Below are positions 1-64,000 of a DNA stretch of 64,000 bases, one piece after another. How positions within the stretch are numbered: the stretch's first letter is position 1; each line of letters starts with the position of its first letter. The notes under the pieces were generated by a model. The model was not told where the DNA came from. It made no database searches and saw nothing but the letters and a program-made list of their open reading frames with translations. Source of the stretch: a virus. Made by a program: the position numbers and the translations under genes. The DNA lies in IMG/VR virus record IMGVR_UViG_3300033141_001941, positions 1-64,000 of that record; one strand, given 5' to 3'.

Positions 1-487
1 CCCTTTTTAAAGAAATACTCTACATTATCACCAAAATCAGAAGGATGCTTGTCGTTCAACCAAACAGTTCCGAGGCTGCTACATGGTCCTTCAGCTAACG
101 AATCAACAATCCATAGCTCATCATTGGAGTCGCCAGCAGCCGTCTTGAATACGGAGTTCACACCAACACGTTGCTTCCCGTATACAACTTTTATCGGAGT
201 CTGCGTGTCACTGGTATTAAGACGGAGACCCTGATTCATCTTCTGCTGTGAGAAAGACGGCAAACTCAAATCATCCTGCAACGCGGATTCCTGCAACGCG
301 CCTGCCGCCCCAACAACAGCCCCGCCAATAAAGCCGCCACCAATCCCAGGGATTCCTACAGCCCCAACAAGCGCCCCCGTAAACAATCCTTCTACCGTAA
401 TGTCATTGCCAGCTAGTACAGAAACCGCTGCATACCCCCCAGCACCGCCTAAAGCAGCAGCGACAGCAAGTCCACTTACACCCGGCA
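1..487 (-). CDS. Tail hub / host-specificity protein, N-terminal fragment (gene runs off the left edge; lambda gpJ / GTA g15 position)
   Basis: Not in the ORF track because it is truncated. ATG at 487 overlaps the stop of the upstream ORF (ATGCCGGGTGTAA). My translation is MPGVSGLAVAAALGGAGGY...GIPGIGGGFIGGAVVGAAGA (Gly-rich hydrophobic N-terminus), then ...RLNTSDTQTPIKVVYGKQRVGVNSVF... The frame is open to base 1. It follows the M/L/K-like genes. Confidence 0.45.
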
Positions 488-919
488 TCTATACGCCTCC
501 TCAATCATGTATCCACCAACACCAATTGGTAGCTGAGTCACTCCGACAGAATACGTAACAGCAATCATATTACCATTACCCGCGTTTATGGTAAGAAACA
601 ACTCATCTGGCTGATTCTTATTAGAACAAACTAATACATCTCCAGCCAATGTCCTACTGACAGGAACCTTATCAAGCAGCTTATTTAGAAACGCTAACAT
701 AACACCCTGAGCGCGTTTTTTATCCATGGTATATAACTCACCGTAATTATCCATAGAATATCCACCAAACGTATACGGCACGTCTACACCCTGCTTCCTA
801 AGATGTTCTACAACAAGCCTAAAACAATCCAGACCGTCGTCTGAGCACAAAGCATATGGTTTGCCCATTAGCTTATACATCTTAGCTAATCTTGCGGGCC
901 GCGTTTTCTTCCCCACCAT
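476..919 (-). CDS. NlpC/P60-like tail-tip peptidase (lambda gpK / GTA g14 position)
   Basis: 147 aa. YALCSDDGLDCFRLVVEHL resembles the NlpC/P60 catalytic Cys region. It lies between the L-like and J-like genes. Confidence 0.45.
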   Translation of the reverse strand: MVGKKTRPARLAKMYKLMGKPYALCSDDGLDCFRLVVEHLRKQGVDVPYTFGGYSMDNYGELYTMDKKRAQGVMLAFLNKLLDKVPVSRTLAGDVLVCSNKNQPDELFLTINAGNGNMIAVTYSVGVTQLPIGVGGYMIEEAYRCRV

Positions 920-1536
920 ATCTCTTTACCTATCAATCCCGGTAGCCATCTAAACCCACCAAAGTTAGCAGTATTACCCAACTGAGAACACCGTGCATAA
1001 CTTCTGTCGCATTCGGTTTCGGAGCCGGGGTATTTACATTCAGTTCCCTTGAACTCCTTCCAACGACAACTAGCCAAATGTCTGTTCAAAGTAGTTTTAC
1101 TCCACCGGTTGAGTTTACTCACAACAGTAAACGAAACTTTTTCCTCATCAAGAGTCCATGCGTCTACAACACCTCTAAATAACTCAACAGCATCGGTACC
1201 TAAAGTAGCACCAAGACTATCCACAAGAACCAATGATATTCGCACTTCCTTACCCTGCGCGGTGGAGTCAAACAACACTGTTGCTACATCATCAGTGTTA
1301 TCAAGCTCAACCGTCGTATCGCTAACAATACGACTAGCAGAGTAATTCACACTCGAAAACGAAAACATCCGAGGCACAAACCGGCACGTACCATACGTAG
1401 CACTTCTGTGCAAAATGGGAACGTCACAATCAGTAAACACATAAGACGTTCCAAAAGACGACATGTCCAACAAAATAAAGGGGCGTATCTCCTTAGATTG
1501 TAATGCTGCTACTATGCTAGGATCTATTGTCTTCAT
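886..1536 (-). CDS. Minor tail protein L-like (DUF2163/BR0599-like) with C-terminal Cys cluster
   Basis: 216 aa. The C-terminal SCRWKEFKGTECKYPGSETECDRSYARC is a 4-Cys cluster typical of gpL-type tail-tip proteins. Synteny follows M-L-K-J. Confidence 0.5.
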   Translation of the reverse strand: MKTIDPSIVAALQSKEIRPFILLDMSSFGTSYVFTDCDVPILHRSATYGTCRFVPRMFSFSSVNYSASRIVSDTTVELDNTDDVATVLFDSTAQGKEVRISLVLVDSLGATLGTDAVELFRGVVDAWTLDEEKVSFTVVSKLNRWSKTTLNRHLASCRWKEFKGTECKYPGSETECDRSYARCSQLGNTANFGGFRWLPGLIGKEIWWGRKRGPQD

Positions 1537-1541
1537 AAGAA

Positions 1542-2129
1542 CTACTCATCGTTTAGAAATCCCTCAAGACCTATTCCAAACCTCTTCCAGTGCGAGTACA
1601 ATACCTCCAAATTCGCCGAATCATCAGCAAACGTACACCGCATACGCAACCGCCCGTTGAACCTACATGTATAACGTTTCCCAAGCGTACCGTCAGACGT
1701 AGCCAATGTGGCGGTATCTTCACCATCAGGACCAGCACCAGTTGCCAATGTCCAGTCCGTACCACCACCAGTAAGCTCACTACCATCAGCGTATAGAGAA
1801 CAAGCTGTCGCTCCCTTACACGGTAAAGTCAAGACAGTAGTAGAACCATCACCGGTCGCTACGTACTCGTCGCGGTAGTAGTCAACTTCATCGTGTATAA
1901 ACGTAAAGATACTACCAACATTGTCTACGTAAAACTGCCGCAGTGTTTTGAAATCAGCAGCCGTTAAGTTCTTATACCGCAACACCAAGTTCCTTTTTGG
2001 GTATATAGACTTCTTCTTCAGCCGCTTCTTCCCCATAGTAGCAAATGACGTGCGAAGTACTATTGACTTCATAGTCATTGATTCAGGACGACTATACCTA
2101 ATTGACTTTAATCTTGGAAATAAAGCCAT
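1542..2129 (-). CDS. Distal tail / minor tail protein M-like
   Basis: 195 aa. Its start overlaps the tape measure stop. The call rests on position immediately downstream of the tape measure gene only. Confidence 0.35.
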   Translation of the reverse strand: MALFPRLKSIRYSRPESMTMKSIVLRTSFATMGKKRLKKKSIYPKRNLVLRYKNLTAADFKTLRQFYVDNVGSIFTFIHDEVDYYRDEYVATGDGSTTVLTLPCKGATACSLYADGSELTGGGTDWTLATGAGPDGEDTATLATSDGTLGKRYTCRFNGRLRMRCTFADDSANLEVLYSHWKRFGIGLEGFLNDE

Positions 2130-5100
2130 TATCGAATACCTCTCTTTATTAAGGATCTAAGATCGGAATCACCAGCACACAAAGCCATCTTGAACGGTGC
2201 CATAAATGCTTCAGGATTACGTACTGCTACGTCGTAGATAGATTTTGCATCCATCGCCGTTACGTACACAACGTTATTCACAGTTACAGGTTGTTTGTCA
2301 GAATCAGTGTCCTCCTTTGGAATTACCATCTCACCCTTTTGCAAAATAGCTGGAAACTCATCCGCTGCAAGGCCGTCATGTAATCGCATTGTGTTAGGAG
2401 ACACAGGCAAAATGGTTTTAGGAGTTGCAGTATACCCGACTTTTCCTCCTTTATGAAATAGAGACCACGCTGCCCATTCAGCTGCCATCTCCTCCATACC
2501 AGCCGAGTTCGCGGCTTCAAAAATGGCTGCATAGTCACCCCCACCACCTCCAAAGGAAGCACTTAACCATGAGCCAATATCACTAAGCCACCCACCGCCC
2601 TTGAAGTCCTTACCAAACAACCCTTGCGTCAGCATTTGCCCCATCATATCGGCCTGAGCGCGTAAGATACTATCAAAAATAGCAAGTGCATAGTCTTTTA
2701 GACTATCAAACTCACCCTTCATTGCAGAGAAGAAGAAATCGGAAAAATTACGCTGCATAGATTCAGCAGTAGTCCGCGATAATTCTATGAGATAGTGCGA
2801 TGTATCTTCTGCTATCTGCTTTCGCTCATCCTCTTTCCTCTGGTATTCCTTGACAGACGCTTCGGCTATCATAAGCTCCGCATCTGTAGTCATACCAAGT
2901 ATCAACCCCTCATCGTAGGCTTCGGCTTCTTTCTGCGCTTCTTTAAGCCCACTAAAATACTCTTTATAGTATTGGGTCAAACTAGCGTATGTGCGCCGTT
3001 GTCGTTGTAATATGTCGTCAAAATACTGCTGCCAATACTCTGCCATATCTATAAGCGTAAGCTCATTTGCAGTAATTAGCGCGTCATCGTATTCCTTAGC
3101 GGCACCCAAAGCTTTCAGATAATTCTCAGCGTCAGTCGTCTCCCGCTCCCGCCACATACTCTTATGTGCGTCCAACATGCGCTGCTCATGATCGTACCAA
3201 TCATGACGCTCATAAATTCCAAGAAGTGCAGCATCATAATCTTCAGCAGCCTCAACAGCGTCTTTCCACTCTTTACTAGCAAACACCTTGCTCGACGAAA
3301 TCTCCTCAATCTTATCGTCGATTAAAGCAAGCTGCGTATTAAGTGCAATCAACTGCTCTTCATCCCCATGGAAGTGAAACAACCCACCATAGAGCCGTTC
3401 CCGTATCGTGTCTATTTGACTTAGTATTTCCTCCCGCTGCAACTTCAACACTTCCAACGCTGGATTCTCACCCTTCAGCGAATCAATAAGCTTCCGTAGC
3501 CCTTCACTTCCCTCTTTTATCGTTACCTCAAGCACCTTACCGTAACTCACCAAACCCTGCTCAGCATACACCAACGCATCACCAAGCACTTTAAACTCAC
3601 CAACCGTGTAGGAAAACAAAGACACAAGCCCAAAAACACGAGCAAACCCAAACTTGGAACCAAGAAGTATTGCAGCAATAAGCCCACCTTCTCTAATGGA
3701 AACAGGAAGTGCTCCCCAACCTGAGGTAATCGTACCGAACAACCCACCTAATGCAGTCGTAAGCTTTCCTATGTCTACAGCAGCCTTCGCAGCTCCAGAC
3801 GCCATATCTTCAATAGCAGTTTTATGGTCTCTAATCCACTGCGTAGTTCCAAGAATAGACTTCTTCAACTCCTCCCTGTACCGCTCAAACATATCTATAG
3901 CAACAGACTCTATAACCGACCGCAGCGCCTTGAACGCTCCTTCAACAGTCTTCGTCATGGTCTCAGCCAGTTGCTTCGCTTCACCGTCGGACGCCCTAAT
4001 TTGTTCCCGCAGAGATTCAAACTCTGGAATTGCCTCCTTTAATACAAGTACTGCCCGCCCAGCCCGTTGAGTAAAAACGTGCATCGTCTTTTCGGCTGAC
4101 CAATTTGCTTCTTTTATCTTTTTCAACACTGTTATCAGATCCGTTCCCGGACCAAGCCCGAGTTCCTTTGCTGCTCTTGATGTCTGCTGAAACGCCATAG
4201 CTAACTGGGTGCCCGCCATTGAATTGCCACATGCTAAAGCTTTCCCGTTCCTACGAACTATCAACACATGATCTGGAGGAACCTCCGCGCAATATACCAT
4301 ACCGTCATAGTCGACCCATTCCTCCTTTATAGTAGTACCAACACCACTTAGTCTCTTACCATGTATTCCTTTATACTCATCCTGACAAAACGCTGGAGTA
4401 AGCTGATTTTTCCGCACGTCAACTTTATAATTGCTTCTCCTCTGTTTTATCGCTCTACCACGGATAAAACCGACTTTATCATCATTAGTCACATCTTTTA
4501 CTGCCGCTCCGTAGCCTATCTTCAAACATATCTCTTGTATATCGTCAACCAATCTTTTTGAAGCAGAATACACACATCCAGTCGCGCGACTCCCATCCCC
4601 CTCTACCAAAGTTCTATACAGAACCAAAAGCAGATCAGGACTCAGATTCTTTATCTCAGAAGGAATGTACTTTTCATAACACTTACCGAAAGCAACTACA
4701 TAATTATAAAGTTGCTGACTGAATATAACAAAATTACCATTTGTATAGTTAAACTTAAAAGGCAGCCTACTTAAACACGATCGAATTAACCTTTTCCCCC
4801 TCTCATTTTTCTGAGTGATACATATTCTATACGCTCTCTTGTAGCAATCACAACAGCCCTCCGCAAGATACCAACCCAAAAACTCAACAAAATCCCGTGC
4901 GTTAATCTTTAAGGGCCTAATTGTCTTGCTCCAACTTCCTCTATTCTGACTGAACCCAGGTAGTGTTATATACTTTTGGTTATTGCCATTCCAATGAAAC
5001 TTAGACAAATACTTAACTGGTCTTCCGACAACCTCATCAGCCCGAACAAGCTGATACCTCTTATCAGTAGTTCTATACAAACTTACAAACATATTATGAT

Positions 5101-6130
5101 TCGGCGTAACCAGCAGATCAACATGCTTGTTCTTTACTCTATACATCTTTCCAGTATGTCTGTAAGCTATAAGTCTAACAGGCGTGTGATAGCTGATTTC
5201 ATGCGTTTCAGGATGAACAGTAGCAAACTCGTCGTCCTCAGTCACGTCTTGCCATTTTTTCCAACCATCCTTAGTAAGTACTTCTGTTTCCGGATCATAA
5301 CATCCCTGTATACCTGCATTCCCGAGTAAACCAATCAATGCGGATAGCGTTTCAATATCGTATCCAAAGGCATGAGCCAAAGGTGCAGCATACTTAAACG
5401 ACTCAGCCATCATTTCCATATCAGTATTGGTGCGGGTTATCGTAGCAATAAACCTATCGTTCACCCTACCGAGTTCGTCTACGCTCAATCCCATGGCTGT
5501 GAGAGCATTAGTAGCAATATCAGCCGCACGACCAAGATCAAGATTGCCCGCTGTAGCCAAATCCAACACTCCAGGAAGGGCCTTCACAGCTTCAGCAGCT
5601 TCAAAGCCTGCCATACCAAGAAAACGTAACCCCTCAGCTGCCTGTGTAGCAGACCACCGCGTCTGCTCACCCATCTTACGTGCTATGTCGTTAAGATCAT
5701 CAAACTCCTTCCCAGTAGCACGAGTAACTCCCCGAACTACAGCCATCGTCTTTTCAAAAGACTTGCCGACATCCACGACTGCCTTAACAGCAGCAATAGC
5801 TCCAATACCAGCTAATGCAGTTCTAAGTGAAAACAAATTTCTAACAGCAGACGATACACCCCTTCCCATAGTAGCAACCGCACCAGCTACACTACCAATA
5901 CTCAACTGAAAACGAGCGACCTCCAAACGCGTCATCTTAACGCTTTTACGCAACTCATTTACCGCCCGCTCAGCCTTATCAGCAGCAAGACGTTTTCGTA
6001 GCCTATCTTCAAGCTGTTTAACCCGCCTCTCTGCCTGTTCAGTAGAAGCACCAAGGTCTTTCAGCTCCCTAGCCAACCTCTTAGAAGCAATAACTGCCTC
6101 ACGGGTACTTATGGGAACTTCTAACGCCAT
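2129..6130 (-). CDS. Tail tape measure protein (TP901-type core) interrupted by an intein
   Basis: 1333 aa with a coiled-coil-rich, Ala/Gly-rich N-terminus. It lies directly after the G/G-T chaperones. The core motif ...LLGNAGIQG / SMAGTQLAMAF... is split by a 360-aa Hint+LAGLIDADG insertion. Confidence 0.85.
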   Translation of the reverse strand: MALEVPISTREAVIASKRLARELKDLGASTEQAERRVKQLEDRLRKRLAADKAERAVNELRKSVKMTRLEVARFQLSIGSVAGAVATMGRGVSSAVRNLFSLRTALAGIGAIAAVKAVVDVGKSFEKTMAVVRGVTRATGKEFDDLNDIARKMGEQTRWSATQAAEGLRFLGMAGFEAAEAVKALPGVLDLATAGNLDLGRAADIATNALTAMGLSVDELGRVNDRFIATITRTNTDMEMMAESFKYAAPLAHAFGYDIETLSALIGLLGNAGIQGCYDPETEVLTKDGWKKWQDVTEDDEFATVHPETHEISYHTPVRLIAYRHTGKMYRVKNKHVDLLVTPNHNMFVSLYRTTDKRYQLVRADEVVGRPVKYLSKFHWNGNNQKYITLPGFSQNRGSWSKTIRPLKINARDFVEFLGWYLAEGCCDCYKRAYRICITQKNERGKRLIRSCLSRLPFKFNYTNGNFVIFSQQLYNYVVAFGKCYEKYIPSEIKNLSPDLLLVLYRTLVEGDGSRATGCVYSASKRLVDDIQEICLKIGYGAAVKDVTNDDKVGFIRGRAIKQRRSNYKVDVRKNQLTPAFCQDEYKGIHGKRLSGVGTTIKEEWVDYDGMVYCAEVPPDHVLIVRRNGKALACGNSMAGTQLAMAFQQTSRAAKELGLGPGTDLITVLKKIKEANWSAEKTMHVFTQRAGRAVLVLKEAIPEFESLREQIRASDGEAKQLAETMTKTVEGAFKALRSVIESVAIDMFERYREELKKSILGTTQWIRDHKTAIEDMASGAAKAAVDIGKLTTALGGLFGTITSGWGALPVSIREGGLIAAILLGSKFGFARVFGLVSLFSYTVGEFKVLGDALVYAEQGLVSYGKVLEVTIKEGSEGLRKLIDSLKGENPALEVLKLQREEILSQIDTIRERLYGGLFHFHGDEEQLIALNTQLALIDDKIEEISSSKVFASKEWKDAVEAAEDYDAALLGIYERHDWYDHEQRMLDAHKSMWRERETTDAENYLKALGAAKEYDDALITANELTLIDMAEYWQQYFDDILQRQRRTYASLTQYYKEYFSGLKEAQKEAEAYDEGLILGMTTDAELMIAEASVKEYQRKEDERKQIAEDTSHYLIELSRTTAESMQRNFSDFFFSAMKGEFDSLKDYALAIFDSILRAQADMMGQMLTQGLFGKDFKGGGWLSDIGSWLSASFGGGGGDYAAIFEAANSAGMEEMAAEWAAWSLFHKGGKVGYTATPKTILPVSPNTMRLHDGLAADEFPAILQKGEMVIPKEDTDSDKQPVTVNNVVYVTAMDAKSIYDVAVRNPEAFMAPFKMALCAGDSDLRSLIKRGIR
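4223..5302 (-). mobile_element. Intein (class 1, with LAGLIDADG homing-endonuclease domain) inside the tape measure protein, residues 277-636
   Basis: Starts at Cys (CYDPETEVLTKDG; tgt codon verified at 5300-5302). Block B is VTPNHNMFV. The LAGLIDADG-like motifs are FLGWYLAEG and LYRTLVEGDGS. The C-terminal block is VYCAEVPPDHVLIVRRNGKALACGN followed by +1 Ser (aat tca verified at 4220-4225). Confidence 0.85.
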
Positions 6131-6444
6131 TTTTTCTCCTTATTACCGAAACGCTTAAGCGCCTCTTTGTACTGCCTAACGATGTTAGGAAATACCGCGT
6201 CTTCAATTTTGAGCATCTTAATAAAAGTCACTTTAGATAGCCCCAGTTTGTCGCATAAATTAACCATAGTAGTTGCAGATATTCTGTTTACACATGTTTC
6301 ACTGGCCGGTCTATCGAACTCGTTGAGCACCGCCCACCAAACCCATGCCTCCTCGTTTTCAGGCATAAGTTTGGGCATATCACAATCGGTGTCACATGGA
6401 GGATCACCGTCATATATACGTGTACATTCATCACACAACACCAC
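6121..6444 (-). CDS. Tail assembly chaperone, T-like segment, expressed as a G-T fusion by -1 frameshift
   Basis: This frame is -1 relative to the G ORF. It is open from the slippery site (reads ...LIDWSVWCTTPGVVLCDEC...). It ends overlapping the tape measure start (ATGGCGTTAG). Confidence 0.7.
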   Translation of the reverse strand: MVLCDECTRIYDGDPPCDTDCDMPKLMPENEEAWVWWAVLNEFDRPASETCVNRISATTMVNLCDKLGLSKVTFIKMLKIEDAVFPNIVRQYKEALKRFGNKEKKWR

Positions 6445-6476
6445 ACCAGGAGTCGTACACCAGACCGACCAGTCTA

Positions 6477-6860
6477 TTAGTTTTTTTCCGCTTCCTTCTC
6501 ATGCTTATCAGCTTCAATAGTAATACGATCCGCCGCCTCTATAACATCGTTTATCACACCGGGGTTGTATTCATACACAAGCAATTTGTGCTCACGATCA
6601 CAAGGAAGCGGATTGCCTTCCTCATCAACCACATCTTCCCAACCGACGATTATCTTATCAATCCGATCAAACGTGATATTGAGAAAATCGTAGTCAATAA
6701 AACGCTCCTTACGCCCAACCCGTGTTGGGGAATCCCACTCCACCTTTCTATGTTGCTGCATCATGTCTTTCAGCTCTGTAGGTGTCAATGGAATAACCCA
6801 CCAAATCGCTCCATGAAGATCAATCCGGTGTTTTTCCCGCTTAGTTCTTACCTTTAGCAT
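6477..6860 (-). CDS. Tail assembly chaperone G-like
   Basis: 127 aa, with AAGGAGG SD. It lies between the tail tube and tape measure genes and ends in the slippery site. Confidence 0.7.
   Translation of the reverse strand: MLKVRTKREKHRIDLHGAIWWVIPLTPTELKDMMQQHRKVEWDSPTRVGRKERFIDYDFLNITFDRIDKIIVGWEDVVDEEGNPLPCDREHKLLVYEYNPGVINDVIEAADRITIEADKHEKEAEKN
6480..6486 (-). promoter_or_regulatory. -1 programmed ribosomal frameshift slippery heptamer A_AAA_AAC
   Basis: The minus strand reads GAA GCG GAA AAA AAC TAA. The heptamer sits immediately before the G stop codon, which is the canonical position in tailed-phage G/G-T genes. Confidence 0.7.
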
Positions 6861-6960
6861 AACTAACCTCCTTCTTACCGTTGGTTAAGCGTGGCTGCGG
6901 GTGAAGCACGGGAGGGAAACTTCAACTGCTCAGCAGCAAGCCCAACAGCCACGCATATAG

Positions 6961-8136
6961 TTACCTAAAAATCATATCAACAGAATCCTCCCCGTTCGTA
7001 CCAAGCGCCCGTCCAGGCATGTTCAGCTCAACAGCAGGCGCAGCAAAGTTTATCTCTGGCACCCGCAACCGCACTTTCTGAAAGTGGACGAGCAATCTAC
7101 TACCGGCTGTCGTGCCAAACTCGATACGAAGCGGCACTGTATTCCCAGAGTACCCCTCGTTAAAGTACTTGGCATCCGCCTTCCTGAAGTAGACATTCAC
7201 ATCCATGGATATTTCCCGCTCGTCTTCCATGTAGGCCGTAGGATACGTTGTCCCCACCTCATCTGTGATGTACTGCTTCGGACAACTAAACGTAATGCTA
7301 CTGTTCTTTATAGAAGCAGACACCCCATTGATCTTAATGGTCGTATCCTTACCCTCAATTGGAGACCCAATGGTAGTTCCGGACGGTAGATACCCAGCAA
7401 CGACATCACCACTGGACCACGTTGCTCCCAACGTAGCACTCAACGTGAGCTTATTCGTAGCCGTGTTGATAGTAGCAATAGTCCACCCACTTCCGCCATT
7501 CGTGAGATCCTGCGTGGAGTTGTAAATCCTGATTCCAGGCTTAAACCTATCAGCATCAGCAACAATAATAGAAGACGCGGCGGACGCCCTGTCTGTCTGA
7601 ACTGCATCCGTACCAGCCCAATACATCTTCATACCTTGCCCGCTAAACTCGAACTTTACAGCTCCCTCATTGCTAACGCTCAGCACGCCTTGCTGAACAG
7701 TACAACCGGACAACGCCTGAACAAAGTGGTCGGTCTTCAACCACAATGAAAAAGACGGTGCAGTAGTAGCCGGCCTATACAGAACAGCAGAAGTCTGCGT
7801 TACCGTCGCAAAGTTAGCACAAGCCGCTGTCGTCTTCTCACCAAGCAGCGATTCATAAAGCGAACTCCCTTGCGGGTCGCTACCAATAGATCCACCAGGA
7901 CGCACATACGTAGGAAGCGTAAAACTCCCAGCAGGCATGGCCGCCTGAAACTGATCTAAAACATCAAGAGAATCCCGCTTTTCCTCCGAATTAACAAAAT
8001 CCGGACTTTGGTTGATAACAGCATCTCCAGCAGGCAACACTTGATGACTAGCAGACGGCCACGCTAGTGTACCTGTGCTAGTCTCCTTTACTGCAAATGC
8101 CACCTGCACACGCGATATACCAATATCAGTAGACAT
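6961..8136 (-). CDS. Major tail tube protein (probable)
   Basis: The track ORF is 6961..8229. The internal ATG at 8136 (MSTDIGISRVQVAF...) has AGGAGG 7 nt upstream. 391 aa, Thr/Ser/Gly-rich and beta-type composition. It is immediately upstream of the G/G-T chaperones. Confidence 0.5.
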   Translation of the reverse strand: MSTDIGISRVQVAFAVKETSTGTLAWPSASHQVLPAGDAVINQSPDFVNSEEKRDSLDVLDQFQAAMPAGSFTLPTYVRPGGSIGSDPQGSSLYESLLGEKTTAACANFATVTQTSAVLYRPATTAPSFSLWLKTDHFVQALSGCTVQQGVLSVSNEGAVKFEFSGQGMKMYWAGTDAVQTDRASAASSIIVADADRFKPGIRIYNSTQDLTNGGSGWTIATINTATNKLTLSATLGATWSSGDVVAGYLPSGTTIGSPIEGKDTTIKINGVSASIKNSSITFSCPKQYITDEVGTTYPTAYMEDEREISMDVNVYFRKADAKYFNEGYSGNTVPLRIEFGTTAGSRLLVHFQKVRLRVPEINFAAPAVELNMPGRALGTNGEDSVDMIFR

Positions 8137-8329
8137 AGAATCACCTCCTGTAGCTCCAGCCTTATCACGCCAAGCACTGCTTGCCGTGTCTCTAAATGTG
8201 GAACTTACTGTAACTCGAAACAAAGGCATAGTTACTCACCGCCTTTCGATTCCCTAACCAGCAACATATCACCTCCTCGTAACACCATTTTCTCTCCACT
8301 ATAAAACTCTATACATAGCACACCATGTA

Positions 8330-8905
8330 CTATGGGGTTTCCTCTGACCAAGACGAAGCACTATCCATTTGCATACTCATCCAATAACTGCTATCAATTC
8401 CAACTAGACAAATAAACTCACTTGCCGCCCCGGTTGATACAATAGCCTCTCCAGCCGATGCAGCTGTTCCACCAAGAATTATATAGTCTGAAGCCTCTGG
8501 GTCTATCGTTATAGCCCGTGCGTATCGGTTCCTAAAACAAAAGAAGCAGTTTGTAGGATCAGCAGGCAAATCAAACTCTATCGCATCATCATCATTGTTT
8601 ATGTACACCGCACGCTTTCCAGAAACAGTAACAGTTGCATCAGTAGACAAATAAACAACAACCCCACTGTTGCTAGTAGTAAACCTAGCTTCACCGTCAC
8701 TGCTTATGGCGGCCACCTCATTTGCAGAACTGTCTTCAATAGAAACATCGCTTGTTCCGTCCGAATCAGGCAGTTGCAACCTTAAATCTCCGGAACCAGA
8801 ATCAATCAGTGGACCAGCAGAAGCAAGAAACATTAGCCCGCGTAGGACCATATATGTAACACAACTAACAACGAGCAGAGTAACTAAAAATCGTTTTGCT
8901 GACAT
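8330..8905 (-). CDS. Membrane-anchored/exported hypothetical protein
   Basis: ATG at 8905 has AGGAGG 7 nt upstream. The N-terminus MSAKRFLVTLLVVSCVTYMVLRGLMFLASAG is a signal-anchor type. Confidence 0.45.
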   Translation of the reverse strand: MSAKRFLVTLLVVSCVTYMVLRGLMFLASAGPLIDSGSGDLRLQLPDSDGTSDVSIEDSSANEVAAISSDGEARFTTSNSGVVVYLSTDATVTVSGKRAVYINNDDDAIEFDLPADPTNCFFCFRNRYARAITIDPEASDYIILGGTAASAGEAIVSTGAASEFICLVGIDSSYWMSMQMDSASSWSEETP

Positions 8906-8915
8906 GATTAACCTC

Positions 8916-9422
8916 CTAAAACCTTGAAGAGTAAATCTCATCGCCATCATCTAAAACAATAGAATCAGACACACCAAGTATAATTTTGTCCGGATCTCCA
9001 GGATAAGATGTCATCTTCATTGATACAGATCCAGATCCGGATTTCCTAGCAACCGTTTTTTCACAGTACTCTAACCACACATTATGCATTTCTATACTTG
9101 ACTGTATCCTCCTTGAATAATTCCATACTAAATGAACAACCTCCCCTTGCGTACAGCTTTTGTATACCTCCCTTGAATAGTGGCTTTGCAAAGTTCCTTT
9201 GACTGCTGTAACCACAAAGTAATAGGTATCACTTGTAGGAGCAGTCCAATATGTATCAGTCCGTTCCCAGCCATAAATAATAATACTATTGTTTGCAATA
9301 TACTGCTTTGATGTGGTTGAGTAAAACACACGAAAACAACGGAGTGTTTCTGCATATACACTAAAGTAACAGAAACAGATTATTGTTACTATTATTAACC
9401 CTGACACAAAACCTTTTCGCAT
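8916..9422 (-). CDS. Secreted hypothetical protein (Sec signal peptide)
   Basis: MRKGFVSGLIIVTIICFCYFSVYA/ETL resembles a cleavable signal peptide. Confidence 0.45.
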   Translation of the reverse strand: MRKGFVSGLIIVTIICFCYFSVYAETLRCFRVFYSTTSKQYIANNSIIIYGWERTDTYWTAPTSDTYYFVVTAVKGTLQSHYSREVYKSCTQGEVVHLVWNYSRRIQSSIEMHNVWLEYCEKTVARKSGSGSVSMKMTSYPGDPDKIILGVSDSIVLDDGDEIYSSRF

Positions 9423-9874
9423 TCTACCAACCACCTCACTTTCCTGTCTACAGGATCATCAGGAAGTTCTCCAGTACTAACAGCTTTATCGAATAAAGCT
9501 CGCAACGCTTCAGGAAGAGGCAAATCAACATCATCACACTCTTCTGCATCTACAAAATCGTTCTGATGATTATTTCCATTCGATCGACTACCTATCTGAA
9601 TAGGACCGACAGTTATTATGTTTATTGTGTGGTTGTCCTTCCCACCTTTTAGGACCTTACTTATAACCTGCTGTGCCAAAGCCATATCCTGAACAAGAAC
9701 AGCGTCATTATCACTAGTAGAAGTTCTTGTTTGCTGCCTAACAGCAGTCTTTACAGCACGTCTTGTAGCATGATGCCCACGCAAGTAAACATTACCCGGC
9801 TTTGTAACAGGCTTTCCACACCCACAAGCACACAACGGAAGCTCTTCCTTTTTCACAACTGCATCATCCATCAT
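9395..9874 (-). CDS. Hypothetical protein with CxCGCG zinc-ribbon-like motif
   Basis: 159 aa with LCACGCGKPVTKPGNVYLRGHH near the N-terminus. ATGA overlap with the upstream gene. Confidence 0.45.
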   Translation of the reverse strand: MMDDAVVKKEELPLCACGCGKPVTKPGNVYLRGHHATRRAVKTAVRQQTRTSTSDNDAVLVQDMALAQQVISKVLKGGKDNHTINIITVGPIQIGSRSNGNNHQNDFVDAEECDDVDLPLPEALRALFDKAVSTGELPDDPVDRKVRWLVECEKVLCQG

Positions 9875-11988
9875 GGAACTACCTCATCATAGTAACCAAA
9901 GTTGAATAGTATCTCATCCTCATCAAGCAGATTACCAATCTTTATTTTATGGTCTCCAGAATCAGACGGAGCAATCAACTCTATTGCCCCATCTGTATCG
10001 TCAGAGCAATATACAGGCTTTCCCTCATCTGTCGCATCAGTAAATGACCAGGCGTCATTTCTGGCAACACCTAAACCTATACCTATATCAATTGCATTAC
10101 CTGCACCACCGGTGGTTTCCAAACAAATACCTATAGGCTGGTATGTATCATTGTCTGAATCAGTAGAATTGGCATTGTAAGCAAATGCTCTAGGCCCATC
10201 CACACTGTATTTCAGATATACTATATCCCACTGACTCAACGCTTCACCAGAATAAACAGACATAATTGAACCTTGCCACGAGTCATCACTACTAGGAGTC
10301 GGATCGTATTCTGTATTTGCCATCGTAACATCAAGCCCAGACATATCCCAACTCCCTGTAATAGGTAAATCGCTCGTAGTCAAAGCCTGAAACGACGGCG
10401 CTGTTGATGTTCCATCGGACCCGAGAAAAGTATTAGCAGCACCCAAAGCCAACTCTGTTATGTCTCCGTTTGTATCTGTATAGAAAACTCTCCATGCTGT
10501 ATTTCCGCTTGTTCCCAGCTTTCCATCAATCTGAGTCTGTATAGCAGAAGTAACACCATCAAGGTATCCAAACTCTGTTTTGTCCACACTGTTTACATCA
10601 AATGTAAGATCATTAAGAGTCACATCCGAAAAATCTATAGAGTCATCGTCAATGGTATCGTCTGCAATTTGTTCTCCATCTATTTGATAAGAACCATTAT
10701 CCCATCTGACTGTGTTACAGTAAAAACTTTTTGCAGTAATTGGCATAAGGTGCCACCGCCATCCGGAACCAGCACTAGCATTGGTAAGATCAATGACTAA
10801 CGGGGTGTCTTCTGTGTCCGATGAATCCTTCAATTGGAAGAACATAGCACTTGAGTAATTATTCAGTAACGCCATATCACCAACTGCTACAGTATGCCCA
10901 CTAGACGGCTCAGAATATATTTCAGCAAGCCCCGGTAAATCACCAGCAGGCCAAAAATCAATATTTATATGCTCTGCTGCACCAATATCAAATGAGGAAT
11001 CTCGTATGTAACCAAAATAGTCTGTAGTTATACCAGCAATGGTTGTTCCTGTATTTATACACGGACTGGTAGACAATAACCGAAACTCTTCCGCACTGGA
11101 TGGAGAATCAGACACGAAAAGTGGATTTGAATTTACCGCATGTGAGCCCTTAGAACAGCCGGATGCGTCTATTGAATTATTGTAGTAGCAGTTGTAATCT
11201 ATGTTTGGATCGTTCACTGTATCATCATCGTTTATTCCAACTGAGCATGTATCGAAGATTGTGTTTTTAATAGTAACTCCTGTTGAATCTGTACCGACGA
11301 ATAGAAGTATACCATCAAAACCATTATAGACCACACAGTTATAGATTTCAGCCGTCGGAGATTCATCTCCGTCATCATCAAAGAAGACAAAGTAGTACGT
11401 ACCGGTTGCTATAACATTGTAAATAAGAACGTTTAGGACATCTCCTATAATACATACAAATGTATCATCTTGGTTGGTATCTCTAACAAAGCAATTGTTA
11501 ACAATAATTCCGTTAAATTGCTCAAGACCCTCCAGATATATAGTAATCCAATGAGCAATATCCTGCCCATCGTCATCAAATGTTACGCTAGATATTTTGA
11601 GATGATCTCCGTCATCAGATGTATAAACACCATAATCGAGGCTGCTTCCACCAGCTTTTATAATTCCGTTAGTAATATGAACATAACTTACACCATCTTC
11701 CAAGACTAGCATATATGTACTATTGCTAGACAACGTATGTCCATTTAGATCCAACGTAACATACCCACCCGCTTCTGAGCCCTCGTCTCCAGTGCCCCAA
11801 GTTATCTGACTGTCTTCTACGACATCGCCGTCAAGTCGTATGGTATCTCCAGGTTCAAGGTCTTCACCGTCAAGACAAGCCTGAACGTCTGTATAATCAC
11901 ACCCGCCTGAACACACCGTATACGTCGCCCCGCTCGCTGATCCAGCCAGGAGCAAGAAGCATAGGGCAGTTAGTAAAAGTCTTTTCAT
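9871..11988 (-). CDS. Secreted right-handed beta-helix (pectate-lyase-fold) protein
   Basis: 705 aa with signal peptide MKRLLLTALCFLLLAGSASG/AT. It has repetitive N/D/G/I/V-rich rungs. NSNPLFVS ... SPCINTG ... FDIGAAEH is typical of the end of parallel beta-helix domains. An unassigned ~360-aa C-terminal region follows. Confidence 0.65.
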   Translation of the reverse strand: MKRLLLTALCFLLLAGSASGATYTVCSGGCDYTDVQACLDGEDLEPGDTIRLDGDVVEDSQITWGTGDEGSEAGGYVTLDLNGHTLSSNSTYMLVLEDGVSYVHITNGIIKAGGSSLDYGVYTSDDGDHLKISSVTFDDDGQDIAHWITIYLEGLEQFNGIIVNNCFVRDTNQDDTFVCIIGDVLNVLIYNVIATGTYYFVFFDDDGDESPTAEIYNCVVYNGFDGILLFVGTDSTGVTIKNTIFDTCSVGINDDDTVNDPNIDYNCYYNNSIDASGCSKGSHAVNSNPLFVSDSPSSAEEFRLLSTSPCINTGTTIAGITTDYFGYIRDSSFDIGAAEHINIDFWPAGDLPGLAEIYSEPSSGHTVAVGDMALLNNYSSAMFFQLKDSSDTEDTPLVIDLTNASAGSGWRWHLMPITAKSFYCNTVRWDNGSYQIDGEQIADDTIDDDSIDFSDVTLNDLTFDVNSVDKTEFGYLDGVTSAIQTQIDGKLGTSGNTAWRVFYTDTNGDITELALGAANTFLGSDGTSTAPSFQALTTSDLPITGSWDMSGLDVTMANTEYDPTPSSDDSWQGSIMSVYSGEALSQWDIVYLKYSVDGPRAFAYNANSTDSDNDTYQPIGICLETTGGAGNAIDIGIGLGVARNDAWSFTDATDEGKPVYCSDDTDGAIELIAPSDSGDHKIKIGNLLDEDEILFNFGYYDEVVP

Positions 11989-12101
11989 CTATCCATCTCC
12001 ATTGATACTGAAAGGTTTGTGGGCGGTGACGGTACAGTTGCCGCGCACCCAATAGAACAAACAACAAAAACAAAGACAGAAATAATCAGCAAACATCTCA
12101 T
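11985..12101 (-). CDS. Small lipoprotein candidate (38 aa, below the track cut-off)
   Basis: My translation is MRCLLIISVFVFVVCSIGCAATVPSPPTNLSVSMEMDR. It has a lipobox-like SIG/C. The stop overlaps the beta-helix gene start (ATGA). Confidence 0.35.
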   Translation of the reverse strand: MRCLLIISVFVFVVCSIGCAATVPSPPTNLSVSMEMDR

Positions 12102-12106
12102 AATAA

Positions 12107-13351
12107 CTACCCCACAGGCTCCAACTGCATCTCAATGTCCTTAACGTCACCGACTTTTGACAACTCATTCATGTACTTCTCATCTTGCGTGAAGTCCAAG
12201 CACTCAAAACCAGTCTTCTTCAAATCCTCAGACAACTGCTTAAGCACATTCACGCGGATATCAGGATTGACAGCAGGCATTATCGCTTTCAGATTGTCCA
12301 ACTGATGCCGCCCAAGCTGAAGCTTCGCCATAGCCAAAGAATACAAACAGTATGACAATGACTCCGGGGAGTTAGTAAAAGTAAACCCACCCTTCTTTCC
12401 GTCTTCCATACCGTTGTTACGTTTGTAGAAAGCCTCCAAATACTTCTCTCCACCACGCTCCACCATATCTACTCTACCAGCCCACACACCAAACTCAATT
12501 GCACAGATATTCAAATCCATGTCGTCCGGGGCGTGGTCCAGTCCAGCCATCAGATATTTCTCCGCTCGTTCCTTGTCACGCAGTATAAACGCACTCTTGA
12601 ACAGCGTGTAATAAACAGTCTGATTAAACCGCTTCAGCTCATCCTTGTGCTTCAAATATTCTTCACCAGCCCAAATGCTACGTTCATGATCGTCTCGCAA
12701 GTTGTATGCCTGATTCATATAGAAATACACTTCGTAATCATTCGGATTGTCGGCCAACTCGGCTTTCAGCAACGTCATTATGCGCTTAAACTTACGCTCA
12801 CTCGCCTCCGGATCAAGATCGTACCCATAATGCTTCACATACGCATGGGGATAGTGAACCGCCTTACCACTAAAATGCGGCTTATTATGCACACGACGCC
12901 TGTATTCGATGTTCCCACGTCTAAACATGCGAACAGGTTTGTAACTCATCACACACCGGTTGTGTTGTATATCCTCAGCATCAAACGACACAGCACCAAC
13001 ATCATCCCCAACCAACTCCAAATCCTGCCGCACCACGGAAGCGTTGTACCCCTTGCGGTAACACAGCTCGGCATCAGCGTCGATGATGAACACCCACTTT
13101 TTGGTTGCGTATCCAATCGACTGATTCCTATGTAGCGAAAAATCATTCTCCCACGGATGCTCATATACCTTCGCACCAAACGACTTTGCAATCTCTACAG
13201 TCTTATCAGAAGATCCAGTGTCAACGATCACAAGCTCATCTGCAAAACCGTTGAGTGACTCCAAACACCTTGAAAGATTTTTCTCTTCATCTTTTACTAT
13301 CATACAAACCGAAATCCCAAATTCTACATCCTTTACTTCACCTTTGCTCAT
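12107..13351 (-). CDS. Family-2 glycosyltransferase fused to a TPR-like C-terminal region
   Basis: VCMIVKDEEKNLSRCLESL...LVIVDTGSSDKTVEIA...FIIDADAEL is a classical GT2 N-terminal signature. The C-terminal half is helical and repeat-like. Confidence 0.8.
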   Translation of the reverse strand: MSKGEVKDVEFGISVCMIVKDEEKNLSRCLESLNGFADELVIVDTGSSDKTVEIAKSFGAKVYEHPWENDFSLHRNQSIGYATKKWVFIIDADAELCYRKGYNASVVRQDLELVGDDVGAVSFDAEDIQHNRCVMSYKPVRMFRRGNIEYRRRVHNKPHFSGKAVHYPHAYVKHYGYDLDPEASERKFKRIMTLLKAELADNPNDYEVYFYMNQAYNLRDDHERSIWAGEEYLKHKDELKRFNQTVYYTLFKSAFILRDKERAEKYLMAGLDHAPDDMDLNICAIEFGVWAGRVDMVERGGEKYLEAFYKRNNGMEDGKKGGFTFTNSPESLSYCLYSLAMAKLQLGRHQLDNLKAIMPAVNPDIRVNVLKQLSEDLKKTGFECLDFTQDEKYMNELSKVGDVKDIEMQLEPVG

Positions 13352-13366
13352 AATACCTCCCTCCCG

Positions 13367-13789
13367 TTATTCTCCAACAAATGTATTAAACGGAGCACGA
13401 ACTTGCACATGATAGAAAGTTGTGTCAGCCTCCGGACCGATATCATCTGTAGTCACCTCCCTAAAAATCACTCCAGATCCGACAGTCTTCTTCCTAAACA
13501 CAGTCTCCGCGCCGCTCGCATATTGTAAAGCAGTTCTGTGACCGCTATTCTTTGTGACAAAAATATCCAAAAACAAAACACCATATCGAATATCAACACC
13601 CGAAGCAAACTTCTCACCCTCAAACGTGCTACCATACTTTATCGTCACCCGCATGAAGCTACTTTTACCAGTGGGGTCAAAATCTCTGTTAGGCCACGCT
13701 ACATCATTTATGCTCCAAGACGAATTTATAGTAGCTAACGAACTAGTAACACGACTAACAATAGCATCCCTTATCTGAACAGGTGTCAT
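13367..13789 (-). CDS. Tail terminator (gpU-like / DUF4128-like)
   Basis: 140 aa with ...VAWPNRDFDPTGKSSFMRVTI..., as in tail terminator families. It follows the gp10-like gene. Confidence 0.5.
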   Translation of the reverse strand: MTPVQIRDAIVSRVTSSLATINSSWSINDVAWPNRDFDPTGKSSFMRVTIKYGSTFEGEKFASGVDIRYGVLFLDIFVTKNSGHRTALQYASGAETVFRKKTVGSGVIFREVTTDDIGPEADTTFYHVQVRAPFNTFVGE

Positions 13790-13798
13790 AACTACTTA

Positions 13799-14317
13799 TC
13801 ACCACCCTAACTTTGAAAAGTTATCTTCCAAATGCCTAGCAAACTCAGCCAACGATACGGAAACCATACCAGCCGGGGCCTGCCTGGAATGCCCATTTTC
13901 CAATACCTCAATATACTCCACGTTATTGTAGATAATCACCTCATCACCGATTATTTCATACATAAACCCCTGAATCTTTTTATTAACCTCTTCCATACCA
14001 CGTGCTGACTCACCTCGACCCCGATCGTTGAATCCTTTAGGAGCCAAATCCCCCTTATTGGCATTCGATATGCCCCATGACGCCCTAGCACGTCCTGTAT
14101 CAACCGGCGTGCGTTGCACTATTCGTTTATACAAATCCAAACACGTCTTACGTATAACTGCTTCAACACCACCAGAAGTAAACGCAGCCAATCGCTCCAA
14201 AGCAGCAGAAAAGCGTCGAGCACTCTTCCCAACGTTGTCGAAACCAACATCCCGTAGCTTCGCCTTAGAGTACTTTCTCAAGTAAGTCAAAGCGGCTGCA
14301 TCATCTTCAAGTGGCAT
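13799..14317 (-). CDS. HK97 gp10-like tail-completion / neck protein
   Basis: 172 aa. ...VEYIEVLENGHSRQAPAGMV... resembles the HK97 gp10 family. Confidence 0.55.
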   Translation of the reverse strand: MPLEDDAAALTYLRKYSKAKLRDVGFDNVGKSARRFSAALERLAAFTSGGVEAVIRKTCLDLYKRIVQRTPVDTGRARASWGISNANKGDLAPKGFNDRGRGESARGMEEVNKKIQGFMYEIIGDEVIIYNNVEYIEVLENGHSRQAPAGMVSVSLAEFARHLEDNFSKLGW

Positions 14318-14328
14318 TGATAACCTTC

Positions 14329-14700
14329 CTAACCGGCCCGTCTAATCTGCGCCTTATAAATGATCGGATCATTAGACGGCGCAATAGGCCCCGCGTTTAC
14401 TACATTCCATTCCTCCGAGTCTATTACAACTTTGTCTCCAACCTGAACAGTAAACGACAACCCATATGACGAAAATATGACCTTCTGATCACCAACTTTG
14501 ATACGCGTGCCGTCTACAAAACGATGCGAATATTGAACAAGCACACCATACGTAGAATCAGTAGTCCATGAGGACTGACTATAAGAATCACTCGCGGGAG
14601 TGTACGTACCAGGAGTAAACCGCTTCAAAGTAATCTGAACACCCGCATCCTTGATGCTATTGTAAGCACCTAAAGAATCGGACGAGTAATCTGCACTCAT
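14329..14700 (-). CDS. Head-closure / head-tail joining protein
   Basis: 123 aa with beta-rich composition. The call rests on position between the adaptor and the gp10-like gene. Confidence 0.45.
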   Translation of the reverse strand: MSADYSSDSLGAYNSIKDAGVQITLKRFTPGTYTPASDSYSQSSWTTDSTYGVLVQYSHRFVDGTRIKVGDQKVIFSSYGLSFTVQVGDKVVIDSEEWNVVNAGPIAPSNDPIIYKAQIRRAG

Positions 14701-14703
14701 GTG

Positions 14704-15210
14704 TTATGCCCTCTTAACAGTTCTACTTACGCCGAAGTTCACATAATCGGCTAAAAGCTTCCTTACCTGAATAAACTTCTTAGTAGGAGACGCACCCGGG
14801 AAATACTCCGTTTCCAAAACATCTACTTTCTTGCGCTTCACAGCTCCGCCCCTGTCCAGATCGGGCAGCAGAGTTCCGGAAGACAACAACTCCCTTTTTG
14901 CAAGCTCCATCTGCGCTGCCTTAACCTTCTCAGGAACAACATCCTCAGCAACCAACCACCCACTTCTCGTAGTGACTTCAATACGCGGCCAGCACATGCC
15001 CTGAGAGTAGTTGTGCGTCCTCCCCTTCCAGACAAGGCCGTTTAGATAATCAGCAGCAGACAACAACGCAGCGGTAATCTGCTCCTCCGTATACGTCCCA
15101 TCGGTCATGGTCGTATCTCTGTCTTCCCAGTATGTCTCCCAATCGTCGATATCAACCAGTGTGTTAGCCGTACTTGTAGCAAGACTTCCTGTCTCTTTTA
15201 CTAATGACAT
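14704..15210 (-). CDS. Head-tail adaptor (gp6-like / DnaT_2-like)
   Basis: 168 aa. ...ITAALLSAADYLNGLVWKGRTHNYSQGMCWPR... matches the pattern I associate with this adaptor family. Confidence 0.55.
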   Translation of the reverse strand: MSLVKETGSLATSTANTLVDIDDWETYWEDRDTTMTDGTYTEEQITAALLSAADYLNGLVWKGRTHNYSQGMCWPRIEVTTRSGWLVAEDVVPEKVKAAQMELAKRELLSSGTLLPDLDRGGAVKRKKVDVLETEYFPGASPTKKFIQVRKLLADYVNFGVSRTVKRA

Positions 15211-15223
15211 GCAATCACTCCCT

Positions 15224-15559
15224 TTACGCCGTAACTACAAGATTCTTAACACCAAAGTCTAAGTATAGCTCCAATTGGGCATCAGAATCCGTTACGACCT
15301 GCATTTTTATTCTATACTTATGACCGTGCGTTCCCTTCTGAATCCAAGGACGAACAAGAGTAGTTGTAAACGTACACTTGTTTTGATCCAAAACGTCGGT
15401 AGCTCGCGTGGCAGATGTCGCGCCGCTCGTAATATCCCAACCGGTAAATGTCACATTGCTAATCTGCTCAGTGCCAAGCCATGTAGCAAGACTTATGGAA
15501 GCAAAATACTCATCAAACACGGCCTTCTTTTCTGATATCTTAAATTTTCTGGTAGCCAT
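15224..15559 (-). CDS. Hypothetical structural-module protein
   Basis: 111-aa ORF, co-oriented and closely packed. No motif recognised. Confidence 0.5.
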   Translation of the reverse strand: MATRKFKISEKKAVFDEYFASISLATWLGTEQISNVTFTGWDITSGATSATRATDVLDQNKCTFTTTLVRPWIQKGTHGHKYRIKMQVVTDSDAQLELYLDFGVKNLVVTA

Positions 15560-15574
15560 CGTACCACGCTCCCT

Positions 15575-15934
15575 TTACACATACAGATTGTCAAAATTCT
15601 TATCTGTCACAAGCACCCTCCCGTCAGAAAAAACCCACACTCTGTAGCGGTTAGTAACTATACAATTCACATACTCCTTCAATCCCGTTCCTGGCTTCAG
15701 GAACCCACGGGCGAATCGCTTTATGAACAACTCGCCCGCGTTTCTATTTATGAAGATATTGTGCTGTGGAAGTATCGCCACCAGCGGGACCAGCGATACC
15801 CGCACAACGCGTTCAGGGTCCAACTTCTTCCATGTGTTTTCCCGCCCGTCTTCCTCATACTGTCTGAGGACATTACCGTCGTCCGTCTCCATCTCCCACA
15901 TATAAAGCTGACTCTTATTCATGATCCACAACAC
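15575..15934 (-). CDS. Hypothetical structural-module protein
   Basis: 119-aa ORF. No motif recognised. Confidence 0.5.
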   Translation of the reverse strand: MLWIMNKSQLYMWEMETDDGNVLRQYEEDGRENTWKKLDPERVVRVSLVPLVAILPQHNIFINRNAGELFIKRFARGFLKPGTGLKEYVNCIVTNRYRVWVFSDGRVLVTDKNFDNLYV

Positions 15935-15954
15935 CTCATCATTAAACCAATATT

Positions 15955-16449
15955 CTACGTCTCGTCATAAGAGAACGTCAACCGCTCAGTAGCCAACGAT
16001 CCAGGCCGAGCACTATTATGCACTCGCATCTGCAACCGCAGGAACTTACCAATATACCCCGTGTTCTTAAACGTCGCTGTAGTAGCAGCCAAAGTACACG
16101 GAGAAGCAGACGAATAGTTCCACAAATCCGTCGCACCGGTGGCCCTAATATTGGCACAAGCATTTGCCGCCCATGCGGATTGTTTATCTGTGTAAACTTC
16201 TACACTTGCCCAAGACGACGCCGCATCCGGGTAACACTTGATGTTGCTGATATCCACACTTGGAGATTGTGTAATCCGCAAGCGTAGCTGTTTTGTATAG
16301 CTATAGAACCAATCAGACGTAGGAATCTGTAGCCTATTGCTAGTGTCAACACTTTGCTCATCCGCGCTCTTAAACCTAACAGTACCACTCGTCTTATCCG
16401 TACCAGCAGACGCGCCAGTCATTTCAAAAATCTTAACAGTAGCAGACAT
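15955..16449 (-). CDS. Hypothetical beta-rich protein (possible decoration/fibre accessory)
   Basis: 164-aa, Ser/Thr/Ala-rich ORF directly downstream of the repeat protein. Confidence 0.5.
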   Translation of the reverse strand: MSATVKIFEMTGASAGTDKTSGTVRFKSADEQSVDTSNRLQIPTSDWFYSYTKQLRLRITQSPSVDISNIKCYPDAASSWASVEVYTDKQSAWAANACANIRATGATDLWNYSSASPCTLAATTATFKNTGYIGKFLRLQMRVHNSARPGSLATERLTFSYDET

Positions 16450-16496
16450 ACTCTAAACACCTCCTATCTATGAAAGCAAAAGTAAACACAACACGT

Positions 16497-19091
16497 CTAC
16501 TGCACAGAGAAAGCCTGCCTAGTCAGGCTGCTACTGAATGCACTACGTTGCTGCTCACATGAGAAGTTTTTTCCCATTAGCTCCGACGAAAACGCCGCAG
16601 CCGACAGATCACTAGAAAAAGTGTATCTTGACACAGCCTCAGCAAGCGCCGAATAGATAATCGCATCCATCAGCGATGTAGACGTTACCTCCCCGCGAAG
16701 CAACGAGTCCATGTCAACACTTCTTGTGAGTTTGTATGCAACAATAGAATCCAACGTAGCAAAACTGACCTGCCCCTTCATCAGAACAGCGTCAAGCCAA
16801 ACGGCCTGTGTTTCACTTACGGAAATAAGAGCGTCCAGCTCAGTAGAAATAGACCTAAACGTATCCCGGTATAAAATCGCGTCTAACACAGAATGCGCCG
16901 ATCGTAACCTATAAACATAAGCATCCAACAACACATCCGATGTATCGGCCCGTTTCACCAAAGCATCAAGAAGCGTGTGCTGTAAGACAAACCGACCTAA
17001 AATAGCATGAAGCAAACAATTCTTTACCACTCCCATCCTTGTAAGAATTCCGTCAACAGTAGAATACTTACTAACGGTACCAAGTAAAACAGCATCCAAC
17101 ACAGCCATACGCTGATTCACGCTCTGTAAAACCGCGTCCAACGTCAGATTAACACTACCCCTAACTGACAGTACAGCGTCAAGCTTAGCAATCAGCGTTT
17201 TATCAAACTCCTTCACCAGCGCGTCAACTGTGGTGTTTGCAACAACTACACCATGTACTAAAGCATCCAATACGGTTCGCTTCAATACGTATTTAGCAAT
17301 CACAGCGTCAACAGTAGTCTGCTTTGTCACATCCTTCTCAGACAACAGAGCGTCAGCTACAGTAGTCTTAATCTGCGATTTCCGCAACAAGGCGTCTACA
17401 TCCAAAGTCGATACCACACCAGCTTGTTGCACCAATCCGTCTATAACTGACAGCAAAGTAGTATCCTTTGCTGATACCAATGCGTCAACAACTGCACTCT
17501 CAGAAACACCGGATTTATTCACCAAGGAGTCAACCGAAACAGAAGTCTCTATTCCCAATGAACTCAAGAACGCATCCAATGAAAGATTCTTTGACCCAAC
17601 AACCGCCAGATAACCATCTATCAGCGTGCTGATTGTCTGCGAATCCTTATTAACAAGTGCATCGAGTAGCGTTTTACTGGACACATGTTTACTAATAAAA
17701 GCATCAAGCTGACAATTCTTAAAAAACACATGAGTGAGCAACGCATCCAAGTCAGTTTTGCCGCCGATTATCGTTTTACTTATAAGCGAATCCAAAGACG
17801 TGTGAATCGGAATAGTCCTATTAAGCAGTGCGTCAAGATCGGTCTTACCACCAATAATAGTTTTGCTTATGAGTGAATCCAAAGACGTATGAAGCTTTGA
17901 AACACCAGTCCATGTATCAGTTCTCCATACAACTTTATCAATATAGACCCGTGTCGTGCTGGAGCCCGTGCATCCTATGATTCCGGTGCGGACCTTGCGA
18001 GGCGTCCTGGTCGCACCCGTGATGCTCCCATTACCGACGGACGTGCCGTCAAGCCTAAGCTCCCAGGCCTCGCCGTCGATGTCGTACTTGTACTCGAACT
18101 CATACCAGCCTTGAAGGCTTAGTGTCTGCCCCGTAACTTTGGCTGCGAGGCTCCCGTCATAGCAATAGAAGTCGTATTTAAGCGTACCGGAGTCGTCATA
18201 GATCCTGATATATGCTGCTACGTTGTCACTTGAATCGAGGACCTGGAGAGTCTTGAATTCTTCTGTGTCTGCAAGCCCCACAAAATCTACATATAAATAC
18301 TGATGCAAATAACTTGTTGGAGCGCTAACCCGTGCGCGTTCGATACTAGCGTTAGTATCACCTGGTAGTACTTCAAATCTGGAACACTCGGTCCCTTCCG
18401 GTGGCGTCGGGCTTGTTGCGTCGTGGTATATTCTGAGTGAGTTTTCAGTTGTTGCCCAACGGAAAGCGTCGAAGTAGACTTTGGTTGTGCTGGAGCCGGT
18501 ATGCTCGTTGACCATCATATAACACTGATCTGGGGAGGCTCCAGTAGAGTAGCCAGAAGCAGAAATTGTTATAACTTTTGTGTAAACTCCGTTATCGCAA
18601 GACCATATATCCACAGACGCAGAAGTGGCGTCATATGAACACTTACAGAAATACCAAGTGTCCTCAGCAACGTTATTCGTCCAGCTACCAACAATTAACC
18701 CACCATCGTGATAGTGATCCATACGGACCTGTAAGTTCCCCGCGCCATCACTATCTTTTATATAAACACGGTGTCGTACACTTGTATCATTTGCTTGAAA
18801 CAACTTGAAATAGTTTCCTGACCCAAGCCCCTCAGTTTCTATATAGAAATAAAAGCTCCAGTAGTTTGTTGCCCTTGGTGTGCCTAATGAAACAGTACAG
18901 CGTGCATTTGCGTAATTGTCTGTTGCGTCGGCTACTGTGCATGATATGCAATAATCGCCCATACCTGGGGGCGGGCTTCCAGGCACGGATTCGTTCCACA
19001 CAACATCGCAGTTGGTATCAACGACCTCGCCCCAATTCGTAGGCGGACTATCCGTCCCGCTCTCGAAATATTGCTCATGGATCAGACTCAT
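16497..19091 (-). CDS. Giant virion-associated protein: two LamG/jelly-roll-like modules plus ~29 x 14-15-aa repeat shaft
   Basis: 864 aa. The first ~215 aa are paralogous to the N-terminus of the upstream 1522-aa ORF (MSLIHEQ[YN]FESGTDSPPT.W...VDTNCDVVWNES.PG.PPPG). Residues ~400-815 carry the periodic [LV]D[AS][LVI][LVI] motif. Confidence 0.6.
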   Translation of the reverse strand: MSLIHEQYFESGTDSPPTNWGEVVDTNCDVVWNESVPGSPPPGMGDYCISCTVADATDNYANARCTVSLGTPRATNYWSFYFYIETEGLGSGNYFKLFQANDTSVRHRVYIKDSDGAGNLQVRMDHYHDGGLIVGSWTNNVAEDTWYFCKCSYDATSASVDIWSCDNGVYTKVITISASGYSTGASPDQCYMMVNEHTGSSTTKVYFDAFRWATTENSLRIYHDATSPTPPEGTECSRFEVLPGDTNASIERARVSAPTSYLHQYLYVDFVGLADTEEFKTLQVLDSSDNVAAYIRIYDDSGTLKYDFYCYDGSLAAKVTGQTLSLQGWYEFEYKYDIDGEAWELRLDGTSVGNGSITGATRTPRKVRTGIIGCTGSSTTRVYIDKVVWRTDTWTGVSKLHTSLDSLISKTIIGGKTDLDALLNRTIPIHTSLDSLISKTIIGGKTDLDALLTHVFFKNCQLDAFISKHVSSKTLLDALVNKDSQTISTLIDGYLAVVGSKNLSLDAFLSSLGIETSVSVDSLVNKSGVSESAVVDALVSAKDTTLLSVIDGLVQQAGVVSTLDVDALLRKSQIKTTVADALLSEKDVTKQTTVDAVIAKYVLKRTVLDALVHGVVVANTTVDALVKEFDKTLIAKLDAVLSVRGSVNLTLDAVLQSVNQRMAVLDAVLLGTVSKYSTVDGILTRMGVVKNCLLHAILGRFVLQHTLLDALVKRADTSDVLLDAYVYRLRSAHSVLDAILYRDTFRSISTELDALISVSETQAVWLDAVLMKGQVSFATLDSIVAYKLTRSVDMDSLLRGEVTSTSLMDAIIYSALAEAVSRYTFSSDLSAAAFSSELMGKNFSCEQQRSAFSSSLTRQAFSVQ
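16647..17894 (-). repeat. Protein-level tandem repeat, period 14-15 aa (about 29 units), motif x(9-10)-[LVI]-D-[AS]-[LVI]-[LVI]
   Basis: By hand count the motif Asp falls at residues 405,420,434,449,463,477,492,506,521,536,551,566,580,595,609,623,638,652,666,680,(695 His),709,723,737,753,767,781,795,809. Two units are identical at protein level (TSLDSLISKTIIGGKTDLDALL x2) but differ at many synonymous sites. Confidence 0.8.
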
Positions 19092-22000
19092 CTAATTAAC
19101 CGTCTCCGTCCAAGTTTCTTCCGTGCCAGTGCCCTCGAAGCCTTCGTCGATGAGGACGCTTGCGAAAATGACATCCATCTCAAGATTCCCGAGCCACCCG
19201 GAATAGTCATCAGGCAAGAAGCCGTCGTTGTTTGTGCTGTTGTTGATAATAGTGCCGTCGCGCTCTCGCAGCGACACGGAAACCATGTCTTCGCTGTTTT
19301 TCACTTCCAACAATGCCCAGCCAACCGGAGTGTCAGACTCACCATCCCCATCATAACCGGCAGACATCCCAGCATGATACCAAGCTGCTTTATTATCAAC
19401 GACTGCCTCCCTGCAAGATAAATGCTTCACCCCTCTACCAAGCGGACTCGCAAAGATATGCGGCCAAGGGTCCGCATCGTTAGAAGCATCATCTATTGCC
19501 GCAAAGTGTCTGTCAGCGCCAAGCCATATCACGTTTTGATTCTGGAAATTTTCTACGATGAAACGTCGCATGGCGCAGCGCCACCAAAAGTTTGGATGAT
19601 AGATATATGCGCTGCCGATAAGAATTAAAAATGTGTCATTAACTGAAACGCCATCACTTACCAGATCTACCCCAGAAAAAGAGAGTGTGTCGCCATCATA
19701 CGTATCAACAACATCGTAGCAGTTACCGGCCGCGGTTCCGTCCATAATTACAACTGTTCTGCCATTGTGCTGATCGTTATCCCAATTCGCGCTTGATGCT
19801 GTCAATGTAGTCGCAGTCACGTTGGCAACTGTCTTGGTCCACCCAAGCCCTGAGTGGGCTTTTACTACCACGGTGTTGTCTGCGCTGTTCCACATCCACT
19901 TATTTTCATCACAATTCCCGTCAAAATCAGATGTTGAAGCAACTTCACGGAACGGGCCACGATTGCCACTTGCGTTATACATATAAAACACGCCGCCAGG
20001 CTTAGACGAGTAGGTCGTCTGAGATTTTATCAGCAAACCAGAGCCATAGGAATCCCAATTAAGATTGTCTCCGATATAGGTCATGCCGTCGTAATCACAC
20101 CACTTATCCCAATTACCGATCTCACCGTGCATAAGTGGTGTTTCCGAGACGAGTATTTTCCATCCAGCAGAAGACTCAAGAAGCTGCTTCACCCAAGTAC
20201 GCTGAACGTGTCCAGCTTCGATGTTGGCTTTATCTGAGCCGTGTTCGCTAAGACCAGACTCGTAAAACCTGATTGTGTCGTTTGCGGGAGAGTTTGTCAT
20301 TGCCCAACACAGCTCAATGTGATTGTCGTCATGGATCGTCTTTATCAGACCGTATTCGCCGTCGGTAACGTTCTCGACAAGATCTCCTTCACAGAGATAG
20401 GTAGTGAAGCTCTGACCAGTTGTATATATGTGTGTAGTTGTAGAACTTCCCGTAGCCGTGCAGGAGTCCCCGTAGTCGCCATCACCGTCAAGATCTTTAC
20501 TCAAATTGTTATTTACAAAGCCGTACACGGTCCCGTCGAACTTATCGCCTCCAGGGGTCCTGTTCGGGTCCCGCTTATAGCGAATATCCACGACGATAAA
20601 CAACACGTTGGCAATCTTAAACGTGTGCCATAAACCGCCACGCTGAATCAGATATGGGTCTGGGGTAGCGAATGACTCCGATCCGCTCAGCGCTTCACAG
20701 AAGTGGATTGTCGTGCCTGTATTATTTCGCACAATTGCATATTCAGACGCTCCGGTGTTGCCTCGCGTGCCGGTGATTTTCCGTACTACTTGCCCAGGGT
20801 ATATGCCGTATTTGCCAGCTTTTGGGAACGTGTAAATATTACTAAGCGACCCGCTTGTGCTCCACGTGCCGTTCGTAACGACATCTGCACTATCAAGCAC
20901 GGATGTGTTGTCATCAAGCTGCAAGATCATGATCTTGTCATCTGAATCATAATAGATCAGCGTCCCTGTATCGGTTCCGCTATTCCACGAGACAGAATCA
21001 CCAACAACAGGCGTACCGCCAGTCACGGACGAATACGTGAACTGCCTCTCTGGAGTCTTGGAGTCAGTAAGCGTTGTGGCTGATCCTCCAACGCCAGAAG
21101 AATCTGTCTGGTCCCAGTCATTTGGGGCTTCGAGATCGTAAAGCGGTGTATTTTCCTTAAACGCCTTCAGAGCATTGTAGCACTCTTTCGGCTCAGGTCC
21201 GGTGTCATATCGCCCCTCTCCGATCTTGTGGCCGTTGTTAGTTAGATGATCATGATCAGACCAGATTCGGCAAAACGGATATTGCATCAGTAGCGGTTCT
21301 AGGTAGTCAACGGAAAACCCGTGCAGCCCACGCCTGCTTAGCGCCGATTCTCGATAAGATTCTAGCGCATCATTAGCCGGATCTGGATGCTCGTCACCTA
21401 GCTGAAAAAAGACCACAGGATTATGCGTTGCCATGTGATGAAATGTAGTTGGTTCTACTGTACCATGAATATCGCCAGCGGCTGTGAAATTGAAATCAAC
21501 GGAAGAATCTTCCGCCGGAAAGGTCTTGCATGACGGTAAATTTGTTTGCCAGAAGTCATCATAACCAACACTTTCGATCAAGGACATGGGTGTGTAAACA
21601 TCAGTATTCTGCTTGACATACACATCAAAATAATATGTCTGATTGGCACTCAAGCCCGTGATCTCGAAAACGACGCAATAGTTATCATCCGAACTCGGTG
21701 TCATAGTAGCTGAGGTGCTACCAGTACCGGCCCGAACAGTCGCTTCGTTCGTGCCATAGAGCAAATACACGGGATTCGCGCCGCTTACTCGCACCCAGAC
21801 ACGAATACTACTATCGGTCACACCTCCGAAGATCGGCCCGTGCGTGACTATTCCTGCATCGCTAGTGGCCGAAATAATGTCTCTCCAGGCTCCACTGAGT
21901 TTGAAACCAGCTATTTCTGTTATATTAACAGAAGTCCTGGCAACTTGATCCACGTCTTCTAGGTTCGACCAATTCCAGGGATTCTCTAACCAAGGATTTT

Positions 22001-23660
22001 CAAGCCAAAGTATATACTTGTTCTTCAGGGTTTGGCCGTTCTCCCAGTCATCTTGTTTGTTTGTGCTAAGCATCGAGCCATAAAAGCCTTTGTATGAGTC
22101 TGTGGCTCGGCCGCAGGTCCTGAAATACTCACGCACAGCGATAATAGATGTGTTCGATATTTGATCCGGGATGCTGTTTGAATGATCTAGGCGTACGCCA
22201 GTAGAAACTGCTTTTGTAGAATCGAAATAATAAGTATCGTCATCCTTATTCAGCACATCGTCTGCAACAGACCAGTCACCGATGTCGTTATCGTTTACTG
22301 AGGCGTTACGAATGAAAATATCGTTGAAGCGCGCATCAAAATACTCTGCTAGATTTTTATCACAGCCGCCAATTTGAAACTCCTCAACATCAACAGATGT
22401 CGCAGTCCACGAGCCAATAGTGGTTTCGCTAGCATCCCAAACTTTTACCCAGCACGAACCACCGCTTATATACCGTAATTCATATCTGAGCCAGGTACTA
22501 TTGCTCACATCCAACCAACTGCTTGTATATGTGCCGCCGCTAGTACACCCTTTCACTCTGACACGAGCCTGACTGCTATCGTTATCTGCTTCGACTTGCA
22601 ACAGAAAAGTGCTAGATGTGTTGTTTCTGAGTCGCAAAACATCCTTTGCCCAATAGCCAGTCGCGCCTATTAAATACATATACCAACGCACGCGGAGCTG
22701 AGAATAATTACACGCGCGGTTTAACTGACACTTGCTGTTAGCTCCGGACGCATGATACGCCCTAAGAACTTCTGTGCCGCCGTTATGTGTATCGCTATAG
22801 TTTAGATTAAGAACGCCGGACCCCTCTAAATCTTGATTCCAGCCAGAATTATCGGCACCGCTGTTCGGCCCCTGGAAGCTCTCAAAAAGAACGAAACCGT
22901 CTACGCCGTCAGGAGTAGCTATTGCACAGGGCGTATGACCTGATTCTCTGGGTCCGATGTAGAGCCCTTGAGCAGTTTGCCTGATGACCCCCGCCGGAGT
23001 ATTATCGCTGCTCGTCGTGCCCCACTTGAAGGCGTCGAAGTAGACTTTACACGCTGCGCTGGCGGTAGTCCATGTAATTCCTCCACGAAAATATAATATA
23101 GTATCCCCGGTTGTATAGCCACTACCAGAGTAGCTATCAACCAATGTGTATGAACCGTTATCACAGGAATAGATCTTATACCCAGCAGTGCTTGCAGTAT
23201 AATAGACTTTTGCAAAGTACCATGTGTTGATGGAAAGGCTTGCGCTAGAGTATGCTGGGTATACCCAACCTCCATCATGATAATGAGTAAGCCGAACTCT
23301 TAAGTCACCAGTACCGTCGTTGTCTTTTACTTGCAGATAAACTCTATTTGCATTTGATGAATTCTGTCCGAGTGCTGGTTGTATATATTCTCCTGTAGCA
23401 AGTCCTTCTTGGGAGATGTAAAAGTAAAACATCCAGTAGTTGTCAGATTGTGCAGAAGCTGCAGTATAACGAGCAACAGCGTATTGATCAGAACCCCCGG
23501 CAACTGTCGCACTAATGCAGTATTCACCAAGCCCAGGCGGCGGGTTGCCAGGTAGAGACTCATTCCAGACGACATCGCAGTTAGTGTCAACTAACTCAGT
23601 CCAGTCAGTAGGTGGACTATCCGTCCCGCTCTCGAAATTCTGCTCGTGGATTAGGCTCAT
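19092..23660 (-). CDS. Giant virion-associated protein: two LamG-like modules plus a PhoD-like metallophosphoesterase with large insertions
   Basis: 1522 aa. Residues ~606-690 look like a PhoD N-terminal domain (GPIFGGVTDSSIRVWVRV...TGLSANQTYYFDV). Metallophosphatase motifs are FTAAGDIHG, FFQLGDEHPD, RIWSDHDH and VIWLGADRHF. They are spread over residues ~725-1390 (nt ~19251-21845) with inserted beta-rich segments. Confidence 0.6.
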   Translation of the reverse strand: MSLIHEQNFESGTDSPPTDWTELVDTNCDVVWNESLPGNPPPGLGEYCISATVAGGSDQYAVARYTAASAQSDNYWMFYFYISQEGLATGEYIQPALGQNSSNANRVYLQVKDNDGTGDLRVRLTHYHDGGWVYPAYSSASLSINTWYFAKVYYTASTAGYKIYSCDNGSYTLVDSYSGSGYTTGDTILYFRGGITWTTASAACKVYFDAFKWGTTSSDNTPAGVIRQTAQGLYIGPRESGHTPCAIATPDGVDGFVLFESFQGPNSGADNSGWNQDLEGSGVLNLNYSDTHNGGTEVLRAYHASGANSKCQLNRACNYSQLRVRWYMYLIGATGYWAKDVLRLRNNTSSTFLLQVEADNDSSQARVRVKGCTSGGTYTSSWLDVSNSTWLRYELRYISGGSCWVKVWDASETTIGSWTATSVDVEEFQIGGCDKNLAEYFDARFNDIFIRNASVNDNDIGDWSVADDVLNKDDDTYYFDSTKAVSTGVRLDHSNSIPDQISNTSIIAVREYFRTCGRATDSYKGFYGSMLSTNKQDDWENGQTLKNKYILWLENPWLENPWNWSNLEDVDQVARTSVNITEIAGFKLSGAWRDIISATSDAGIVTHGPIFGGVTDSSIRVWVRVSGANPVYLLYGTNEATVRAGTGSTSATMTPSSDDNYCVVFEITGLSANQTYYFDVYVKQNTDVYTPMSLIESVGYDDFWQTNLPSCKTFPAEDSSVDFNFTAAGDIHGTVEPTTFHHMATHNPVVFFQLGDEHPDPANDALESYRESALSRRGLHGFSVDYLEPLLMQYPFCRIWSDHDHLTNNGHKIGEGRYDTGPEPKECYNALKAFKENTPLYDLEAPNDWDQTDSSGVGGSATTLTDSKTPERQFTYSSVTGGTPVVGDSVSWNSGTDTGTLIYYDSDDKIMILQLDDNTSVLDSADVVTNGTWSTSGSLSNIYTFPKAGKYGIYPGQVVRKITGTRGNTGASEYAIVRNNTGTTIHFCEALSGSESFATPDPYLIQRGGLWHTFKIANVLFIVVDIRYKRDPNRTPGGDKFDGTVYGFVNNNLSKDLDGDGDYGDSCTATGSSTTTHIYTTGQSFTTYLCEGDLVENVTDGEYGLIKTIHDDNHIELCWAMTNSPANDTIRFYESGLSEHGSDKANIEAGHVQRTWVKQLLESSAGWKILVSETPLMHGEIGNWDKWCDYDGMTYIGDNLNWDSYGSGLLIKSQTTYSSKPGGVFYMYNASGNRGPFREVASTSDFDGNCDENKWMWNSADNTVVVKAHSGLGWTKTVANVTATTLTASSANWDNDQHNGRTVVIMDGTAAGNCYDVVDTYDGDTLSFSGVDLVSDGVSVNDTFLILIGSAYIYHPNFWWRCAMRRFIVENFQNQNVIWLGADRHFAAIDDASNDADPWPHIFASPLGRGVKHLSCREAVVDNKAAWYHAGMSAGYDGDGESDTPVGWALLEVKNSEDMVSVSLRERDGTIINNSTNNDGFLPDDYSGWLGNLEMDVIFASVLIDEGFEGTGTEETWTETVN

Positions 23661-23893
23661 TCAACTACCTTTCCATCCAACACGTCCACCAGCTCCCCAC
23701 CAAATCCCCTAATGACTGCTTCTACTTTTTCAGCGCAGGCGAGTTCCTGCTCTTGAGACACGCCCTCTGGAAATTCTATATGCGCTTGATACCCCTCACC
23801 ACGCATAATAAACCTTACGGTTCCACCAAACGACGCTACAACAGCTTCTATAATCCGCATAATGTTAGCGTCATGTTCAGCCTGCGTGAGCAT
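23657..23893 (-). CDS. Small acidic hypothetical protein
   Basis: 78-aa ORF, overlapping the neighbours by a few nt. Confidence 0.5.
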   Translation of the reverse strand: MLTQAEHDANIMRIIEAVVASFGGTVRFIMRGEGYQAHIEFPEGVSQEQELACAEKVEAVIRGFGGELVDVLDGKVVE

Positions 23894-24167
23894 GAGTCTT
23901 CACACTATACAATTCCACTTCAATAGCAGCAATCAGCTCCGCCTTCTTCATACCACGGGGGTCAATATCAAGCTCATTTTCGTCAATGTATTGCAGCAAG
24001 TCTTTCTTTGTGAACTCGCTAAAATCCACCGCGACCTCCGGTTCAGCCTCAACAACCTGCTTCTGCTCGTCGGCAGCGGACGCGGGCTTCATATGAGCGA
24101 TCTTCTTACCAGCAGCTTGCCTTGCACGATTCCTTGCTCTCATCTTCCTAAAAGTACTCGCACTCAT
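23877..24167 (-). CDS. Small protein with HeH/SAP-like (Rho-N-like) motif
   Basis: The likely start is MSASTFRKM at 24167, because the track start at 24242 lies inside the terminator hairpin. FTKKDLLQYIDENELDIDPRGMKKAELIAAI resembles a HeH/SAP helix-extended-helix. Confidence 0.5.
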   Translation of the reverse strand: MSASTFRKMRARNRARQAAGKKIAHMKPASAADEQKQVVEAEPEVAVDFSEFTKKDLLQYIDENELDIDPRGMKKAELIAAIEVELYSVKTHAHAG

Positions 24168-24186
24168 TTTCCTGTTATCTCCCTTC

Positions 24187-24238
24187 AAAATAAAAAACAG
24201 GGGTCCTTCGAAACACTCCACACGAGAGGACCCCTGTT
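24187..24238 (-). terminator. Rho-independent terminator/attenuator downstream of the major capsid gene
   Basis: The minus strand has an 11-bp stem, AACAGGGGTCC ...21 nt... GGACCCCTGTT, followed by TTTTTTATTTT. Confidence 0.65.
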
Positions 24239-24307
24239 CCACGGTAAAACAATTCCCATCTTCATAGCCCCTCCCGTTTTGCTCCCTAGACTAATGAAGA
24301 CTATTGT

Positions 24308-25342
24308 CTACGGATAAATCGCGTTGGTTCGCAAGAACACAACACCAACGTTCTTCACACTCGATGCTACGCGATCCCAAGCCGTAGCTGCCTCACACTC
24401 CGTATTGGTAGGAGTAATAGCAGACGGAGACGCCGTAAACTGAAAACCTCTGGGATGCAGCACAAAATGCCGCCGATGGATAAGAATATCCACACCAGCC
24501 AAAGAATCCCTGTCGGTCTCAATCGGCACCGGCGCTTGTCCTTCACCACGAGCAAAAGCTCCAGGCTTAAACAGAACACTGGTATACCGCGACGTAGACG
24601 CAGTAGACGTTTTCGGCAAGGAGTCATCCACAATAAGAGTCTTCCCGAGATACGTACCGAACCCAATGTCCTGAGCACTGGTAGGCTCAAACGTGATAAG
24701 ATTCTGCTTCTGCATACAAGCATAAATCTTACTGTGAACGGCCATAGCAGTAAGTTCAAGAGAACTGTCTCCGAGCAGCGCCGTCGCGTCGATAACCGCA
24801 TCAGCGTCAATAGACGTAGACGGGCCGGTTGCCGTGGAACTCGAAATATCATGAACAAGGTCGCTGGAGTCGTTCGCAACGTTGTCAGCATACACACCCT
24901 TGAGAATCGACACGAGCAACGCCTGCTCTTTGATATTCCACCACTCGGCGATCATATCGGCCAACGCACGCATCGGATCACTACCAGCAAGAGCCTTTGC
25001 CACATCCTCAGCTCCCCATGCTTTACCACGGGTGAACAGCGGAGCAATTTCCTTGCCGGTATCCATTGCAGTGACAGTCAGGTCGGAATCGGTCGCACCA
25101 GTACCAGACCCAATGACCTCATCGTCACCACTCAGCGCCTTCCAGAACGGAATATTGATCAGCTTCCCACCACGCCGGGCCAGCTCGTCCATTCTGGGGT
25201 CACGAATAACAATACCAGAGCGCACGAGATTTGACTTCTCATACATACGCTCCGTAACATACGGAACAAAAACACTGGGAACCACAACTACTCCAGTTCC
25301 ACCAGCACCAGTTCCTACTCTAATCGGTCCATCACCAGGCAT
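24308..25342 (-). CDS. Major capsid protein (HK97-fold type, probable)
   Basis: 344 aa. It lies directly after a scaffold-like gene and before a strong terminator. The composition is typical of major capsid proteins. No motif proof. Confidence 0.6.
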   Translation of the reverse strand: MPGDGPIRVGTGAGGTGVVVVPSVFVPYVTERMYEKSNLVRSGIVIRDPRMDELARRGGKLINIPFWKALSGDDEVIGSGTGATDSDLTVTAMDTGKEIAPLFTRGKAWGAEDVAKALAGSDPMRALADMIAEWWNIKEQALLVSILKGVYADNVANDSSDLVHDISSSTATGPSTSIDADAVIDATALLGDSSLELTAMAVHSKIYACMQKQNLITFEPTSAQDIGFGTYLGKTLIVDDSLPKTSTASTSRYTSVLFKPGAFARGEGQAPVPIETDRDSLAGVDILIHRRHFVLHPRGFQFTASPSAITPTNTECEAATAWDRVASSVKNVGVVFLRTNAIYP

Positions 25343-25373
25343 GAATAATCACACTCCTTTCTTTATGGTACCA

Positions 25374-26321
25374 CTACGGGTACAATTCAATACCAGCCGC
25401 CCGAGCCAACCGTGCAGCCTTCTCAGGTTCTTCAGCCGCAAGACGGTTTTGCTCAGTCAAATTGAAATGTTCTTTACTAAACGGGTTTTTCTCACTTCCG
25501 CCACCGCTACCACCGCCGCTTCCGCTAGCACCACTACCAGATGCGCCGGTTCCAACAAGCAAATCATCTCGGGCTGGATCTTTTTCAACAATCAGCGACA
25601 ATGCTTCGTCGAAGTCAGCTGGTTCACCGGGGCGTTCACGAGAGTAAATCCGCTCCCCGCTGTCCGGGTAGTATCCAAACACCCGGTAGTTGCCGTCTTC
25701 ACCCTTTTCAATCTTGAAGCAACTACCAAAGTAAGCCAGCGCAACCTTGGAGTTCATTGCCAACTGCTCTTGCACGAACTTGCTCGTACTAAACTGATTG
25801 TCAACCAGCAGTTGCTTAATCGTACCGTCACGATCATCCAACTGCTTCTCAAGATCCTCAATTTTCTTAGCAAACGACGCCTTCTGCGAGTCAAGCTGCT
25901 TTTGCAACCCTTCCTGTGCCTGCCGCTTAATGGTCTCAACTTCCCCGGCCTTGATCAATTCACCGTCCTTTAGATTCTTCACAGTTTCAGCAGCTTCAGA
26001 CAACTGCTTAACCGTTTCGGACAGCAACTCGTCATCATCCGGCAACTCGATTCCAACCTCTTCAAACAACTTCAGCTTAGAAAGTGCCTTTTCCTTTTCT
26101 TTACGATGAGACGCCGCTTCATTACGCAAAGCCGGAACCTGCGTGTACAGGTTTATGGGGTCAATAGCAAAAGGCTCGGCTCCTTCTTTCGCATCGTCCA
26201 CAACCAGAGGCAATCCCTTGTCGTTCACTTTAATTCCTTCACCATCTTCTGTCTTAACAAATTGCAGTGGCATAACTAACCTCCCTTTCTCCCATCTGGG
26301 AATGAAACCTTTGTCGGTCAT
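25374..26321 (-). CDS. Capsid scaffolding protein (probable)
   Basis: 315 aa with a long charged coiled-coil-like centre and a GTGASGSGASGSGGGSGGGS linker. It is immediately upstream of the capsid gene. Confidence 0.55.
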   Translation of the reverse strand: MTDKGFIPRWEKGRLVMPLQFVKTEDGEGIKVNDKGLPLVVDDAKEGAEPFAIDPINLYTQVPALRNEAASHRKEKEKALSKLKLFEEVGIELPDDDELLSETVKQLSEAAETVKNLKDGELIKAGEVETIKRQAQEGLQKQLDSQKASFAKKIEDLEKQLDDRDGTIKQLLVDNQFSTSKFVQEQLAMNSKVALAYFGSCFKIEKGEDGNYRVFGYYPDSGERIYSRERPGEPADFDEALSLIVEKDPARDDLLVGTGASGSGASGSGGGSGGGSEKNPFSKEHFNLTEQNRLAAEEPEKAARLARAAGIELYP

Positions 26322-26362
26322 CTGACCAAAACACCCGACAATCTATGAAGCATCAGCTCCGT

Positions 26363-26404
26363 TAAAAACAAAAAACCCGACAGCACGAACACAAACCGTC
26401 GGGT
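26363..26404 (-). terminator. Rho-independent terminator 42 nt upstream of the scaffold start codon
   Basis: The minus strand reads ACCCGAC-GGTTTGTGTTCGTGCT-GTCGGGT followed by TTTTTTGTTTTT. Confidence 0.6.
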
Positions 26405-26645
26405 CAAAAGAATATACAACGTGGTCTTAAGAATATCCGTTACATATCGTTCTCTTTAGCTTTAATCCATCTTCAACACCTCCCTTAGTTACATATCAAC
26501 TTCTTGCTTCAGCCGAACGTTCTTAACCCCTCCTTTATTAAAGAATATCGTTAAAGTAAATATAATATTGCCTGTATACTGAAGATCCCTGTAATATACA
26601 AGCATTTCCCGAATCCGTTGCAACAACTCGTTGACTTTTTCCACT

Positions 26646-26675
26646 ATCTTACTCCATAAAATAAACACAAGTCAA
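26646..26675 (-). promoter_or_regulatory. Sigma70-like promoter (TTGACT - 18 nt - TAAGAT)
   Basis: The -35 element is at 26675..26670 and the -10 at 26651..26646. It lies just downstream of the 99-aa ORF stop and drives a ~240-nt leader ending at the terminator above. Confidence 0.4.
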
Positions 26676-26682
26676 GCATATT

Positions 26683-26982
26683 TTACCGCTTCTTAGTGTA
26701 TCTGTCCCATTCCACGGAAACCCCTATTTTTGCACTCATTTCTGACAAAGCCATACTAAAAAAGTGCATATTTTCAATAGGAAGAGTTCTGACAATAACG
26801 TAATCATCTATCCTCGGGGAGACACCAATCTTGTATTCATGTTCTTCAAGTAAATAGTCTATCACCTTTCCGAAAATACGACGACTTCCAGGAAAGTATA
26901 CCTCAAAATCTTCAGGAAGGTCCTCATCCCACTCCAAATATCCTTTCTTTCCTCGCCATTCTAAACCAACCTTTCTTATCAT
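26683..26982 (-). CDS. Hypothetical protein
   Basis: 99-aa ORF, overlapping the stop of the MuF-like gene by 4 nt. Confidence 0.5.
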   Translation of the reverse strand: MIRKVGLEWRGKKGYLEWDEDLPEDFEVYFPGSRRIFGKVIDYLLEEHEYKIGVSPRIDDYVIVRTLPIENMHFFSMALSEMSAKIGVSVEWDRYTKKR

Positions 26983-29900
26983 AGCCCCTCCACAACTACA
27001 TAGAATCCCCGTTTGCTGCCAACCTTAATCTTCCCCCATTTATTCTTAAGCTTATATATCGCATTCCTTACCTGTCCCTTCCTCAAACCAGTAGCACTTG
27101 CAATTTGGGACAACCCGACATTCGGATTATTCTTAATATATGAAAGAACAATATCATTTGTAGAACCGAGTTTAGCTACAGCACTCTTTATTACCTCATC
27201 TACGGTTTCGGGTATTTCATCCTTACGTACAATCTTACTTGCAACTGCTCTACCTAATCTCAAATGCACGCTCTCATTTGTAGGAACAGGCATAAACTTC
27301 TTTTCCAGAAATTTAGTAAACTCTGGATACTTCTCCCTCGCAAGAAACCACTCTTGTATACCCGCTAAATTTCTAGAATCACCAACTATCTTAAGATCCT
27401 CGGCGGCAGCAGTAATAAACGCAGCACCCCTAGCCCGCCGGTTAAACCAAACATCAAAGTCTTCAATGTCCTTCCCAAGACCCCCATATCTAGCATAATA
27501 TGCTGTCCTACTATTATAATAAGCACTGTATCTCTGCGCCTGCATAGATATCCATTCATGCCCTTCTCCAGAAAGTAGATCATAATGTCTACCTTCGTAT
27601 TGATCAATCCATTCGTCTTCCCAATAGATATAATCGTATTTCTTACCAGACGGATGCCGGTACAATAGACGTCTGCCAGTAAGACGACGTCCAAACCATT
27701 CCCTAAATGCTTCTCCCTCAGAAGTAGTCACATAACCATTATCAACCCACTCGCCACCGCCCTGTACCAACCATCTTACTTTATTGCGACTGGATGACCA
27801 AAGGTTATCTAACGCATGACCAAATTCGTGAGCTACAGTAATTTCATCACTTGCTAGAGTATATAACTTAATATATCCTGAACCACACGCCGCTCTATCC
27901 CAACCATCAATCCACATAACACGAAACCTACGCCGTTCAAGATCTGCCAACATACGAAAAGGCACATACATCGTTCCATTAACAGTTATATCTCTAAAAT
28001 GCTTGTCTCGGTTACCAACAATCATTCTACGCAAAATCTGCTGCCTATGTGTAACCTCTTTAGCGTAGTCAAGTTTAGAAACATAATCCACGTAGGTGTC
28101 AAATTCTTTTTGGGCTAATTTCCGCAGTTTCTCAACAGCAGAAGATGTATTGTATTTAAGATCATCATTTAAGACAACCCAAACTCTCCGCCTATTACCA
28201 GACATTAACGCAGCATCAGCATAAGACGGAACATCTCTACGTCTTATAGTTTCATCAATTAATGCATCCAGTTCTACCTTTGTTTTTCTCCATGTATCTT
28301 TCGCTACATCGACTTCAGCTACTCCCGTTTTTGTAACCTTCTTAGCAACACGAGCAACGCGCTTTCCAACTCGCGGCGCAACCGTACCAGAACTAACAAC
28401 AAACCTACCACGCCCACTAGTAGTTATAAAACCCTCTTTCTTCAGTTTGTACAAAGCGTTTCTAACTTGCCCATCAGCCAACCCAGTTCCTTCAACGATT
28501 TGTACCTTCGTTGCTTCAGGATTATTCCTAATGAAGTCGAAAACAGTTCGATTAACAACCCCTTTAATTACAACACCGCCTGCTTCAGACACCACACCAA
28601 TAGGCTTACCACTTAAAGAAAAGCCCAGCTCTTTTAGAGTAAGCAAACGTCCTGTTCTAAGATCAACTATATCTTTGAAGTCTATAATCCCATCCCGTAT
28701 CAAGTCGGCTCTGCGCCTACCAAGTATACGTCGCTGTATCCTCGGTGGCTGTGTAAGATACCATGAAGCATAATCTCCTTTGTAAAACTCTACCTTCTTT
28801 AACTTCCCGCCCATCATACCTATGCGGTACGCCCTATCAATAACTGGCTTGTATACCTTTTCTATCTCATCAATGTCCAATCCGAGTTCTCTATAAGACT
28901 TAGTAACAGGCAGCCATACACATCTACAGTTGCCACTCCAACAAACTTTACCGTTCTGTCTTACAAGTAACGTATGAAATTTCTCTAGCTGAACACAGTA
29001 AACAAATCCTTTATACTTTTCACGGGACTTTTTAATGCCTGTTTTGCCTAACACTGATTGTCTATTATAGCACTCTCGAATGACCCAAACATTGTGGTTT
29101 TGCTTAGCCTTACTACCACGTATTCTAATTTCACGCCCCTTATATAGTCTCAATCCAAACGAAGGACGTCTACCAACCTTAATAAGCAATTCGCCAATGT
29201 CATCTGCCATCTTTTTAGATGTAGTAAAATAACTTATCTCCGACCTAAAGTTAGTACAACTCTTAAACTCTCTTCCATCGCGGCTATACCCATCGCCCTT
29301 AGCATACGTATCAAGAAACAATCGTAAATGGTTTTTAGACAACATCTTTATCTCATCAGGAATGTACTTCTCAAACGAGTGCCCAAACTGTTTCAAATAA
29401 TTATATAGCACATGATCAACAAAAGAAATACTAGTATCACCAGTCACCACCCTAGCATTAGTAACATTACGTACTATATCAACAATAGAATCATATTGCT
29501 TTGGATTACTATTCCTATCCTGACTAATAGAAATATGACCGGCTCTAGTAGACACAATACTACCATCACTAAGCCACCAAGCCATAAACTGCACAAACCA
29601 TTTTGTAGATAGCTTCCTATCGCCAATCAAAACGTAAGACTTATCAGCCCCACTCCACTCAGAAGACCTATATATTACAAATCCCTGCCTGACGTCTTCC
29701 GCACAAACAAATCTCCAACCACACGCTGTACGTTTATGATTTCTAGGCTTCACAAACATACTATGATTTGGTGTAACAGATAACTCAAAGTTCCTACTAT
29801 GAAAACGTACTAACTCCCCCTCAAAAGGCTGTGCTATCGTAGCAACTACTGATACATACTCCAAATCAAGCGATTCAGGATTCAAAGATAGACACCGCTC

Positions 29901-30737
29901 ACCAAGCTTTACATCTTTTATCAACTTAAAGCCGTGATTAGTGTAGACCTCAACGTCATCGCGGTAACAGTTGGGGTGAAGAGGCATAACAGGGCGGTTC
30001 TTATCAGTAAACACCTCTCCGTCCAACGCAGCACAACGCGGGCACGTACCCCGTCCATCGGTTTTGTACCCAGCTTCCATGACAGACGACCACTCACGCC
30101 CTTTCACTATATCCGTGTTGGCATCATACACAGCGTTCATGGCCCCGACGTTTGCCGATTGCACATATGTACGAACAAGTGTCTCAGCTTCTTTTCTGCT
30201 TACATTATCAAATCCCTTTCGTATACGAGCTGCAAGCTCCCGATACCCCTCACCGCGCAAGACGCCAGCACCAATTTCATTCTTTATTCTGTCCTGCAAC
30301 TGATATGAAAAGGCTTTGTCTACCCATTCGCTAAGCAACGAGCCACCGACCGGAGTCTTAAGGAAAAACGACTTCAATTGATCCGCTGACACAGCCACTT
30401 TGTTTATACCAACCCTACCACCGAAGCTTATGACACTCTCATGCGCCTTCAGAGACTCCACACCAGCCGTAGCAGCAATTGTACCCACGTCATCGGTTAT
30501 CTTCAGCTTAACACCAGCAGTAAGACGATCTAATTCATCCAGCACATCGTTGGCCCTTTGTTCAGACCAACTTCCCTTCTTATACTTCCGCAGTTTAAGC
30601 AACGTGTTTTGCCTAGCAGTCGATATGCTTTTCTGCAACTCGGCTACGCTTGCATTAGAAAACTCATCCAACTTGTACGCCCACATAGTTTGCTGAGCTA
30701 TAAAGACCTGCCGAAGTATCTGCTCAGGAGTATCCAC
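26979..30737 (-). CDS. MuF / SPP1 gp7-like head morphogenesis protein with intein, two wHTH modules and an HEFGH zincin-like region
   Basis: 1252 aa. The hallmark MuF motif PLHPN-CRC is split by a 347-aa intein. Downstream are wHTH 1 (nt 28395-28541), VAHEFGHALDN (HExxH at nt 27816-27830) and wHTH 2 (nt 26982-27149). Confidence 0.8.
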   Translation of the reverse strand: MDTPEQILRQVFIAQQTMWAYKLDEFSNASVAELQKSISTARQNTLLKLRKYKKGSWSEQRANDVLDELDRLTAGVKLKITDDVGTIAATAGVESLKAHESVISFGGRVGINKVAVSADQLKSFFLKTPVGGSLLSEWVDKAFSYQLQDRIKNEIGAGVLRGEGYRELAARIRKGFDNVSRKEAETLVRTYVQSANVGAMNAVYDANTDIVKGREWSSVMEAGYKTDGRGTCPRCAALDGEVFTDKNRPVMPLHPNCYRDDVEVYTNHGFKLIKDVKLGERCLSLNPESLDLEYVSVVATIAQPFEGELVRFHSRNFELSVTPNHSMFVKPRNHKRTACGWRFVCAEDVRQGFVIYRSSEWSGADKSYVLIGDRKLSTKWFVQFMAWWLSDGSIVSTRAGHISISQDRNSNPKQYDSIVDIVRNVTNARVVTGDTSISFVDHVLYNYLKQFGHSFEKYIPDEIKMLSKNHLRLFLDTYAKGDGYSRDGREFKSCTNFRSEISYFTTSKKMADDIGELLIKVGRRPSFGLRLYKGREIRIRGSKAKQNHNVWVIRECYNRQSVLGKTGIKKSREKYKGFVYCVQLEKFHTLLVRQNGKVCWSGNCRCVWLPVTKSYRELGLDIDEIEKVYKPVIDRAYRIGMMGGKLKKVEFYKGDYASWYLTQPPRIQRRILGRRRADLIRDGIIDFKDIVDLRTGRLLTLKELGFSLSGKPIGVVSEAGGVVIKGVVNRTVFDFIRNNPEATKVQIVEGTGLADGQVRNALYKLKKEGFITTSGRGRFVVSSGTVAPRVGKRVARVAKKVTKTGVAEVDVAKDTWRKTKVELDALIDETIRRRDVPSYADAALMSGNRRRVWVVLNDDLKYNTSSAVEKLRKLAQKEFDTYVDYVSKLDYAKEVTHRQQILRRMIVGNRDKHFRDITVNGTMYVPFRMLADLERRRFRVMWIDGWDRAACGSGYIKLYTLASDEITVAHEFGHALDNLWSSSRNKVRWLVQGGGEWVDNGYVTTSEGEAFREWFGRRLTGRRLLYRHPSGKKYDYIYWEDEWIDQYEGRHYDLLSGEGHEWISMQAQRYSAYYNSRTAYYARYGGLGKDIEDFDVWFNRRARGAAFITAAAEDLKIVGDSRNLAGIQEWFLAREKYPEFTKFLEKKFMPVPTNESVHLRLGRAVASKIVRKDEIPETVDEVIKSAVAKLGSTNDIVLSYIKNNPNVGLSQIASATGLRKGQVRNAIYKLKNKWGKIKVGSKRGFYVVVEGL
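28929..29969 (-). mobile_element. Intein (class 1, LAGLIDADG-containing) in the MuF-like protein, residues 257-603
   Basis: The N-terminal junction is MPLHPN/CYRDDVEVYTNHG (tgt codon verified at 29967-29969). Block B is VTPNHSMFV. LAGLIDADG-like motifs are FMAWWLSDGS and LDTYAKGDGY. The C-terminal block is VYCVQLEKFHTLLVRQNGKVCWSGN followed by CRCVWLPV (aac tgt verified at 28926-28931). Confidence 0.85.
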
Positions 30738-30741
30738 AACA

Positions 30742-31038
30742 CTAATTCCTGCTTATCACGCTGAACACATTAACAAAGAAAACCAACAGGTTGTATTCCC
30801 GTCGCAGCACCGTATCAACAACCGGATCAAGCCACCCATCATTGCATTTACTACATGTCAACACTGGAACACCCTTTACAATCTTACTTGCTCCCTTATA
30901 TTGCATAGTAATATCACGGAGGCTCTTATGTAACACACCACCACAGCCAAACGGACAGGAATCCCCAGACTCAACAGTATTATGTAATACGTCGCTTAAC
31001 ATGATTCCTACCACCTCGGGGCCGCCGTTTGATACCAC
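30742..31038 (-). CDS. YgiT/MqsA-type zinc-finger protein
   Basis: CPFCGGVLHKSLRDITMQYKGASKIVKGVPVLTCSKCNDGWLD matches the YgiT-type zinc-ribbon pattern. Confidence 0.5.
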   Translation of the reverse strand: MVSNGGPEVVGIMLSDVLHNTVESGDSCPFGCGGVLHKSLRDITMQYKGASKIVKGVPVLTCSKCNDGWLDPVVDTVLRREYNLLVFFVNVFSVISRN

Positions 31039-31399
31039 ACTTCTTTACTCGATTCAGAATGGTAATAGTAGACACATCAAACATGGCTGCTAATTCAAAC
31101 GTGAAAGTAGTTGGATAAATCGTCTTCCACATTTCCTTCTCACTGGAAAAACCGTTTTCAACAGCAACTCGATCCCAGAATGAATCTCTATACCGCCCAT
31201 AATTGCCGCGCCGTAGAGACAACCCACAACGCCGCATCCGGCTCCTGATTGTGACCAAAGAGTACCCAAATAAATCAGCCAACTCAGCTACACAAATACT
31301 ACCAAACACAGTATACCATAATTGACGCTCACTGACAAAGCCCAAATCCCGCGCGTGGCTATCCCACCTATCATCAGCTTCCGCCGTTCTGCCCCTCAT
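30980..31399 (-). CDS. Tandem-HTH DNA-binding protein (two ~60-aa repeats)
   Basis: An internal repeat is present: GFVSERQLWYTVFG...ELADLFGYSLVTIRSRMRRCGL versus GFSSEKEMWKTIYP...ELAAMFDVSTITILNRVKKCGI. Confidence 0.5.
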   Translation of the reverse strand: MRGRTAEADDRWDSHARDLGFVSERQLWYTVFGSICVAELADLFGYSLVTIRSRMRRCGLSLRRGNYGRYRDSFWDRVAVENGFSSEKEMWKTIYPTTFTFELAAMFDVSTITILNRVKKCGIKRRPRGGRNHVKRRIT

Positions 31400-32058
31400 A
31401 TTATAAGCCGATAAACCTCAAACGCTTCAGCAAAACGCGTTCTCACAAAAGACCCGTGAGTAATAGCTTGCGCTCTAACCAAATCGTTAATTATGATATC
31501 CGGCCTGCGCTTACTTTGTGATTCGTACTTCTCAAGAGCGGATACTTTCGTATCAAGCACATCATCACTCAGCCGCACAAACATAGTAGGAGCAAACTCT
31601 GTTGTATTGCCTGGAACTTCGTAACCAAAAACGCTGCTATGCCGAAAAGCGCGCATGGCTTCATCATGAATAACTCTATGATCCTGATGAATATCCCGAG
31701 CACAAGGAACAAAAACCACATCAGGAGCAAACTTGTTCTTCAGCTCTACCATCATATCCAATATCTCTTGTCTCTTTTCTGTAAACCTACGCACAGTAAA
31801 AGCGTCAATTACAGCCACATCAGATATACCAAGCTCAGAAAAAGCCGCGTAACACTCATCAACAAGTGTTCTGGAGTCAAAGCCAAAACCCTGCGGTAAA
31901 TTCTGCCACGCATTACAAAAAGCTATCGCTTTCACCTTCGCTCTATATATCTGCGCCACATGCAGCGTACCACCACAACCAAACTCTGCATCGTCCGTAT
32001 GAGCAGACAACGCCAAAACACGCTTACTACTCCAGCTCCAAAACGACTTATTCATCAC
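31396..32058 (-). CDS. PIG-L / LmbE-family N-deacetylase
   Basis: VLALSAHTDDAEFGCGGTL is the family signature (AHPDDxxxGxGG type). There is a later HQDH motif. Confidence 0.75.
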   Translation of the reverse strand: MMNKSFWSWSSKRVLALSAHTDDAEFGCGGTLHVAQIYRAKVKAIAFCNAWQNLPQGFGFDSRTLVDECYAAFSELGISDVAVIDAFTVRRFTEKRQEILDMMVELKNKFAPDVVFVPCARDIHQDHRVIHDEAMRAFRHSSVFGYEVPGNTTEFAPTMFVRLSDDVLDTKVSALEKYESQSKRRPDIIINDLVRAQAITHGSFVRTRFAEAFEVYRLII

Positions 32059-32594
32059 TTCACCCGCTTAGCCGGAATACCCACGTAAATACCAGGTGTA
32101 GACGTAGATTTGGTAACCACAGCTCCAGAGCCGACAACTGTACCAGCGCACAGCCCAACACCAGGGTTTATTATGGCTCCAGCTCCAATGTAACAGTTTG
32201 CCCCTATCACGCACGGAGCATGTTTCCCCTTAGCTGTTTCATGCAACAGCAAAGCGTGTGGCCCGATAAAGCTACTATTCCCGATCACCACACCAGGGCT
32301 TATAGTAGCTCTACACTTTATGATCACCCGATCATCAATAAGACAATCCTTTCCAGTGCGAACGTAGCTACCAATGTAGCAATCATCTCCAATACGAGTT
32401 CCCTCCCACAAATAGACAAAGTTCTTCACAACGGTCCGTTTGCCTATCACCACACCACGCCCAACAATAGAACACTTCCCAACCGTACCCATAGTATTAC
32501 CTACATCATCGCTTTGCATACTACCACCTCTCATCCCAAGTCTTAATCCATTTGGCAGGTGAACCAACATACACACCAGAAATAGCAGCATCAT
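32055..32594 (-). CDS. Left-handed beta-helix (hexapeptide-repeat) acyl/acetyltransferase, NeuD/PglD-like
   Basis: Repeated [LIV]G-x4 hexapeptides run throughout (IGDDCYIGSYV...IGNSSFIGPHA...IGANCYIGAGAII). The C-terminal GIPAKRV ending is also present. Confidence 0.75.
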   Translation of the reverse strand: MMLLFLVCMLVHLPNGLRLGMRGGSMQSDDVGNTMGTVGKCSIVGRGVVIGKRTVVKNFVYLWEGTRIGDDCYIGSYVRTGKDCLIDDRVIIKCRATISPGVVIGNSSFIGPHALLLHETAKGKHAPCVIGANCYIGAGAIINPGVGLCAGTVVGSGAVVTKSTSTPGIYVGIPAKRVK

Positions 32595-33297
32595 CAGTCA
32601 TAACAGCACCAGCTCCAATCATACACCAATCACATATCTTAACATGCGGCAAAATTATGGCTCCCATACCGATAAAGCAGTTGCAACCAATAACTGCGCT
32701 CCCACCGATGTTTGCTCCAGAAGCAACAATAGTCCTATCACCAATGCGAACGTTGTGCCCAACATTACAATTACTCCCTATGTGTACATCGTCACCAATA
32801 GTTGTAAAGTCAAAAACGGCTCTATGTATCACAGTATTGAGCCCAATTCTGCACCGCCTGCCAAACTCCACTCCACCAATGTGCTCCATAGCTACTACGT
32901 CACCTGTCATCTTACTCTTTACAATCTTCAGCCCAGCACCGATGAATACAGACCCTTCAGAATAATAAATGCCACGTACTTCGGGACTTCTTTTAGTAGC
33001 AACATCATTGTGAAACTGCACAAACTCAAATTCCGCATCTATAGACTCATATGAATAAAACCCCACATGAAAATCTCTACACATATTATCGAACTCAGAC
33101 AGCGGCGGGTGCACAACAAGCAACGGCATACTTGGCGCAACAACACGAGTACCTCTTACGAGCGAGACAAACGACTTTTCATTCTTAACGAGAACCACAG
33201 ATTTAGGAATGGGATTTTTGATGGAAGATGTAGCAAAATCTAATCTAAACTTCTCCACACACTTACGTATCTCACCGCTCACCCCTGATCCCTCCAC
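32521..33297 (-). CDS. Hexapeptide-repeat acyltransferase with N-terminal extension (LpxD-like architecture)
   Basis: IGDDVHIGSNCNVGHNVRIGDRTIVASGANIGGSAVIGCNCFIGMGAIILPHVKI are LbH repeats. Confidence 0.7.
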   Translation of the reverse strand: MEGSGVSGEIRKCVEKFRLDFATSSIKNPIPKSVVLVKNEKSFVSLVRGTRVVAPSMPLLVVHPPLSEFDNMCRDFHVGFYSYESIDAEFEFVQFHNDVATKRSPEVRGIYYSEGSVFIGAGLKIVKSKMTGDVVAMEHIGGVEFGRRCRIGLNTVIHRAVFDFTTIGDDVHIGSNCNVGHNVRIGDRTIVASGANIGGSAVIGCNCFIGMGAIILPHVKICDWCMIGAGAVMTDDAAISGVYVGSPAKWIKTWDERW

Positions 33298-33500
33298 TCG
33301 CTGCCCCGCACAACTTTGTCTTTCTCAAAGTCAAATAACTCCCTAATACACCAGTCAAGAGCGTCTACAACCGCTTCAGTTATAGCAAACTCAAACATCT
33401 TCTCAATATCTGCTCGTTCCTGATCGGTCAAAGATTTGCGTTTGTCCAACTCATCAGCAAATTCCCGCCGTGCAACGTGAACAAGCTTACTAATCAGCAC
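33279..33500 (-). CDS. Small hypothetical protein
   Basis: The track ORF is 33279..33581. The likely start is the GTG at 33500, preceded by AAGGAGGTG. Confidence 0.45.
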   Translation of the reverse strand: MLISKLVHVARREFADELDKRKSLTDQERADIEKMFEFAITEAVVDALDWCIRELFDFEKDKVVRGSEWRDQG

Positions 33501-33777
33501 TAGTATCACCTCCTTGATCTTCCTGCATCTCTTCCAAACTGATTTCATGCACACCAGACGCCCCACCACGTAACCGCGCAATCTCCTCGTTGCACTTCTT
33601 CACTATACGTTGCCTTACAACAACTGCTCTATGCCCCAACCCGCAAAACATACTTGGTGCAGCATTCACTATAGTATCAACAGACCCATCCCAATCATCT
33701 TTATCATACCTGTCAATCAGTTCCCTTAATAACACCCCACAAATAAGTCCAAATTCTTCCTGAGTAAACGAAATCAC
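33490..33777 (-). CDS. Small hypothetical protein
   Basis: 95-aa ORF. Confidence 0.45.
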   Translation of the reverse strand: MISFTQEEFGLICGVLLRELIDRYDKDDWDGSVDTIVNAAPSMFCGLGHRAVVVRQRIVKKCNEEIARLRGGASGVHEISLEEMQEDQGGDTSAD

Positions 33778-33784
33778 AACCTCT

Positions 33785-34000
33785 TCACCACCTTTCCGCC
33801 GTTATGACACCATCCCACTCCATCCAGTATTTCACATTTGGCCCTTCCATTATACACCATGGCGGCGGCTCAGTATAAAGTGTTATAACAGACGGAGAAA
33901 GAGACTCCACCCGCAGCAAAACGATAACACACGCAAAAACTGCAAAACAAAACACCTTAATCGCCTTCAACAGCCAAACCAAACGGCACATACCCATCAA
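33785..34000 (-). CDS. Small membrane protein
   Basis: 71 aa with the hydrophobic segment LLKAIKVFCFAVFACVIVLL. Confidence 0.4.
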   Translation of the reverse strand: MMGMCRLVWLLKAIKVFCFAVFACVIVLLRVESLSPSVITLYTEPPPWCIMEGPNVKYWMEWDGVITAERW

Positions 34001-34814
34001 TTATATCTTTCCAATGATCGACTACATCCGGGTGTACTGCATCGTGCTCCGTAGACTGTAATCTTCTTTTTGCTTCTTTCTGCACCCACTTCCATGTGCT
34101 TCTTGTAATAGACATAAACATATTCCGATACTGCGGATAAAGCAAACACTCGTAGTTCAGCAGTCTAAGTGGCTTCCCATTATAACTAGAATCCCAACCA
34201 TCTAAAAACCACCAGTGAACAATACTGGCCTGAAATCCTGACAGCCCGCCTTGTGGAGACCGTTCGACTGCCCAAGCTGCTGCAACAGCCGCCGCAGCAA
34301 TAGCATGAACAATTGTTCCATAATCATGCTTATAATCCTCGGTCAACTCCCTAATAAACTCCGGAAGTTGCTCAACGGTCATATTCTTTGCACGTTTGTA
34401 CCACTCCTTATGAACACCATCTGCCTCAGTGATCTTCTTCATACACCCCCCCCTTTTTTTCAAACCGCTTATAGCAGCAATTATTTCCGGTATCGTATGC
34501 TGTGGTAAGCCATTACCAGAACCGACACTTATAGAATCTATTACTAACTCATTAGAATCGTCGTCCGCACAAGTATCCATACAAGTTATGCAATTACTAG
34601 TAGTTCCAGTTTCATCAGCGGTTTTCACACGTTTTACAAAGTATTGCATAAAAGAGTCGGTTGGTTTGTCATAGATACGCACTTTTCTGCAACCATCAGT
34701 ATAACCCGTAACCGACACAACAACGTCCTTTTCCACCGCCACCCCATCGTTTACAATTACAAACGGAAAAAGACCTAATAACGGTAAACGCTTTAAAAAC
34801 TGCCGCCTATTCAT
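33957..34814 (-). CDS. Hypothetical protein with twin-arginine (Tat)-like signal and an internal A7G8 homopolymer tract
   Basis: The likely start is at 34814 (GGAGGTG SD; ATGAATAG overlap with the upstream stop). The N-terminus is MNRRQFLKRLPLLGLFPFVIV (RRxFLK consensus). The tract GAAAAAAAGGGGGGGG lies at 34446-34460. Confidence 0.5.
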   Translation of the reverse strand: MNRRQFLKRLPLLGLFPFVIVNDGVAVEKDVVVSVTGYTDGCRKVRIYDKPTDSFMQYFVKRVKTADETGTTSNCITCMDTCADDDSNELVIDSISVGSGNGLPQHTIPEIIAAISGLKKRGGCMKKITEADGVHKEWYKRAKNMTVEQLPEFIRELTEDYKHDYGTIVHAIAAAAVAAAWAVERSPQGGLSGFQASIVHWWFLDGWDSSYNGKPLRLLNYECLLYPQYRNMFMSITRSTWKWVQKEAKRRLQSTEHDAVHPDVVDHWKDIIDGYVPFGLAVEGD

Positions 34815-35157
34815 TTTTATACACCTCCAAGTATACCGGCAAACACCTCTTTCTTGCTTTCCTGAGTATATCAAAAGTACCACGACTTTTACCGTCCCAC
34901 ACAACTATTAAAGCATCTGCAAACTTCAACATCTCAGCATTCCTAATAAAGCCAGCAGCACGACCATATGTGTTCCAGTCTGCCGGGAAGCGCGATAATT
35001 CCACACCATTTATCTTTGCCCACAACTCCCCCAAACGATCCACACCCTTAGCCCCACCGGAAACAACCTCTGTTACATTGAATCCGGAGTTTATAACAGC
35101 TTTTTCTACAATACTATAATCAGTAATCGCTCTGGAACCAGCTATTATTACTCGCAT
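34807..35157 (-). CDS. DUF2493-like SLOG-domain protein
   Basis: MRVIIAGSRAITDY...VVSGGAKGVDRLGELWA...FPADWNTYGRAAGFIRNAEML...VVWDGKSRGT matches the DUF2493/SLOG pattern as I remember it. Confidence 0.6.
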   Translation of the reverse strand: MRVIIAGSRAITDYSIVEKAVINSGFNVTEVVSGGAKGVDRLGELWAKINGVELSRFPADWNTYGRAAGFIRNAEMLKFADALIVVWDGKSRGTFDILRKARKRCLPVYLEVYKNE

Positions 35158-35519
35158 TACTTACTCACGCACTCCTCCTCAAATGAAATATTAGCCACCA
35201 CACGCTCAAATAACTTCACAAGATGTTTTTCGATATACTCTCGATGTACAGCGCACACCCGAACCAAAGTCTCCCCCGCATCATCAAAAGCACAAGCACA
35301 CTGAACATTTCTGTCCTTTACAAGACCTGCTGCATATCCAGCTTTCCAACCCCTAATAAACTCGTCACCTTTGATCTTATGCAGTCGTAATATAGCAGCA
35401 TTCAAAAACTCTGCTTCAGAATAAGTAGAAACTTCCCCAAACCCTTTAACCCAATCGCCGGGCTTAAGCCCAAGAGGTTTAGCCTTCTTATCAAAAATAT
35501 CGTAAATGCGCTTACTCAT
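35157..35519 (-). CDS. Hypothetical protein
   Basis: 120-aa ORF with ATGA-type coupling. Confidence 0.5.
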   Translation of the reverse strand: MSKRIYDIFDKKAKPLGLKPGDWVKGFGEVSTYSEAEFLNAAILRLHKIKGDEFIRGWKAGYAAGLVKDRNVQCACAFDDAGETLVRVCAVHREYIEKHLVKLFERVVANISFEEECVSK

Positions 35520-35522
35520 AAC

Positions 35523-35834
35523 TTACCCACACATCTTATAGCCGTGTGCAGTACCATCGAGCGCCCCAAAGTGCCTATCTGCTCCTATCCAAAGGGCGTT
35601 TAGGCTCTCATACTGCTTAGCGATATACTCCCGAAACTTACAACAAATCTTATAAACAATCAAATAGATCATAAAACAAAAGCACCGCACGCAAAAGTAA
35701 AGTGCTAGCAACCTAATGCCCAGCACATCTACAAAAATAACCGCCCACAAACAAACAGCGAGGCAGAACGTCAGAATAAAAATAACAAGGCAACAAAACA
35801 GTAAAAACAGAAACCACTCTCTATATCTATTCAT
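35523..35834 (-). CDS. Small multi-pass membrane protein
   Basis: ATG at 35834. The sequence is MNRYREWFLFLLFCCLVIFILTFCLAVCLWAVIFVDVLGIRLLALYFCVRCFCFMIYLIVY... The C-terminus ALWIGADRHFGALDG echoes VIWLGADRHFAAIDD in the PhoD-like ORF. Confidence 0.5.
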   Translation of the reverse strand: MNRYREWFLFLLFCCLVIFILTFCLAVCLWAVIFVDVLGIRLLALYFCVRCFCFMIYLIVYKICCKFREYIAKQYESLNALWIGADRHFGALDGTAHGYKMCG

Positions 35835-35858
35835 GACAACCAACCTTTACCAGCACGA

Positions 35859-35948
35859 CTACAAAAATAACTGCCCATAAACAACTAGAATAAAAAGAGC
35901 AAAGTAACAAAACAGTAAAAATAGAAACCGCTTTTCACGCCTATTCAT
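35859..35948 (-). pseudogene. Truncated tandem duplicate of the N-terminus of the membrane protein (29 codons)
   Basis: My translation is MNRREKRFLFLLFCYFALFILVVYGQLFL*. The DNA segment 35851-35955 is a diverged copy of 35721-35850. Confidence 0.35.
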
Positions 35949-36231
35949 GACAACACCCTCCAAAGATAAAGTCTCTAGCCATCTTCTCACCTTCAGTAAG
36001 TAATTTGCGAACCTCTCGAACACAATCAGGACACAGTGTTATGTCTTTGCTCCCAAAACCAGGACGCAAAATATTATACCACCACAGAGCACGTGCGTTT
36101 GCTAATCGGCGTATTTCATCGGTGCACAACACACTCACTGCGTCAGATATAGTACGAAAGCAACCAGCCCCATAAACCGTTTTTACAGCTACTTTGCCAC
36201 ACCTGGTGCATGTTATTTTTATCTCAATCAT
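35941..36231 (-). CDS. Zinc-ribbon hypothetical protein
   Basis: 96 aa with CTRCGK ... CPDC pairs. Confidence 0.5.
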   Translation of the reverse strand: MIEIKITCTRCGKVAVKTVYGAGCFRTISDAVSVLCTDEIRRLANARALWWYNILRPGFGSKDITLCPDCVREVRKLLTEGEKMARDFIFGGCCHE

Positions 36232-36580
36232 ATGTCACCCACTAATAAGCGAATCATCTTATGTAGACATACGGTAGGTCGGTTTCTGTATCTATCCACC
36301 AAACTCAAACGCCCGACATCCCATGCCCATCTGCTCCCGCCATGGTCAAAAGCAGACTACCGCAAGTTTACGTCATCGTCTTCCACTAATTTTCTAAGAA
36401 CTGGATCCATTATATAAGTTTTATTACTGGTAAAGTCCTACCACCATTTCTTGTCACCACAAGGAGCATCCTCAATTCCAGCCGCACGTAGGTGCCGCCC
36501 GATGCGGAGTATACCGTCTAGCTCAAGGCCGTCGCGTTGCAAGGCTTTAACGAACGGTTTTAGAGTTTCTTCCTACTTTT

Positions 36581-36805
36581 TCATACCTCTTCCTCGCAGA
36601 TACTATAACACACCCAACATGGTTCATCGTCTACATTGAACATGGTCCCATGAACATTGCAGCGCCACAAACTCCCAAAGATGTGAACCCAGTTGTTGGC
36701 CTTTAGTTGCTCAAAGCCTGGTACTAGAGCACACTTGTAAAGCGTTGTACCGTCTCCAAACCACTCGCTTCGGAAATGCTTGCAGCCAAAGCATGTGTTA
36801 TTCAT
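36581..36805 (-). CDS. Cys-rich small hypothetical protein
   Basis: 74 aa with CFGC ... CWVC pairs. Confidence 0.45.
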   Translation of the reverse strand: MNNTCFGCKHFRSEWFGDGTTLYKCALVPGFEQLKANNWVHIFGSLWRCNVHGTMFNVDDEPCWVCYSICEEEV

Positions 36806-37502
36806 ACTTCACCACCGCCTGCACAAGCTGAAGCGTTGAACGTTGAAGCGCGCCTGTAGTAGAATAATAGACAGAAACACCACCTAACAACTCCCAACCG
36901 TCCTTGAGGCGTTTTCTGATTTCCATACACAGCTGTTCTGGAGCTTCAATCAAGACGTCATAATCAACCACTTTACGCTGTGGTCCATAGTAAGGCTTAT
37001 GATGCCAAGTGCCAACATCATCTAGAAATGTATGCTTTTGTGAATCCACACTCCTAACAAAGGAACATGGCATAACTCCACGTAAGGGGTTTGCCTCAGA
37101 TTGCTCATCCTCAGTCACTTCAGCAACACGTACAGGCAAAACACCTAACTGAGTCTTTTTAAGCTCATAATTAACTTGTCCGTAATATAGAAATACTCTC
37201 CACGCATACGAATCATGATTGCTATACGGAACAGAACTCCAGTAACTAGTAGATAAAATATTATCTATTCCAACATCATCCCGGACAGCAGGCATACACT
37301 TTGAGTAATCCAAAAGAGAAAACAGCTCAGCAACAGTTGGCAACCTAAATCCACCACCTATTAAATACTTACAAGCACTTAAAGCATTTATCCAAGGCAA
37401 CCTACCAAAATAGTTAGCATCAACCAACCACTCCAAACCAGTCTTTTCATCTATCCAGGTTTTCACGCAAAAGCCTCCCAACAACCAAAAAGTGACATTC
37501 AA
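36798..37502 (-). CDS. DUF1566 (Lcl C-terminal-like) domain protein with DUF1737-like tail
   Basis: TGLEWLVD...GGGFRLPTVAELFSL...YWSSVPYSNHDSYAWRVFLYYGQV is the DUF1566 pattern. The C-terminus RKRLKDGWELLGGVSVYY...LVQAVV resembles DUF1737. Confidence 0.6.
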   Translation of the reverse strand: MNVTFWLLGGFCVKTWIDEKTGLEWLVDANYFGRLPWINALSACKYLIGGGFRLPTVAELFSLLDYSKCMPAVRDDVGIDNILSTSYWSSVPYSNHDSYAWRVFLYYGQVNYELKKTQLGVLPVRVAEVTEDEQSEANPLRGVMPCSFVRSVDSQKHTFLDDVGTWHHKPYYGPQRKVVDYDVLIEAPEQLCMEIRKRLKDGWELLGGVSVYYSTTGALQRSTLQLVQAVVKYE

Positions 37503-37539
37503 TTATTCACAGTATACCATATAGCTCCGTGTTCGCAGA

Positions 37540-38109
37540 TCAAATAATAACTTCTCCAAAGTCCTTATACGCCGGCGGGAGATCAACAACGCATAACCGC
37601 CTATACTCCGACAGCTTAGCAACCACCGACCTATGGTAGCTTTCCTGCACACATACTTTCCACCAGTGCCACTGCACAAACAAATAATCCACCATATCCA
37701 TAGCACCAGTCTCAATCATATGCTCTATAATAGCATACTCAGCGCCTTCTATATTCATCTTTATGAATAATTTGTCTTCAGATGAGAACACACGCTTCAA
37801 CCAGCTCGCAAAGTCTATGCACTTCACAGCTACCGGGCGGTCGTAATTTACTCTTCCAGTTATCTTACCCTGCACCAATGTACTCCCATCGTCCGCAGCA
37901 GTACTCAAATAAATGGGCATCACACCATCAATCACCCACGCCGCCCGCTCATGCAGAATACACCACTCAGGATAGTTAGCCGTACTTATGTACTTAACCA
38001 ATGGCTCAAACGAATGTACTTCACACTTGCCGTCTTTGTCATACTTCTCACGCCACAACCTAACCGAACTGCCATTATGTCCACCCAAATCAATAAAAGC
38101 ACACTTCAT
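37540..38109 (-). CDS. FkbM-family methyltransferase
   Basis: FIDLGGHNGSSV ... HSFEP ... FIKMNIEGAEYAIIEHM is the Methyltransf_21/FkbM signature. Confidence 0.7.
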   Translation of the reverse strand: MKCAFIDLGGHNGSSVRLWREKYDKDGKCEVHSFEPLVKYISTANYPEWCILHERAAWVIDGVMPIYLSTAADDGSTLVQGKITGRVNYDRPVAVKCIDFASWLKRVFSSEDKLFIKMNIEGAEYAIIEHMIETGAMDMVDYLFVQWHWWKVCVQESYHRSVVAKLSEYRRLCVVDLPPAYKDFGEVII

Positions 38110-38112
38110 AAA

Positions 38113-38997
38113 CTATAGCTCCATTATGTATCTACGCAACGTCTGAAACCTCGCCTCCAGCCCATGATTCGCCCGCACAAACCTGCGCGCTCTCCTACGC
38201 ATGGCAGCCACAATGTCATCGTTCCTTGGCAAAACAATATTTTCAACAACATCTTTCCACGAATTATCAGTAATGGGAAAATAATGCTCAAACTTCCGCA
38301 ACCCAACCGCTTCCATATCAGCACACGGTTTCACCAATACCAGCGTCCCGGCAGCCATCGCCTCAAAAATCTTTGCTACGACCATACCAAATACGCTACA
38401 ATCTGTTATCAGAGCCAAATACTGATACAAAAGTTGCGCGTAATCGTCCCCTATAGCAAATCGGCTATGCCGGTAGTCAATCAGCGGGTGCCCCGCATCA
38501 GCAATGCTAGCTCTAAGCGGGTACACTACAGGGTTTATCGCACCAGACAACAGCACACGCCTTCTGGGAGCTGGATTCATACCAAACGAGTACCGCTTAT
38601 CAGTAGCAAAAAAGAATGGAAAGTATCTGAACTTAGGCTGAAGATGCGGGAATAGCTGCAAGAAGTGTTCTTTAACAGGAGATAGGATTAAGTCCGCTCT
38701 TTCAAACATCGCAGCTCTATGTTCCCGGCATCTTTCGTTACCGTAACACTGCACTTCTCGTGTATATACAATAAGACGAACGTTGGAAGGTAGATCAACA
38801 AACCGATACACAGGATAGTCCAGAAAATTATGATGTGGAACAGCATAAGCAATAACAACGTCATACCCAGTAAGTACCGGCCAATCCGTGTACTTGATAT
38901 GAAATCCAAGATCATCTCTAATCCTCCTAAACAAAAACTTATAGTTGTCCGTATGCCTACCAATAAAAAACTGCGGCAGTACAATAACCCCTCGCAT
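38113..38997 (-). CDS. CgeB-like / group-1-like glycosyltransferase
   Basis: The likely start is at 38997 (GGGAGGGG SD). The C-terminal FGMVVAKIFEAMAAGTLVLV resembles the Glyco_trans_1_2 (CgeB) motif. Confidence 0.5.
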   Translation of the reverse strand: MRGVIVLPQFFIGRHTDNYKFLFRRIRDDLGFHIKYTDWPVLTGYDVVIAYAVPHHNFLDYPVYRFVDLPSNVRLIVYTREVQCYGNERCREHRAAMFERADLILSPVKEHFLQLFPHLQPKFRYFPFFFATDKRYSFGMNPAPRRRVLLSGAINPVVYPLRASIADAGHPLIDYRHSRFAIGDDYAQLLYQYLALITDCSVFGMVVAKIFEAMAAGTLVLVKPCADMEAVGLRKFEHYFPITDNSWKDVVENIVLPRNDDIVAAMRRRARRFVRANHGLEARFQTLRRYIMEL

Positions 38998-39020
38998 TTT
39001 ACCCCTCCCGTGCAACACTG

Positions 39021-39407
39021 CTACTTTTTAGCTGCTAACACGTGCTCCAAAACACGTATTACATTATGACAAGCACAATCTATTTCTTCTACACCCAGCA
39101 CATAGCGACACTCAGCAATATATCTAAGCGGATAAAGAAGTATCTCCAGCACTTCATGAAGCGCCGTCTTACGCAGCTCGGCAGTAGTCGGAACACTTAC
39201 ACGAAAGCTGCCCCAATCCTCACACAGAAAAACGTCAGCCATCCTACCATCATGATTAAAAGATACTTCTGCATAACCGTCATCCATAGGCTTCAAGAAA
39301 TACCGCACTTCCCAATTATACAACCCAAGTACATCAAGCCACCGCTTGCACTCACGTTTGAAAAACTCAAACTGCTTCTGAGTAACCTGCCCACTCTGCT
39401 TAGCCAT
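39021..39407 (-). CDS. Hypothetical protein
   Basis: 128 aa with AGGAGGTGG SD. ALHEVLEIL is not a true HExxH motif. Confidence 0.5.
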   Translation of the reverse strand: MAKQSGQVTQKQFEFFKRECKRWLDVLGLYNWEVRYFLKPMDDGYAEVSFNHDGRMADVFLCEDWGSFRVSVPTTAELRKTALHEVLEILLYPLRYIAECRYVLGVEEIDCACHNVIRVLEHVLAAKK

Positions 39408-39564
39408 ACCACCTCCTGTTTCTCCAGTCCCTTATAGCTACAACAACCCAACACACGGCCATAATCCAAACCACTGCTAACACAAGAGAAACCGCAAACC
39501 TATCCAGACCAAAAACCACCGGTGTAGCCAGCCAAACGTCAAAAGCGTCAAACAGCTTCGTCAT
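39400..39564 (-). CDS. Small membrane protein (54 aa, below the track cut-off)
   Basis: My translation is MTKLFDAFDVWLATPVVFGLDRFAVSLVLAVVWIMAVCWVVVAIRDWRNRRWYG. ATGA overlap with the upstream stop. It ends overlapping the next start. Confidence 0.4.
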   Translation of the reverse strand: MTKLFDAFDVWLATPVVFGLDRFAVSLVLAVVWIMAVCWVVVAIRDWRNRRWYG

Positions 39565-39875
39565 AATGTTTCCTTCATCATAGCTCTAAGCAGAATCAGG
39601 TAGTTTATGGAGTCAATGATCTTCTCGTCCCAAACACTAATATCAACTGGACGCTGCCCAAGAGCGCCGTGAATCAAATCATATACGGATACTATGTGCT
39701 TTGCCAACATCCCACCAAGTGCTTCCGCCGGAGTGCACCGCTGCAAATCGGCGGCCTGTTTAAAGTTATACAACCGATCGTCTGAAGAAGCATACTCTCT
39801 AGCTTTCACGATCAGCACTTTTCGTATGATATCAAAAGTATCTTCAACTATCTTGTCAAATTCATCTACAGTCAA
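39561..39875 (-). CDS. DUF1599-like protein (nucleotide-modification-associated helical domain)
   Basis: TTG start with AAGGAG SD. KAREYASSDDRLYNFKQAADL...AKHIVSVYDLI resembles DUF1599 as I remember it. Confidence 0.4.
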   Translation of the reverse strand: MTVDEFDKIVEDTFDIIRKVLIVKAREYASSDDRLYNFKQAADLQRCTPAEALGGMLAKHIVSVYDLIHGALGQRPVDISVWDEKIIDSINYLILLRAMMKETL

Positions 39876-39935
39876 CGTCTATCTCCTTTTGCTTCGCTTA
39901 CCCTTTTTACACGAGGGCAACGTCGGATACTTCCG

Positions 39936-40103
39936 TCAAACAGCTTTACGTACTTTTGCCTTCTCAGCGGAAGTACCAAACTGCGCCACACGAGCCAACG
40001 CAGCAACAGCATGACTTCTGTCATGAATCGGATACCGCCTACCAGGGAGGGCAAAGTTGCTCGACTTAATCCGCTTCCTACCCTTTGTCGTCAAAGTAGC
40101 CAT
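39936..40103 (-). CDS. Small conserved-looking basic protein (55 aa, below the track cut-off)
   Basis: My translation is MATLTTKGRKRIKSSNFALPGRRYPIHDRSHAVAALARVAQFGTSAEKAKVRKAV. TAATG overlap with the upstream gene. The FALPxxRxYPIxDxxH motif recurs in small phage proteins. Confidence 0.5.
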   Translation of the reverse strand: MATLTTKGRKRIKSSNFALPGRRYPIHDRSHAVAALARVAQFGTSAEKAKVRKAV

Positions 40104-40903
40104 TACAATTCACCTCCTTCGGTCTTTACTCCAAGCTTCATCCTTCCCACCCGTTTATTAAATTCGCGCAGTAGATCCGTACGCTTGAACTTGATATGCA
40201 ATGAGCCCTTCTTATACCACTTAAAGCAAAAGTATTGTGTCTCACATTCCCACTTTTTCTCCTTAATGGCTTGCTTTATGGCCGTAACAGCATTATTTGG
40301 AGCTTTTGCAGCGCCCTTGCCGTCCAAGAGATGAAAGACATTATCAAGAATCTGTATGTTTTCTTCCCCGTGGCCGTGAAGCCTGACAAAACCATAACTT
40401 GTATCAATCACAAAGTCCTTAATAACTTTTTGGCTTATCTCAAACCTACTCGCACGATTGGTTTTGTATTCATCCCACGCGCCGGGCTGAAGCCACTGAC
40501 ATGTTTCTTCCGCCATTTCGTCAAATAGATGCTCCAGGTTGTCATAAATGTTTTTACAAAAACTTAAAATCGTCACTTCGGACGGCTCCGGAACGTCTCC
40601 TTCCTCTATTTGCTTTTCCAGTTTCCTTTTTTTGGCGGTCGGCATAAATGCCGGGAGTTCCAGTAATGATAAGATACGATACCAACAAGCTTTTTTCATC
40701 TCCTTCTTAATATCATCTGCACTCCACATATCAAACTTATACGGAATAAAAGACGAAACATATTGCTCAGGCGTGACAAACGCCATCTTCAATAACTTCT
40801 TTGCTTCGCTTATCTCCGCAAACGCATTGTCGATCTTCCGACACGCTGTCTCATATGCCGCAGCCATGGCTTTAGCTGTTGGTCTTGTAACAAGCGCATA
40901 CAT
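40103..40903 (-). CDS. DUF4942-like protein
   Basis: 266 aa. The C-terminus ...FKWYKKGSLHIKFKRTDLLREFN resembles the DUF4942 C-terminal signature, which is often methyltransferase-associated. Confidence 0.45.
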   Translation of the reverse strand: MYALVTRPTAKAMAAAYETACRKIDNAFAEISEAKKLLKMAFVTPEQYVSSFIPYKFDMWSADDIKKEMKKACWYRILSLLELPAFMPTAKKRKLEKQIEEGDVPEPSEVTILSFCKNIYDNLEHLFDEMAEETCQWLQPGAWDEYKTNRASRFEISQKVIKDFVIDTSYGFVRLHGHGEENIQILDNVFHLLDGKGAAKAPNNAVTAIKQAIKEKKWECETQYFCFKWYKKGSLHIKFKRTDLLREFNKRVGRMKLGVKTEGGEL

Positions 40904-41001
40904 AACTAAACAATCCCGTTGTAGAATAAATAACCAGCCGATCCGCCGTAACCGACACGGTGGGACCAGCTGGCCGTCCCCTACCCTCTAATAGAGTAGT
41001 T

Positions 41002-41853
41002 TTATGCAGAGTGGGGACGCTTAAAACAAGAAGTATATTCGTGCATCAGCTCACCAAAATGCTTTGCTTCCTGTCTCAGATAAAAATCTGTACAACCAGC
41101 AAACCGACTACATGACCGCTTCGTAACACTACAGCTGTGTCTTCCAAGCTCATAGTGCCCACGTTCGATAAGCTTATGAAACGCCCCAATCTCTCCATGC
41201 TCCTCAGTAGGAAAATCAACAAACTCTCTTATCCGCACCCACCACTCGTCAAAACGCAAACACAACTCATCATACGGAACAACCAGCACATGCTCCTTGC
41301 AACTATTCAAAATGCTCTTACATGCAGCAACATCAGGCAACAACTCATTGTACAGATTAACAGGAGTCAACTTCCCCAATCTCGGTTTCCACGCATTACT
41401 ACCAACCTTAAGCTTGAGCCTATTATAACACGAAATGTAAATATCTCTGGGGTCACGATACATGAGCAGTATCTTAAAACCGTGGTCCTTAACAAACGGA
41501 AACGTACTTGTGCTGATATAATTAAACCAACCAGTAAGACGAATCTCCTTCACACCAACTTGCTGTATCTTACCAACAATAGCATTTACAACATCACCGG
41601 TATACTTCAACCAGCTATACCGCTGATATTTTCTCCTGTATTCTACAACAGCTTCGCTTACATCAACACCATATCCCTCTTGGAGCATCCGACACGACAA
41701 ATCAGTAAGCAAAAAAGTATTTCTGTGAAACCACGGCTCATGAAAAACAAAAGACTCAGGCGGGTGTGTCAGCAACTCTTGAACGAGCGTTGTACCAGTC
41801 CGCATGAGTCCGAATACCAAGACAAACGGTCTCTTCTTAGCTTCTTCACCCAT
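41002..41853 (-). CDS. Sulfotransferase (PAPS-dependent family)
   Basis: FVLVFGLMRTGTTLVQELL is 5'-PSB-like (PKxGTT type). LLMYRDPRDIYIS is a 3'-PB-like RDPRD motif. Confidence 0.7.
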   Translation of the reverse strand: MGEEAKKRPFVLVFGLMRTGTTLVQELLTHPPESFVFHEPWFHRNTFLLTDLSCRMLQEGYGVDVSEAVVEYRRKYQRYSWLKYTGDVVNAIVGKIQQVGVKEIRLTGWFNYISTSTFPFVKDHGFKILLMYRDPRDIYISCYNRLKLKVGSNAWKPRLGKLTPVNLYNELLPDVAACKSILNSCKEHVLVVPYDELCLRFDEWWVRIREFVDFPTEEHGEIGAFHKLIERGHYELGRHSCSVTKRSCSRFAGCTDFYLRQEAKHFGELMHEYTSCFKRPHSA

Positions 41854-42787
41854 CCCCCAACACCTCCAATACCTGCTCTATAACTTTATCGAAGTCGTAC
41901 CGCTCGACAATGTACTCCCTATATGCTTCTGGAGTGTACTCAGCAGAAAAGAGCGCGTGCAGCTCATCAAACGTGTTCCACACCCACTTCTTATCATATA
42001 CTTCTTCAGCTCCAGGGAAGTTGTGAATCAGCGGCTTACAACCGCACAGCATTCCCTCCATCAACGACAAATTCTGAGACTCCCATGGGGACGTACAAAT
42101 AACACACTCCTTGTCTTTTAGAAATTCAGCTATATCCTCCACCTTTCCGTACATCTTCACCTTATCGGACAAACCAAGCCGAATAAGCATATGCTGAATG
42201 TAATAGTCGAATCGCAGCTCTTGAACAGCTCCAGCCCAATGAAGCTCAACATCCTCACCAACAGATAGCAAATGATGAAACGCATGTAAGAGCAACATTG
42301 GGCCTTTCTTGTGGTTTATATTCCCAACATGAGCAATCGTGCCGGGATTTTTCTCCGTGCTCAATTGGAACTTGCATGTATTCAAGCCATTTGGCACCAC
42401 AACCGTCTCCCTTACGCTGAGCATGGACGAACAAAGTGCCTGTATATGATTTGACACAAACACAACAACGTCCACCACAGGCCAATTGAGCCCCGTATAC
42501 AACCCAACTAACGCCTCATAACTATGACACCGCACAATTACGCGCTTATCACGCAGCAACCCTTCGGCTTTCTTGGTTACAGCAATGGTCAGCTCATTTG
42601 CCCACTCAAACCAAATAACGTCTGCCCACTTTATTGCAGTAGTCACAACATCTGAGTCAACAGAAAAAACTCTCCTTATACGCAGCTCCGTATTACGTAA
42701 AAGATGATCACAAATCGGAGCTATAAACGTAGTCAAGTTCGGACTACATATAAAAGCAATCTTCTTACCGGAGTCAACAAACCTCAT
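41846..42787 (-). CDS. Group-1 (GT4-like) glycosyltransferase
   Basis: ...VICTSPWESQNLSLMEGMLCGCKPLIHNFPGAEEV is the E-x7-E type GT1/GT4 C-terminal motif. Confidence 0.75.
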   Translation of the reverse strand: MRFVDSGKKIAFICSPNLTTFIAPICDHLLRNTELRIRRVFSVDSDVVTTAIKWADVIWFEWANELTIAVTKKAEGLLRDKRVIVRCHSYEALVGLYTGLNWPVVDVVVFVSNHIQALCSSMLSVRETVVVPNGLNTCKFQLSTEKNPGTIAHVGNINHKKGPMLLLHAFHHLLSVGEDVELHWAGAVQELRFDYYIQHMLIRLGLSDKVKMYGKVEDIAEFLKDKECVICTSPWESQNLSLMEGMLCGCKPLIHNFPGAEEVYDKKWVWNTFDELHALFSAEYTPEAYREYIVERYDFDKVIEQVLEVLGDG

Positions 42788-42972
42788 ATCTCAACCCTTC
42801 CTTTCCTTCCTTTCTAGATAAACCCTCCCGTGCTCCAAAGCTGCCACCGACGCCCGGCTTCCTTTCCAGGAGAAATAGCGACCACCCCAAACGTTTTCGA
42901 GAAAGCCTTGGTATACCCGGACTGCGCCAGAAAGCCCGTCGGAAAGGAGGCGTTTGGGGTAACCCAGAACAT

Positions 42973-43179
42973 TTACTGCACATCACTTCCAATACTAACA
43001 GGTCGAAGCAGTACATCACCACGCTTCACCGCACCAATTGCTCCACCGCTGTCAACGATAGCAACCACCTCATATCTTATGCAACTAATCTGAAGCTGCA
43101 TCCCAACACGAAGCCGAATAAACATGTCTGCTGGCTTTCCCTCATCCTGAACCTGCTTATAACCAAGACTATCAGCCAT
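42973..43179 (-). CDS. Small hypothetical protein
   Basis: The likely start is MADSLGYK at 43179, preceded by GGAAGGAGAGGGG. Confidence 0.45.
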   Translation of the reverse strand: MADSLGYKQVQDEGKPADMFIRLRVGMQLQISCIRYEVVAIVDSGGAIGAVKRGDVLLRPVSIGSDVQ

Positions 43180-43534
43180 CACCCCTCTCCTTCCTGCTCT
43201 CAGCAAGCAACTTTTCCACGAGCGCCCTCCCACGTGGAGTCATCATACCAAAGCGTTTCTCAATAGCAGCGCACCCAACATCAGTAGTACACCACGCCTT
43301 AATATCATCAAACAGCTCCCCACAAGTACGACTACCGTTAAACAACGCAACTTGCACACTTACACAATCCATGCAGACAGCAAACCTGTGAAGACGATCA
43401 TCGCGCTTTACAACAACAGACTCATAACTTACTCCAGGAGACAACTCCACCCCACACTCAACACACGAGACCGGGGTGTCAGCTACTTCCTCAAAAGAGA
43501 CACGAACGATCCTGTCAAAATCACGCGCGCGCAT
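43172..43534 (-). CDS. Cys-rich hypothetical protein
   Basis: 120-aa ORF abutting the portal stop. Confidence 0.5.
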   Translation of the reverse strand: MRARDFDRIVRVSFEEVADTPVSCVECGVELSPGVSYESVVVKRDDRLHRFAVCMDCVSVQVALFNGSRTCGELFDDIKAWCTTDVGCAAIEKRFGMMTPRGRALVEKLLAESRKERGDG

Positions 43535-45085
43535 TCACTTTACAAACTCTTCCTCACCAGCTCCAACAAAGCCAGCGGCAATCGCTCCAGCTCCACCCAC
43601 ACCTTCTCGTTTATCTTGCTGAAGCATAGCAAGGTAATCATTGAAATCGAACTCATCACTCACTATACCACGTCGCACAAACTCCTCGAATAAAATCTGT
43701 CGTGGTAGAGCACCAGCGTCGTAAGCATCCACAAGAACCTTGGAGTCCATATCCTTCAGCCAACTAGCAAAATCTGTATTTACAGTCACAGACCCAGCTT
43801 GAGGCTCCTCATCATCAGATATGTATTTTGCTGTTGTCTTCAAGCAGCTATTCAAAAAGTCTTGAAATGACAGCGCCCATCCCCGCAACGCGCTGTCGTT
43901 TTCGCTCTTACTAATGGCCCGCTCAGTAGCTACCACAGTCCCGCTCTTCGGCATCATGTATGTAAGGCCAAACATAGCCATTTGATTTTCAAGATCCTTT
44001 AAATCCTGCCTACCAGCATCGACTCCTTTTCCACTGTGCTCCACTACCTTCAGATCACCATCTGGACTCTCAGACTTTATGAGCTGATTGTATCCAATCA
44101 CAATGTCTTCATCTTCCTCAACACCAAGCATCTTACCAAAGTAGGTAATCAGCCGAGCATAATGAAGTATATTACGCTGGTCGCTACTCGATTGCCAGTG
44201 CGCCAGATTAAGATCAGCCAACCCCATAAGCGGCGGCGTAGCAGTCATCTCAGACATCTTCTCACCAGTCATGAAGACATGAAACGGTATAAAGTCTAAA
44301 GATGTCTCTCCCTCCTTTTCCAAGATCCACTCCACCTCACCGTCGTCGTTTATGATCTTCCGATACAGCGCAAACCTTCCGGGTTCGAGAACACGGATGC
44401 GCTCCACAGTTCTGCTGCCGAACCGTCCTACTTCTTCTTTTCCGGTTTCGAGAATCCTAAGCTGAACAAGAACAGAACGCCCGTTTACTTTGCGTGTTCT
44501 CCAACCAATCACGTCTTTACTGCGTACAAGAGTCCAATACGGTCTCCAGCCCTTTTTCTTGTCTACAGCTTTCGTATACGGCAGCCAGACGGGCGGCGGC
44601 TTCACAACGTTGGGAGGCAAATCAGAATAATCTTCAAGATACTGCTTAGCTCCGTTGTCAGTTACCCTAATCCGCACCTCCGGATAATCAACGAGCACAC
44701 CAGACACCCCTTCAGCTAAAGCGTAGTAAAAGACGTCTTGCCCAAAACGGGTGATGTCTCTACCCTCCAGATCAATGTCTGTCTCACACCACTCTTTTAT
44801 GTCGTTGGGAGTATCATCGCTTAACGTAATGCTGCGACTAAAGACTTCTCCAACCAGCTTTTGCACAGTGCGCTTATAAGCGCCAAGTAAAAATGATCTC
44901 TTTAACCGCGCCTTATACGCAGACGTAGTTTCAGCGTCTTCTTTCGGGAGAAATCTCTCAGCAGCATCACGCATTGCTCTTGTACCACCGAGCAAAGCAA
45001 GCGGTAGATCAAGCACATCCATGTACTCGTTATACTCGTCTAATGGTACTTCAACCTTGTCAGCGGGATCTACATTATCAGCCAT
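43535..45085 (-). CDS. Portal protein (probable)
   Basis: 516 aa with GGAGG SD. It is the first large gene after TerL. No diagnostic motif was recognised, so the call rests on position and size. Confidence 0.6.
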   Translation of the reverse strand: MADNVDPADKVEVPLDEYNEYMDVLDLPLALLGGTRAMRDAAERFLPKEDAETTSAYKARLKRSFLLGAYKRTVQKLVGEVFSRSITLSDDTPNDIKEWCETDIDLEGRDITRFGQDVFYYALAEGVSGVLVDYPEVRIRVTDNGAKQYLEDYSDLPPNVVKPPPVWLPYTKAVDKKKGWRPYWTLVRSKDVIGWRTRKVNGRSVLVQLRILETGKEEVGRFGSRTVERIRVLEPGRFALYRKIINDDGEVEWILEKEGETSLDFIPFHVFMTGEKMSEMTATPPLMGLADLNLAHWQSSSDQRNILHYARLITYFGKMLGVEEDEDIVIGYNQLIKSESPDGDLKVVEHSGKGVDAGRQDLKDLENQMAMFGLTYMMPKSGTVVATERAISKSENDSALRGWALSFQDFLNSCLKTTAKYISDDEEPQAGSVTVNTDFASWLKDMDSKVLVDAYDAGALPRQILFEEFVRRGIVSDEFDFNDYLAMLQQDKREGVGGAGAIAAGFVGAGEEEFVK

Positions 45086-45123
45086 AACACAACCTCCAAT
45101 CCCTCCCGTAAAGTATGTTTACA

Positions 45124-45336
45124 CTATCTATTGCCCTCATACGTCGGCGGTGATATGCGTTCAAGCACAGCACCAGGCAACACTTTCATACACAACCGTA
45201 TAGAAGATGCAGTTAAGCGAATCTCCTTACAACCCATAGCACAATTACCTTTCCTGTTGGGGCAGTTTATCGGCATCCACGGCCCCTCCTTTGTTGGAGA
45301 CTTTTGTATCTGACTCATAATAACTCTCCCAAACAT
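45124..45336 (-). CDS. Small hypothetical protein
   Basis: ATG at 45336 is 7 nt after GGAGG. 70 aa, Cys-containing. Confidence 0.4.
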   Translation of the reverse strand: MFGRVIMSQIQKSPTKEGPWMPINCPNRKGNCAMGCKEIRLTASSIRLCMKVLPGAVLERISPPTYEGNR

Positions 45337-45354
45337 AACCACACCTCCAATCCG

Positions 45355-46914
45355 CTAAACTCCAACACTTTCCGTCTTAAACGACTTCCTCTCCAATCTA
45401 TATCTAGTCTGATCATAATGATGATCTTCAGCGTTTGTATCTACGTCATCCAGCTTCTTCTCATCACGAGGCAATACCGGAACAGTCCTTATCCAATGCC
45501 TGCAAGTACCAAAGACAAACATACCCGGCTCTTCCATAGGATGTTGTAGCGAAGCAGCTAATCTAGAGCGCACAGTCTCCAAACCAGCAACCCTACTACC
45601 AGGAGAAGCATCCCCGCGCAACCAAGCAACACCGCTTCTGCTCATCTTTTCAGCTATCGACTCACCAGTAGACGTATCAAAAATGCTCGGATCAGCCGGT
45701 CCGGGCATTACCTTACCCGGCTGTAAATTTGCTATCGTTAGCTTACTACTCGCACGATAATTCTCTCTGTTACTATACTTAAAACGCTTCCGCCCAATTT
45801 TACCATACGCACTATACAAAGCGACTCTAAAATCCTTCTGCCAACCTAACACATTGGCTGCAATCACACCAGGCAGCTCTCTTGTTCCTTTGTTCGGCTT
45901 TCCACCCCAACCGTACAGCTCCCCAATAAGAAAAAGGGTGCCTTTCGGCACCCACCGTTCGTTACCATCAGCATCCAGAAAGCTTGTACCATCAGAGCAA
46001 GCCCAAAAACCAACAGCATATGGCTTACTCGCTCCCCAGTCAAAACTCCTATCTACTCTCCAGCTTGCAGGAATAGGAAACGGCTTTATTACATGAACAT
46101 CCGGATTCCATACATCAGCAAGAGCACCACCAGCTATAATATCCCAACTCCCTTTCAACCAGGCGTCTCTTAAATTCTTATCATCCTTACACATCGAAAG
46201 AAGCGTATTGACGTAATCCGGATCAGCTCTAAGCAGCGCAGCATTTTCAAGCAAAAACCCTTTTATATGACAACGCTCCTTACCTGTCTCTGGATCTGTA
46301 TAAACTTCTCCATCACCAGCTACATCTATAAAATACGCTTTTACTTCTTGGTGTCCGGGGCCATAGGGGTTTGCTGTTGCTCTATACTTACGCGGAACGT
46401 CAGGATCACTTGAGCGATTGCACGCCTTCATCATATGGTAGACTTCAAGATCATGCCACGTGCATAGCTCTTCCCAACCTATCCACGGATACTCATGCCC
46501 GTGGTAATTCCAATAATCAGAAGTAGAGCGGATGTATCTCAACAACAACTGCTCTCCATCAGGCCACGTCCAGATATGATCACTAGCGTTGTAAGTAGCT
46601 CCAGGAAAGATAGCTTGAAACCATTTCTTTGTCTTCTTAATGACTTCATGCAACTCTGGGAAAGTACGTCTAAAAAGAATACCCTGCCAAGCAGCCCCAT
46701 ACCCCTTTCCACAGTCCTGAGCAAAATCCATAATTAACGCATCTGTCTTGCCCGGTCCACGAGTCCCATGATATAAAACCTCCCACACAGGACATGAGAG
46801 AAACTTCATCTGTGAACCCGGCTGCGGTGCCCATACTACATTAGCAGATGAAGCTTTAGTCGCTTCATCCAATATATCGTCTATATCAAAAAGTGGCTGC
46901 GGTATCTCTAACAT
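45355..46914 (-). CDS. Terminase large subunit
   Basis: 519 aa with Walker A-like YHGTRGPGKTDAL. The size and nuclease-type C-terminal half fit. It abuts the TerS stop (TAGATG). Confidence 0.8.
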   Translation of the reverse strand: MLEIPQPLFDIDDILDEATKASSANVVWAPQPGSQMKFLSCPVWEVLYHGTRGPGKTDALIMDFAQDCGKGYGAAWQGILFRRTFPELHEVIKKTKKWFQAIFPGATYNASDHIWTWPDGEQLLLRYIRSTSDYWNYHGHEYPWIGWEELCTWHDLEVYHMMKACNRSSDPDVPRKYRATANPYGPGHQEVKAYFIDVAGDGEVYTDPETGKERCHIKGFLLENAALLRADPDYVNTLLSMCKDDKNLRDAWLKGSWDIIAGGALADVWNPDVHVIKPFPIPASWRVDRSFDWGASKPYAVGFWACSDGTSFLDADGNERWVPKGTLFLIGELYGWGGKPNKGTRELPGVIAANVLGWQKDFRVALYSAYGKIGRKRFKYSNRENYRASSKLTIANLQPGKVMPGPADPSIFDTSTGESIAEKMSRSGVAWLRGDASPGSRVAGLETVRSRLAASLQHPMEEPGMFVFGTCRHWIRTVPVLPRDEKKLDDVDTNAEDHHYDQTRYRLERKSFKTESVGV

Positions 46915-47781
46915 CTACTCTTTACTCGTCTTCTCAACATCAATAACAGTATCATTTCCAAGCTCTCCAGCTACACCAGATTGTTTATTCATCATGTTAG
47001 ACACGAGCTGATCTTGTTGCTTTACAATCTTCTTCCAAAACTCTACACCATCAGCCATACCCGGTACTTGCATGACTCCAGCAACAGCCATTTGTGCTCT
47101 TACGTTAAGATTATCCTGCCACATAGACAGATATCTTCCATACAGCTCTATTGCTTTAATCTTACTCGCAACCTTAATACTCTTTACTTCGCTGTACCCT
47201 TTGCTCTTCTTACCACCAAGCTTATTTATGTTAACATCTACTCCTTCTATAGCAGCTACAGTGTCGTCATCTAAATTTCTTATGTTGCGAAGTTCTCCAT
47301 TTATGTCGAATAGCTCTCTTGGATCAAATGTAATGATTCTGGCAAGTTGTGTGAGGAGGTCAGATTGGGTGAGTTGTAAGAAGCGAAAGCGCCTTCGTAT
47401 GATATTCTTTAAAGCAGCTTTTACTTTCGGAGTGTTAAGCAATGCTACAGAGCCTTTGTAACCCGCCCTTTTTGCTGCTCTACTTTCGTTGAAGTCCTGG
47501 AGATATTCTATAACAAAACGAGCCTGTCTATCAGTAAGCTCGTCGATATCTTCTAACGCAGGAGACGCGCCAGTAAGCTCATCAATATACCGCTGAACCT
47601 GTGGTAGCTTAAGCAATCTTCTGGCATAATAAGCAGCATATCCGTTCCCTTTATACCCGGCTTTTTTATATGCTTTAAACTCGTCATTATACTTCACATA
47701 CAACCGGCAAAACCGAGCTTGTCTTACAGTAAGCGACCCTTTAGCGTCATATTGATTTTTACCAGATAACCTGCCTCTCAT
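46915..47781 (-). CDS. Terminase small subunit (two Terminase_2-like HTH repeats)
   Basis: RQARFCRLYVKYNDEFKAYKKAGYKG and RQARFVIEYLQDFNESRAAKRAGYKG both match the terminase small-subunit N-terminal motif. Confidence 0.75.
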   Translation of the reverse strand: MRGRLSGKNQYDAKGSLTVRQARFCRLYVKYNDEFKAYKKAGYKGNGYAAYYARRLLKLPQVQRYIDELTGASPALEDIDELTDRQARFVIEYLQDFNESRAAKRAGYKGSVALLNTPKVKAALKNIIRRRFRFLQLTQSDLLTQLARIITFDPRELFDINGELRNIRNLDDDTVAAIEGVDVNINKLGGKKSKGYSEVKSIKVASKIKAIELYGRYLSMWQDNLNVRAQMAVAGVMQVPGMADGVEFWKKIVKQQDQLVSNMMNKQSGVAGELGNDTVIDVEKTSKE

Positions 47782-47856
47782 AAAACCTCACTACTGCAAA
47801 ACCGCTAAACTGCAAAATAACATCCAGACAGCGTAAAACCCAATATTGCACAGCTA

Positions 47857-47885
47857 AGCATATATGAATAAAAATACCAAGTCAA
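47857..47885 (-). promoter_or_regulatory. Sigma70-like promoter (TTGACT - 17 nt - TATGCT) upstream of terS
   Basis: The -35 element is at 47885..47880 and the -10 at 47862..47857, in an AT-rich region. The 5' UTR contains a direct repeat TTTTGCAGT x2. Confidence 0.4.
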
Positions 47886-47913
47886 CAACTTTTTATAAAG
47901 CTTTATAAAAACC

Positions 47914-47942
47914 ATAAAAACAAAACCCGCTCTCGCGGGTTC
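47914..47942 (-). terminator. Rho-independent terminator after the tRNA-like RNAs
   Basis: The minus strand reads AACCCGC-GAGA-GCGGGTT followed by TTGTTTTTAT. Confidence 0.7.
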
Positions 47943-47954
47943 TAAAATACAAAA

Positions 47955-48030
47955 TGGTAGCGGAACCGAGCAGAACAGCACCCGGAGGGCCTACCTACCC
48001 ACGATGCGTTCCGACTTAACCGGTTCCGCT
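47955..48030 (-). ncRNA. 76-nt tRNA-sized structured RNA ending in ACCA (non-canonical, no T-arm)
   Basis: 5' AGCGGAACCG pairs with CGGTTCCGCT (10 bp) and is followed by the single-stranded 3' end ACCA. Internally there is a 3-bp hairpin GTT-AAGTCGG-AAC and a 5-bp stem GCATC/GGTGC. The length is exactly 76 nt. Confidence 0.4.
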
Positions 48031-48047
48031 ATAGTTACTTCCATACA

Positions 48048-48143
48048 GGTGGGAGCCGGAATCGAACCGGCATACGTACCAAAGCAACAGTGATCCGGAA
48101 TCCCATAGCTATGGTGTGTCGCTTTGGCTCCACCAGGCCCACC
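48048..48143 (-). ncRNA. 96-nt tRNA-like RNA with canonical T-arm and acceptor-like stem but a 12-bp central helix instead of D/anticodon arms
   Basis: The T-arm is GCCGG-TTCGATT-CCGGC (48071..48055). GGTGGG pairs with CCCACC at the termini. A 12-bp helix GCCAAAGCGACA / TGTTGCTTTGGT (48128-48117 with 48089-48078) encloses two small hairpins. No cloverleaf could be drawn. Confidence 0.45.
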
Positions 48144-48289
48144 ACACATAAACGAATTACTTCTTGAGAACCCCATATCTCTTAACCTTACTTTTCTTAC
48201 CACTCGCTTTCTTACACGCATCCTCCATCTTACACCAACAGCACCCACTCAACCCCTGCCAGTTACCAAACCCACCAAGAGGTAGCGTC

Positions 48290-48982
48290 TTACACTCCAA
48301 GCTTCCCGTAGCGACGCTCTTCTTTAACGACTTCAACATCAGATGTCTTCCCGGAAGTAGAATCAATAACAGCTACAGTCGTCTTCTTACCGTTATGCGT
48401 AACCTGAAAGATCCTGTCAGCCGCAGCAGCCAAAGCAGCTTCATGCGTGTTAATTATAAGCTGTATACCCAACTTCTCACTAACTTCACGAAGCATCTCG
48501 ACAGCTCTTTCAACTTCTTCACTAGTTCCCGAACCAACAAACTTCATTGGCTCATCAAGATAAAAGAAGTTCTCACTTGGAGGATCTTCCAACGACCAAA
48601 GCACAACTCTTAGAGCAAAAGATATAATATCGAGAATGCCTCCACCCTGATCGTCTTTCGGGATGTATGGCTCCCAATCCCCTTCCTGCACTTTCAGCAC
48701 ACATTGGCTCCTATTATCACGCATAGAGAAGTCAGCTATAAACTTATAATCCCTTTCAAACACAGCAACCAGAGCCATCGTGACCAGCTCTTCTATATAC
48801 GCCTTCACGTTGTCTTGAGTAAGCCGTACAACTTCACTCACAACCCACTTGGCTTTACTTGCTGTATCGCGGGTTTTCGTCTGCTTCTCTATGTCCGACT
48901 CGACAGCAGCTAAACGCTCATCAAGCATCCGCTGCTCAGCTCGCCACTCGACAAGCAACTTATGCCAATCTCTATAACTCAT
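48290..48982 (-). CDS. SbcC/Rad50-like ATPase, C-terminal lobe (signature, Walker B, H-loop)
   Basis: 230 aa with an N-terminal coiled coil. QGGGILDIISFALR is signature-like, FFYLDEPMKFV is Walker B / D-loop, and LIINTHE is the H-loop. Confidence 0.65.
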   Translation of the reverse strand: MSYRDWHKLLVEWRAEQRMLDERLAAVESDIEKQTKTRDTASKAKWVVSEVVRLTQDNVKAYIEELVTMALVAVFERDYKFIADFSMRDNRSQCVLKVQEGDWEPYIPKDDQGGGILDIISFALRVVLWSLEDPPSENFFYLDEPMKFVGSGTSEEVERAVEMLREVSEKLGIQLIINTHEAALAAAADRIFQVTHNGKKTTVAVIDSTSGKTSDVEVVKEERRYGKLGV

Positions 48983-49223
48983 ACTTGCGCTCTATCTCGT
49001 CAGTAACCTTTGCCAACCTACGTTTTGCTTTATCCAAATCCTTCTTTAACTTACTGATACGTGCCTTCAACTCCTGCTTACCCGATATGCCATATTTGCT
49101 CTTCAATTGAGCAAACGTAGACTCCAAAGCACCTTCAGCACGTCCGACGTCAGCCTTTGCCTTATCAACTATCTTACGATATCTAAGGATTTTCTCCTCA
49201 GCACTTTCTTCCCTACGTCTCAT
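48972..49223 (-). CDS. Coiled-coil protein (possible descending Rad50 coiled-coil segment)
   Basis: 83 aa, entirely heptad-like and charged. It overlaps both neighbours. Confidence 0.45.
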   Translation of the reverse strand: MRRREESAEEKILRYRKIVDKAKADVGRAEGALESTFAQLKSKYGISGKQELKARISKLKKDLDKAKRRLAKVTDEIERKYEL

Positions 49224-50179
49224 GACTCCACGAACTCCTCACCAATAACATCTCGTATCATATCAACAACCGGTTTCTCAACTTTGTTACTTTTACAGAA
49301 CGTCACAAGGTTAGAGATAAAGTCGGTCCCAGAATGAAAAGCTCCAGACTTCACAGCACCAATAAACTCCATAAGCCGCTCGTTGCGACTTTCTTGCTCG
49401 TCTATATGCTCTCTACTCAGCACAACATCAGCAGACTCATGCGGAACGTCTACCCACCGCATATGTAAAGTCCCGGAATCAAACTCCCACACACCCGGCT
49501 TATAAGTAAAGTTGTAACGCTCAGCCGTCTTTCTTATCAAACAACCAGCGTTGACTATATATCTACTCTTACCAGTAGGAGCTTTATACACAAACCGCCG
49601 GTGACAGTCACCACAAGCAATCACGTCAAACCCAATATTCTTATTAAGAAACTCCGGGGCGTATATAGCACCAGTCTGTCCAGACCACAACTTCTTCGGC
49701 ACAATCATATCGTGTATAGCTAACACATGCACTATCGCACTATCGCACATCTTACGCTGAGTCGCAGCAGAAACACCCAACTCATCTCCGTAGCTAACAC
49801 CCCACAAACACACATCCCCAGAAACACGAACCGGCCTATCAGAATACAACGGCTCCACAAGCCCGGTCTGTATAAAATTGCCTAATACTGTAGCGGACCT
49901 ACTCTCCACATTGTAAAAGCGGGTGTCATGCTGCCCGTAAACAGCAAAAATCCTCACCTTACCGCGGTATTTCTCAAAGACAGGAGTCCATGCAGCCAAC
50001 AACCGCCAGCTTCTTGACTTATCTGTCACATCGCCAGCAATAACAATTATTGCCCCGTTATCGGCTGCATATTCCATAATCCACTCCACTTTCCGCACCA
50101 ATGTAGCGTATGCGTCATCCTTACGACACCGTGGAGTATCAACCAAAAGATGCCAATCATTCGTAAACAGTATCTTCAC
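49220..50179 (-). CDS. sbcD: SbcD/Mre11-like metallophosphoesterase nuclease
   Basis: The motifs are FTNDWHL (DxH), IAGDVTD (GD), YGQHD (GNHD-like), LAIHD and ACGDCH. Confidence 0.75.
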   Translation of the reverse strand: MKILFTNDWHLLVDTPRCRKDDAYATLVRKVEWIMEYAADNGAIIVIAGDVTDKSRSWRLLAAWTPVFEKYRGKVRIFAVYGQHDTRFYNVESRSATVLGNFIQTGLVEPLYSDRPVRVSGDVCLWGVSYGDELGVSAATQRKMCDSAIVHVLAIHDMIVPKKLWSGQTGAIYAPEFLNKNIGFDVIACGDCHRRFVYKAPTGKSRYIVNAGCLIRKTAERYNFTYKPGVWEFDSGTLHMRWVDVPHESADVVLSREHIDEQESRNERLMEFIGAVKSGAFHSGTDFISNLVTFCKSNKVEKPVVDMIRDVIGEEFVES

Positions 50180-51165
50180 AACTGCTCCACAACCCTATCA
50201 ATAGCATCGTCGTCAAGCTCAGAGAAACAAAATGGACACACTCGCAGCTCCCGCATGAGATCGGCAAGCGCGTCACGACAACCACGTAACGTTACTTTGT
50301 GCCTATCAAGATCACGCACCCGCCTATCAAGCATATCCCACTCAGCAACTAAGTCATCTAGTTCTTGTCTTATGGAATCGACTTCATCCAAAATCTTCTC
50401 AGCATCCTCAAGCTCCCGCTCCACAGCCAGCAAATCACGGGCGCTATCCAACGCCTCCAACGCCTCATCAACAGAATCCGCTAACCAGAGAATCTCATCC
50501 AACTCACTCTCTGTTCTATCAACACGCAACTCAAGACGCTTCAATATCTCCAAATCACGTTCAAAATCGTCGAGGTGACTATACCCTGCCAACTGCTCTT
50601 CAATGCGTGCTTTGGCCTTAACCAAAGAGTCAAGCTCTCTACCGGCAGCCAGAGCGATTCTATTCAACTGCTTCAACCAGACGTCCGTATTATCCAGCCG
50701 TGTAGCTCTATTTATCGTACTCGCTACCTCAGACGGAGATGCAGTAATAAGAAACGGTGAATCAAGCTGCCGCTGTATGTTTATGTCCGGATTGATATTT
50801 AACGCATTGGCTACAGCTTCAGGGACAGACTTACCAAACCCGCTAAAATTTGAATCGCCTACGGAGTAGACCGCTTTAGTGGAAGGAGATTTACGCACTT
50901 GCACATACAGCGCGTTCCCTGCAGCAGTGGCAAGGTGGGGGTTGCTTTTTCGGAGTGCAGCCGTGACCTCCGTAGGCGAATCATCAGCAAAATGACTTCT
51001 GAATCTAAGACCACTCGGTCTATTAGTAACCAACCACAACAGCGCCCGCAACAGCGCCGTTTTGCCAGCTTGGCTTCTCCCCAGAATAATGTTTATCCCA
51101 GAGGTAAACTCCAGCTTCGTATTTTCATGCGACTGAAAGTTTTTTACAGATAATGACTCAATCAT
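50176..51165 (-). CDS. SbcC/Rad50-like ATPase, N-terminal lobe plus coiled coil ending in a CxxC zinc hook
   Basis: MIESLSVKNFQSHENTKLEF...GRSQAGKT (Walker A). A long coiled coil follows. CPFC at residues 310-313 (nt 50227-50238) lies 16 aa before the stop. Confidence 0.7.
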   Translation of the reverse strand: MIESLSVKNFQSHENTKLEFTSGINIILGRSQAGKTALLRALLWLVTNRPSGLRFRSHFADDSPTEVTAALRKSNPHLATAAGNALYVQVRKSPSTKAVYSVGDSNFSGFGKSVPEAVANALNINPDINIQRQLDSPFLITASPSEVASTINRATRLDNTDVWLKQLNRIALAAGRELDSLVKAKARIEEQLAGYSHLDDFERDLEILKRLELRVDRTESELDEILWLADSVDEALEALDSARDLLAVERELEDAEKILDEVDSIRQELDDLVAEWDMLDRRVRDLDRHKVTLRGCRDALADLMRELRVCPFCFSELDDDAIDRVVEQL

Positions 51166-51329
51166 TAGTCCTCAAACCAGTGCTTATCCCAATCAGTTCT
51201 CCACCTAAACTCTTCATCAGCAGCCGTAGCAATATAATCGTCTTCGCAGTTCTTGGCAAGCCAGAGCAAATGCCCAGAAGGCAAATCCTCAATGTCCCTT
51301 CCTTTATACTTACCCCATGGCATCTTCAT
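51165..51329 (-). CDS. DUF3820-like small protein
   Basis: MKMPWGKYKGRDIEDLPSGHLLWL matches the DUF3820 motif (GKYKG...LP..YL.WL). The likely start is at 51329. Confidence 0.55.
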   Translation of the reverse strand: MKMPWGKYKGRDIEDLPSGHLLWLAKNCEDDYIATAADEEFRWRTDWDKHWFED

Positions 51330-51336
51330 CACGTCC

Positions 51337-51876
51337 TCACACCGTCCAATCATGGAGCAGCGCCACATTTCTATAAGCAAACCAATTAAGAAAATCGCTC
51401 AACAAACAGATAATCCACCCATCCCATAGTAAAGAAAGAAACCGTGGCGCTCCAACAAAAGCAGTCATATCACTAAACTCAGACGACCTCAGCATTATAT
51501 AATCAGGAGTTCTAGCCGCCTTAAATATTATGAGCGGTTTCTTACCAATACTACTTGCCTTTTCAGCAGCATCAGCAGCCCATTCCGGCAACAGCGCCGT
51601 CTTTAGCCCCGGTTGAAGAAGATGCTTAAAACTGACTTTCCCGTAGTTCTTGCATTCAAAATAATATCTATCCGACACAACCTGTGCATCAGCAGTTATC
51701 CCAACTATATCTCCTGCCTCTAACTCAACGCCAGCCGACCGCGTGTGTCTACTACCACTCCCAGAGGTACGCCGAAACACAGCAGGTTTACGCGAGCCCG
51801 TAACCCACTCAGACAAAACGCGACAAATCTCATTCTCGTACCTGCCGCCCTTTCGCTTCCCGTATCCCTTACGCAT
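51337..51876 (-). CDS. Hjc-like PD-(D/E)XK Holliday-junction resolvase/nuclease
   Basis: The likely start is MRKGYGKRKGGRYENEICRVL. ...RTSGSGS...AGDIVG...YYFECKNYG gives the KG..E / D / E-x-K arrangement. Confidence 0.55.
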   Translation of the reverse strand: MRKGYGKRKGGRYENEICRVLSEWVTGSRKPAVFRRTSGSGSRHTRSAGVELEAGDIVGITADAQVVSDRYYFECKNYGKVSFKHLLQPGLKTALLPEWAADAAEKASSIGKKPLIIFKAARTPDYIMLRSSEFSDMTAFVGAPRFLSLLWDGWIICLLSDFLNWFAYRNVALLHDWTV

Positions 51877-52123
51877 CACCAACAGCCTTTCTACAAAGAG
51901 CCAATTCCTCTTCACACACTTCCCGCAACCTTTTAGGGTCCAGACCATCCCAATTCTTTCTCAAAGGCATTACCTTCAAATACATCTCAACCAATTCTTC
52001 ATGAGTCATAGCATTTTGTCTATACCTCATGGCATGAGATCCAAGCCGCCGAATAAACGCCTCTTCGGAAGCCATAGACCACCCATACACTACACCGCGC
52101 TTTGCTCTAAGAAACTTCTCCAT
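51869..52123 (-). CDS. Small hypothetical protein
   Basis: 84-aa ORF. Confidence 0.45.
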   Translation of the reverse strand: MEKFLRAKRGVVYGWSMASEEAFIRRLGSHAMRYRQNAMTHEELVEMYLKVMPLRKNWDGLDPKRLREVCEEELALCRKAVGDA

Positions 52124-53156
52124 ATCTTGGCTTCCTCTTTGTTCTTATCTCCTTCTCAACCTCAACCCAACAAGCACCAACAATCTGCCTTAACTTCCAC
52201 TCCTCCCCAACACTCTCGATATGAGATATAAGTGCATCCCTCGTCGCGTTAATGAAATCCCCCTGTGTGTTTATGCGCGCCCTACCACCACCAGTCCAAA
52301 ACCCCTCATCGACCAGCCAGTCAACCATACTACCAACATCGTCAATGCCGTAGTCATAAATGATATCAAACTCAACATCGCGCAGCTTACCAGTCACCTT
52401 ATTCTTCTTGCAGCGGACACGAGTCCGAACTCCGACATCCCTACCCTTCCGCTTTATGTGCTTCTTGACTGCCATCCACAACTCATGTGAGGAGTAAAAC
52501 CGCAAAGCACGCCCACCACTTCTACTTTTCTTTTCACCAAACGCTACACCAATATTGTCACGAGTCTGCGACACGACAACAACAAGAGATTCCGTATCAC
52601 TAACTTTGCTCACAATTTGCCGCAACATCTCACTAGATGCAATTGCCTTCTCAGTCTTCCATCCACCTTTCCCAACATACTTCCTCTCCAACTCCTCCTC
52701 ACTAGTAAGCGCATCAAAGCTATCAAGAACATATACAAACGGCTCACCAGATTCCACAACAGACATCATATTTCTATACCAATCCTGAATCGTCACGCTC
52801 ACAATGGAAGTATCTACCCTATCGCTTATACCAGATCCAAACAACCTCTCTAACTGAAAAAACAACGCTGACTCCGGCTCGTCGTATATAAGACGATACT
52901 TGCTAAAAGCATCAGTATGAGCCAACTCAGCAAACACAGACCAAGCAAGGAATGTCTTCCCGCTACTACTATCCCCCACAATGTTAACAATACTCCCACG
53001 CTGGAAACCGCCGTCTATAGAATCGCACAAAGCCAAATTAAGAAGCGTCGAGCCGGTCTGCATGAAAACAGACCGACCCGACTTCCCGCAGCCCGAGGAG
53101 GTCGTTTTAGGCACAGTAGAAACCTTCTCACACCCTCTACCAAGAATCCCTACCAT
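52107..53156 (-). CDS. RecA-family recombinase
   Basis: TGSTLLNLALCDSIDGGFQRGSIVNIVGDSSSGKTFLA is RecA-like, including Walker A. ...SGGRALRFYSSHELWM...CKKNKV...IIYDYGID parallels the RecA core. Confidence 0.75.
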   Translation of the reverse strand: MVGILGRGCEKVSTVPKTTSSGCGKSGRSVFMQTGSTLLNLALCDSIDGGFQRGSIVNIVGDSSSGKTFLAWSVFAELAHTDAFSKYRLIYDEPESALFFQLERLFGSGISDRVDTSIVSVTIQDWYRNMMSVVESGEPFVYVLDSFDALTSEEELERKYVGKGGWKTEKAIASSEMLRQIVSKVSDTESLVVVVSQTRDNIGVAFGEKKSRSGGRALRFYSSHELWMAVKKHIKRKGRDVGVRTRVRCKKNKVTGKLRDVEFDIIYDYGIDDVGSMVDWLVDEGFWTGGGRARINTQGDFINATRDALISHIESVGEEWKLRQIVGACWVEVEKEIRTKRKPRYGEVS

Positions 53157-53165
53157 AGTCTTTAC

Positions 53166-54320
53166 CTACTTTCTACGACCTCCAGACCGGCCCGAGCTAC
53201 GTTTCTTAGTAGCACGAAAACACTCATCATACAGCTCTTCCGGGCAGTCTTCACACTCATCAAGCAAGTTATTGTCTACACCAAAACACGCAGGCCGCTT
53301 CCCCCGACCAGAACGCGCCCGACCGGTATCAGCAGTAGGCGTGTCATTATCGTCGTCCGTGTCAGCATCATCCTCATCATGTCTACTCCTCGCACGCCTA
53401 CCGCGACCTCGCAACCCGCGCCTGCCAACGTCAAGCCCGGTGTCGTCTGCATCCCACGGCGCGTCATCTTCCTCCTCATCCTCCGCAACATCAGCAGCGG
53501 CCGACGCACCATGAAGCATCTCATATATCTCATCATATGAGCGTATCCTAACCAACCCCTCCAAGTCGTAGCTGCTATTGTAGTACTCGTCGAACTCCTC
53601 ATCAGAAATTTCATCCTCTTTTCTGCGCTGTAGCACCTCAATATTGTCGTACTCAGTATTGAGTCCCTTACCGATGCGCTCAAAGAAGACATTCCATCCC
53701 TCATCAGGTTGGTAATACGGCTTTCCTGCAAACTCACCGGTGCGTCTATCCCGTTTGGTGGCTATCTTAGACAAAACACCCTCGATGCTCTTAAACGGCG
53801 CGTCCCAAACCTGAATACCCTTTTCAAACTCTTTATCAGAATCAAAGCAAATCACGTTGTAGTAAACACGCTTCGTCCTTGATAACGCCCGCACCTGTTC
53901 ATCGGTGTAATCCAACCCCTCCTCATCCATGAGACGTTTTCGCTCTTCACAAATAGGACATTTCTTGTTCACAGACGCCAGACACACAACAGCATCAGAA
54001 TTAATACCAACATCATAGTGAACCCACAAAGCAAGCTTATAATCCCAAGTGCTGCCGCTGCTCAATTCCTCATCACTAAACGGCGCGTTCAACGGACTAT
54101 CCGGAAACCGAAGCGGACCGTTCTTATCACAATCAACAAAGAACGGGATGATAGCCAACTCATGCTCCCCCTTTGTGCACTCCCAAAACGGTGGGTCTTC
54201 CGTAAATACAGACGCAAACTTGCCGGAGTCTTCACGATGCTCATATGAATGCTGCGCCCGCCGCTGCATACCAGACATATCCGGCCTACCACGCCCTTTA
54301 CGCCTACTTCTTCTTCCCAT
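53166..54320 (-). CDS. gp32-like single-stranded DNA-binding protein (probable)
   Basis: The zinc-site-like spacing H-x12-C-x8-C-x2-C (LWVHYDVGINSDAVVCLASVNKKCPIC) is similar to T4 gp32. There is an acidic C-terminal tail (EDEEEDDAPWDADD...), then an Arg/Asp-rich tail. Confidence 0.5.
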   Translation of the reverse strand: MGRRSRRKGRGRPDMSGMQRRAQHSYEHREDSGKFASVFTEDPPFWECTKGEHELAIIPFFVDCDKNGPLRFPDSPLNAPFSDEELSSGSTWDYKLALWVHYDVGINSDAVVCLASVNKKCPICEERKRLMDEEGLDYTDEQVRALSRTKRVYYNVICFDSDKEFEKGIQVWDAPFKSIEGVLSKIATKRDRRTGEFAGKPYYQPDEGWNVFFERIGKGLNTEYDNIEVLQRRKEDEISDEEFDEYYNSSYDLEGLVRIRSYDEIYEMLHGASAAADVAEDEEEDDAPWDADDTGLDVGRRGLRGRGRRARSRHDEDDADTDDDNDTPTADTGRARSGRGKRPACFGVDNNLLDECEDCPEELYDECFRATKKRSSGRSGGRRK

Positions 54321-54771
54321 GATCATTCCTCCTTCCTAACTTTCTCCTCAGTGAATGAGACGCATCGTTCTTCACTTCTATAACAGAATAATACTCACCT
54401 ATATAAAGCTCAGCCAACACTTTAATCATCTGCTTCCGCTGCTCCAAAGCGTCTTTGGTGCCAAGCAGCACATTCAACTTACGTTGAGCATCTTGTAACT
54501 CCTTACGCAACCCTATCACGTCGCCATCGAGCGAAATAATTGACTTTACCGCCCGCTCCTTTACTCCATCCAGACCGAACTTCGCCGGGTCAGACCGGAT
54601 CTTTAAATCCAACTCCGCCGTCACTTCCTCCAACTCCAACAAGAGATTATCAACTTTTCTCCTAGCAGCCTCAACCTCCTTCACACACTCCATATACCAT
54701 TGTGGCTGCACGGCAGCATCATTATGCAAATTGTACTTATCAACAGTAAAATCTTTCACAACAACCTCCAT
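54304..54771 (-). CDS. Coiled-coil hypothetical protein
   Basis: 155-aa ORF. Confidence 0.5.
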   Translation of the reverse strand: MEVVVKDFTVDKYNLHNDAAVQPQWYMECVKEVEAARRKVDNLLLELEEVTAELDLKIRSDPAKFGLDGVKERAVKSIISLDGDVIGLRKELQDAQRKLNVLLGTKDALEQRKQMIKVLAELYIGEYYSVIEVKNDASHSLRRKLGRRNDHGKKK

Positions 54772-54782
54772 TTAGGAATAAA

Positions 54783-55691
54783 TTATACCATATGCGTCGC
54801 GTCAAACACCGATAAAATCAACCCTGCACGACCAGAAGAAAAATAATCATCCTCAAAAGCTTCAAGCATATCCCGCAATACTACATCATCGCGTCCTAAC
54901 ATCATCTTACCAAGATACCCAAGAATAGCCCGCCGGACCTGCTCCGGGTCAGCCTTCAATCTAGAGAGCACATCACAAGCCGCCTTCCACCCCTTCCGCT
55001 TAACAATAACGTGTATAAGCTCCAAAACCTCCGGGTCCTCAGCAGTCCCAGCACGCGCCAAAGCCACAGCGTCATCAACGGAATCAACACTACAAACCTT
55101 TTCCAGCAATCCAAGCGCATCACGAGGTATGCCCCCACTCGCGCTTATAATGCTTCTCATAACATGCGGCTCGATATCTATACCCTCCGCAGCCATAACA
55201 TTGCTAAGCAAACCTGACATGTCCTTTCTAGACAAAGGAGAAAAAGAAAATGTACCAGCAGACGCCCTACTCTTTATCGTAGGAATAACTTTTCTGTGAT
55301 CTGTAGTACATAGAATAAAATACACATGCTCAGGCGGCTCCTCTAAAATCTTCAACAAACTGTCCTGAGCATTCGCGGTAAACCTATGACACTCATCAAT
55401 AATGTATACCTTCACATGTCCTATAATAGGAGCCAAATACGCAGTTGATACCAACTTACGTGCGTCGTCAACACCAGTCTGATCGGCGGCGTTAAGCTCA
55501 AAAATACAAGACTCATCGGCACCCAGCATACTTGCAATAATACGCGCAGTAGTAGTCTTCCCGCATCCACGCGACCCGTATAATAGGTAGCAATGCACTT
55601 TACCAATGGACGCTTCTATAGCACGCTTTATAGCGTCGTTACCAAACAACTCATCAAACGTCTTCGGTCTATACTTAGTAGCAAGTCCCAT
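54783..55691 (-). CDS. Clamp-loader AAA+ ATPase (DnaX/RFC-like)
   Basis: KYRPKTFDELFGNDAIK...LLYGSRGCGKTTTARI and VYIIDECHRF (Walker B), with an SRA sensor. Confidence 0.8.
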   Translation of the reverse strand: MGLATKYRPKTFDELFGNDAIKRAIEASIGKVHCYLLYGSRGCGKTTTARIIASMLGADESCIFELNAADQTGVDDARKLVSTAYLAPIIGHVKVYIIDECHRFTANAQDSLLKILEEPPEHVYFILCTTDHRKVIPTIKSRASAGTFSFSPLSRKDMSGLLSNVMAAEGIDIEPHVMRSIISASGGIPRDALGLLEKVCSVDSVDDAVALARAGTAEDPEVLELIHVIVKRKGWKAACDVLSRLKADPEQVRRAILGYLGKMMLGRDDVVLRDMLEAFEDDYFSSGRAGLILSVFDATHMV

Positions 55692-55695
55692 TTCC

Positions 55696-58293
55696 TCACC
55701 CCTTAGTAGCTAACCAGTTATCTCCATCATGCCATTCCACCTCCAGTGGAACGATAATCCACGGACAGGCTTCCCGTATATCTTCTGTCATTATCCTAGT
55801 CGCAACTTCTCTAGTCTTAGCAAGATCCGCCTCCGGAGTATCAAACAATTTCTCATCATGCACCTGCCCTACTAGCATACCATATTTACTCGAAAAATCA
55901 TTCTTCTCATATTGGATTATACTCCATAGCAAACAGTGAAACGCCGGTCCCTGAATCGGAAAATTATATATCTTATTACGATCCAAATACCCACGTCTAC
56001 AAAAGCCCCACGCATCATCCCTCACCATACCAGTCTCAGCATACTTCTTAACCTTCTCATCCTGCCATTTCCGCACACCACTAAACTCAGACCAAAAACG
56101 CCTCTCACACCGCATTAAATGCCTCTCCCACCTAATAGCTCTCCTACGCGCAGTCATAGTCCGCATGAAGTGTTCCGGTGGCGGCATCCTAACAGCAATT
56201 GACTTATACCAACTCCCGTAAAACAACGGGAACGTCCAGCCGTTCTTTATCGCCGATCTAAAACCATCGACGCGCTCATCCCTATCATCAAGCATCATAA
56301 CAATCAACGTCCAGTCGCGGTGCATATCACCACCACCAACGATGTAGTCAACCAACCGCCCGTCACGACTAGCACAAGCCAATATACGAACCTCCATAGA
56401 CGAATAGTCACCAGCAAGAAATCTGTTTCCCTCTCTTGGTATAAACAAACTCCGCAACACAGCCATTTGCTTGTCCCTAACCGGCACGTTTTGAAAATTC
56501 GGATCATAACTCGACGACCTATACGACCTTGGTATAGTCAAACTAACAGACGGGTAGATATATCCATCTACCTGCAACTTTAGGTAGCCCTTAAGATATC
56601 CGTACCGCTTCTCTAATTTACGATGTGATAACTCGTTGGCTATTAACTCCACACTATCAGCATATCTCCTAAGCGACTCATCATCTACAGAAAATCCCGT
56701 CTTTGTTTTGCGTAATGGCTCCAACTTAAGTATATCATACAACAATATCTGCAAATCCTTACCAGATAACTGCTTCTTATACCCAGGCGGCCTGCCCACC
56801 AATTTCTCAAAACGAACAACAGCGGGATCGGTAAGCACCCGTTCCTTTAACTCCTTCAGCTCCTCCGCCCACTCACGTTCAAACCGCTCCGCCCTATCCA
56901 CATCAAACCTAATTCCCCTGTCCTCCATACGAGCCAGCGCTAACGAACCATCGTGCAGAAGCTTATAAGCCTTCTCCAAACCATTAGCTCGAATCAACTT
57001 CTTCTGCTTATTATATAAACGCCGCGTGAATAAAGCATCCCTTCCGCAGTACACAAACGATTTATCAGAAGGATACCGCTCAAAGTCATTACGCTTTCCA
57101 ATATCCGCCTTAAGATACGGAGCAATATCACTACCATAATGATACCCCCAATTCAAAAAAACCTGCGTCTTCAGACTTTTAACACCACGGGCTTCATCCA
57201 AAACGTGTGCAGCAGTCATAGTACACCACCGCCAGTTGTTTGCCAACACACCAAATACACTACGAGTGAACCGATCTTCAAACTTCATGTTATGTGCTAT
57301 CTTACCAGCACACCCGGTCATTATGTTGCGCCAGGCAGTAGTAATAGCGTCAAACTCCTTCCTCGACCACCACGGCCTCCCGTTAGGCCGCCGCATATTA
57401 TACGGAAACACATATGACACTTTACTAGAATGAGCAAAACTAATCATATGTACATCATGACAACCCTCATGCACGCGAAAACTACTTGTCTCATAATCAA
57501 ACGCAAACGCATCAGCTTCAGACCACACATCATCCAACAACTGCATAACAGCATCAAAGTCAGTAAGCGCGTTGATACTATTTTCATGAAGATCAAAACT
57601 TGGTCGCCCCCTCCCAACAACCGACGCAAATACAGCCATATCAAAAGCAAATATGTGCTCCTTATCCTCATTCCCACGAACTATGTATGACGGGTGGTAA
57701 GAATGACACACCCACGCTTTGAGACGCCTATCAGGAATAATCTTGCCGCGCAGGGCCGCAACACCCAACTGTCCACTAGCACGCTGCTTAGATATACCAA
57801 GACGCCTATACTCATCACACCCGTAGAATGAATTTATGGCGGCATCACCAACAAGCAGAATAACACGCGGCCTGTACTCGTTAAAAACGCTAACTTTGCG
57901 CCCATAACAACACTTTATCTCAGTAAGAGTCGGCGGCCTATTGACCAACCCGCCGCGTTTACTACGAGCAGTAGGTCTACAATCTACGGCATTGATAACA
58001 ACACAATCACGCGGCATGTTAATACCAACAGCACTCAAATGCTGCCGAAAAAACTTACCAACCTTACCACAAAATGGCTCTCCTTCAACATCTTCTGTCT
58101 CACCAGGCGCTTCACCCTGAATACAAACTTTCTTACGAAACTCACCAAACGGTTTAAGCTTCGGAGTAATAGCAGTTTTATACAACCCGCAAACACTGCA
58201 ATCAAACACACCAGCCGCAGGTCTGGCACCACGTGGGCGCCGTGTATCGTTAACCTTCTTATATTTACTAATATCAAAAAAACTCTTCAGCAT
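55696..58293 (-). CDS. Family-A DNA polymerase with N-terminal family-4 UDG-like domain and 3'-5' exonuclease region
   Basis: The UDG4 motifs are CSVCGLY, IQGEAPGETEDVEGEPFCGKVGKFF and HSYHPSYIVRG. The C-terminal pol motifs are ...DYSSMEVRILA..., ...KNGWTFPLFYG... and ...VGQVHDEKLFD. Confidence 0.8.
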   Translation of the reverse strand: MLKSFFDISKYKKVNDTRRPRGARPAAGVFDCSVCGLYKTAITPKLKPFGEFRKKVCIQGEAPGETEDVEGEPFCGKVGKFFRQHLSAVGINMPRDCVVINAVDCRPTARSKRGGLVNRPPTLTEIKCCYGRKVSVFNEYRPRVILLVGDAAINSFYGCDEYRRLGISKQRASGQLGVAALRGKIIPDRRLKAWVCHSYHPSYIVRGNEDKEHIFAFDMAVFASVVGRGRPSFDLHENSINALTDFDAVMQLLDDVWSEADAFAFDYETSSFRVHEGCHDVHMISFAHSSKVSYVFPYNMRRPNGRPWWSRKEFDAITTAWRNIMTGCAGKIAHNMKFEDRFTRSVFGVLANNWRWCTMTAAHVLDEARGVKSLKTQVFLNWGYHYGSDIAPYLKADIGKRNDFERYPSDKSFVYCGRDALFTRRLYNKQKKLIRANGLEKAYKLLHDGSLALARMEDRGIRFDVDRAERFEREWAEELKELKERVLTDPAVVRFEKLVGRPPGYKKQLSGKDLQILLYDILKLEPLRKTKTGFSVDDESLRRYADSVELIANELSHRKLEKRYGYLKGYLKLQVDGYIYPSVSLTIPRSYRSSSYDPNFQNVPVRDKQMAVLRSLFIPREGNRFLAGDYSSMEVRILACASRDGRLVDYIVGGGDMHRDWTLIVMMLDDRDERVDGFRSAIKNGWTFPLFYGSWYKSIAVRMPPPEHFMRTMTARRRAIRWERHLMRCERRFWSEFSGVRKWQDEKVKKYAETGMVRDDAWGFCRRGYLDRNKIYNFPIQGPAFHCLLWSIIQYEKNDFSSKYGMLVGQVHDEKLFDTPEADLAKTREVATRIMTEDIREACPWIIVPLEVEWHDGDNWLATKG

Positions 58294-58331
58294 TAGCGCA
58301 AATCAGCTCCACAGACTTATTCTAACAATCA

Positions 58332-59504
58332 TCAACACGACTCCCACTTCTCCCAATCGCGCTCATTAAATCTGTTACTCACACGAAGCCCGCGATTGTA
58401 CCGCTTGATTATAAAATCCTCAAACGAAAAACGCCTATTACCTTTAAACATCCAATACTCAAAAAATGCACGTACAAGATTTGCAGTCCAGTTAGAAGAA
58501 ACATACATTGGTTTTCTACTAACAGCATCAAGAGGAATAAAACGCTCTGGATACCCCCACACACCCAACCTATCACATTCTTGCATCCTATAATGCGCTT
58601 CTTTTGGAGTATCATCAAAATTATAAAGCACAAAAATAAATATACTACGTTGCGGAACACCAGCAGACAACAACCGCTCAACAGCAACTTGAAATATTCC
58701 GTCCTCAACAATCCTGTCAAACGCTAATCTCAAACCACCCGGCCTATACACAACCGAAGCCAACATATCGGCCATCCCAACAGTAACAAATTTATTGTCT
58801 ACGCCATTATTAAACATAACAGGTTTTCCTAAAGCAGCCAAATACTCCATAACATTTGCAAAATGATTTTTCTTTTTCACGAAAGCTGTTAAATTATTGT
58901 CGGAGAGCATAACATAAGGCCGATCATCAACTATCAACGACTTCCAATCTGGATTTATCCATAGTCTAGGTTCCAACTTGTTTACCGCGCAGTACTTACA
59001 ATTATTAGGACAGCCCCTCGTGGTAACCAAATAGCTATACTTAGCAAACTCTCCTGATAACTTATAATCCAAGGAGTAGTCCGGTGGCTGCATATCAAGA
59101 ACTGGGGAACATGCTTTAAATATAAACAGATTTTTATGCCCAGCACATAAATGTTCAGGCATTAAAGTAGCATACACCCCACCAACCAGTATAGGAACAT
59201 CCGTGTCAATAGCGCGCACACCGCGTATAGCTTCATGCACATAAGCGGAATCATACGTAAAACACGTAGTAAGACAAACAAGATCATACCTTTTTTTGCT
59301 GTAGCTAAAGTATCTACCGTATGCCACATCACACCCATGCGCCTTTAAATACCCAGACACTTTAGCCAGCCCACTAGGCAAATACTTACGCTTAACATTA
59401 GGCTCCAATAAAAAAACACGTTTGCTATTTGCCAAAAGCCGCAACATCTCCTGCTCTGATACAAAATTCGGCTTGCCCCGCTCCTCTGCAAATAACTTCT
59501 TCAT
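58332..59504 (-). CDS. Radical SAM enzyme with N-terminal B12-binding-like (class B-like) domain
   Basis: The CxxxCxxC motif is TTRGCPNNCKYCAV (nt 58989-59012). The N-terminal Rossmann-like segment is RVFLLEPN...LAKVSGYLKAHGCDV...DLVCLTT...VPILVGGVYATLMPE. Confidence 0.7.
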   Translation of the reverse strand: MKKLFAEERGKPNFVSEQEMLRLLANSKRVFLLEPNVKRKYLPSGLAKVSGYLKAHGCDVAYGRYFSYSKKRYDLVCLTTCFTYDSAYVHEAIRGVRAIDTDVPILVGGVYATLMPEHLCAGHKNLFIFKACSPVLDMQPPDYSLDYKLSGEFAKYSYLVTTRGCPNNCKYCAVNKLEPRLWINPDWKSLIVDDRPYVMLSDNNLTAFVKKKNHFANVMEYLAALGKPVMFNNGVDNKFVTVGMADMLASVVYRPGGLRLAFDRIVEDGIFQVAVERLLSAGVPQRSIFIFVLYNFDDTPKEAHYRMQECDRLGVWGYPERFIPLDAVSRKPMYVSSNWTANLVRAFFEYWMFKGNRRFSFEDFIIKRYNRGLRVSNRFNERDWEKWESC

Positions 59505-59509
59505 ACTAC

Positions 59510-60604
59510 CTACTCATCAGCATCAACATGCAAAGGCACCAAATATTTAAAATTGCCGTCGCCCGACTTAAATATAATTCTACCACTTCCTTTAGTGTAA
59601 TAAAAAGTATCGGCTTTTCCAAAAGCAGCCTTAATAAAACCAGGACTAACGTTAATAACAAATTCCCCGTCAACTAATCCGTCAATATTGGTAGAATCTT
59701 CCACCCAACCAACGCCGTCCTTTTCAGCTCGTACGTGTACTCCAACTTTAGAGAAAGTAACCCGCACATTCCTGTATATCTCCACATTCTCGTCTATAAC
59801 AGTCTCAACACGCCGAAACATATCACTAATATCAGGAAGTTTAACAGTCACAACATCGCCGCCGCTATCAGAAAACACACTTAACAAATCAGCAGGATCA
59901 GGAAACATACAATCCCCTATACCTAACAGCACAAACCCAACAACCGTAGAAGAACTACCAAGTCTCAAAAACATAGTAGACCGCCCCTTCACAACAGAAA
60001 CTTTATCTGCATTAAGCTTTAGATTACACAAATCCTTAATCACACTAACAGGAATAAGACAAGGTGCACTTACAGGCACACGCTTACTAAGCGTATACCA
60101 CGCGCACCTATAAGAATCGGTAGCGATACAATCCAAACCACCTACATATACAGCATCAAGAGTATACATACCATAACCGCTATCGTAGGCCGCAAAACTA
60201 CACATATCAAGAGCAGACAAAAATTCAGCCGGAACGGCTTTATATGACTTCGCTGTAACCCCACTCATAGCACCCTTAATACGATTCGCCGCATCACCAA
60301 TCTTATCACTCCCATAATGCACTAAAGCCGCAGTAGTAGTAGCAGACCTCAGTTGCAACGCATTATCAGCAAATGATAAAGTAACATCGACATCAGATGG
60401 TAAAGTGCTGATAATAGAAAACAAACGAGTCCCGTCAACACAACATTTAAAAGCCGTTTTAAACGGAGCAATACCAACACGATTACCACAAGCAGCGTAT
60501 ACTCTCTTACCATCAAAAACTACGATCTCCTCACCAGGCACAATAGCCCCACGTACAGCAAATTGAACAGGGCGCAGACTATCACGCAACTCTTTTACTT
60601 TCAT
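59510..60604 (-). CDS. DnaN-like sliding clamp (probable)
   Basis: The start is at 60604 (GGAGG SD; TGATG overlap with the dam stop). ~364 aa with a three-domain beta-rich pattern. It is co-located with the clamp loader and polymerase. Confidence 0.55.
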   Translation of the reverse strand: MKVKELRDSLRPVQFAVRGAIVPGEEIVVFDGKRVYAACGNRVGIAPFKTAFKCCVDGTRLFSIISTLPSDVDVTLSFADNALQLRSATTTAALVHYGSDKIGDAANRIKGAMSGVTAKSYKAVPAEFLSALDMCSFAAYDSGYGMYTLDAVYVGGLDCIATDSYRCAWYTLSKRVPVSAPCLIPVSVIKDLCNLKLNADKVSVVKGRSTMFLRLGSSSTVVGFVLLGIGDCMFPDPADLLSVFSDSGGDVVTVKLPDISDMFRRVETVIDENVEIYRNVRVTFSKVGVHVRAEKDGVGWVEDSTNIDGLVDGEFVINVSPGFIKAAFGKADTFYYTKGSGRIIFKSGDGNFKYLVPLHVDADE

Positions 60605-61452
60605 CAGAATAACCTCCGTACACGAAATCCCGACAATCGGTAATTCATCCAAACGCTATCTACGCGCTTGAGTGCAACTATTTTACCTCCAGCTTTAACA
60701 GAAGAACCCCCAACCCTCGCAGAAGAACTAGTGGATACATCCACCCGATGCCACCCGGCGTCGTCGAGAGGCGCGTACACAGAATGTTTATACCCAGACA
60801 GCATAACCAACCCATTTACTTCAAGCAGAACGTTGACCAACTCTGCATGTTGACCCACAGATGAAAACTCTGTGTTGTATACCCCAACACTCTCAACCCG
60901 CGTCTCCCCAATATACGGCGGATCCATATAAAAAAATGTATCCGGACTATCATACTTATCTATAATATCACGCCAGTCTAAGTTATCCACTTGCACATTA
61001 CGAAACCGCTCAGCGGCACGTGCGACACTTTTAGCGTAATCAAGTATACAAGGATTACTATAACTACACGTATAACTCCAACCACTATACACCCTATTAG
61101 CAAACGCTTGCGATATAGCAACAAACCACATACGTGCCTTTTCCACTTCATCAGCACACTCAGCCCACATAGTCTTACACGCAGTATGTTCACGCCTAGA
61201 ATACGGAGTCAAACGCAAAGCAGCAACTAAAGCCTTCGCTTTCTTTTTATCCCGCAACACCTTAAAAAAATTAAACGCCCCCTCATCCAAGTCATTATAA
61301 ACTTCTAACTCAGATACACAGCTATCCTTAGCAAATAAAAGCGCCGCCCCTCCACCGAAAACTTCAACATATATTCTGTGCTTCGGTATCATACCGACAA
61401 GCACACTAGACAACCTCCTTTTGCCTCCAAAATACATAACAGGAGCTTTCAT
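60604..61452 (-). CDS. dam: DNA adenine methyltransferase (Dam, D12 class)
   Basis: MKAPVMYFGGKRRL...VEVFGGGAALLF and FFYMDPPYIGE (DPPY motif IV). The likely start at 61452 is downstream of the terminator. Confidence 0.85.
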   Translation of the reverse strand: MKAPVMYFGGKRRLSSVLVGMIPKHRIYVEVFGGGAALLFAKDSCVSELEVYNDLDEGAFNFFKVLRDKKKAKALVAALRLTPYSRREHTACKTMWAECADEVEKARMWFVAISQAFANRVYSGWSYTCSYSNPCILDYAKSVARAAERFRNVQVDNLDWRDIIDKYDSPDTFFYMDPPYIGETRVESVGVYNTEFSSVGQHAELVNVLLEVNGLVMLSGYKHSVYAPLDDAGWHRVDVSTSSSARVGGSSVKAGGKIVALKRVDSVWMNYRLSGFRVRRLF

Positions 61453-61476
61453 ACAACCTCCACGAAAAGCAGACAC

Positions 61477-61528
61477 AAAAAAAGCGGTAGCACACAGCGC
61501 CCGTCAATACACGCTGTGTACTACCGCC
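61477..61528 (-). terminator. Strong rho-independent terminator
   Basis: The minus strand has a 16-bp stem GCGGTAGTACACAGCG / CGCTGTGTGCTACCGC (one mismatch) with a 12-nt loop, followed by TTTTTTT. Confidence 0.75.
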
Positions 61529-61543
61529 AGCAACTCATAATCA

Positions 61544-62434
61544 TCAAGCAGCAACAAACCGCCCCCGAGCCTCCGCAGAAGCAATTTTTCCCTGAACCTT
61601 CAGTTTGTATAACGCGTTACGCACCTGTCCATCGGACAAACCAGTCGCCTCGATGATCTCATTCTTATTAAGTGGAGTATCAGCCGCTGCAACCGCGTTC
61701 AAAACCGCGTCCATAATCTCCCCACTTTTCCCGCGTTTCTGCGGTCTGCTCTTCTTGCCTTTACGGGCCTCTGCGGCCTTTTCTTTGGCCTTAACAAGTT
61801 CGCCGTCGTCAACGTCATCAGAATCATCGGAGCCGCCACCAGCCGGTTCATCAAACAACGAGTTGTTCCACACAACAAGTTCGTGATCATCGTCAAAGTC
61901 GGGCTCATCCGGGTCCTGATACCGAACGGCAATCTCATCCAGAACCTCACCGAGCAGCTTCACTTTTGTTTTCTTCACGGTCTTAATGCCGAGTTCCTTA
62001 GCGTACTTGCGAAGCTCCGGCAGCTCAACCTTCTTTGCCAATTCCTTCAACTGCTCCAAGTCGTCCTTTTCTCGCATCTTCATCCTCCTTTGTGTTTTTG
62101 GTTTCATTACACAACTGCCTTTATCAGATACAGTTATACCACACTTTCCGCTCGAAACAACATTTTTTTTCGCAAAACGCAGTTCTCTAATAGTACCCCG
62201 CAAAAATGATCTTCCATTGGAATAATTGCCGTTAACATAATCCTGAACTATCGCAAGCACAAACTTCTGAACGTCGCCCAACATCCAAGAGCCTAATAGC
62301 TCATCAGGCGGCAACAATATCAGCTTTAATAACATCTGCGCCCTATCGCTAAGCTCATCAATGGCAATCGACTCCAAACACCCACCAAAATAACCGTCTT
62401 CCTGCAAAACATGCACCAAAACACCTCCTTTCAC
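61544..62434 (-). CDS. Acidic/Lys-rich DNA-binding protein with HeH-like motif and C-terminal wHTH (third copy of the MuF wHTH module)
   Basis: The ORF is 296 aa. An internal start MREKDD has AAAGGAGG upstream, so the real product may be ~178 aa. LRKYAKELGIKTVKKTKVKLL is HeH-like. The C-terminus is ...IIEATGLSDGQVRNALYKLKVQGKIASAEARGRFVAA (nt 61547-61717). Confidence 0.55.
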   Translation of the reverse strand: MKGGVLVHVLQEDGYFGGCLESIAIDELSDRAQMLLKLILLPPDELLGSWMLGDVQKFVLAIVQDYVNGNYSNGRSFLRGTIRELRFAKKNVVSSGKCGITVSDKGSCVMKPKTQRRMKMREKDDLEQLKELAKKVELPELRKYAKELGIKTVKKTKVKLLGEVLDEIAVRYQDPDEPDFDDDHELVVWNNSLFDEPAGGGSDDSDDVDDGELVKAKEKAAEARKGKKSRPQKRGKSGEIMDAVLNAVAAADTPLNKNEIIEATGLSDGQVRNALYKLKVQGKIASAEARGRFVAA

Positions 62435-62597
62435 TCCACAAGCAACACCTACAGCTCACCTCCTTCCTACATATGACCGATTACGCGCGTACCGCCACCG
62501 CCGACAACCGAAACAACTACAATACGGAGATGTAGAAAGTTTCCTACATACAGACTCAAATACCCTGTAGTTGTTCCGCTCACAAAACACAACACAA

Positions 62598-62858
62598 TCA
62601 GGACGCTTTCTCAGCAATCCGAACCTTCTCCCGTCTCGTTTTAGTAAACCGAACATCCTTACCTCCAGAACGTCGCACAATCTCAGCAAGCAGCGAATCA
62701 ATCCTATGCAAAACGTCCCATGCTGCATCTGCAAGATCCCTACGCTCGCATGAGCAGAAGAAATCATATATTTCTTCATACCCACCATCCCAATTACCAC
62801 ATATCCACCAAAGCGCTTCAACCTCAGCCGGATGTAGCTTCAAAGTGACAGCCTCCAC
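62598..62858 (-). CDS. Small hypothetical protein
   Basis: The likely start is the GTG at 62858, 9 nt after GAAGGAG. I prefer this over the overlapping 62456..62821 ORF because its composition is normal. Confidence 0.45.
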   Translation of the reverse strand: MEAVTLKLHPAEVEALWWICGNWDGGYEEIYDFFCSCERRDLADAAWDVLHRIDSLLAEIVRRSGGKDVRFTKTRREKVRIAEKAS

Positions 62859-62946
62859 GATTATCACCTCCTTCTCTGTGTGTGATTTGGTCCCTCACTT
62901 CTGCCCACCGCCTGAAGCGATGAGCAGAGTCAAGGATCAAACAACA

Positions 62947-63930
62947 TCAAAAATCAAGTGCTCGCTCCATTTCAACAGTTGGAAGATCATTAAACTGCTT
63001 AACAACCTTCTTCACGGCTTTCCCAACAATGGCTCTATACTCCGCATCATCGCGGAGGTCTTCAGCATACACACCATCAAGCAACTTATCAACTTTGTCG
63101 GCAAACTCCTCAAACGGCTTGTCACCCCAAAAACTCATATCTTTTATCTGAGCAATAAACCGTTTCGGCTTTTCAACCGTACTTTCCTTAAATTTCCGTT
63201 TCGGATCGGCAAGCACCTCGGCCAAATGAGTGAGAATTTCAGCAAACGCGCCGCGCATTTGGCTTATGCTGTACTCGGCGACGTCCTTGATCTGCTCCCG
63301 CCACTTTGCCCGCTCCCGCTCAACTTCTTCAGGACTAAGCACACTAGCTCCAGCAGACGCCTGCGCACCATCACCGGGTGGCACAACCCGGTACACCGTA
63401 TACCACATGCGAAACTTCTTACACAATGCTTCAGCAGTGGGATACCCGCCCGTTTCCATAACACGCCCAAACAAAGCGGGATGTTTCTTCTTAAACTCCG
63501 CTTGATCACGCTCATACTGACTCATGCCCAACGCGGGATCAAAAGAAACATACCTTTCGACGGCGGCCCGTGACTCTTCAATACACCGGTCAACAAACTC
63601 CATGCACTCCTTAAGATATTTGTCCATGACAAAGTATACACCAGGAATGATCCATGGGTAACTACATTGCCGCACCTTATCACGTGCTGCACGTTGTGGC
63701 GTTGTAATGTCACGCAACCGCTCACCGTCGATGCACTTCTGCACCGCACGAACTGCCTTTGCGTCTGTGCCGAACTTCTCCAGCTTCATGTCGTCGGACA
63801 TCTTCTTTCTATTGCCCCACGCACTCCTATGAAGATGAAACAACCAACCTTCAGCCACAGCCCGACCAATAATCTGCCGCACCTCCTCATCACTAATCCG
63901 ATACACATTCTTACCAAGTTTTCCTCTCAT
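62947..63930 (-). CDS. Hypothetical early protein
   Basis: The likely start is MRGKLGKNVYRISDEE at 63930 (AAAGGAGGT SD). 327 aa with no confident family assignment. Confidence 0.5.
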   Translation of the reverse strand: MRGKLGKNVYRISDEEVRQIIGRAVAEGWLFHLHRSAWGNRKKMSDDMKLEKFGTDAKAVRAVQKCIDGERLRDITTPQRAARDKVRQCSYPWIIPGVYFVMDKYLKECMEFVDRCIEESRAAVERYVSFDPALGMSQYERDQAEFKKKHPALFGRVMETGGYPTAEALCKKFRMWYTVYRVVPPGDGAQASAGASVLSPEEVERERAKWREQIKDVAEYSISQMRGAFAEILTHLAEVLADPKRKFKESTVEKPKRFIAQIKDMSFWGDKPFEEFADKVDKLLDGVYAEDLRDDAEYRAIVGKAVKKVVKQFNDLPTVEMERALDF

Positions 63931-64000
63931 ACTTACCTCCTTTGCCCATCGTGGGCGCTTGGTGTTATTTAATCCCTCAAGAAGGAGCAGAAGCAAATAG

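Follow-up and report, generated by a model that had tools for sequence, protein, structure and literature searches.

An uncultured 83-kb phage, analysed here over a window of 64,000 nucleotides, carries sugar-adding and sugar-tailoring enzymes within its head and tail gene modules. The explanation we favour, at about even confidence, is that the late structural operon has co-opted a cytoplasmic protein O-glycosylation system of the flagellin type, which would modify virion proteins, with capsid and/or tail-tube subunits as the probable targets. The phage would most likely sugar-coat its own particle proteins because the bacterial relatives of its enzymes adjoin flagellin genes. The data directly support the enzyme families, their catalytic motifs, their placement in structural modules, the fusion and adjacency links among them, and the linkage of their bacterial counterparts to flagellin.

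The island (30742–43534) comprises 27 genes in the gene calls of the source contig, all on the minus strand. Its upstream boundary is the portal gene (DUF4055; 43535–45085, minus strand; Pfam 1.5e-31), whose product is 36% identical to Pamexvirus/Xp12 portals and 41–56% identical to those of metagenomic relatives. Its downstream boundary is the gene for a 1252-aa MuF head-morphogenesis protein (26979–30737, minus strand; Phage_Mu_F 8.5e-09), which was aligned to the MuF proteins of PA_LZ02 and L011 and contains an intein at 28929–29969 (Hint, 2e-06). The first-pass annotation described portal and MuF as normally neighbouring genes, separated here by about 30 co-oriented, mostly coupled ORFs. 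The split is real, because the two genes directly adjoin in the distant isolates PA_LZ02 and Xp12 and in the metagenomic relative L009; the island coordinates given earlier were exact, with both borders confirmed by Pfam, and co-orientation and tight packing held (16 of the 26 gene junctions overlap or lie no more than 3 nt apart), with the count corrected to 27. The sole large gap is a 349-bp non-coding stretch (36232–36580) with no Rfam family and no tRNA. Promoter-like and terminator-like sites were no more frequent than in shuffled sequence, and the GC content of the island is the same as that of its flanks. The picture of one single wedged island did not survive: the junction retains a glycosyltransferase, with or without a sulfotransferase, a block of two hexapeptide acyltransferase genes and the PIG-L deacetylase gene is also present in the relative L006, and gene content across the relatives indicates that the island is not one insertion and that its middle is variable and partly unrelated to sugars. 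Roughly two thirds of the 27 genes have no recognisable glycan role.

The conserved anchor gene of the locus (41846–42787) encodes a 313-aa GT4-type retaining glycosyltransferase (Glycos_transf_1, 1e-17), in which the EX7E motif (E236...E244) lies inside an invariant SPWESQN..ME block (invariant columns in A2/A3). The gene occupies the same position in L006, L008, L011, L012, L026, L028 and L117/L118, and is kept at the portal/MuF junction, with or without the sulfotransferase, across relatives with portals 41–56% identical. GT4 identity among these relatives is 38–45%, and their contig GC spans 33–45%; the divergence of GT4 broadly tracks that of the portal, which indicates long retention rather than a recent moron. 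A tblastn search with the window GT4 against the INPHARED collection (50,697 phage records) gave no match.

Adjoining GT4, with its start overlapping the GT4 stop by 8 nt, is a gene (41002–41853) for a 283-aa PAPS-type sulfotransferase (Sulfotransfer_3, 3e-08; Sulfotransfer_1, 5e-08), with 5'-PSB (R18-T-G-x-T) and 3'-PB (R133-D-P-R) motifs that are invariant in A1. The GT4–sulfotransferase pair recurs in at least six contigs (L006, L012, L026, L028, L117/118). TPSTs are the top matches in both sequence and fold: a profile search returned TPST1 at 4e-08, and the top solved folds for the AF2 model (pLDDT 83) are TPST1/2 and the CurM sulfotransferase. The PAPS-binding fold and both motifs are common to TPST1/2, bacterial Sulfotransfer_3 enzymes and the window protein. 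In the profile alignment, the invariant residues R18, E39 and K102 pair with the TPST1 R of PRSGTT, first E of GEETR and K of NKD, which we take to be the TPST catalytic Arg, Glu and Lys. However, TM-scores are only 0.43–0.55 and identity is 15–20%. Cellular homologues of the sulfotransferase lie in polysaccharide gene clusters that also encode a Wzx flippase, GT4s and additional sulfotransferases, a genomic context that points to carbohydrate rather than tyrosine acceptors. No homologue of this family was found in the 50,697 INPHARED phage records. The first-pass annotation knew of no characterised phage system with a sulfotransferase; such enzymes had already been annotated in S-SRM01, S-SCSM1, FoX4 and OM43-phage contigs, although we know of none that has been characterised.

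The remaining glycan-tailoring enzymes lie further along the island. A 294-aa CgeB-like glycosyltransferase (38113–38997; Glyco_trans_1_2, 7e-08) has an orthologue in L006 (45% identical) and is followed by a 189-aa FkbM-family SAM methyltransferase (37540–38109; Methyltransf_21, 4e-06, above cut-off). Two hexapeptide-repeat acyltransferases, which belong to one cluster found in 18 GT4 loci, are encoded side by side: Hex1 (32521–33282; 253 aa; Hexapep, 4e-20), an LpxD-like left-handed beta-helix whose best solved relatives are LpxD (2.5e-21), and Hex2 (32055–32519; 154 aa; Hexapep, 3e-21), a PglD/QdtC/WlbB-like sugar N-acetyltransferase with solved relatives that include LpxA, PglD and QdtC. 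Their L006 orthologues are 40% and 55% identical, respectively. Next is a 219-aa PIG-L/LmbE-family N-acetylglucosaminyl deacetylase (31396–32055; Pfam 1e-13; phrog_11796, 7e-22) with an H19-x-D-D metal motif, the solved relatives LmbE/BshB and an L006 orthologue 40% identical. Profile searches upheld all of the first-pass assignments (GT4, sulfotransferase, FkbM, CgeB-like GT, DUF1566, two Hexapep proteins, PIG-L and a GT2-TPR enzyme in the tail module), and every Pfam match for the named enzymes is above the family's curated cut-off. Six of these enzymes, namely GT4, sulfotransferase, CgeB-like GT, Hex1, Hex2 and PIG-L, occur in the same order in the window and in L006.

Interspersed with these genes are others that the first-pass annotation had missed: a DUF4942 protein, a YAcAr/SLOG protein, two proteins of HTH and MqsA-like zinc-ribbon type, and some 14 small ORFs that belong to no family. 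Three small overlapping ORFs (120, 68 and 80 aa; 42774–43534) without a Pfam match lie next to the portal gene. The DUF4942 protein (40103–40903; 266 aa; Pfam 6e-32) is not obviously glycan-related, is absent from L006 and has no homologue in the relatives; beside it lie four small ORFs (55, 104, 54 and 128 aa; 39021–40103), the 54-aa product being hydrophobic. A 222-aa Lcl_C (DUF1566) and DUF1737 protein (36798–37466; Pfam 7e-17 and 2e-07) is window-specific. The 116-aa YAcAr (SLOG-family) protein (34807–35157; Pfam 7e-16) is not glycan-related, and a 285-aa protein (33957–34814) has no Pfam or PHROG match. Just upstream of MuF, two small ORFs (30742–31399) encode a 139-aa HTH-like protein and a 98-aa MqsA-like zinc ribbon, both with weak Pfam matches below curated cut-offs.

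Turning to the tail module, a 414-aa GT2-TPR glycosyltransferase (12107–13351, minus strand; Glycos_transf_2, 4e-17; DXD at 91–93) is encoded in the stretch that separates the tail terminator from the tail-tube region, its neighbours being the tail terminator, Neck1 and tail tube. It has a weak TPR_14 match at 247–284 (0.0058), below cut-off. Its best solved relatives are the protein/peptide glycosyltransferases GmaR (3.5e-24) and SunS (1e-18). GmaR, in which a TPR domain accompanies the GT domain, places GlcNAc on flagellin (PMC9638930), and FlmG binds flagellin through its TPR domain (PMC7591256). Of 48 informative loci, 32 connect a GT2-TPR homologue to the island GT4 family (17 fused, 8 adjacent and 7 within 8 kb), and on this linkage the enzyme is the predicted functional partner of the island GT4. 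The fusions observed are MTase::GT4::GT2::CgeB-like (L023), GT4::GT2::CgeB-like (L051) and TPR::GT4::MTase (L064, L072, L115 and L128); the methyltransferase domains fused to GT4 in L023, L064, L072, L115 and L128 belong to families other than FkbM. Because the components are fused or adjacent in many other loci, the GT4 family, GT2-TPR, CgeB-like GT, methyltransferases and hexapeptide acetyltransferases can be regarded as one toolkit.

This toolkit is found in two settings. In phages, the GT4 family always lies inside structural modules, in at least three groups: portal–GT4–MuF (group A); MuF–GT4–scaffold–MCP, with GT2-TPR 6–8 kb downstream in four loci (group B); and neck–GT4::GT2 fusion–338-aa protein–tape-measure protein (group C). 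Two of the phage groups have no BLAST-detectable structural genes in common with group A. The second setting is bacterial contigs (up to 441 kb), directly beside flagellin genes. Bacterial GT4 homologues (32–40% identity, E 1e-55 to 1e-75) are TPR-GT4-methyltransferase proteins, the genes for which adjoin flagellin genes in 14 loci, often with a GT2-TPR gene; in one further bacterial locus, the gene lies beside flgE/F/G. This flagellin-linked family appears uncharacterised in its own right. The phage GT4 is without the TPR and methyltransferase domains of its bacterial relatives, and the missing TPR counts against a virion acceptor.

The virion glycosylation raised in the first-pass annotation gains comparative support from the GmaR/SunS-like character of GT2-TPR, its GT4 link and the flagellin-adjacent bacterial members; the acceptor, the order of steps, the sugars, the timing of expression and the biological pay-off are all inferred. 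The enzyme genes would be co-transcribed with the head and tail genes, and GT2-TPR would recognise a folded or nascent structural protein via its C-terminal half, which holds the weak TPR match, and attach the first sugar, for which a HexNAc drawn from the UDP-sugar pool of the host is the most plausible candidate. The glycan could then be lengthened by the retaining GT4 and the CgeB-like GT, after which PIG-L would remove an N-acetyl group and the LpxD-like and PglD-like hexapeptide transferases would re-acylate or acetylate the sugar. Finally, FkbM may methylate the product and the sulfotransferase may add sulfate from host PAPS. If so, possible pay-offs include surface shielding, altered surface charge and less non-productive adsorption. 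The glycan enzymes are all soluble, which counts for this scheme, whereas neither MCP nor tail tube shows a conspicuous acceptor motif or Ser/Thr-rich tail, which counts against it.

The same enzymes might instead remodel, from the cytoplasmic side, the glycans of the host envelope (LPS O-antigen, capsule or teichoic acid), leading to seroconversion or superinfection exclusion, which we consider unlikely. The polysaccharide-cluster context of the sulfotransferase homologues, as opposed to protein-glycosylation loci, fits this alternative and counts against a virion acceptor, as do the nearest solved relatives of GT4, namely TarM (teichoic acid), BshA and PglH; the likeness of Hex1 to LpxD also fits, and L006 additionally encodes an epimerase/dehydratase, a GFO-type oxidoreductase and an ATP-grasp enzyme typical of nucleotide-sugar pathways. 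However, the island encodes no flippase or polymerase and no membrane protein of the Gtr, Oac, Wzx or Wzy type, its hydrophobic products being limited to three tiny ORFs, and no lysogeny genes were seen; in cells, the GT4 and GT2-TPR families accompany flagellin genes rather than polysaccharide-export genes, and a single GT4 is conserved in the structural modules of phage groups sharing no other BLAST-detectable genes.

That flagellin context could also suit glycosylation of a host surface protein, most obviously flagellin, with pilin or an S-layer protein as alternatives, and with an effect such as keeping rival flagellotropic phages from adsorbing or progeny from binding to cell debris. Bacterial homologues of both glycosyltransferases are flagellin-linked, and the closest solved relative of GT2-TPR, GmaR, is itself a flagellin O-GlcNAc transferase. 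We nonetheless find a host protein a distinctly improbable target: no phage-context locus contains a flagellin or flagellar gene, three phage groups carry the genes within their head and tail modules, the genome looks virulent (its own PolA, clamp loader, RecA and gp32, with no integrase seen), and in a lytic cycle late enzymes could modify only flagellin made and exported late.

Moron-type cargo is commonly tolerated in late operons too, which counts against a virion acceptor, and the portal/MuF junction might be a permissive hotspot where unrelated morons have accumulated, sugar enzymes among them by chance. The L010 junction is filled by more than 10 kb of unrelated small ORFs, Pamexvirus and Xp12 carry non-structural genes between TerL and portal, and DUF4942, YAcAr, Lcl_C and about 14 small ORFs are window-specific. 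The conserved order of six enzymes in L006, the recurrent GT4–sulfotransferase pair and the fusions joining GT4, GT2, CgeB-like GT and methyltransferase make the absence of any single pathway very unlikely. Least probable by our reckoning, and deserving hardly any credence, is hypermodification of phage DNA, with glycosylated bases evading restriction: LPS/teichoic-acid-related phage GTs have been repurposed for DNA (bioRxiv 10.1101/2023.12.21.572611), the window encodes a Dam-type methyltransferase, the DUF4942 protein and a B12/radical-SAM protein, and PIG-L homologues in isolated phages of Vibrio and Arthrobacter have GT, ParB-like and methyltransferase genes close by, a neighbourhood of a type tied to DNA sugar hypermodification that counts against a virion acceptor, but the thymidylate-synthase homologues, TET/5mYOX and ParB that normally cluster with DNA GTs were absent from about 81 of 83 kb (scanned window proteins and precomputed Pfam), and GT2-TPR is GmaR/SunS-like with flagellin-linked bacterial homologues.

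Decoration of the phage's own virion proteins would have precedents. To our knowledge, phages that sugar-coat their own particle proteins have so far been shown only among mycobacteriophages. In some of these, methyltransferases accompany the GTs. Freeman et al. 2023 (Cell Host Microbe; as cited in PMC12363180 and PMC12619734) report that GTs encoded by mycobacteriophages add sugars to the capsid and tail-tube subunits of these phages; for Che8, Corndog and Myrna, such action in the cytoplasm is proposed or shown, and resembles our scheme. The window differs in having no sequence homology to these GTs (its GT4 being without a match in INPHARED), in its flagellin-type enzyme families, in its different, uncultured lineage, in its additional PIG-L, two hexapeptide acyltransferases and sulfotransferase, and in the embedding of its genes between portal and MuF and beside the tail terminator. 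GmaR of Listeria and the glycocin S-glycosyltransferases SunS/ThuS, SunS being encoded by the SPbeta prophage, pair a GT2 (GT-A) catalytic domain with a TPR-type region behind it for substrate recognition, as in the window GT2-TPR with its weak TPR match. The window enzyme lacks the anti-repressor domain of GmaR, the glycocin precursor, transporter and thiol-disulfide oxidoreductase genes of the sun operon are missing, and the gene context is a phage tail module. Bacterial loci that glycosylate flagellin with TPR-GT enzymes, exemplified by Caulobacter FlmG (PMC7591256), direct cytoplasmic O-glycosylation of a self-assembling filament protein through TPR-guided GTs. In contrast to flagellin glycosylation loci, the phage has no flagellin and its GT4 has lost the TPR and methyltransferase domains. 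Capsid or fibril glycosylation encoded by giant viruses, chloroviruses among them, offers a further likeness. Giant viruses (Megavirinae, PMC10117803) use their own GTs and bacterial-like sugar-tailoring enzymes for structural components, independently of host glycosylation, but these viruses infect eukaryotes, their enzymes are unrelated and their genomes are far larger. Phage DNA hypermodification clusters (bioRxiv 10.1101/2023.12.21.572611; PMC13326640) combine GT-A/GT-B enzymes with epimerases and secondary GTs and at times lie close to structural genes, but need a ThyS homologue or a methyltransferase plus 5mYOX for the acceptor base, neither of which was found in the roughly 81 kb covered.

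The window belongs to an 83,229-bp JGI metagenome contig (3300033148, Ga0366832_1000313; record coordinate = window + 7402) on which every gene lies on the minus strand. First in the direction of transcription comes a replication module comprising a DnaB-like helicase, a stretch (58332-61476) encoding a Dam-type N6-adenine methyltransferase, an unannotated 380-aa ORF (59510-60652) and a B12-binding/radical-SAM-like protein, a family A DNA polymerase (PolA, 55696-58293) fused to an N-terminal UDG-like domain of the UDG superfamily, a clamp loader, a gp32-like protein, RecA, a PDDEXK nuclease, and SbcCD-like proteins. The polymerase, radical-SAM, and Dam genes could serve some DNA modification or uracil handling separate from the island. 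Next come the small terminase (46915-47781), a 519-aa ORF taken as the large terminase (45355-46914), and the portal gene (43535-45085), after which the island (30742-43534) begins; the 519-aa ORF gave no Pfam match but shares 38% identity with the TerL annotated in phage PA_LZ02 and 55% with the ORF at the same position in the related contig L006. Downstream of the island lie MuF (26979-30737), the scaffold gene, the major capsid protein gene (24308-25342), two giant ORFs without assigned function, connector genes, the GT2-TPR gene (12107-13351), and then the tail tube (6961-8229), tape-measure, and distal tail/lysis genes. The contig showed neither an integrase nor any other lysogeny gene. 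The nearest isolates are Pamexvirus and Xp12-like phages (portal identity 36%), a search of IMG/VR for close portal relatives found none, and neither the whole island (megablast) nor its GT4 or sulfotransferase (tblastn) matched any of the 50,697 phage records in INPHARED.

MuF itself (1252 aa) contains an intein of approximately 347 aa (28929-29969; C257 to N603, with C604 as the +1 residue) that carries two LAGLIDADG-like motifs and splits a conserved motif into HPxC and RC; the MuF homologues of PA_LZ02 and the metagenomic locus L011 are uninterrupted at this site. Its C-terminal half harbors a winged-helix domain (residues 732-775) and a zincin-type HEFGH motif (27816-27830; residues 970-974), features suggesting that an effector or protease module is fused here, as it is in polymorphic toxins associated with MuF.

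The island comprises 27 called genes, all in the same orientation, with 16 of the 26 junctions overlapping or no more than 3 nt apart and a GC content similar to that of the flanks. Scans for consensus promoters and terminators gave signals not above shuffled controls and thus yield no operon boundaries. A 349-bp non-coding gap (36232-36580) lies in the middle of the otherwise tightly packed island and may mark an internal promoter or the site where its two halves recombined; Rfam and tRNA scans of the window, this gap included, returned nothing. The enzymes that the first-pass annotation had called by motif all scored above Pfam curated thresholds: the GT4, the sulfotransferase, a CgeB-like GT, an FkbM methyltransferase, an Lcl_C/DUF1566 protein, two hexapeptide transferases, a PIG-L protein, and the distal GT2-TPR. 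Genes without an evident sugar role encode DUF4942, YAcAr/SLOG, HTH, and MqsA-like zinc-ribbon proteins, the latter two assigned below the Pfam curated cut-offs; some 14 small ORFs, none with a family, join them.

The catalytic signatures of the main enzymes are present. The GT4 (41846-42787) has a GT-B fold with a Glycos_transf_1 C-terminal domain (PF00534, 1e-17; PF13692, 1e-14, both over the cut-off) and an EX7E motif (E236-SQNLSLM-E244), both glutamates of which are invariant in two family alignments; its closest solved structures are TarM, BshA, and PglH. The PIG-L protein (PF02585, 1e-13) carries the metal-binding motif H19-T-D-D (H-x-D-D), with LmbE/BshB as its best solved relatives, and the hexapeptide acyltransferases are by the same measure LpxD-like (Hex1) and PglD-like (Hex2). 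In the sulfotransferase (41002-41853), whose Pfam matches exceed the curated cut-off, we identified the 5'-phosphosulfate-binding loop R18-T-G-T-T and the 3'-phosphate-binding motif R133-D-P-R-D, with R18, T19, G20, T22, R133, P135, and R136 invariant among nine family members. Profile alignment pairs the invariant residues R18, E39, and K102 with the R of PRSGTT, the first E of GEETR, and the K of NKD in TPST1, which we take to be the catalytic residues of TPST. An AF2 model (pLDDT 83, pTM 0.86) returned TPST1/2 as top fold matches; among its 43 PDB matches at E<=0.001, 38 bear the name of a sulfotransferase or sulfotransferase domain, and the remainder are four retinol dehydratase chains (1x8j, 1x8l, 1fml) and 3ap2_B, a TPST2 chain. 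The predicted acceptor class is ambiguous: whereas the fold resembles the protein-tyrosine enzyme TPST, the cellular homologues reside in polysaccharide clusters alongside a Wzx flippase, GT4s, and further sulfotransferases, a context that led us to down-weight tyrosine sulfation.

Portal and MuF genes had been described as normal neighbors, and in PA_LZ02, in Xp12, and in L009, a metagenomic relative, they do lie side by side. In L006 (portal identity 56%), an island occupies the same junction, and its six orthologues follow the window's gene order (GT4, 45% identity; sulfotransferase, 36%; CgeB-like GT, 45%; Hex1, 40%; Hex2, 55%; PIG-L, 40%), while its middle holds epimerase/dehydratase, GFO-type oxidoreductase, FMN-reductase-like, and ATP-grasp genes in place of DUF4942, FkbM, Lcl_C, and YAcAr. 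Shorter arrangements occur elsewhere: TerL-portal-GT4-sulfotransferase in L012 (GC 33%), portal-GT4-sulfotransferase-MuF-scaffold-MCP in L026, portal-Hex-GT4-sulfotransferase-MuF in L028, GT4-sulfotransferase-MuF in L117 and L118, and portal-GT4-(~205 aa)-MuF in L008 and L011. In a further relative with a 45% identical portal (L010:11447-21446; ENA ERZ27256770), unrelated small ORFs fill over 10 kb downstream of the portal and include dATP/dGTP pyrophosphohydrolase-like and NADAR-like genes, which indicates that the portal-downstream junction is a general cargo hotspot in this lineage. Taken together, these gene orders indicate that the GT4, often paired with the sulfotransferase, is a long-standing resident of this hotspot, with a divergence that roughly tracks that of the portal. 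The separation of portal and MuF in the window is real, and the 12.8-kb island that had been read as one wedged unit is a lineage-specific elaboration of a GT4(-sulfotransferase) core and not one insertion.

Turning to the wider distribution of these enzymes, the GT4 family, marked by an invariant SPWESQN block, was found at 35 IMG/VR loci and in 379 of 512 pattern-matched stretches in JGI metagenome contigs. A homologue of the window GT2-TPR is present in 32 of the 48 loci with sufficient flanking sequence, where it is fused to the GT4 (17 loci), adjacent to it (8), or within 2-8 kb (7). Fusion architectures by Pfam include GT4::GT2, MTase::GT4::GT2::CgeB-like, GT4::GT2::CgeB-like, TPR::GT4::MTase(::MTase), and GT2::GT2::TPR, and hexapeptide-repeat acyltransferases forming one cluster co-occur in 18 loci. 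These fusions, adjacencies, and co-occurrences identify the GT4, CgeB-like GT, methyltransferase, acetyltransferase, and distant GT2-TPR as components of one system. At least three phage groups carry it, two of which have no detectable structural genes in common with the window's group. The window's own group has the order portal-GT4-MuF. In a second group (e.g., L027), TerL and a portal from another PHROG family precede MuF and GT4, after which come scaffold and major head protein; GT2-TPR lies 6-8 kb downstream in four loci. In the third (e.g., L029), a GT4::GT2 fusion follows the neck protein and is itself followed by a 338-aa protein and then the tape-measure protein, a layout resembling the window, where GT2-TPR follows the tail terminator.

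The second setting is cellular. In bacterial contigs of up to 441 kb, a TPR-GT4-MTase gene adjoins flagellin genes at 14 loci, often together with a GT2-TPR gene, and at one further locus it adjoins flgE/F/G. A rough neighbor-joining tree of GT4 domains, which lacks support values and is used for this statement only, interleaves phage clades with flagellin-linked sequences. The flagellin-linked TPR-GT4-methyltransferase and GT2-TPR pair (L115:7940-12109, L079:2568-9590, L064:2978-10141, L072:1413-12241, and 10 more loci) is apparently uncharacterized, and we flag it for study; in L072, the GT4 protein (1855 aa) is also fused to F420-dehydrogenase-like and polysaccharide pyruvyl-transferase domains.

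The GT-A catalytic domain of the window GT2-TPR, with D91-A-D93 as its DXD motif, matched GmaR (3.5e-24 over residues 12-200) and SunS (1e-18), the SPbeta S-glycosyltransferase of sublancin. Its C-terminal region gave a weak TPR_14 match at residues 247-284 (0.0058, below the cut-off), and homologues such as that in L064 gave strong TPR matches. GmaR is the Listeria flagellin O-GlcNAc transferase and combines a GT domain with a TPR domain (PMC9638930), and FlmG binds flagellin through its TPR domain (PMC7591256). By its likeness to GmaR and SunS, GT2-TPR is a putative protein or peptide glycosyltransferase. Immediately after GT2-TPR, a 705-aa protein (9871-11988) begins with a Sec-type signal peptide (MKRLLLTALCFLLLAGSASGA) and gave a weak pectate-lyase/beta-helix-like match (DUF5123); it is an odd occupant of the interval between tail terminator and tail tube.

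Four points jointly lead us to favor protein O-glycosylation of virion components as the likely function: both GT families are linked to flagellin, membrane-embedded export or Gtr-type proteins are lacking, the genome is of virulent type, and the genes are consistently embedded among head and tail genes. In this scheme, in which acceptor, sugars, step order, and timing are all inferred, GlcNAc would be the first sugar, and the PIG-L deacetylase and the LpxD-like and PglD-like acyltransferases would then have natural roles. A search of the major capsid protein and tail tube for a Ser/Thr-rich tail as an acceptor hint gave nothing convincing. Between the capsid and connector genes, the two very large ORFs (16497-23660; 1522 and 864 aa) matched neither a PHROG nor, significantly, any Pfam family, and parts of them are rich in Ser/Thr (up to 52% in 25 aa); possibly, these are decoration or fiber proteins and candidate glycan acceptors. 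The full proposal, which we advance tentatively, is that a large and wholly uncultured set of tailed phages, of at least three groups, captured bacterial flagellin O-glycosylation machinery and coat their own capsids and tails with tailored glycans, which in the window lineage would be N-deacetylated, re-acylated, methylated, and sulfated.

Remodeling of host glycans, which we consider unlikely, draws support from the polysaccharide-cluster context of the cellular sulfotransferases and from the GT4's solved relatives. The membrane components of a seroconverting Gtr/Oac module were not found in the island: by a Kyte-Doolittle window scan, as opposed to a dedicated TM predictor, no protein had multiple TM segments and hydrophobicity was confined to products of 54, 70, and 103 aa, and no island gene had a Pfam match to GtrA, GtrB, GtrC, or an integral-membrane acyltransferase. 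Modification of host flagellin is rated lower, as a doubtful reading; the bacterial relatives adjoin flagellin genes, and neither the window nor any of the phage-context loci has a GT gene adjoining flagellin or flagellar genes. That the island is a set of unrelated morons, as its family-less small ORFs might suggest, is less probable again and is contradicted by the conserved gene order and domain fusions. Glycosylation of DNA is very improbable, and DNA hypermodification was rejected as the main reading, because neither a ThyS homologue nor a methyltransferase with 5mYOX (TET), genes that are the normal companions of DNA GTs (bioRxiv 10.1101/2023.12.21.572611), was found in Pfam scans of most larger window ORFs and the precomputed Pfam matches of the contig's called genes (about 81 of 83 kb covered). 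In its favor are PIG-L homologues of Vibrio phage vB_VpS_PG28 (L136:7711-13718) and Arthrobacter phage DanielleIgnace (L137:4859-11678), located near glycosyltransferase, ParB-like, and methyltransferase genes; this type of neighborhood is associated with DNA sugar hypermodification and hints at de-N-acetylation of DNA-linked HexNAc in those two phages. Finally, a mycothiol- or bacillithiol-like small-molecule pathway built on GT4 and PIG-L was rejected for want of a ligase and given the conserved link to GT2-TPR and flagellin loci, as was a glycocin (SunS-type) operon, which has no transporter or precursor context here.

The first-pass remark that no characterized phage system with a sulfotransferase was known was too strong, since sulfotransferase genes had already been noted in phages, where they were listed as auxiliary genes without an assigned role (PMC10580990, PMC8290583), and BFVD fold matches fall in S-SCSM1, FoX4, and marine phages. 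The window's sulfotransferase family is small, with about 110 representatives among 1.84 billion at E<=1e-30, and its tight coupling to a virion-module GT4 is, as far as literature searches show, new. If the proposal is true, no sulfated glycoprotein virion would have been described for a bacterial virus before this one, and virion glycosylation would be widespread outside actinobacteriophages. Confirmation would mean that glycosylation of the particle, joined here by sulfation, is routine among phages of other hosts, which would matter for how they adsorb, persist in the environment, and are recognized by immune systems, and for phage engineering; it would also supply a concrete evolutionary link between flagellin and virion glycosylation and a first functional context for phage sulfotransferases, so far regarded as auxiliary metabolic genes.

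To our knowledge, virion glycosylation has experimental proof in mycobacteriophages only, whose particles it protects against antibodies. In those phages, capsid and tail-tube subunits are glycosylated, as two papers relate in citing Freeman et al. 2023 (PMC12363180, PMC12619734), a parallel to the decoration proposed here. The enzymes differ: no homology to the mycobacteriophage GTs Che8 gp110 or Corndog gp38 was found, the GT4 being unmatched in INPHARED (50,697 records) and GT2-TPR matching no mycobacteriophage. We classify the locus as a putative phage-encoded virion glycosylation system with other enzyme families, a traceable origin in flagellin glycosylation, a wide distribution in uncultured phages, and sulfation added, and it points to an independent and much more widespread route to virion glycosylation.
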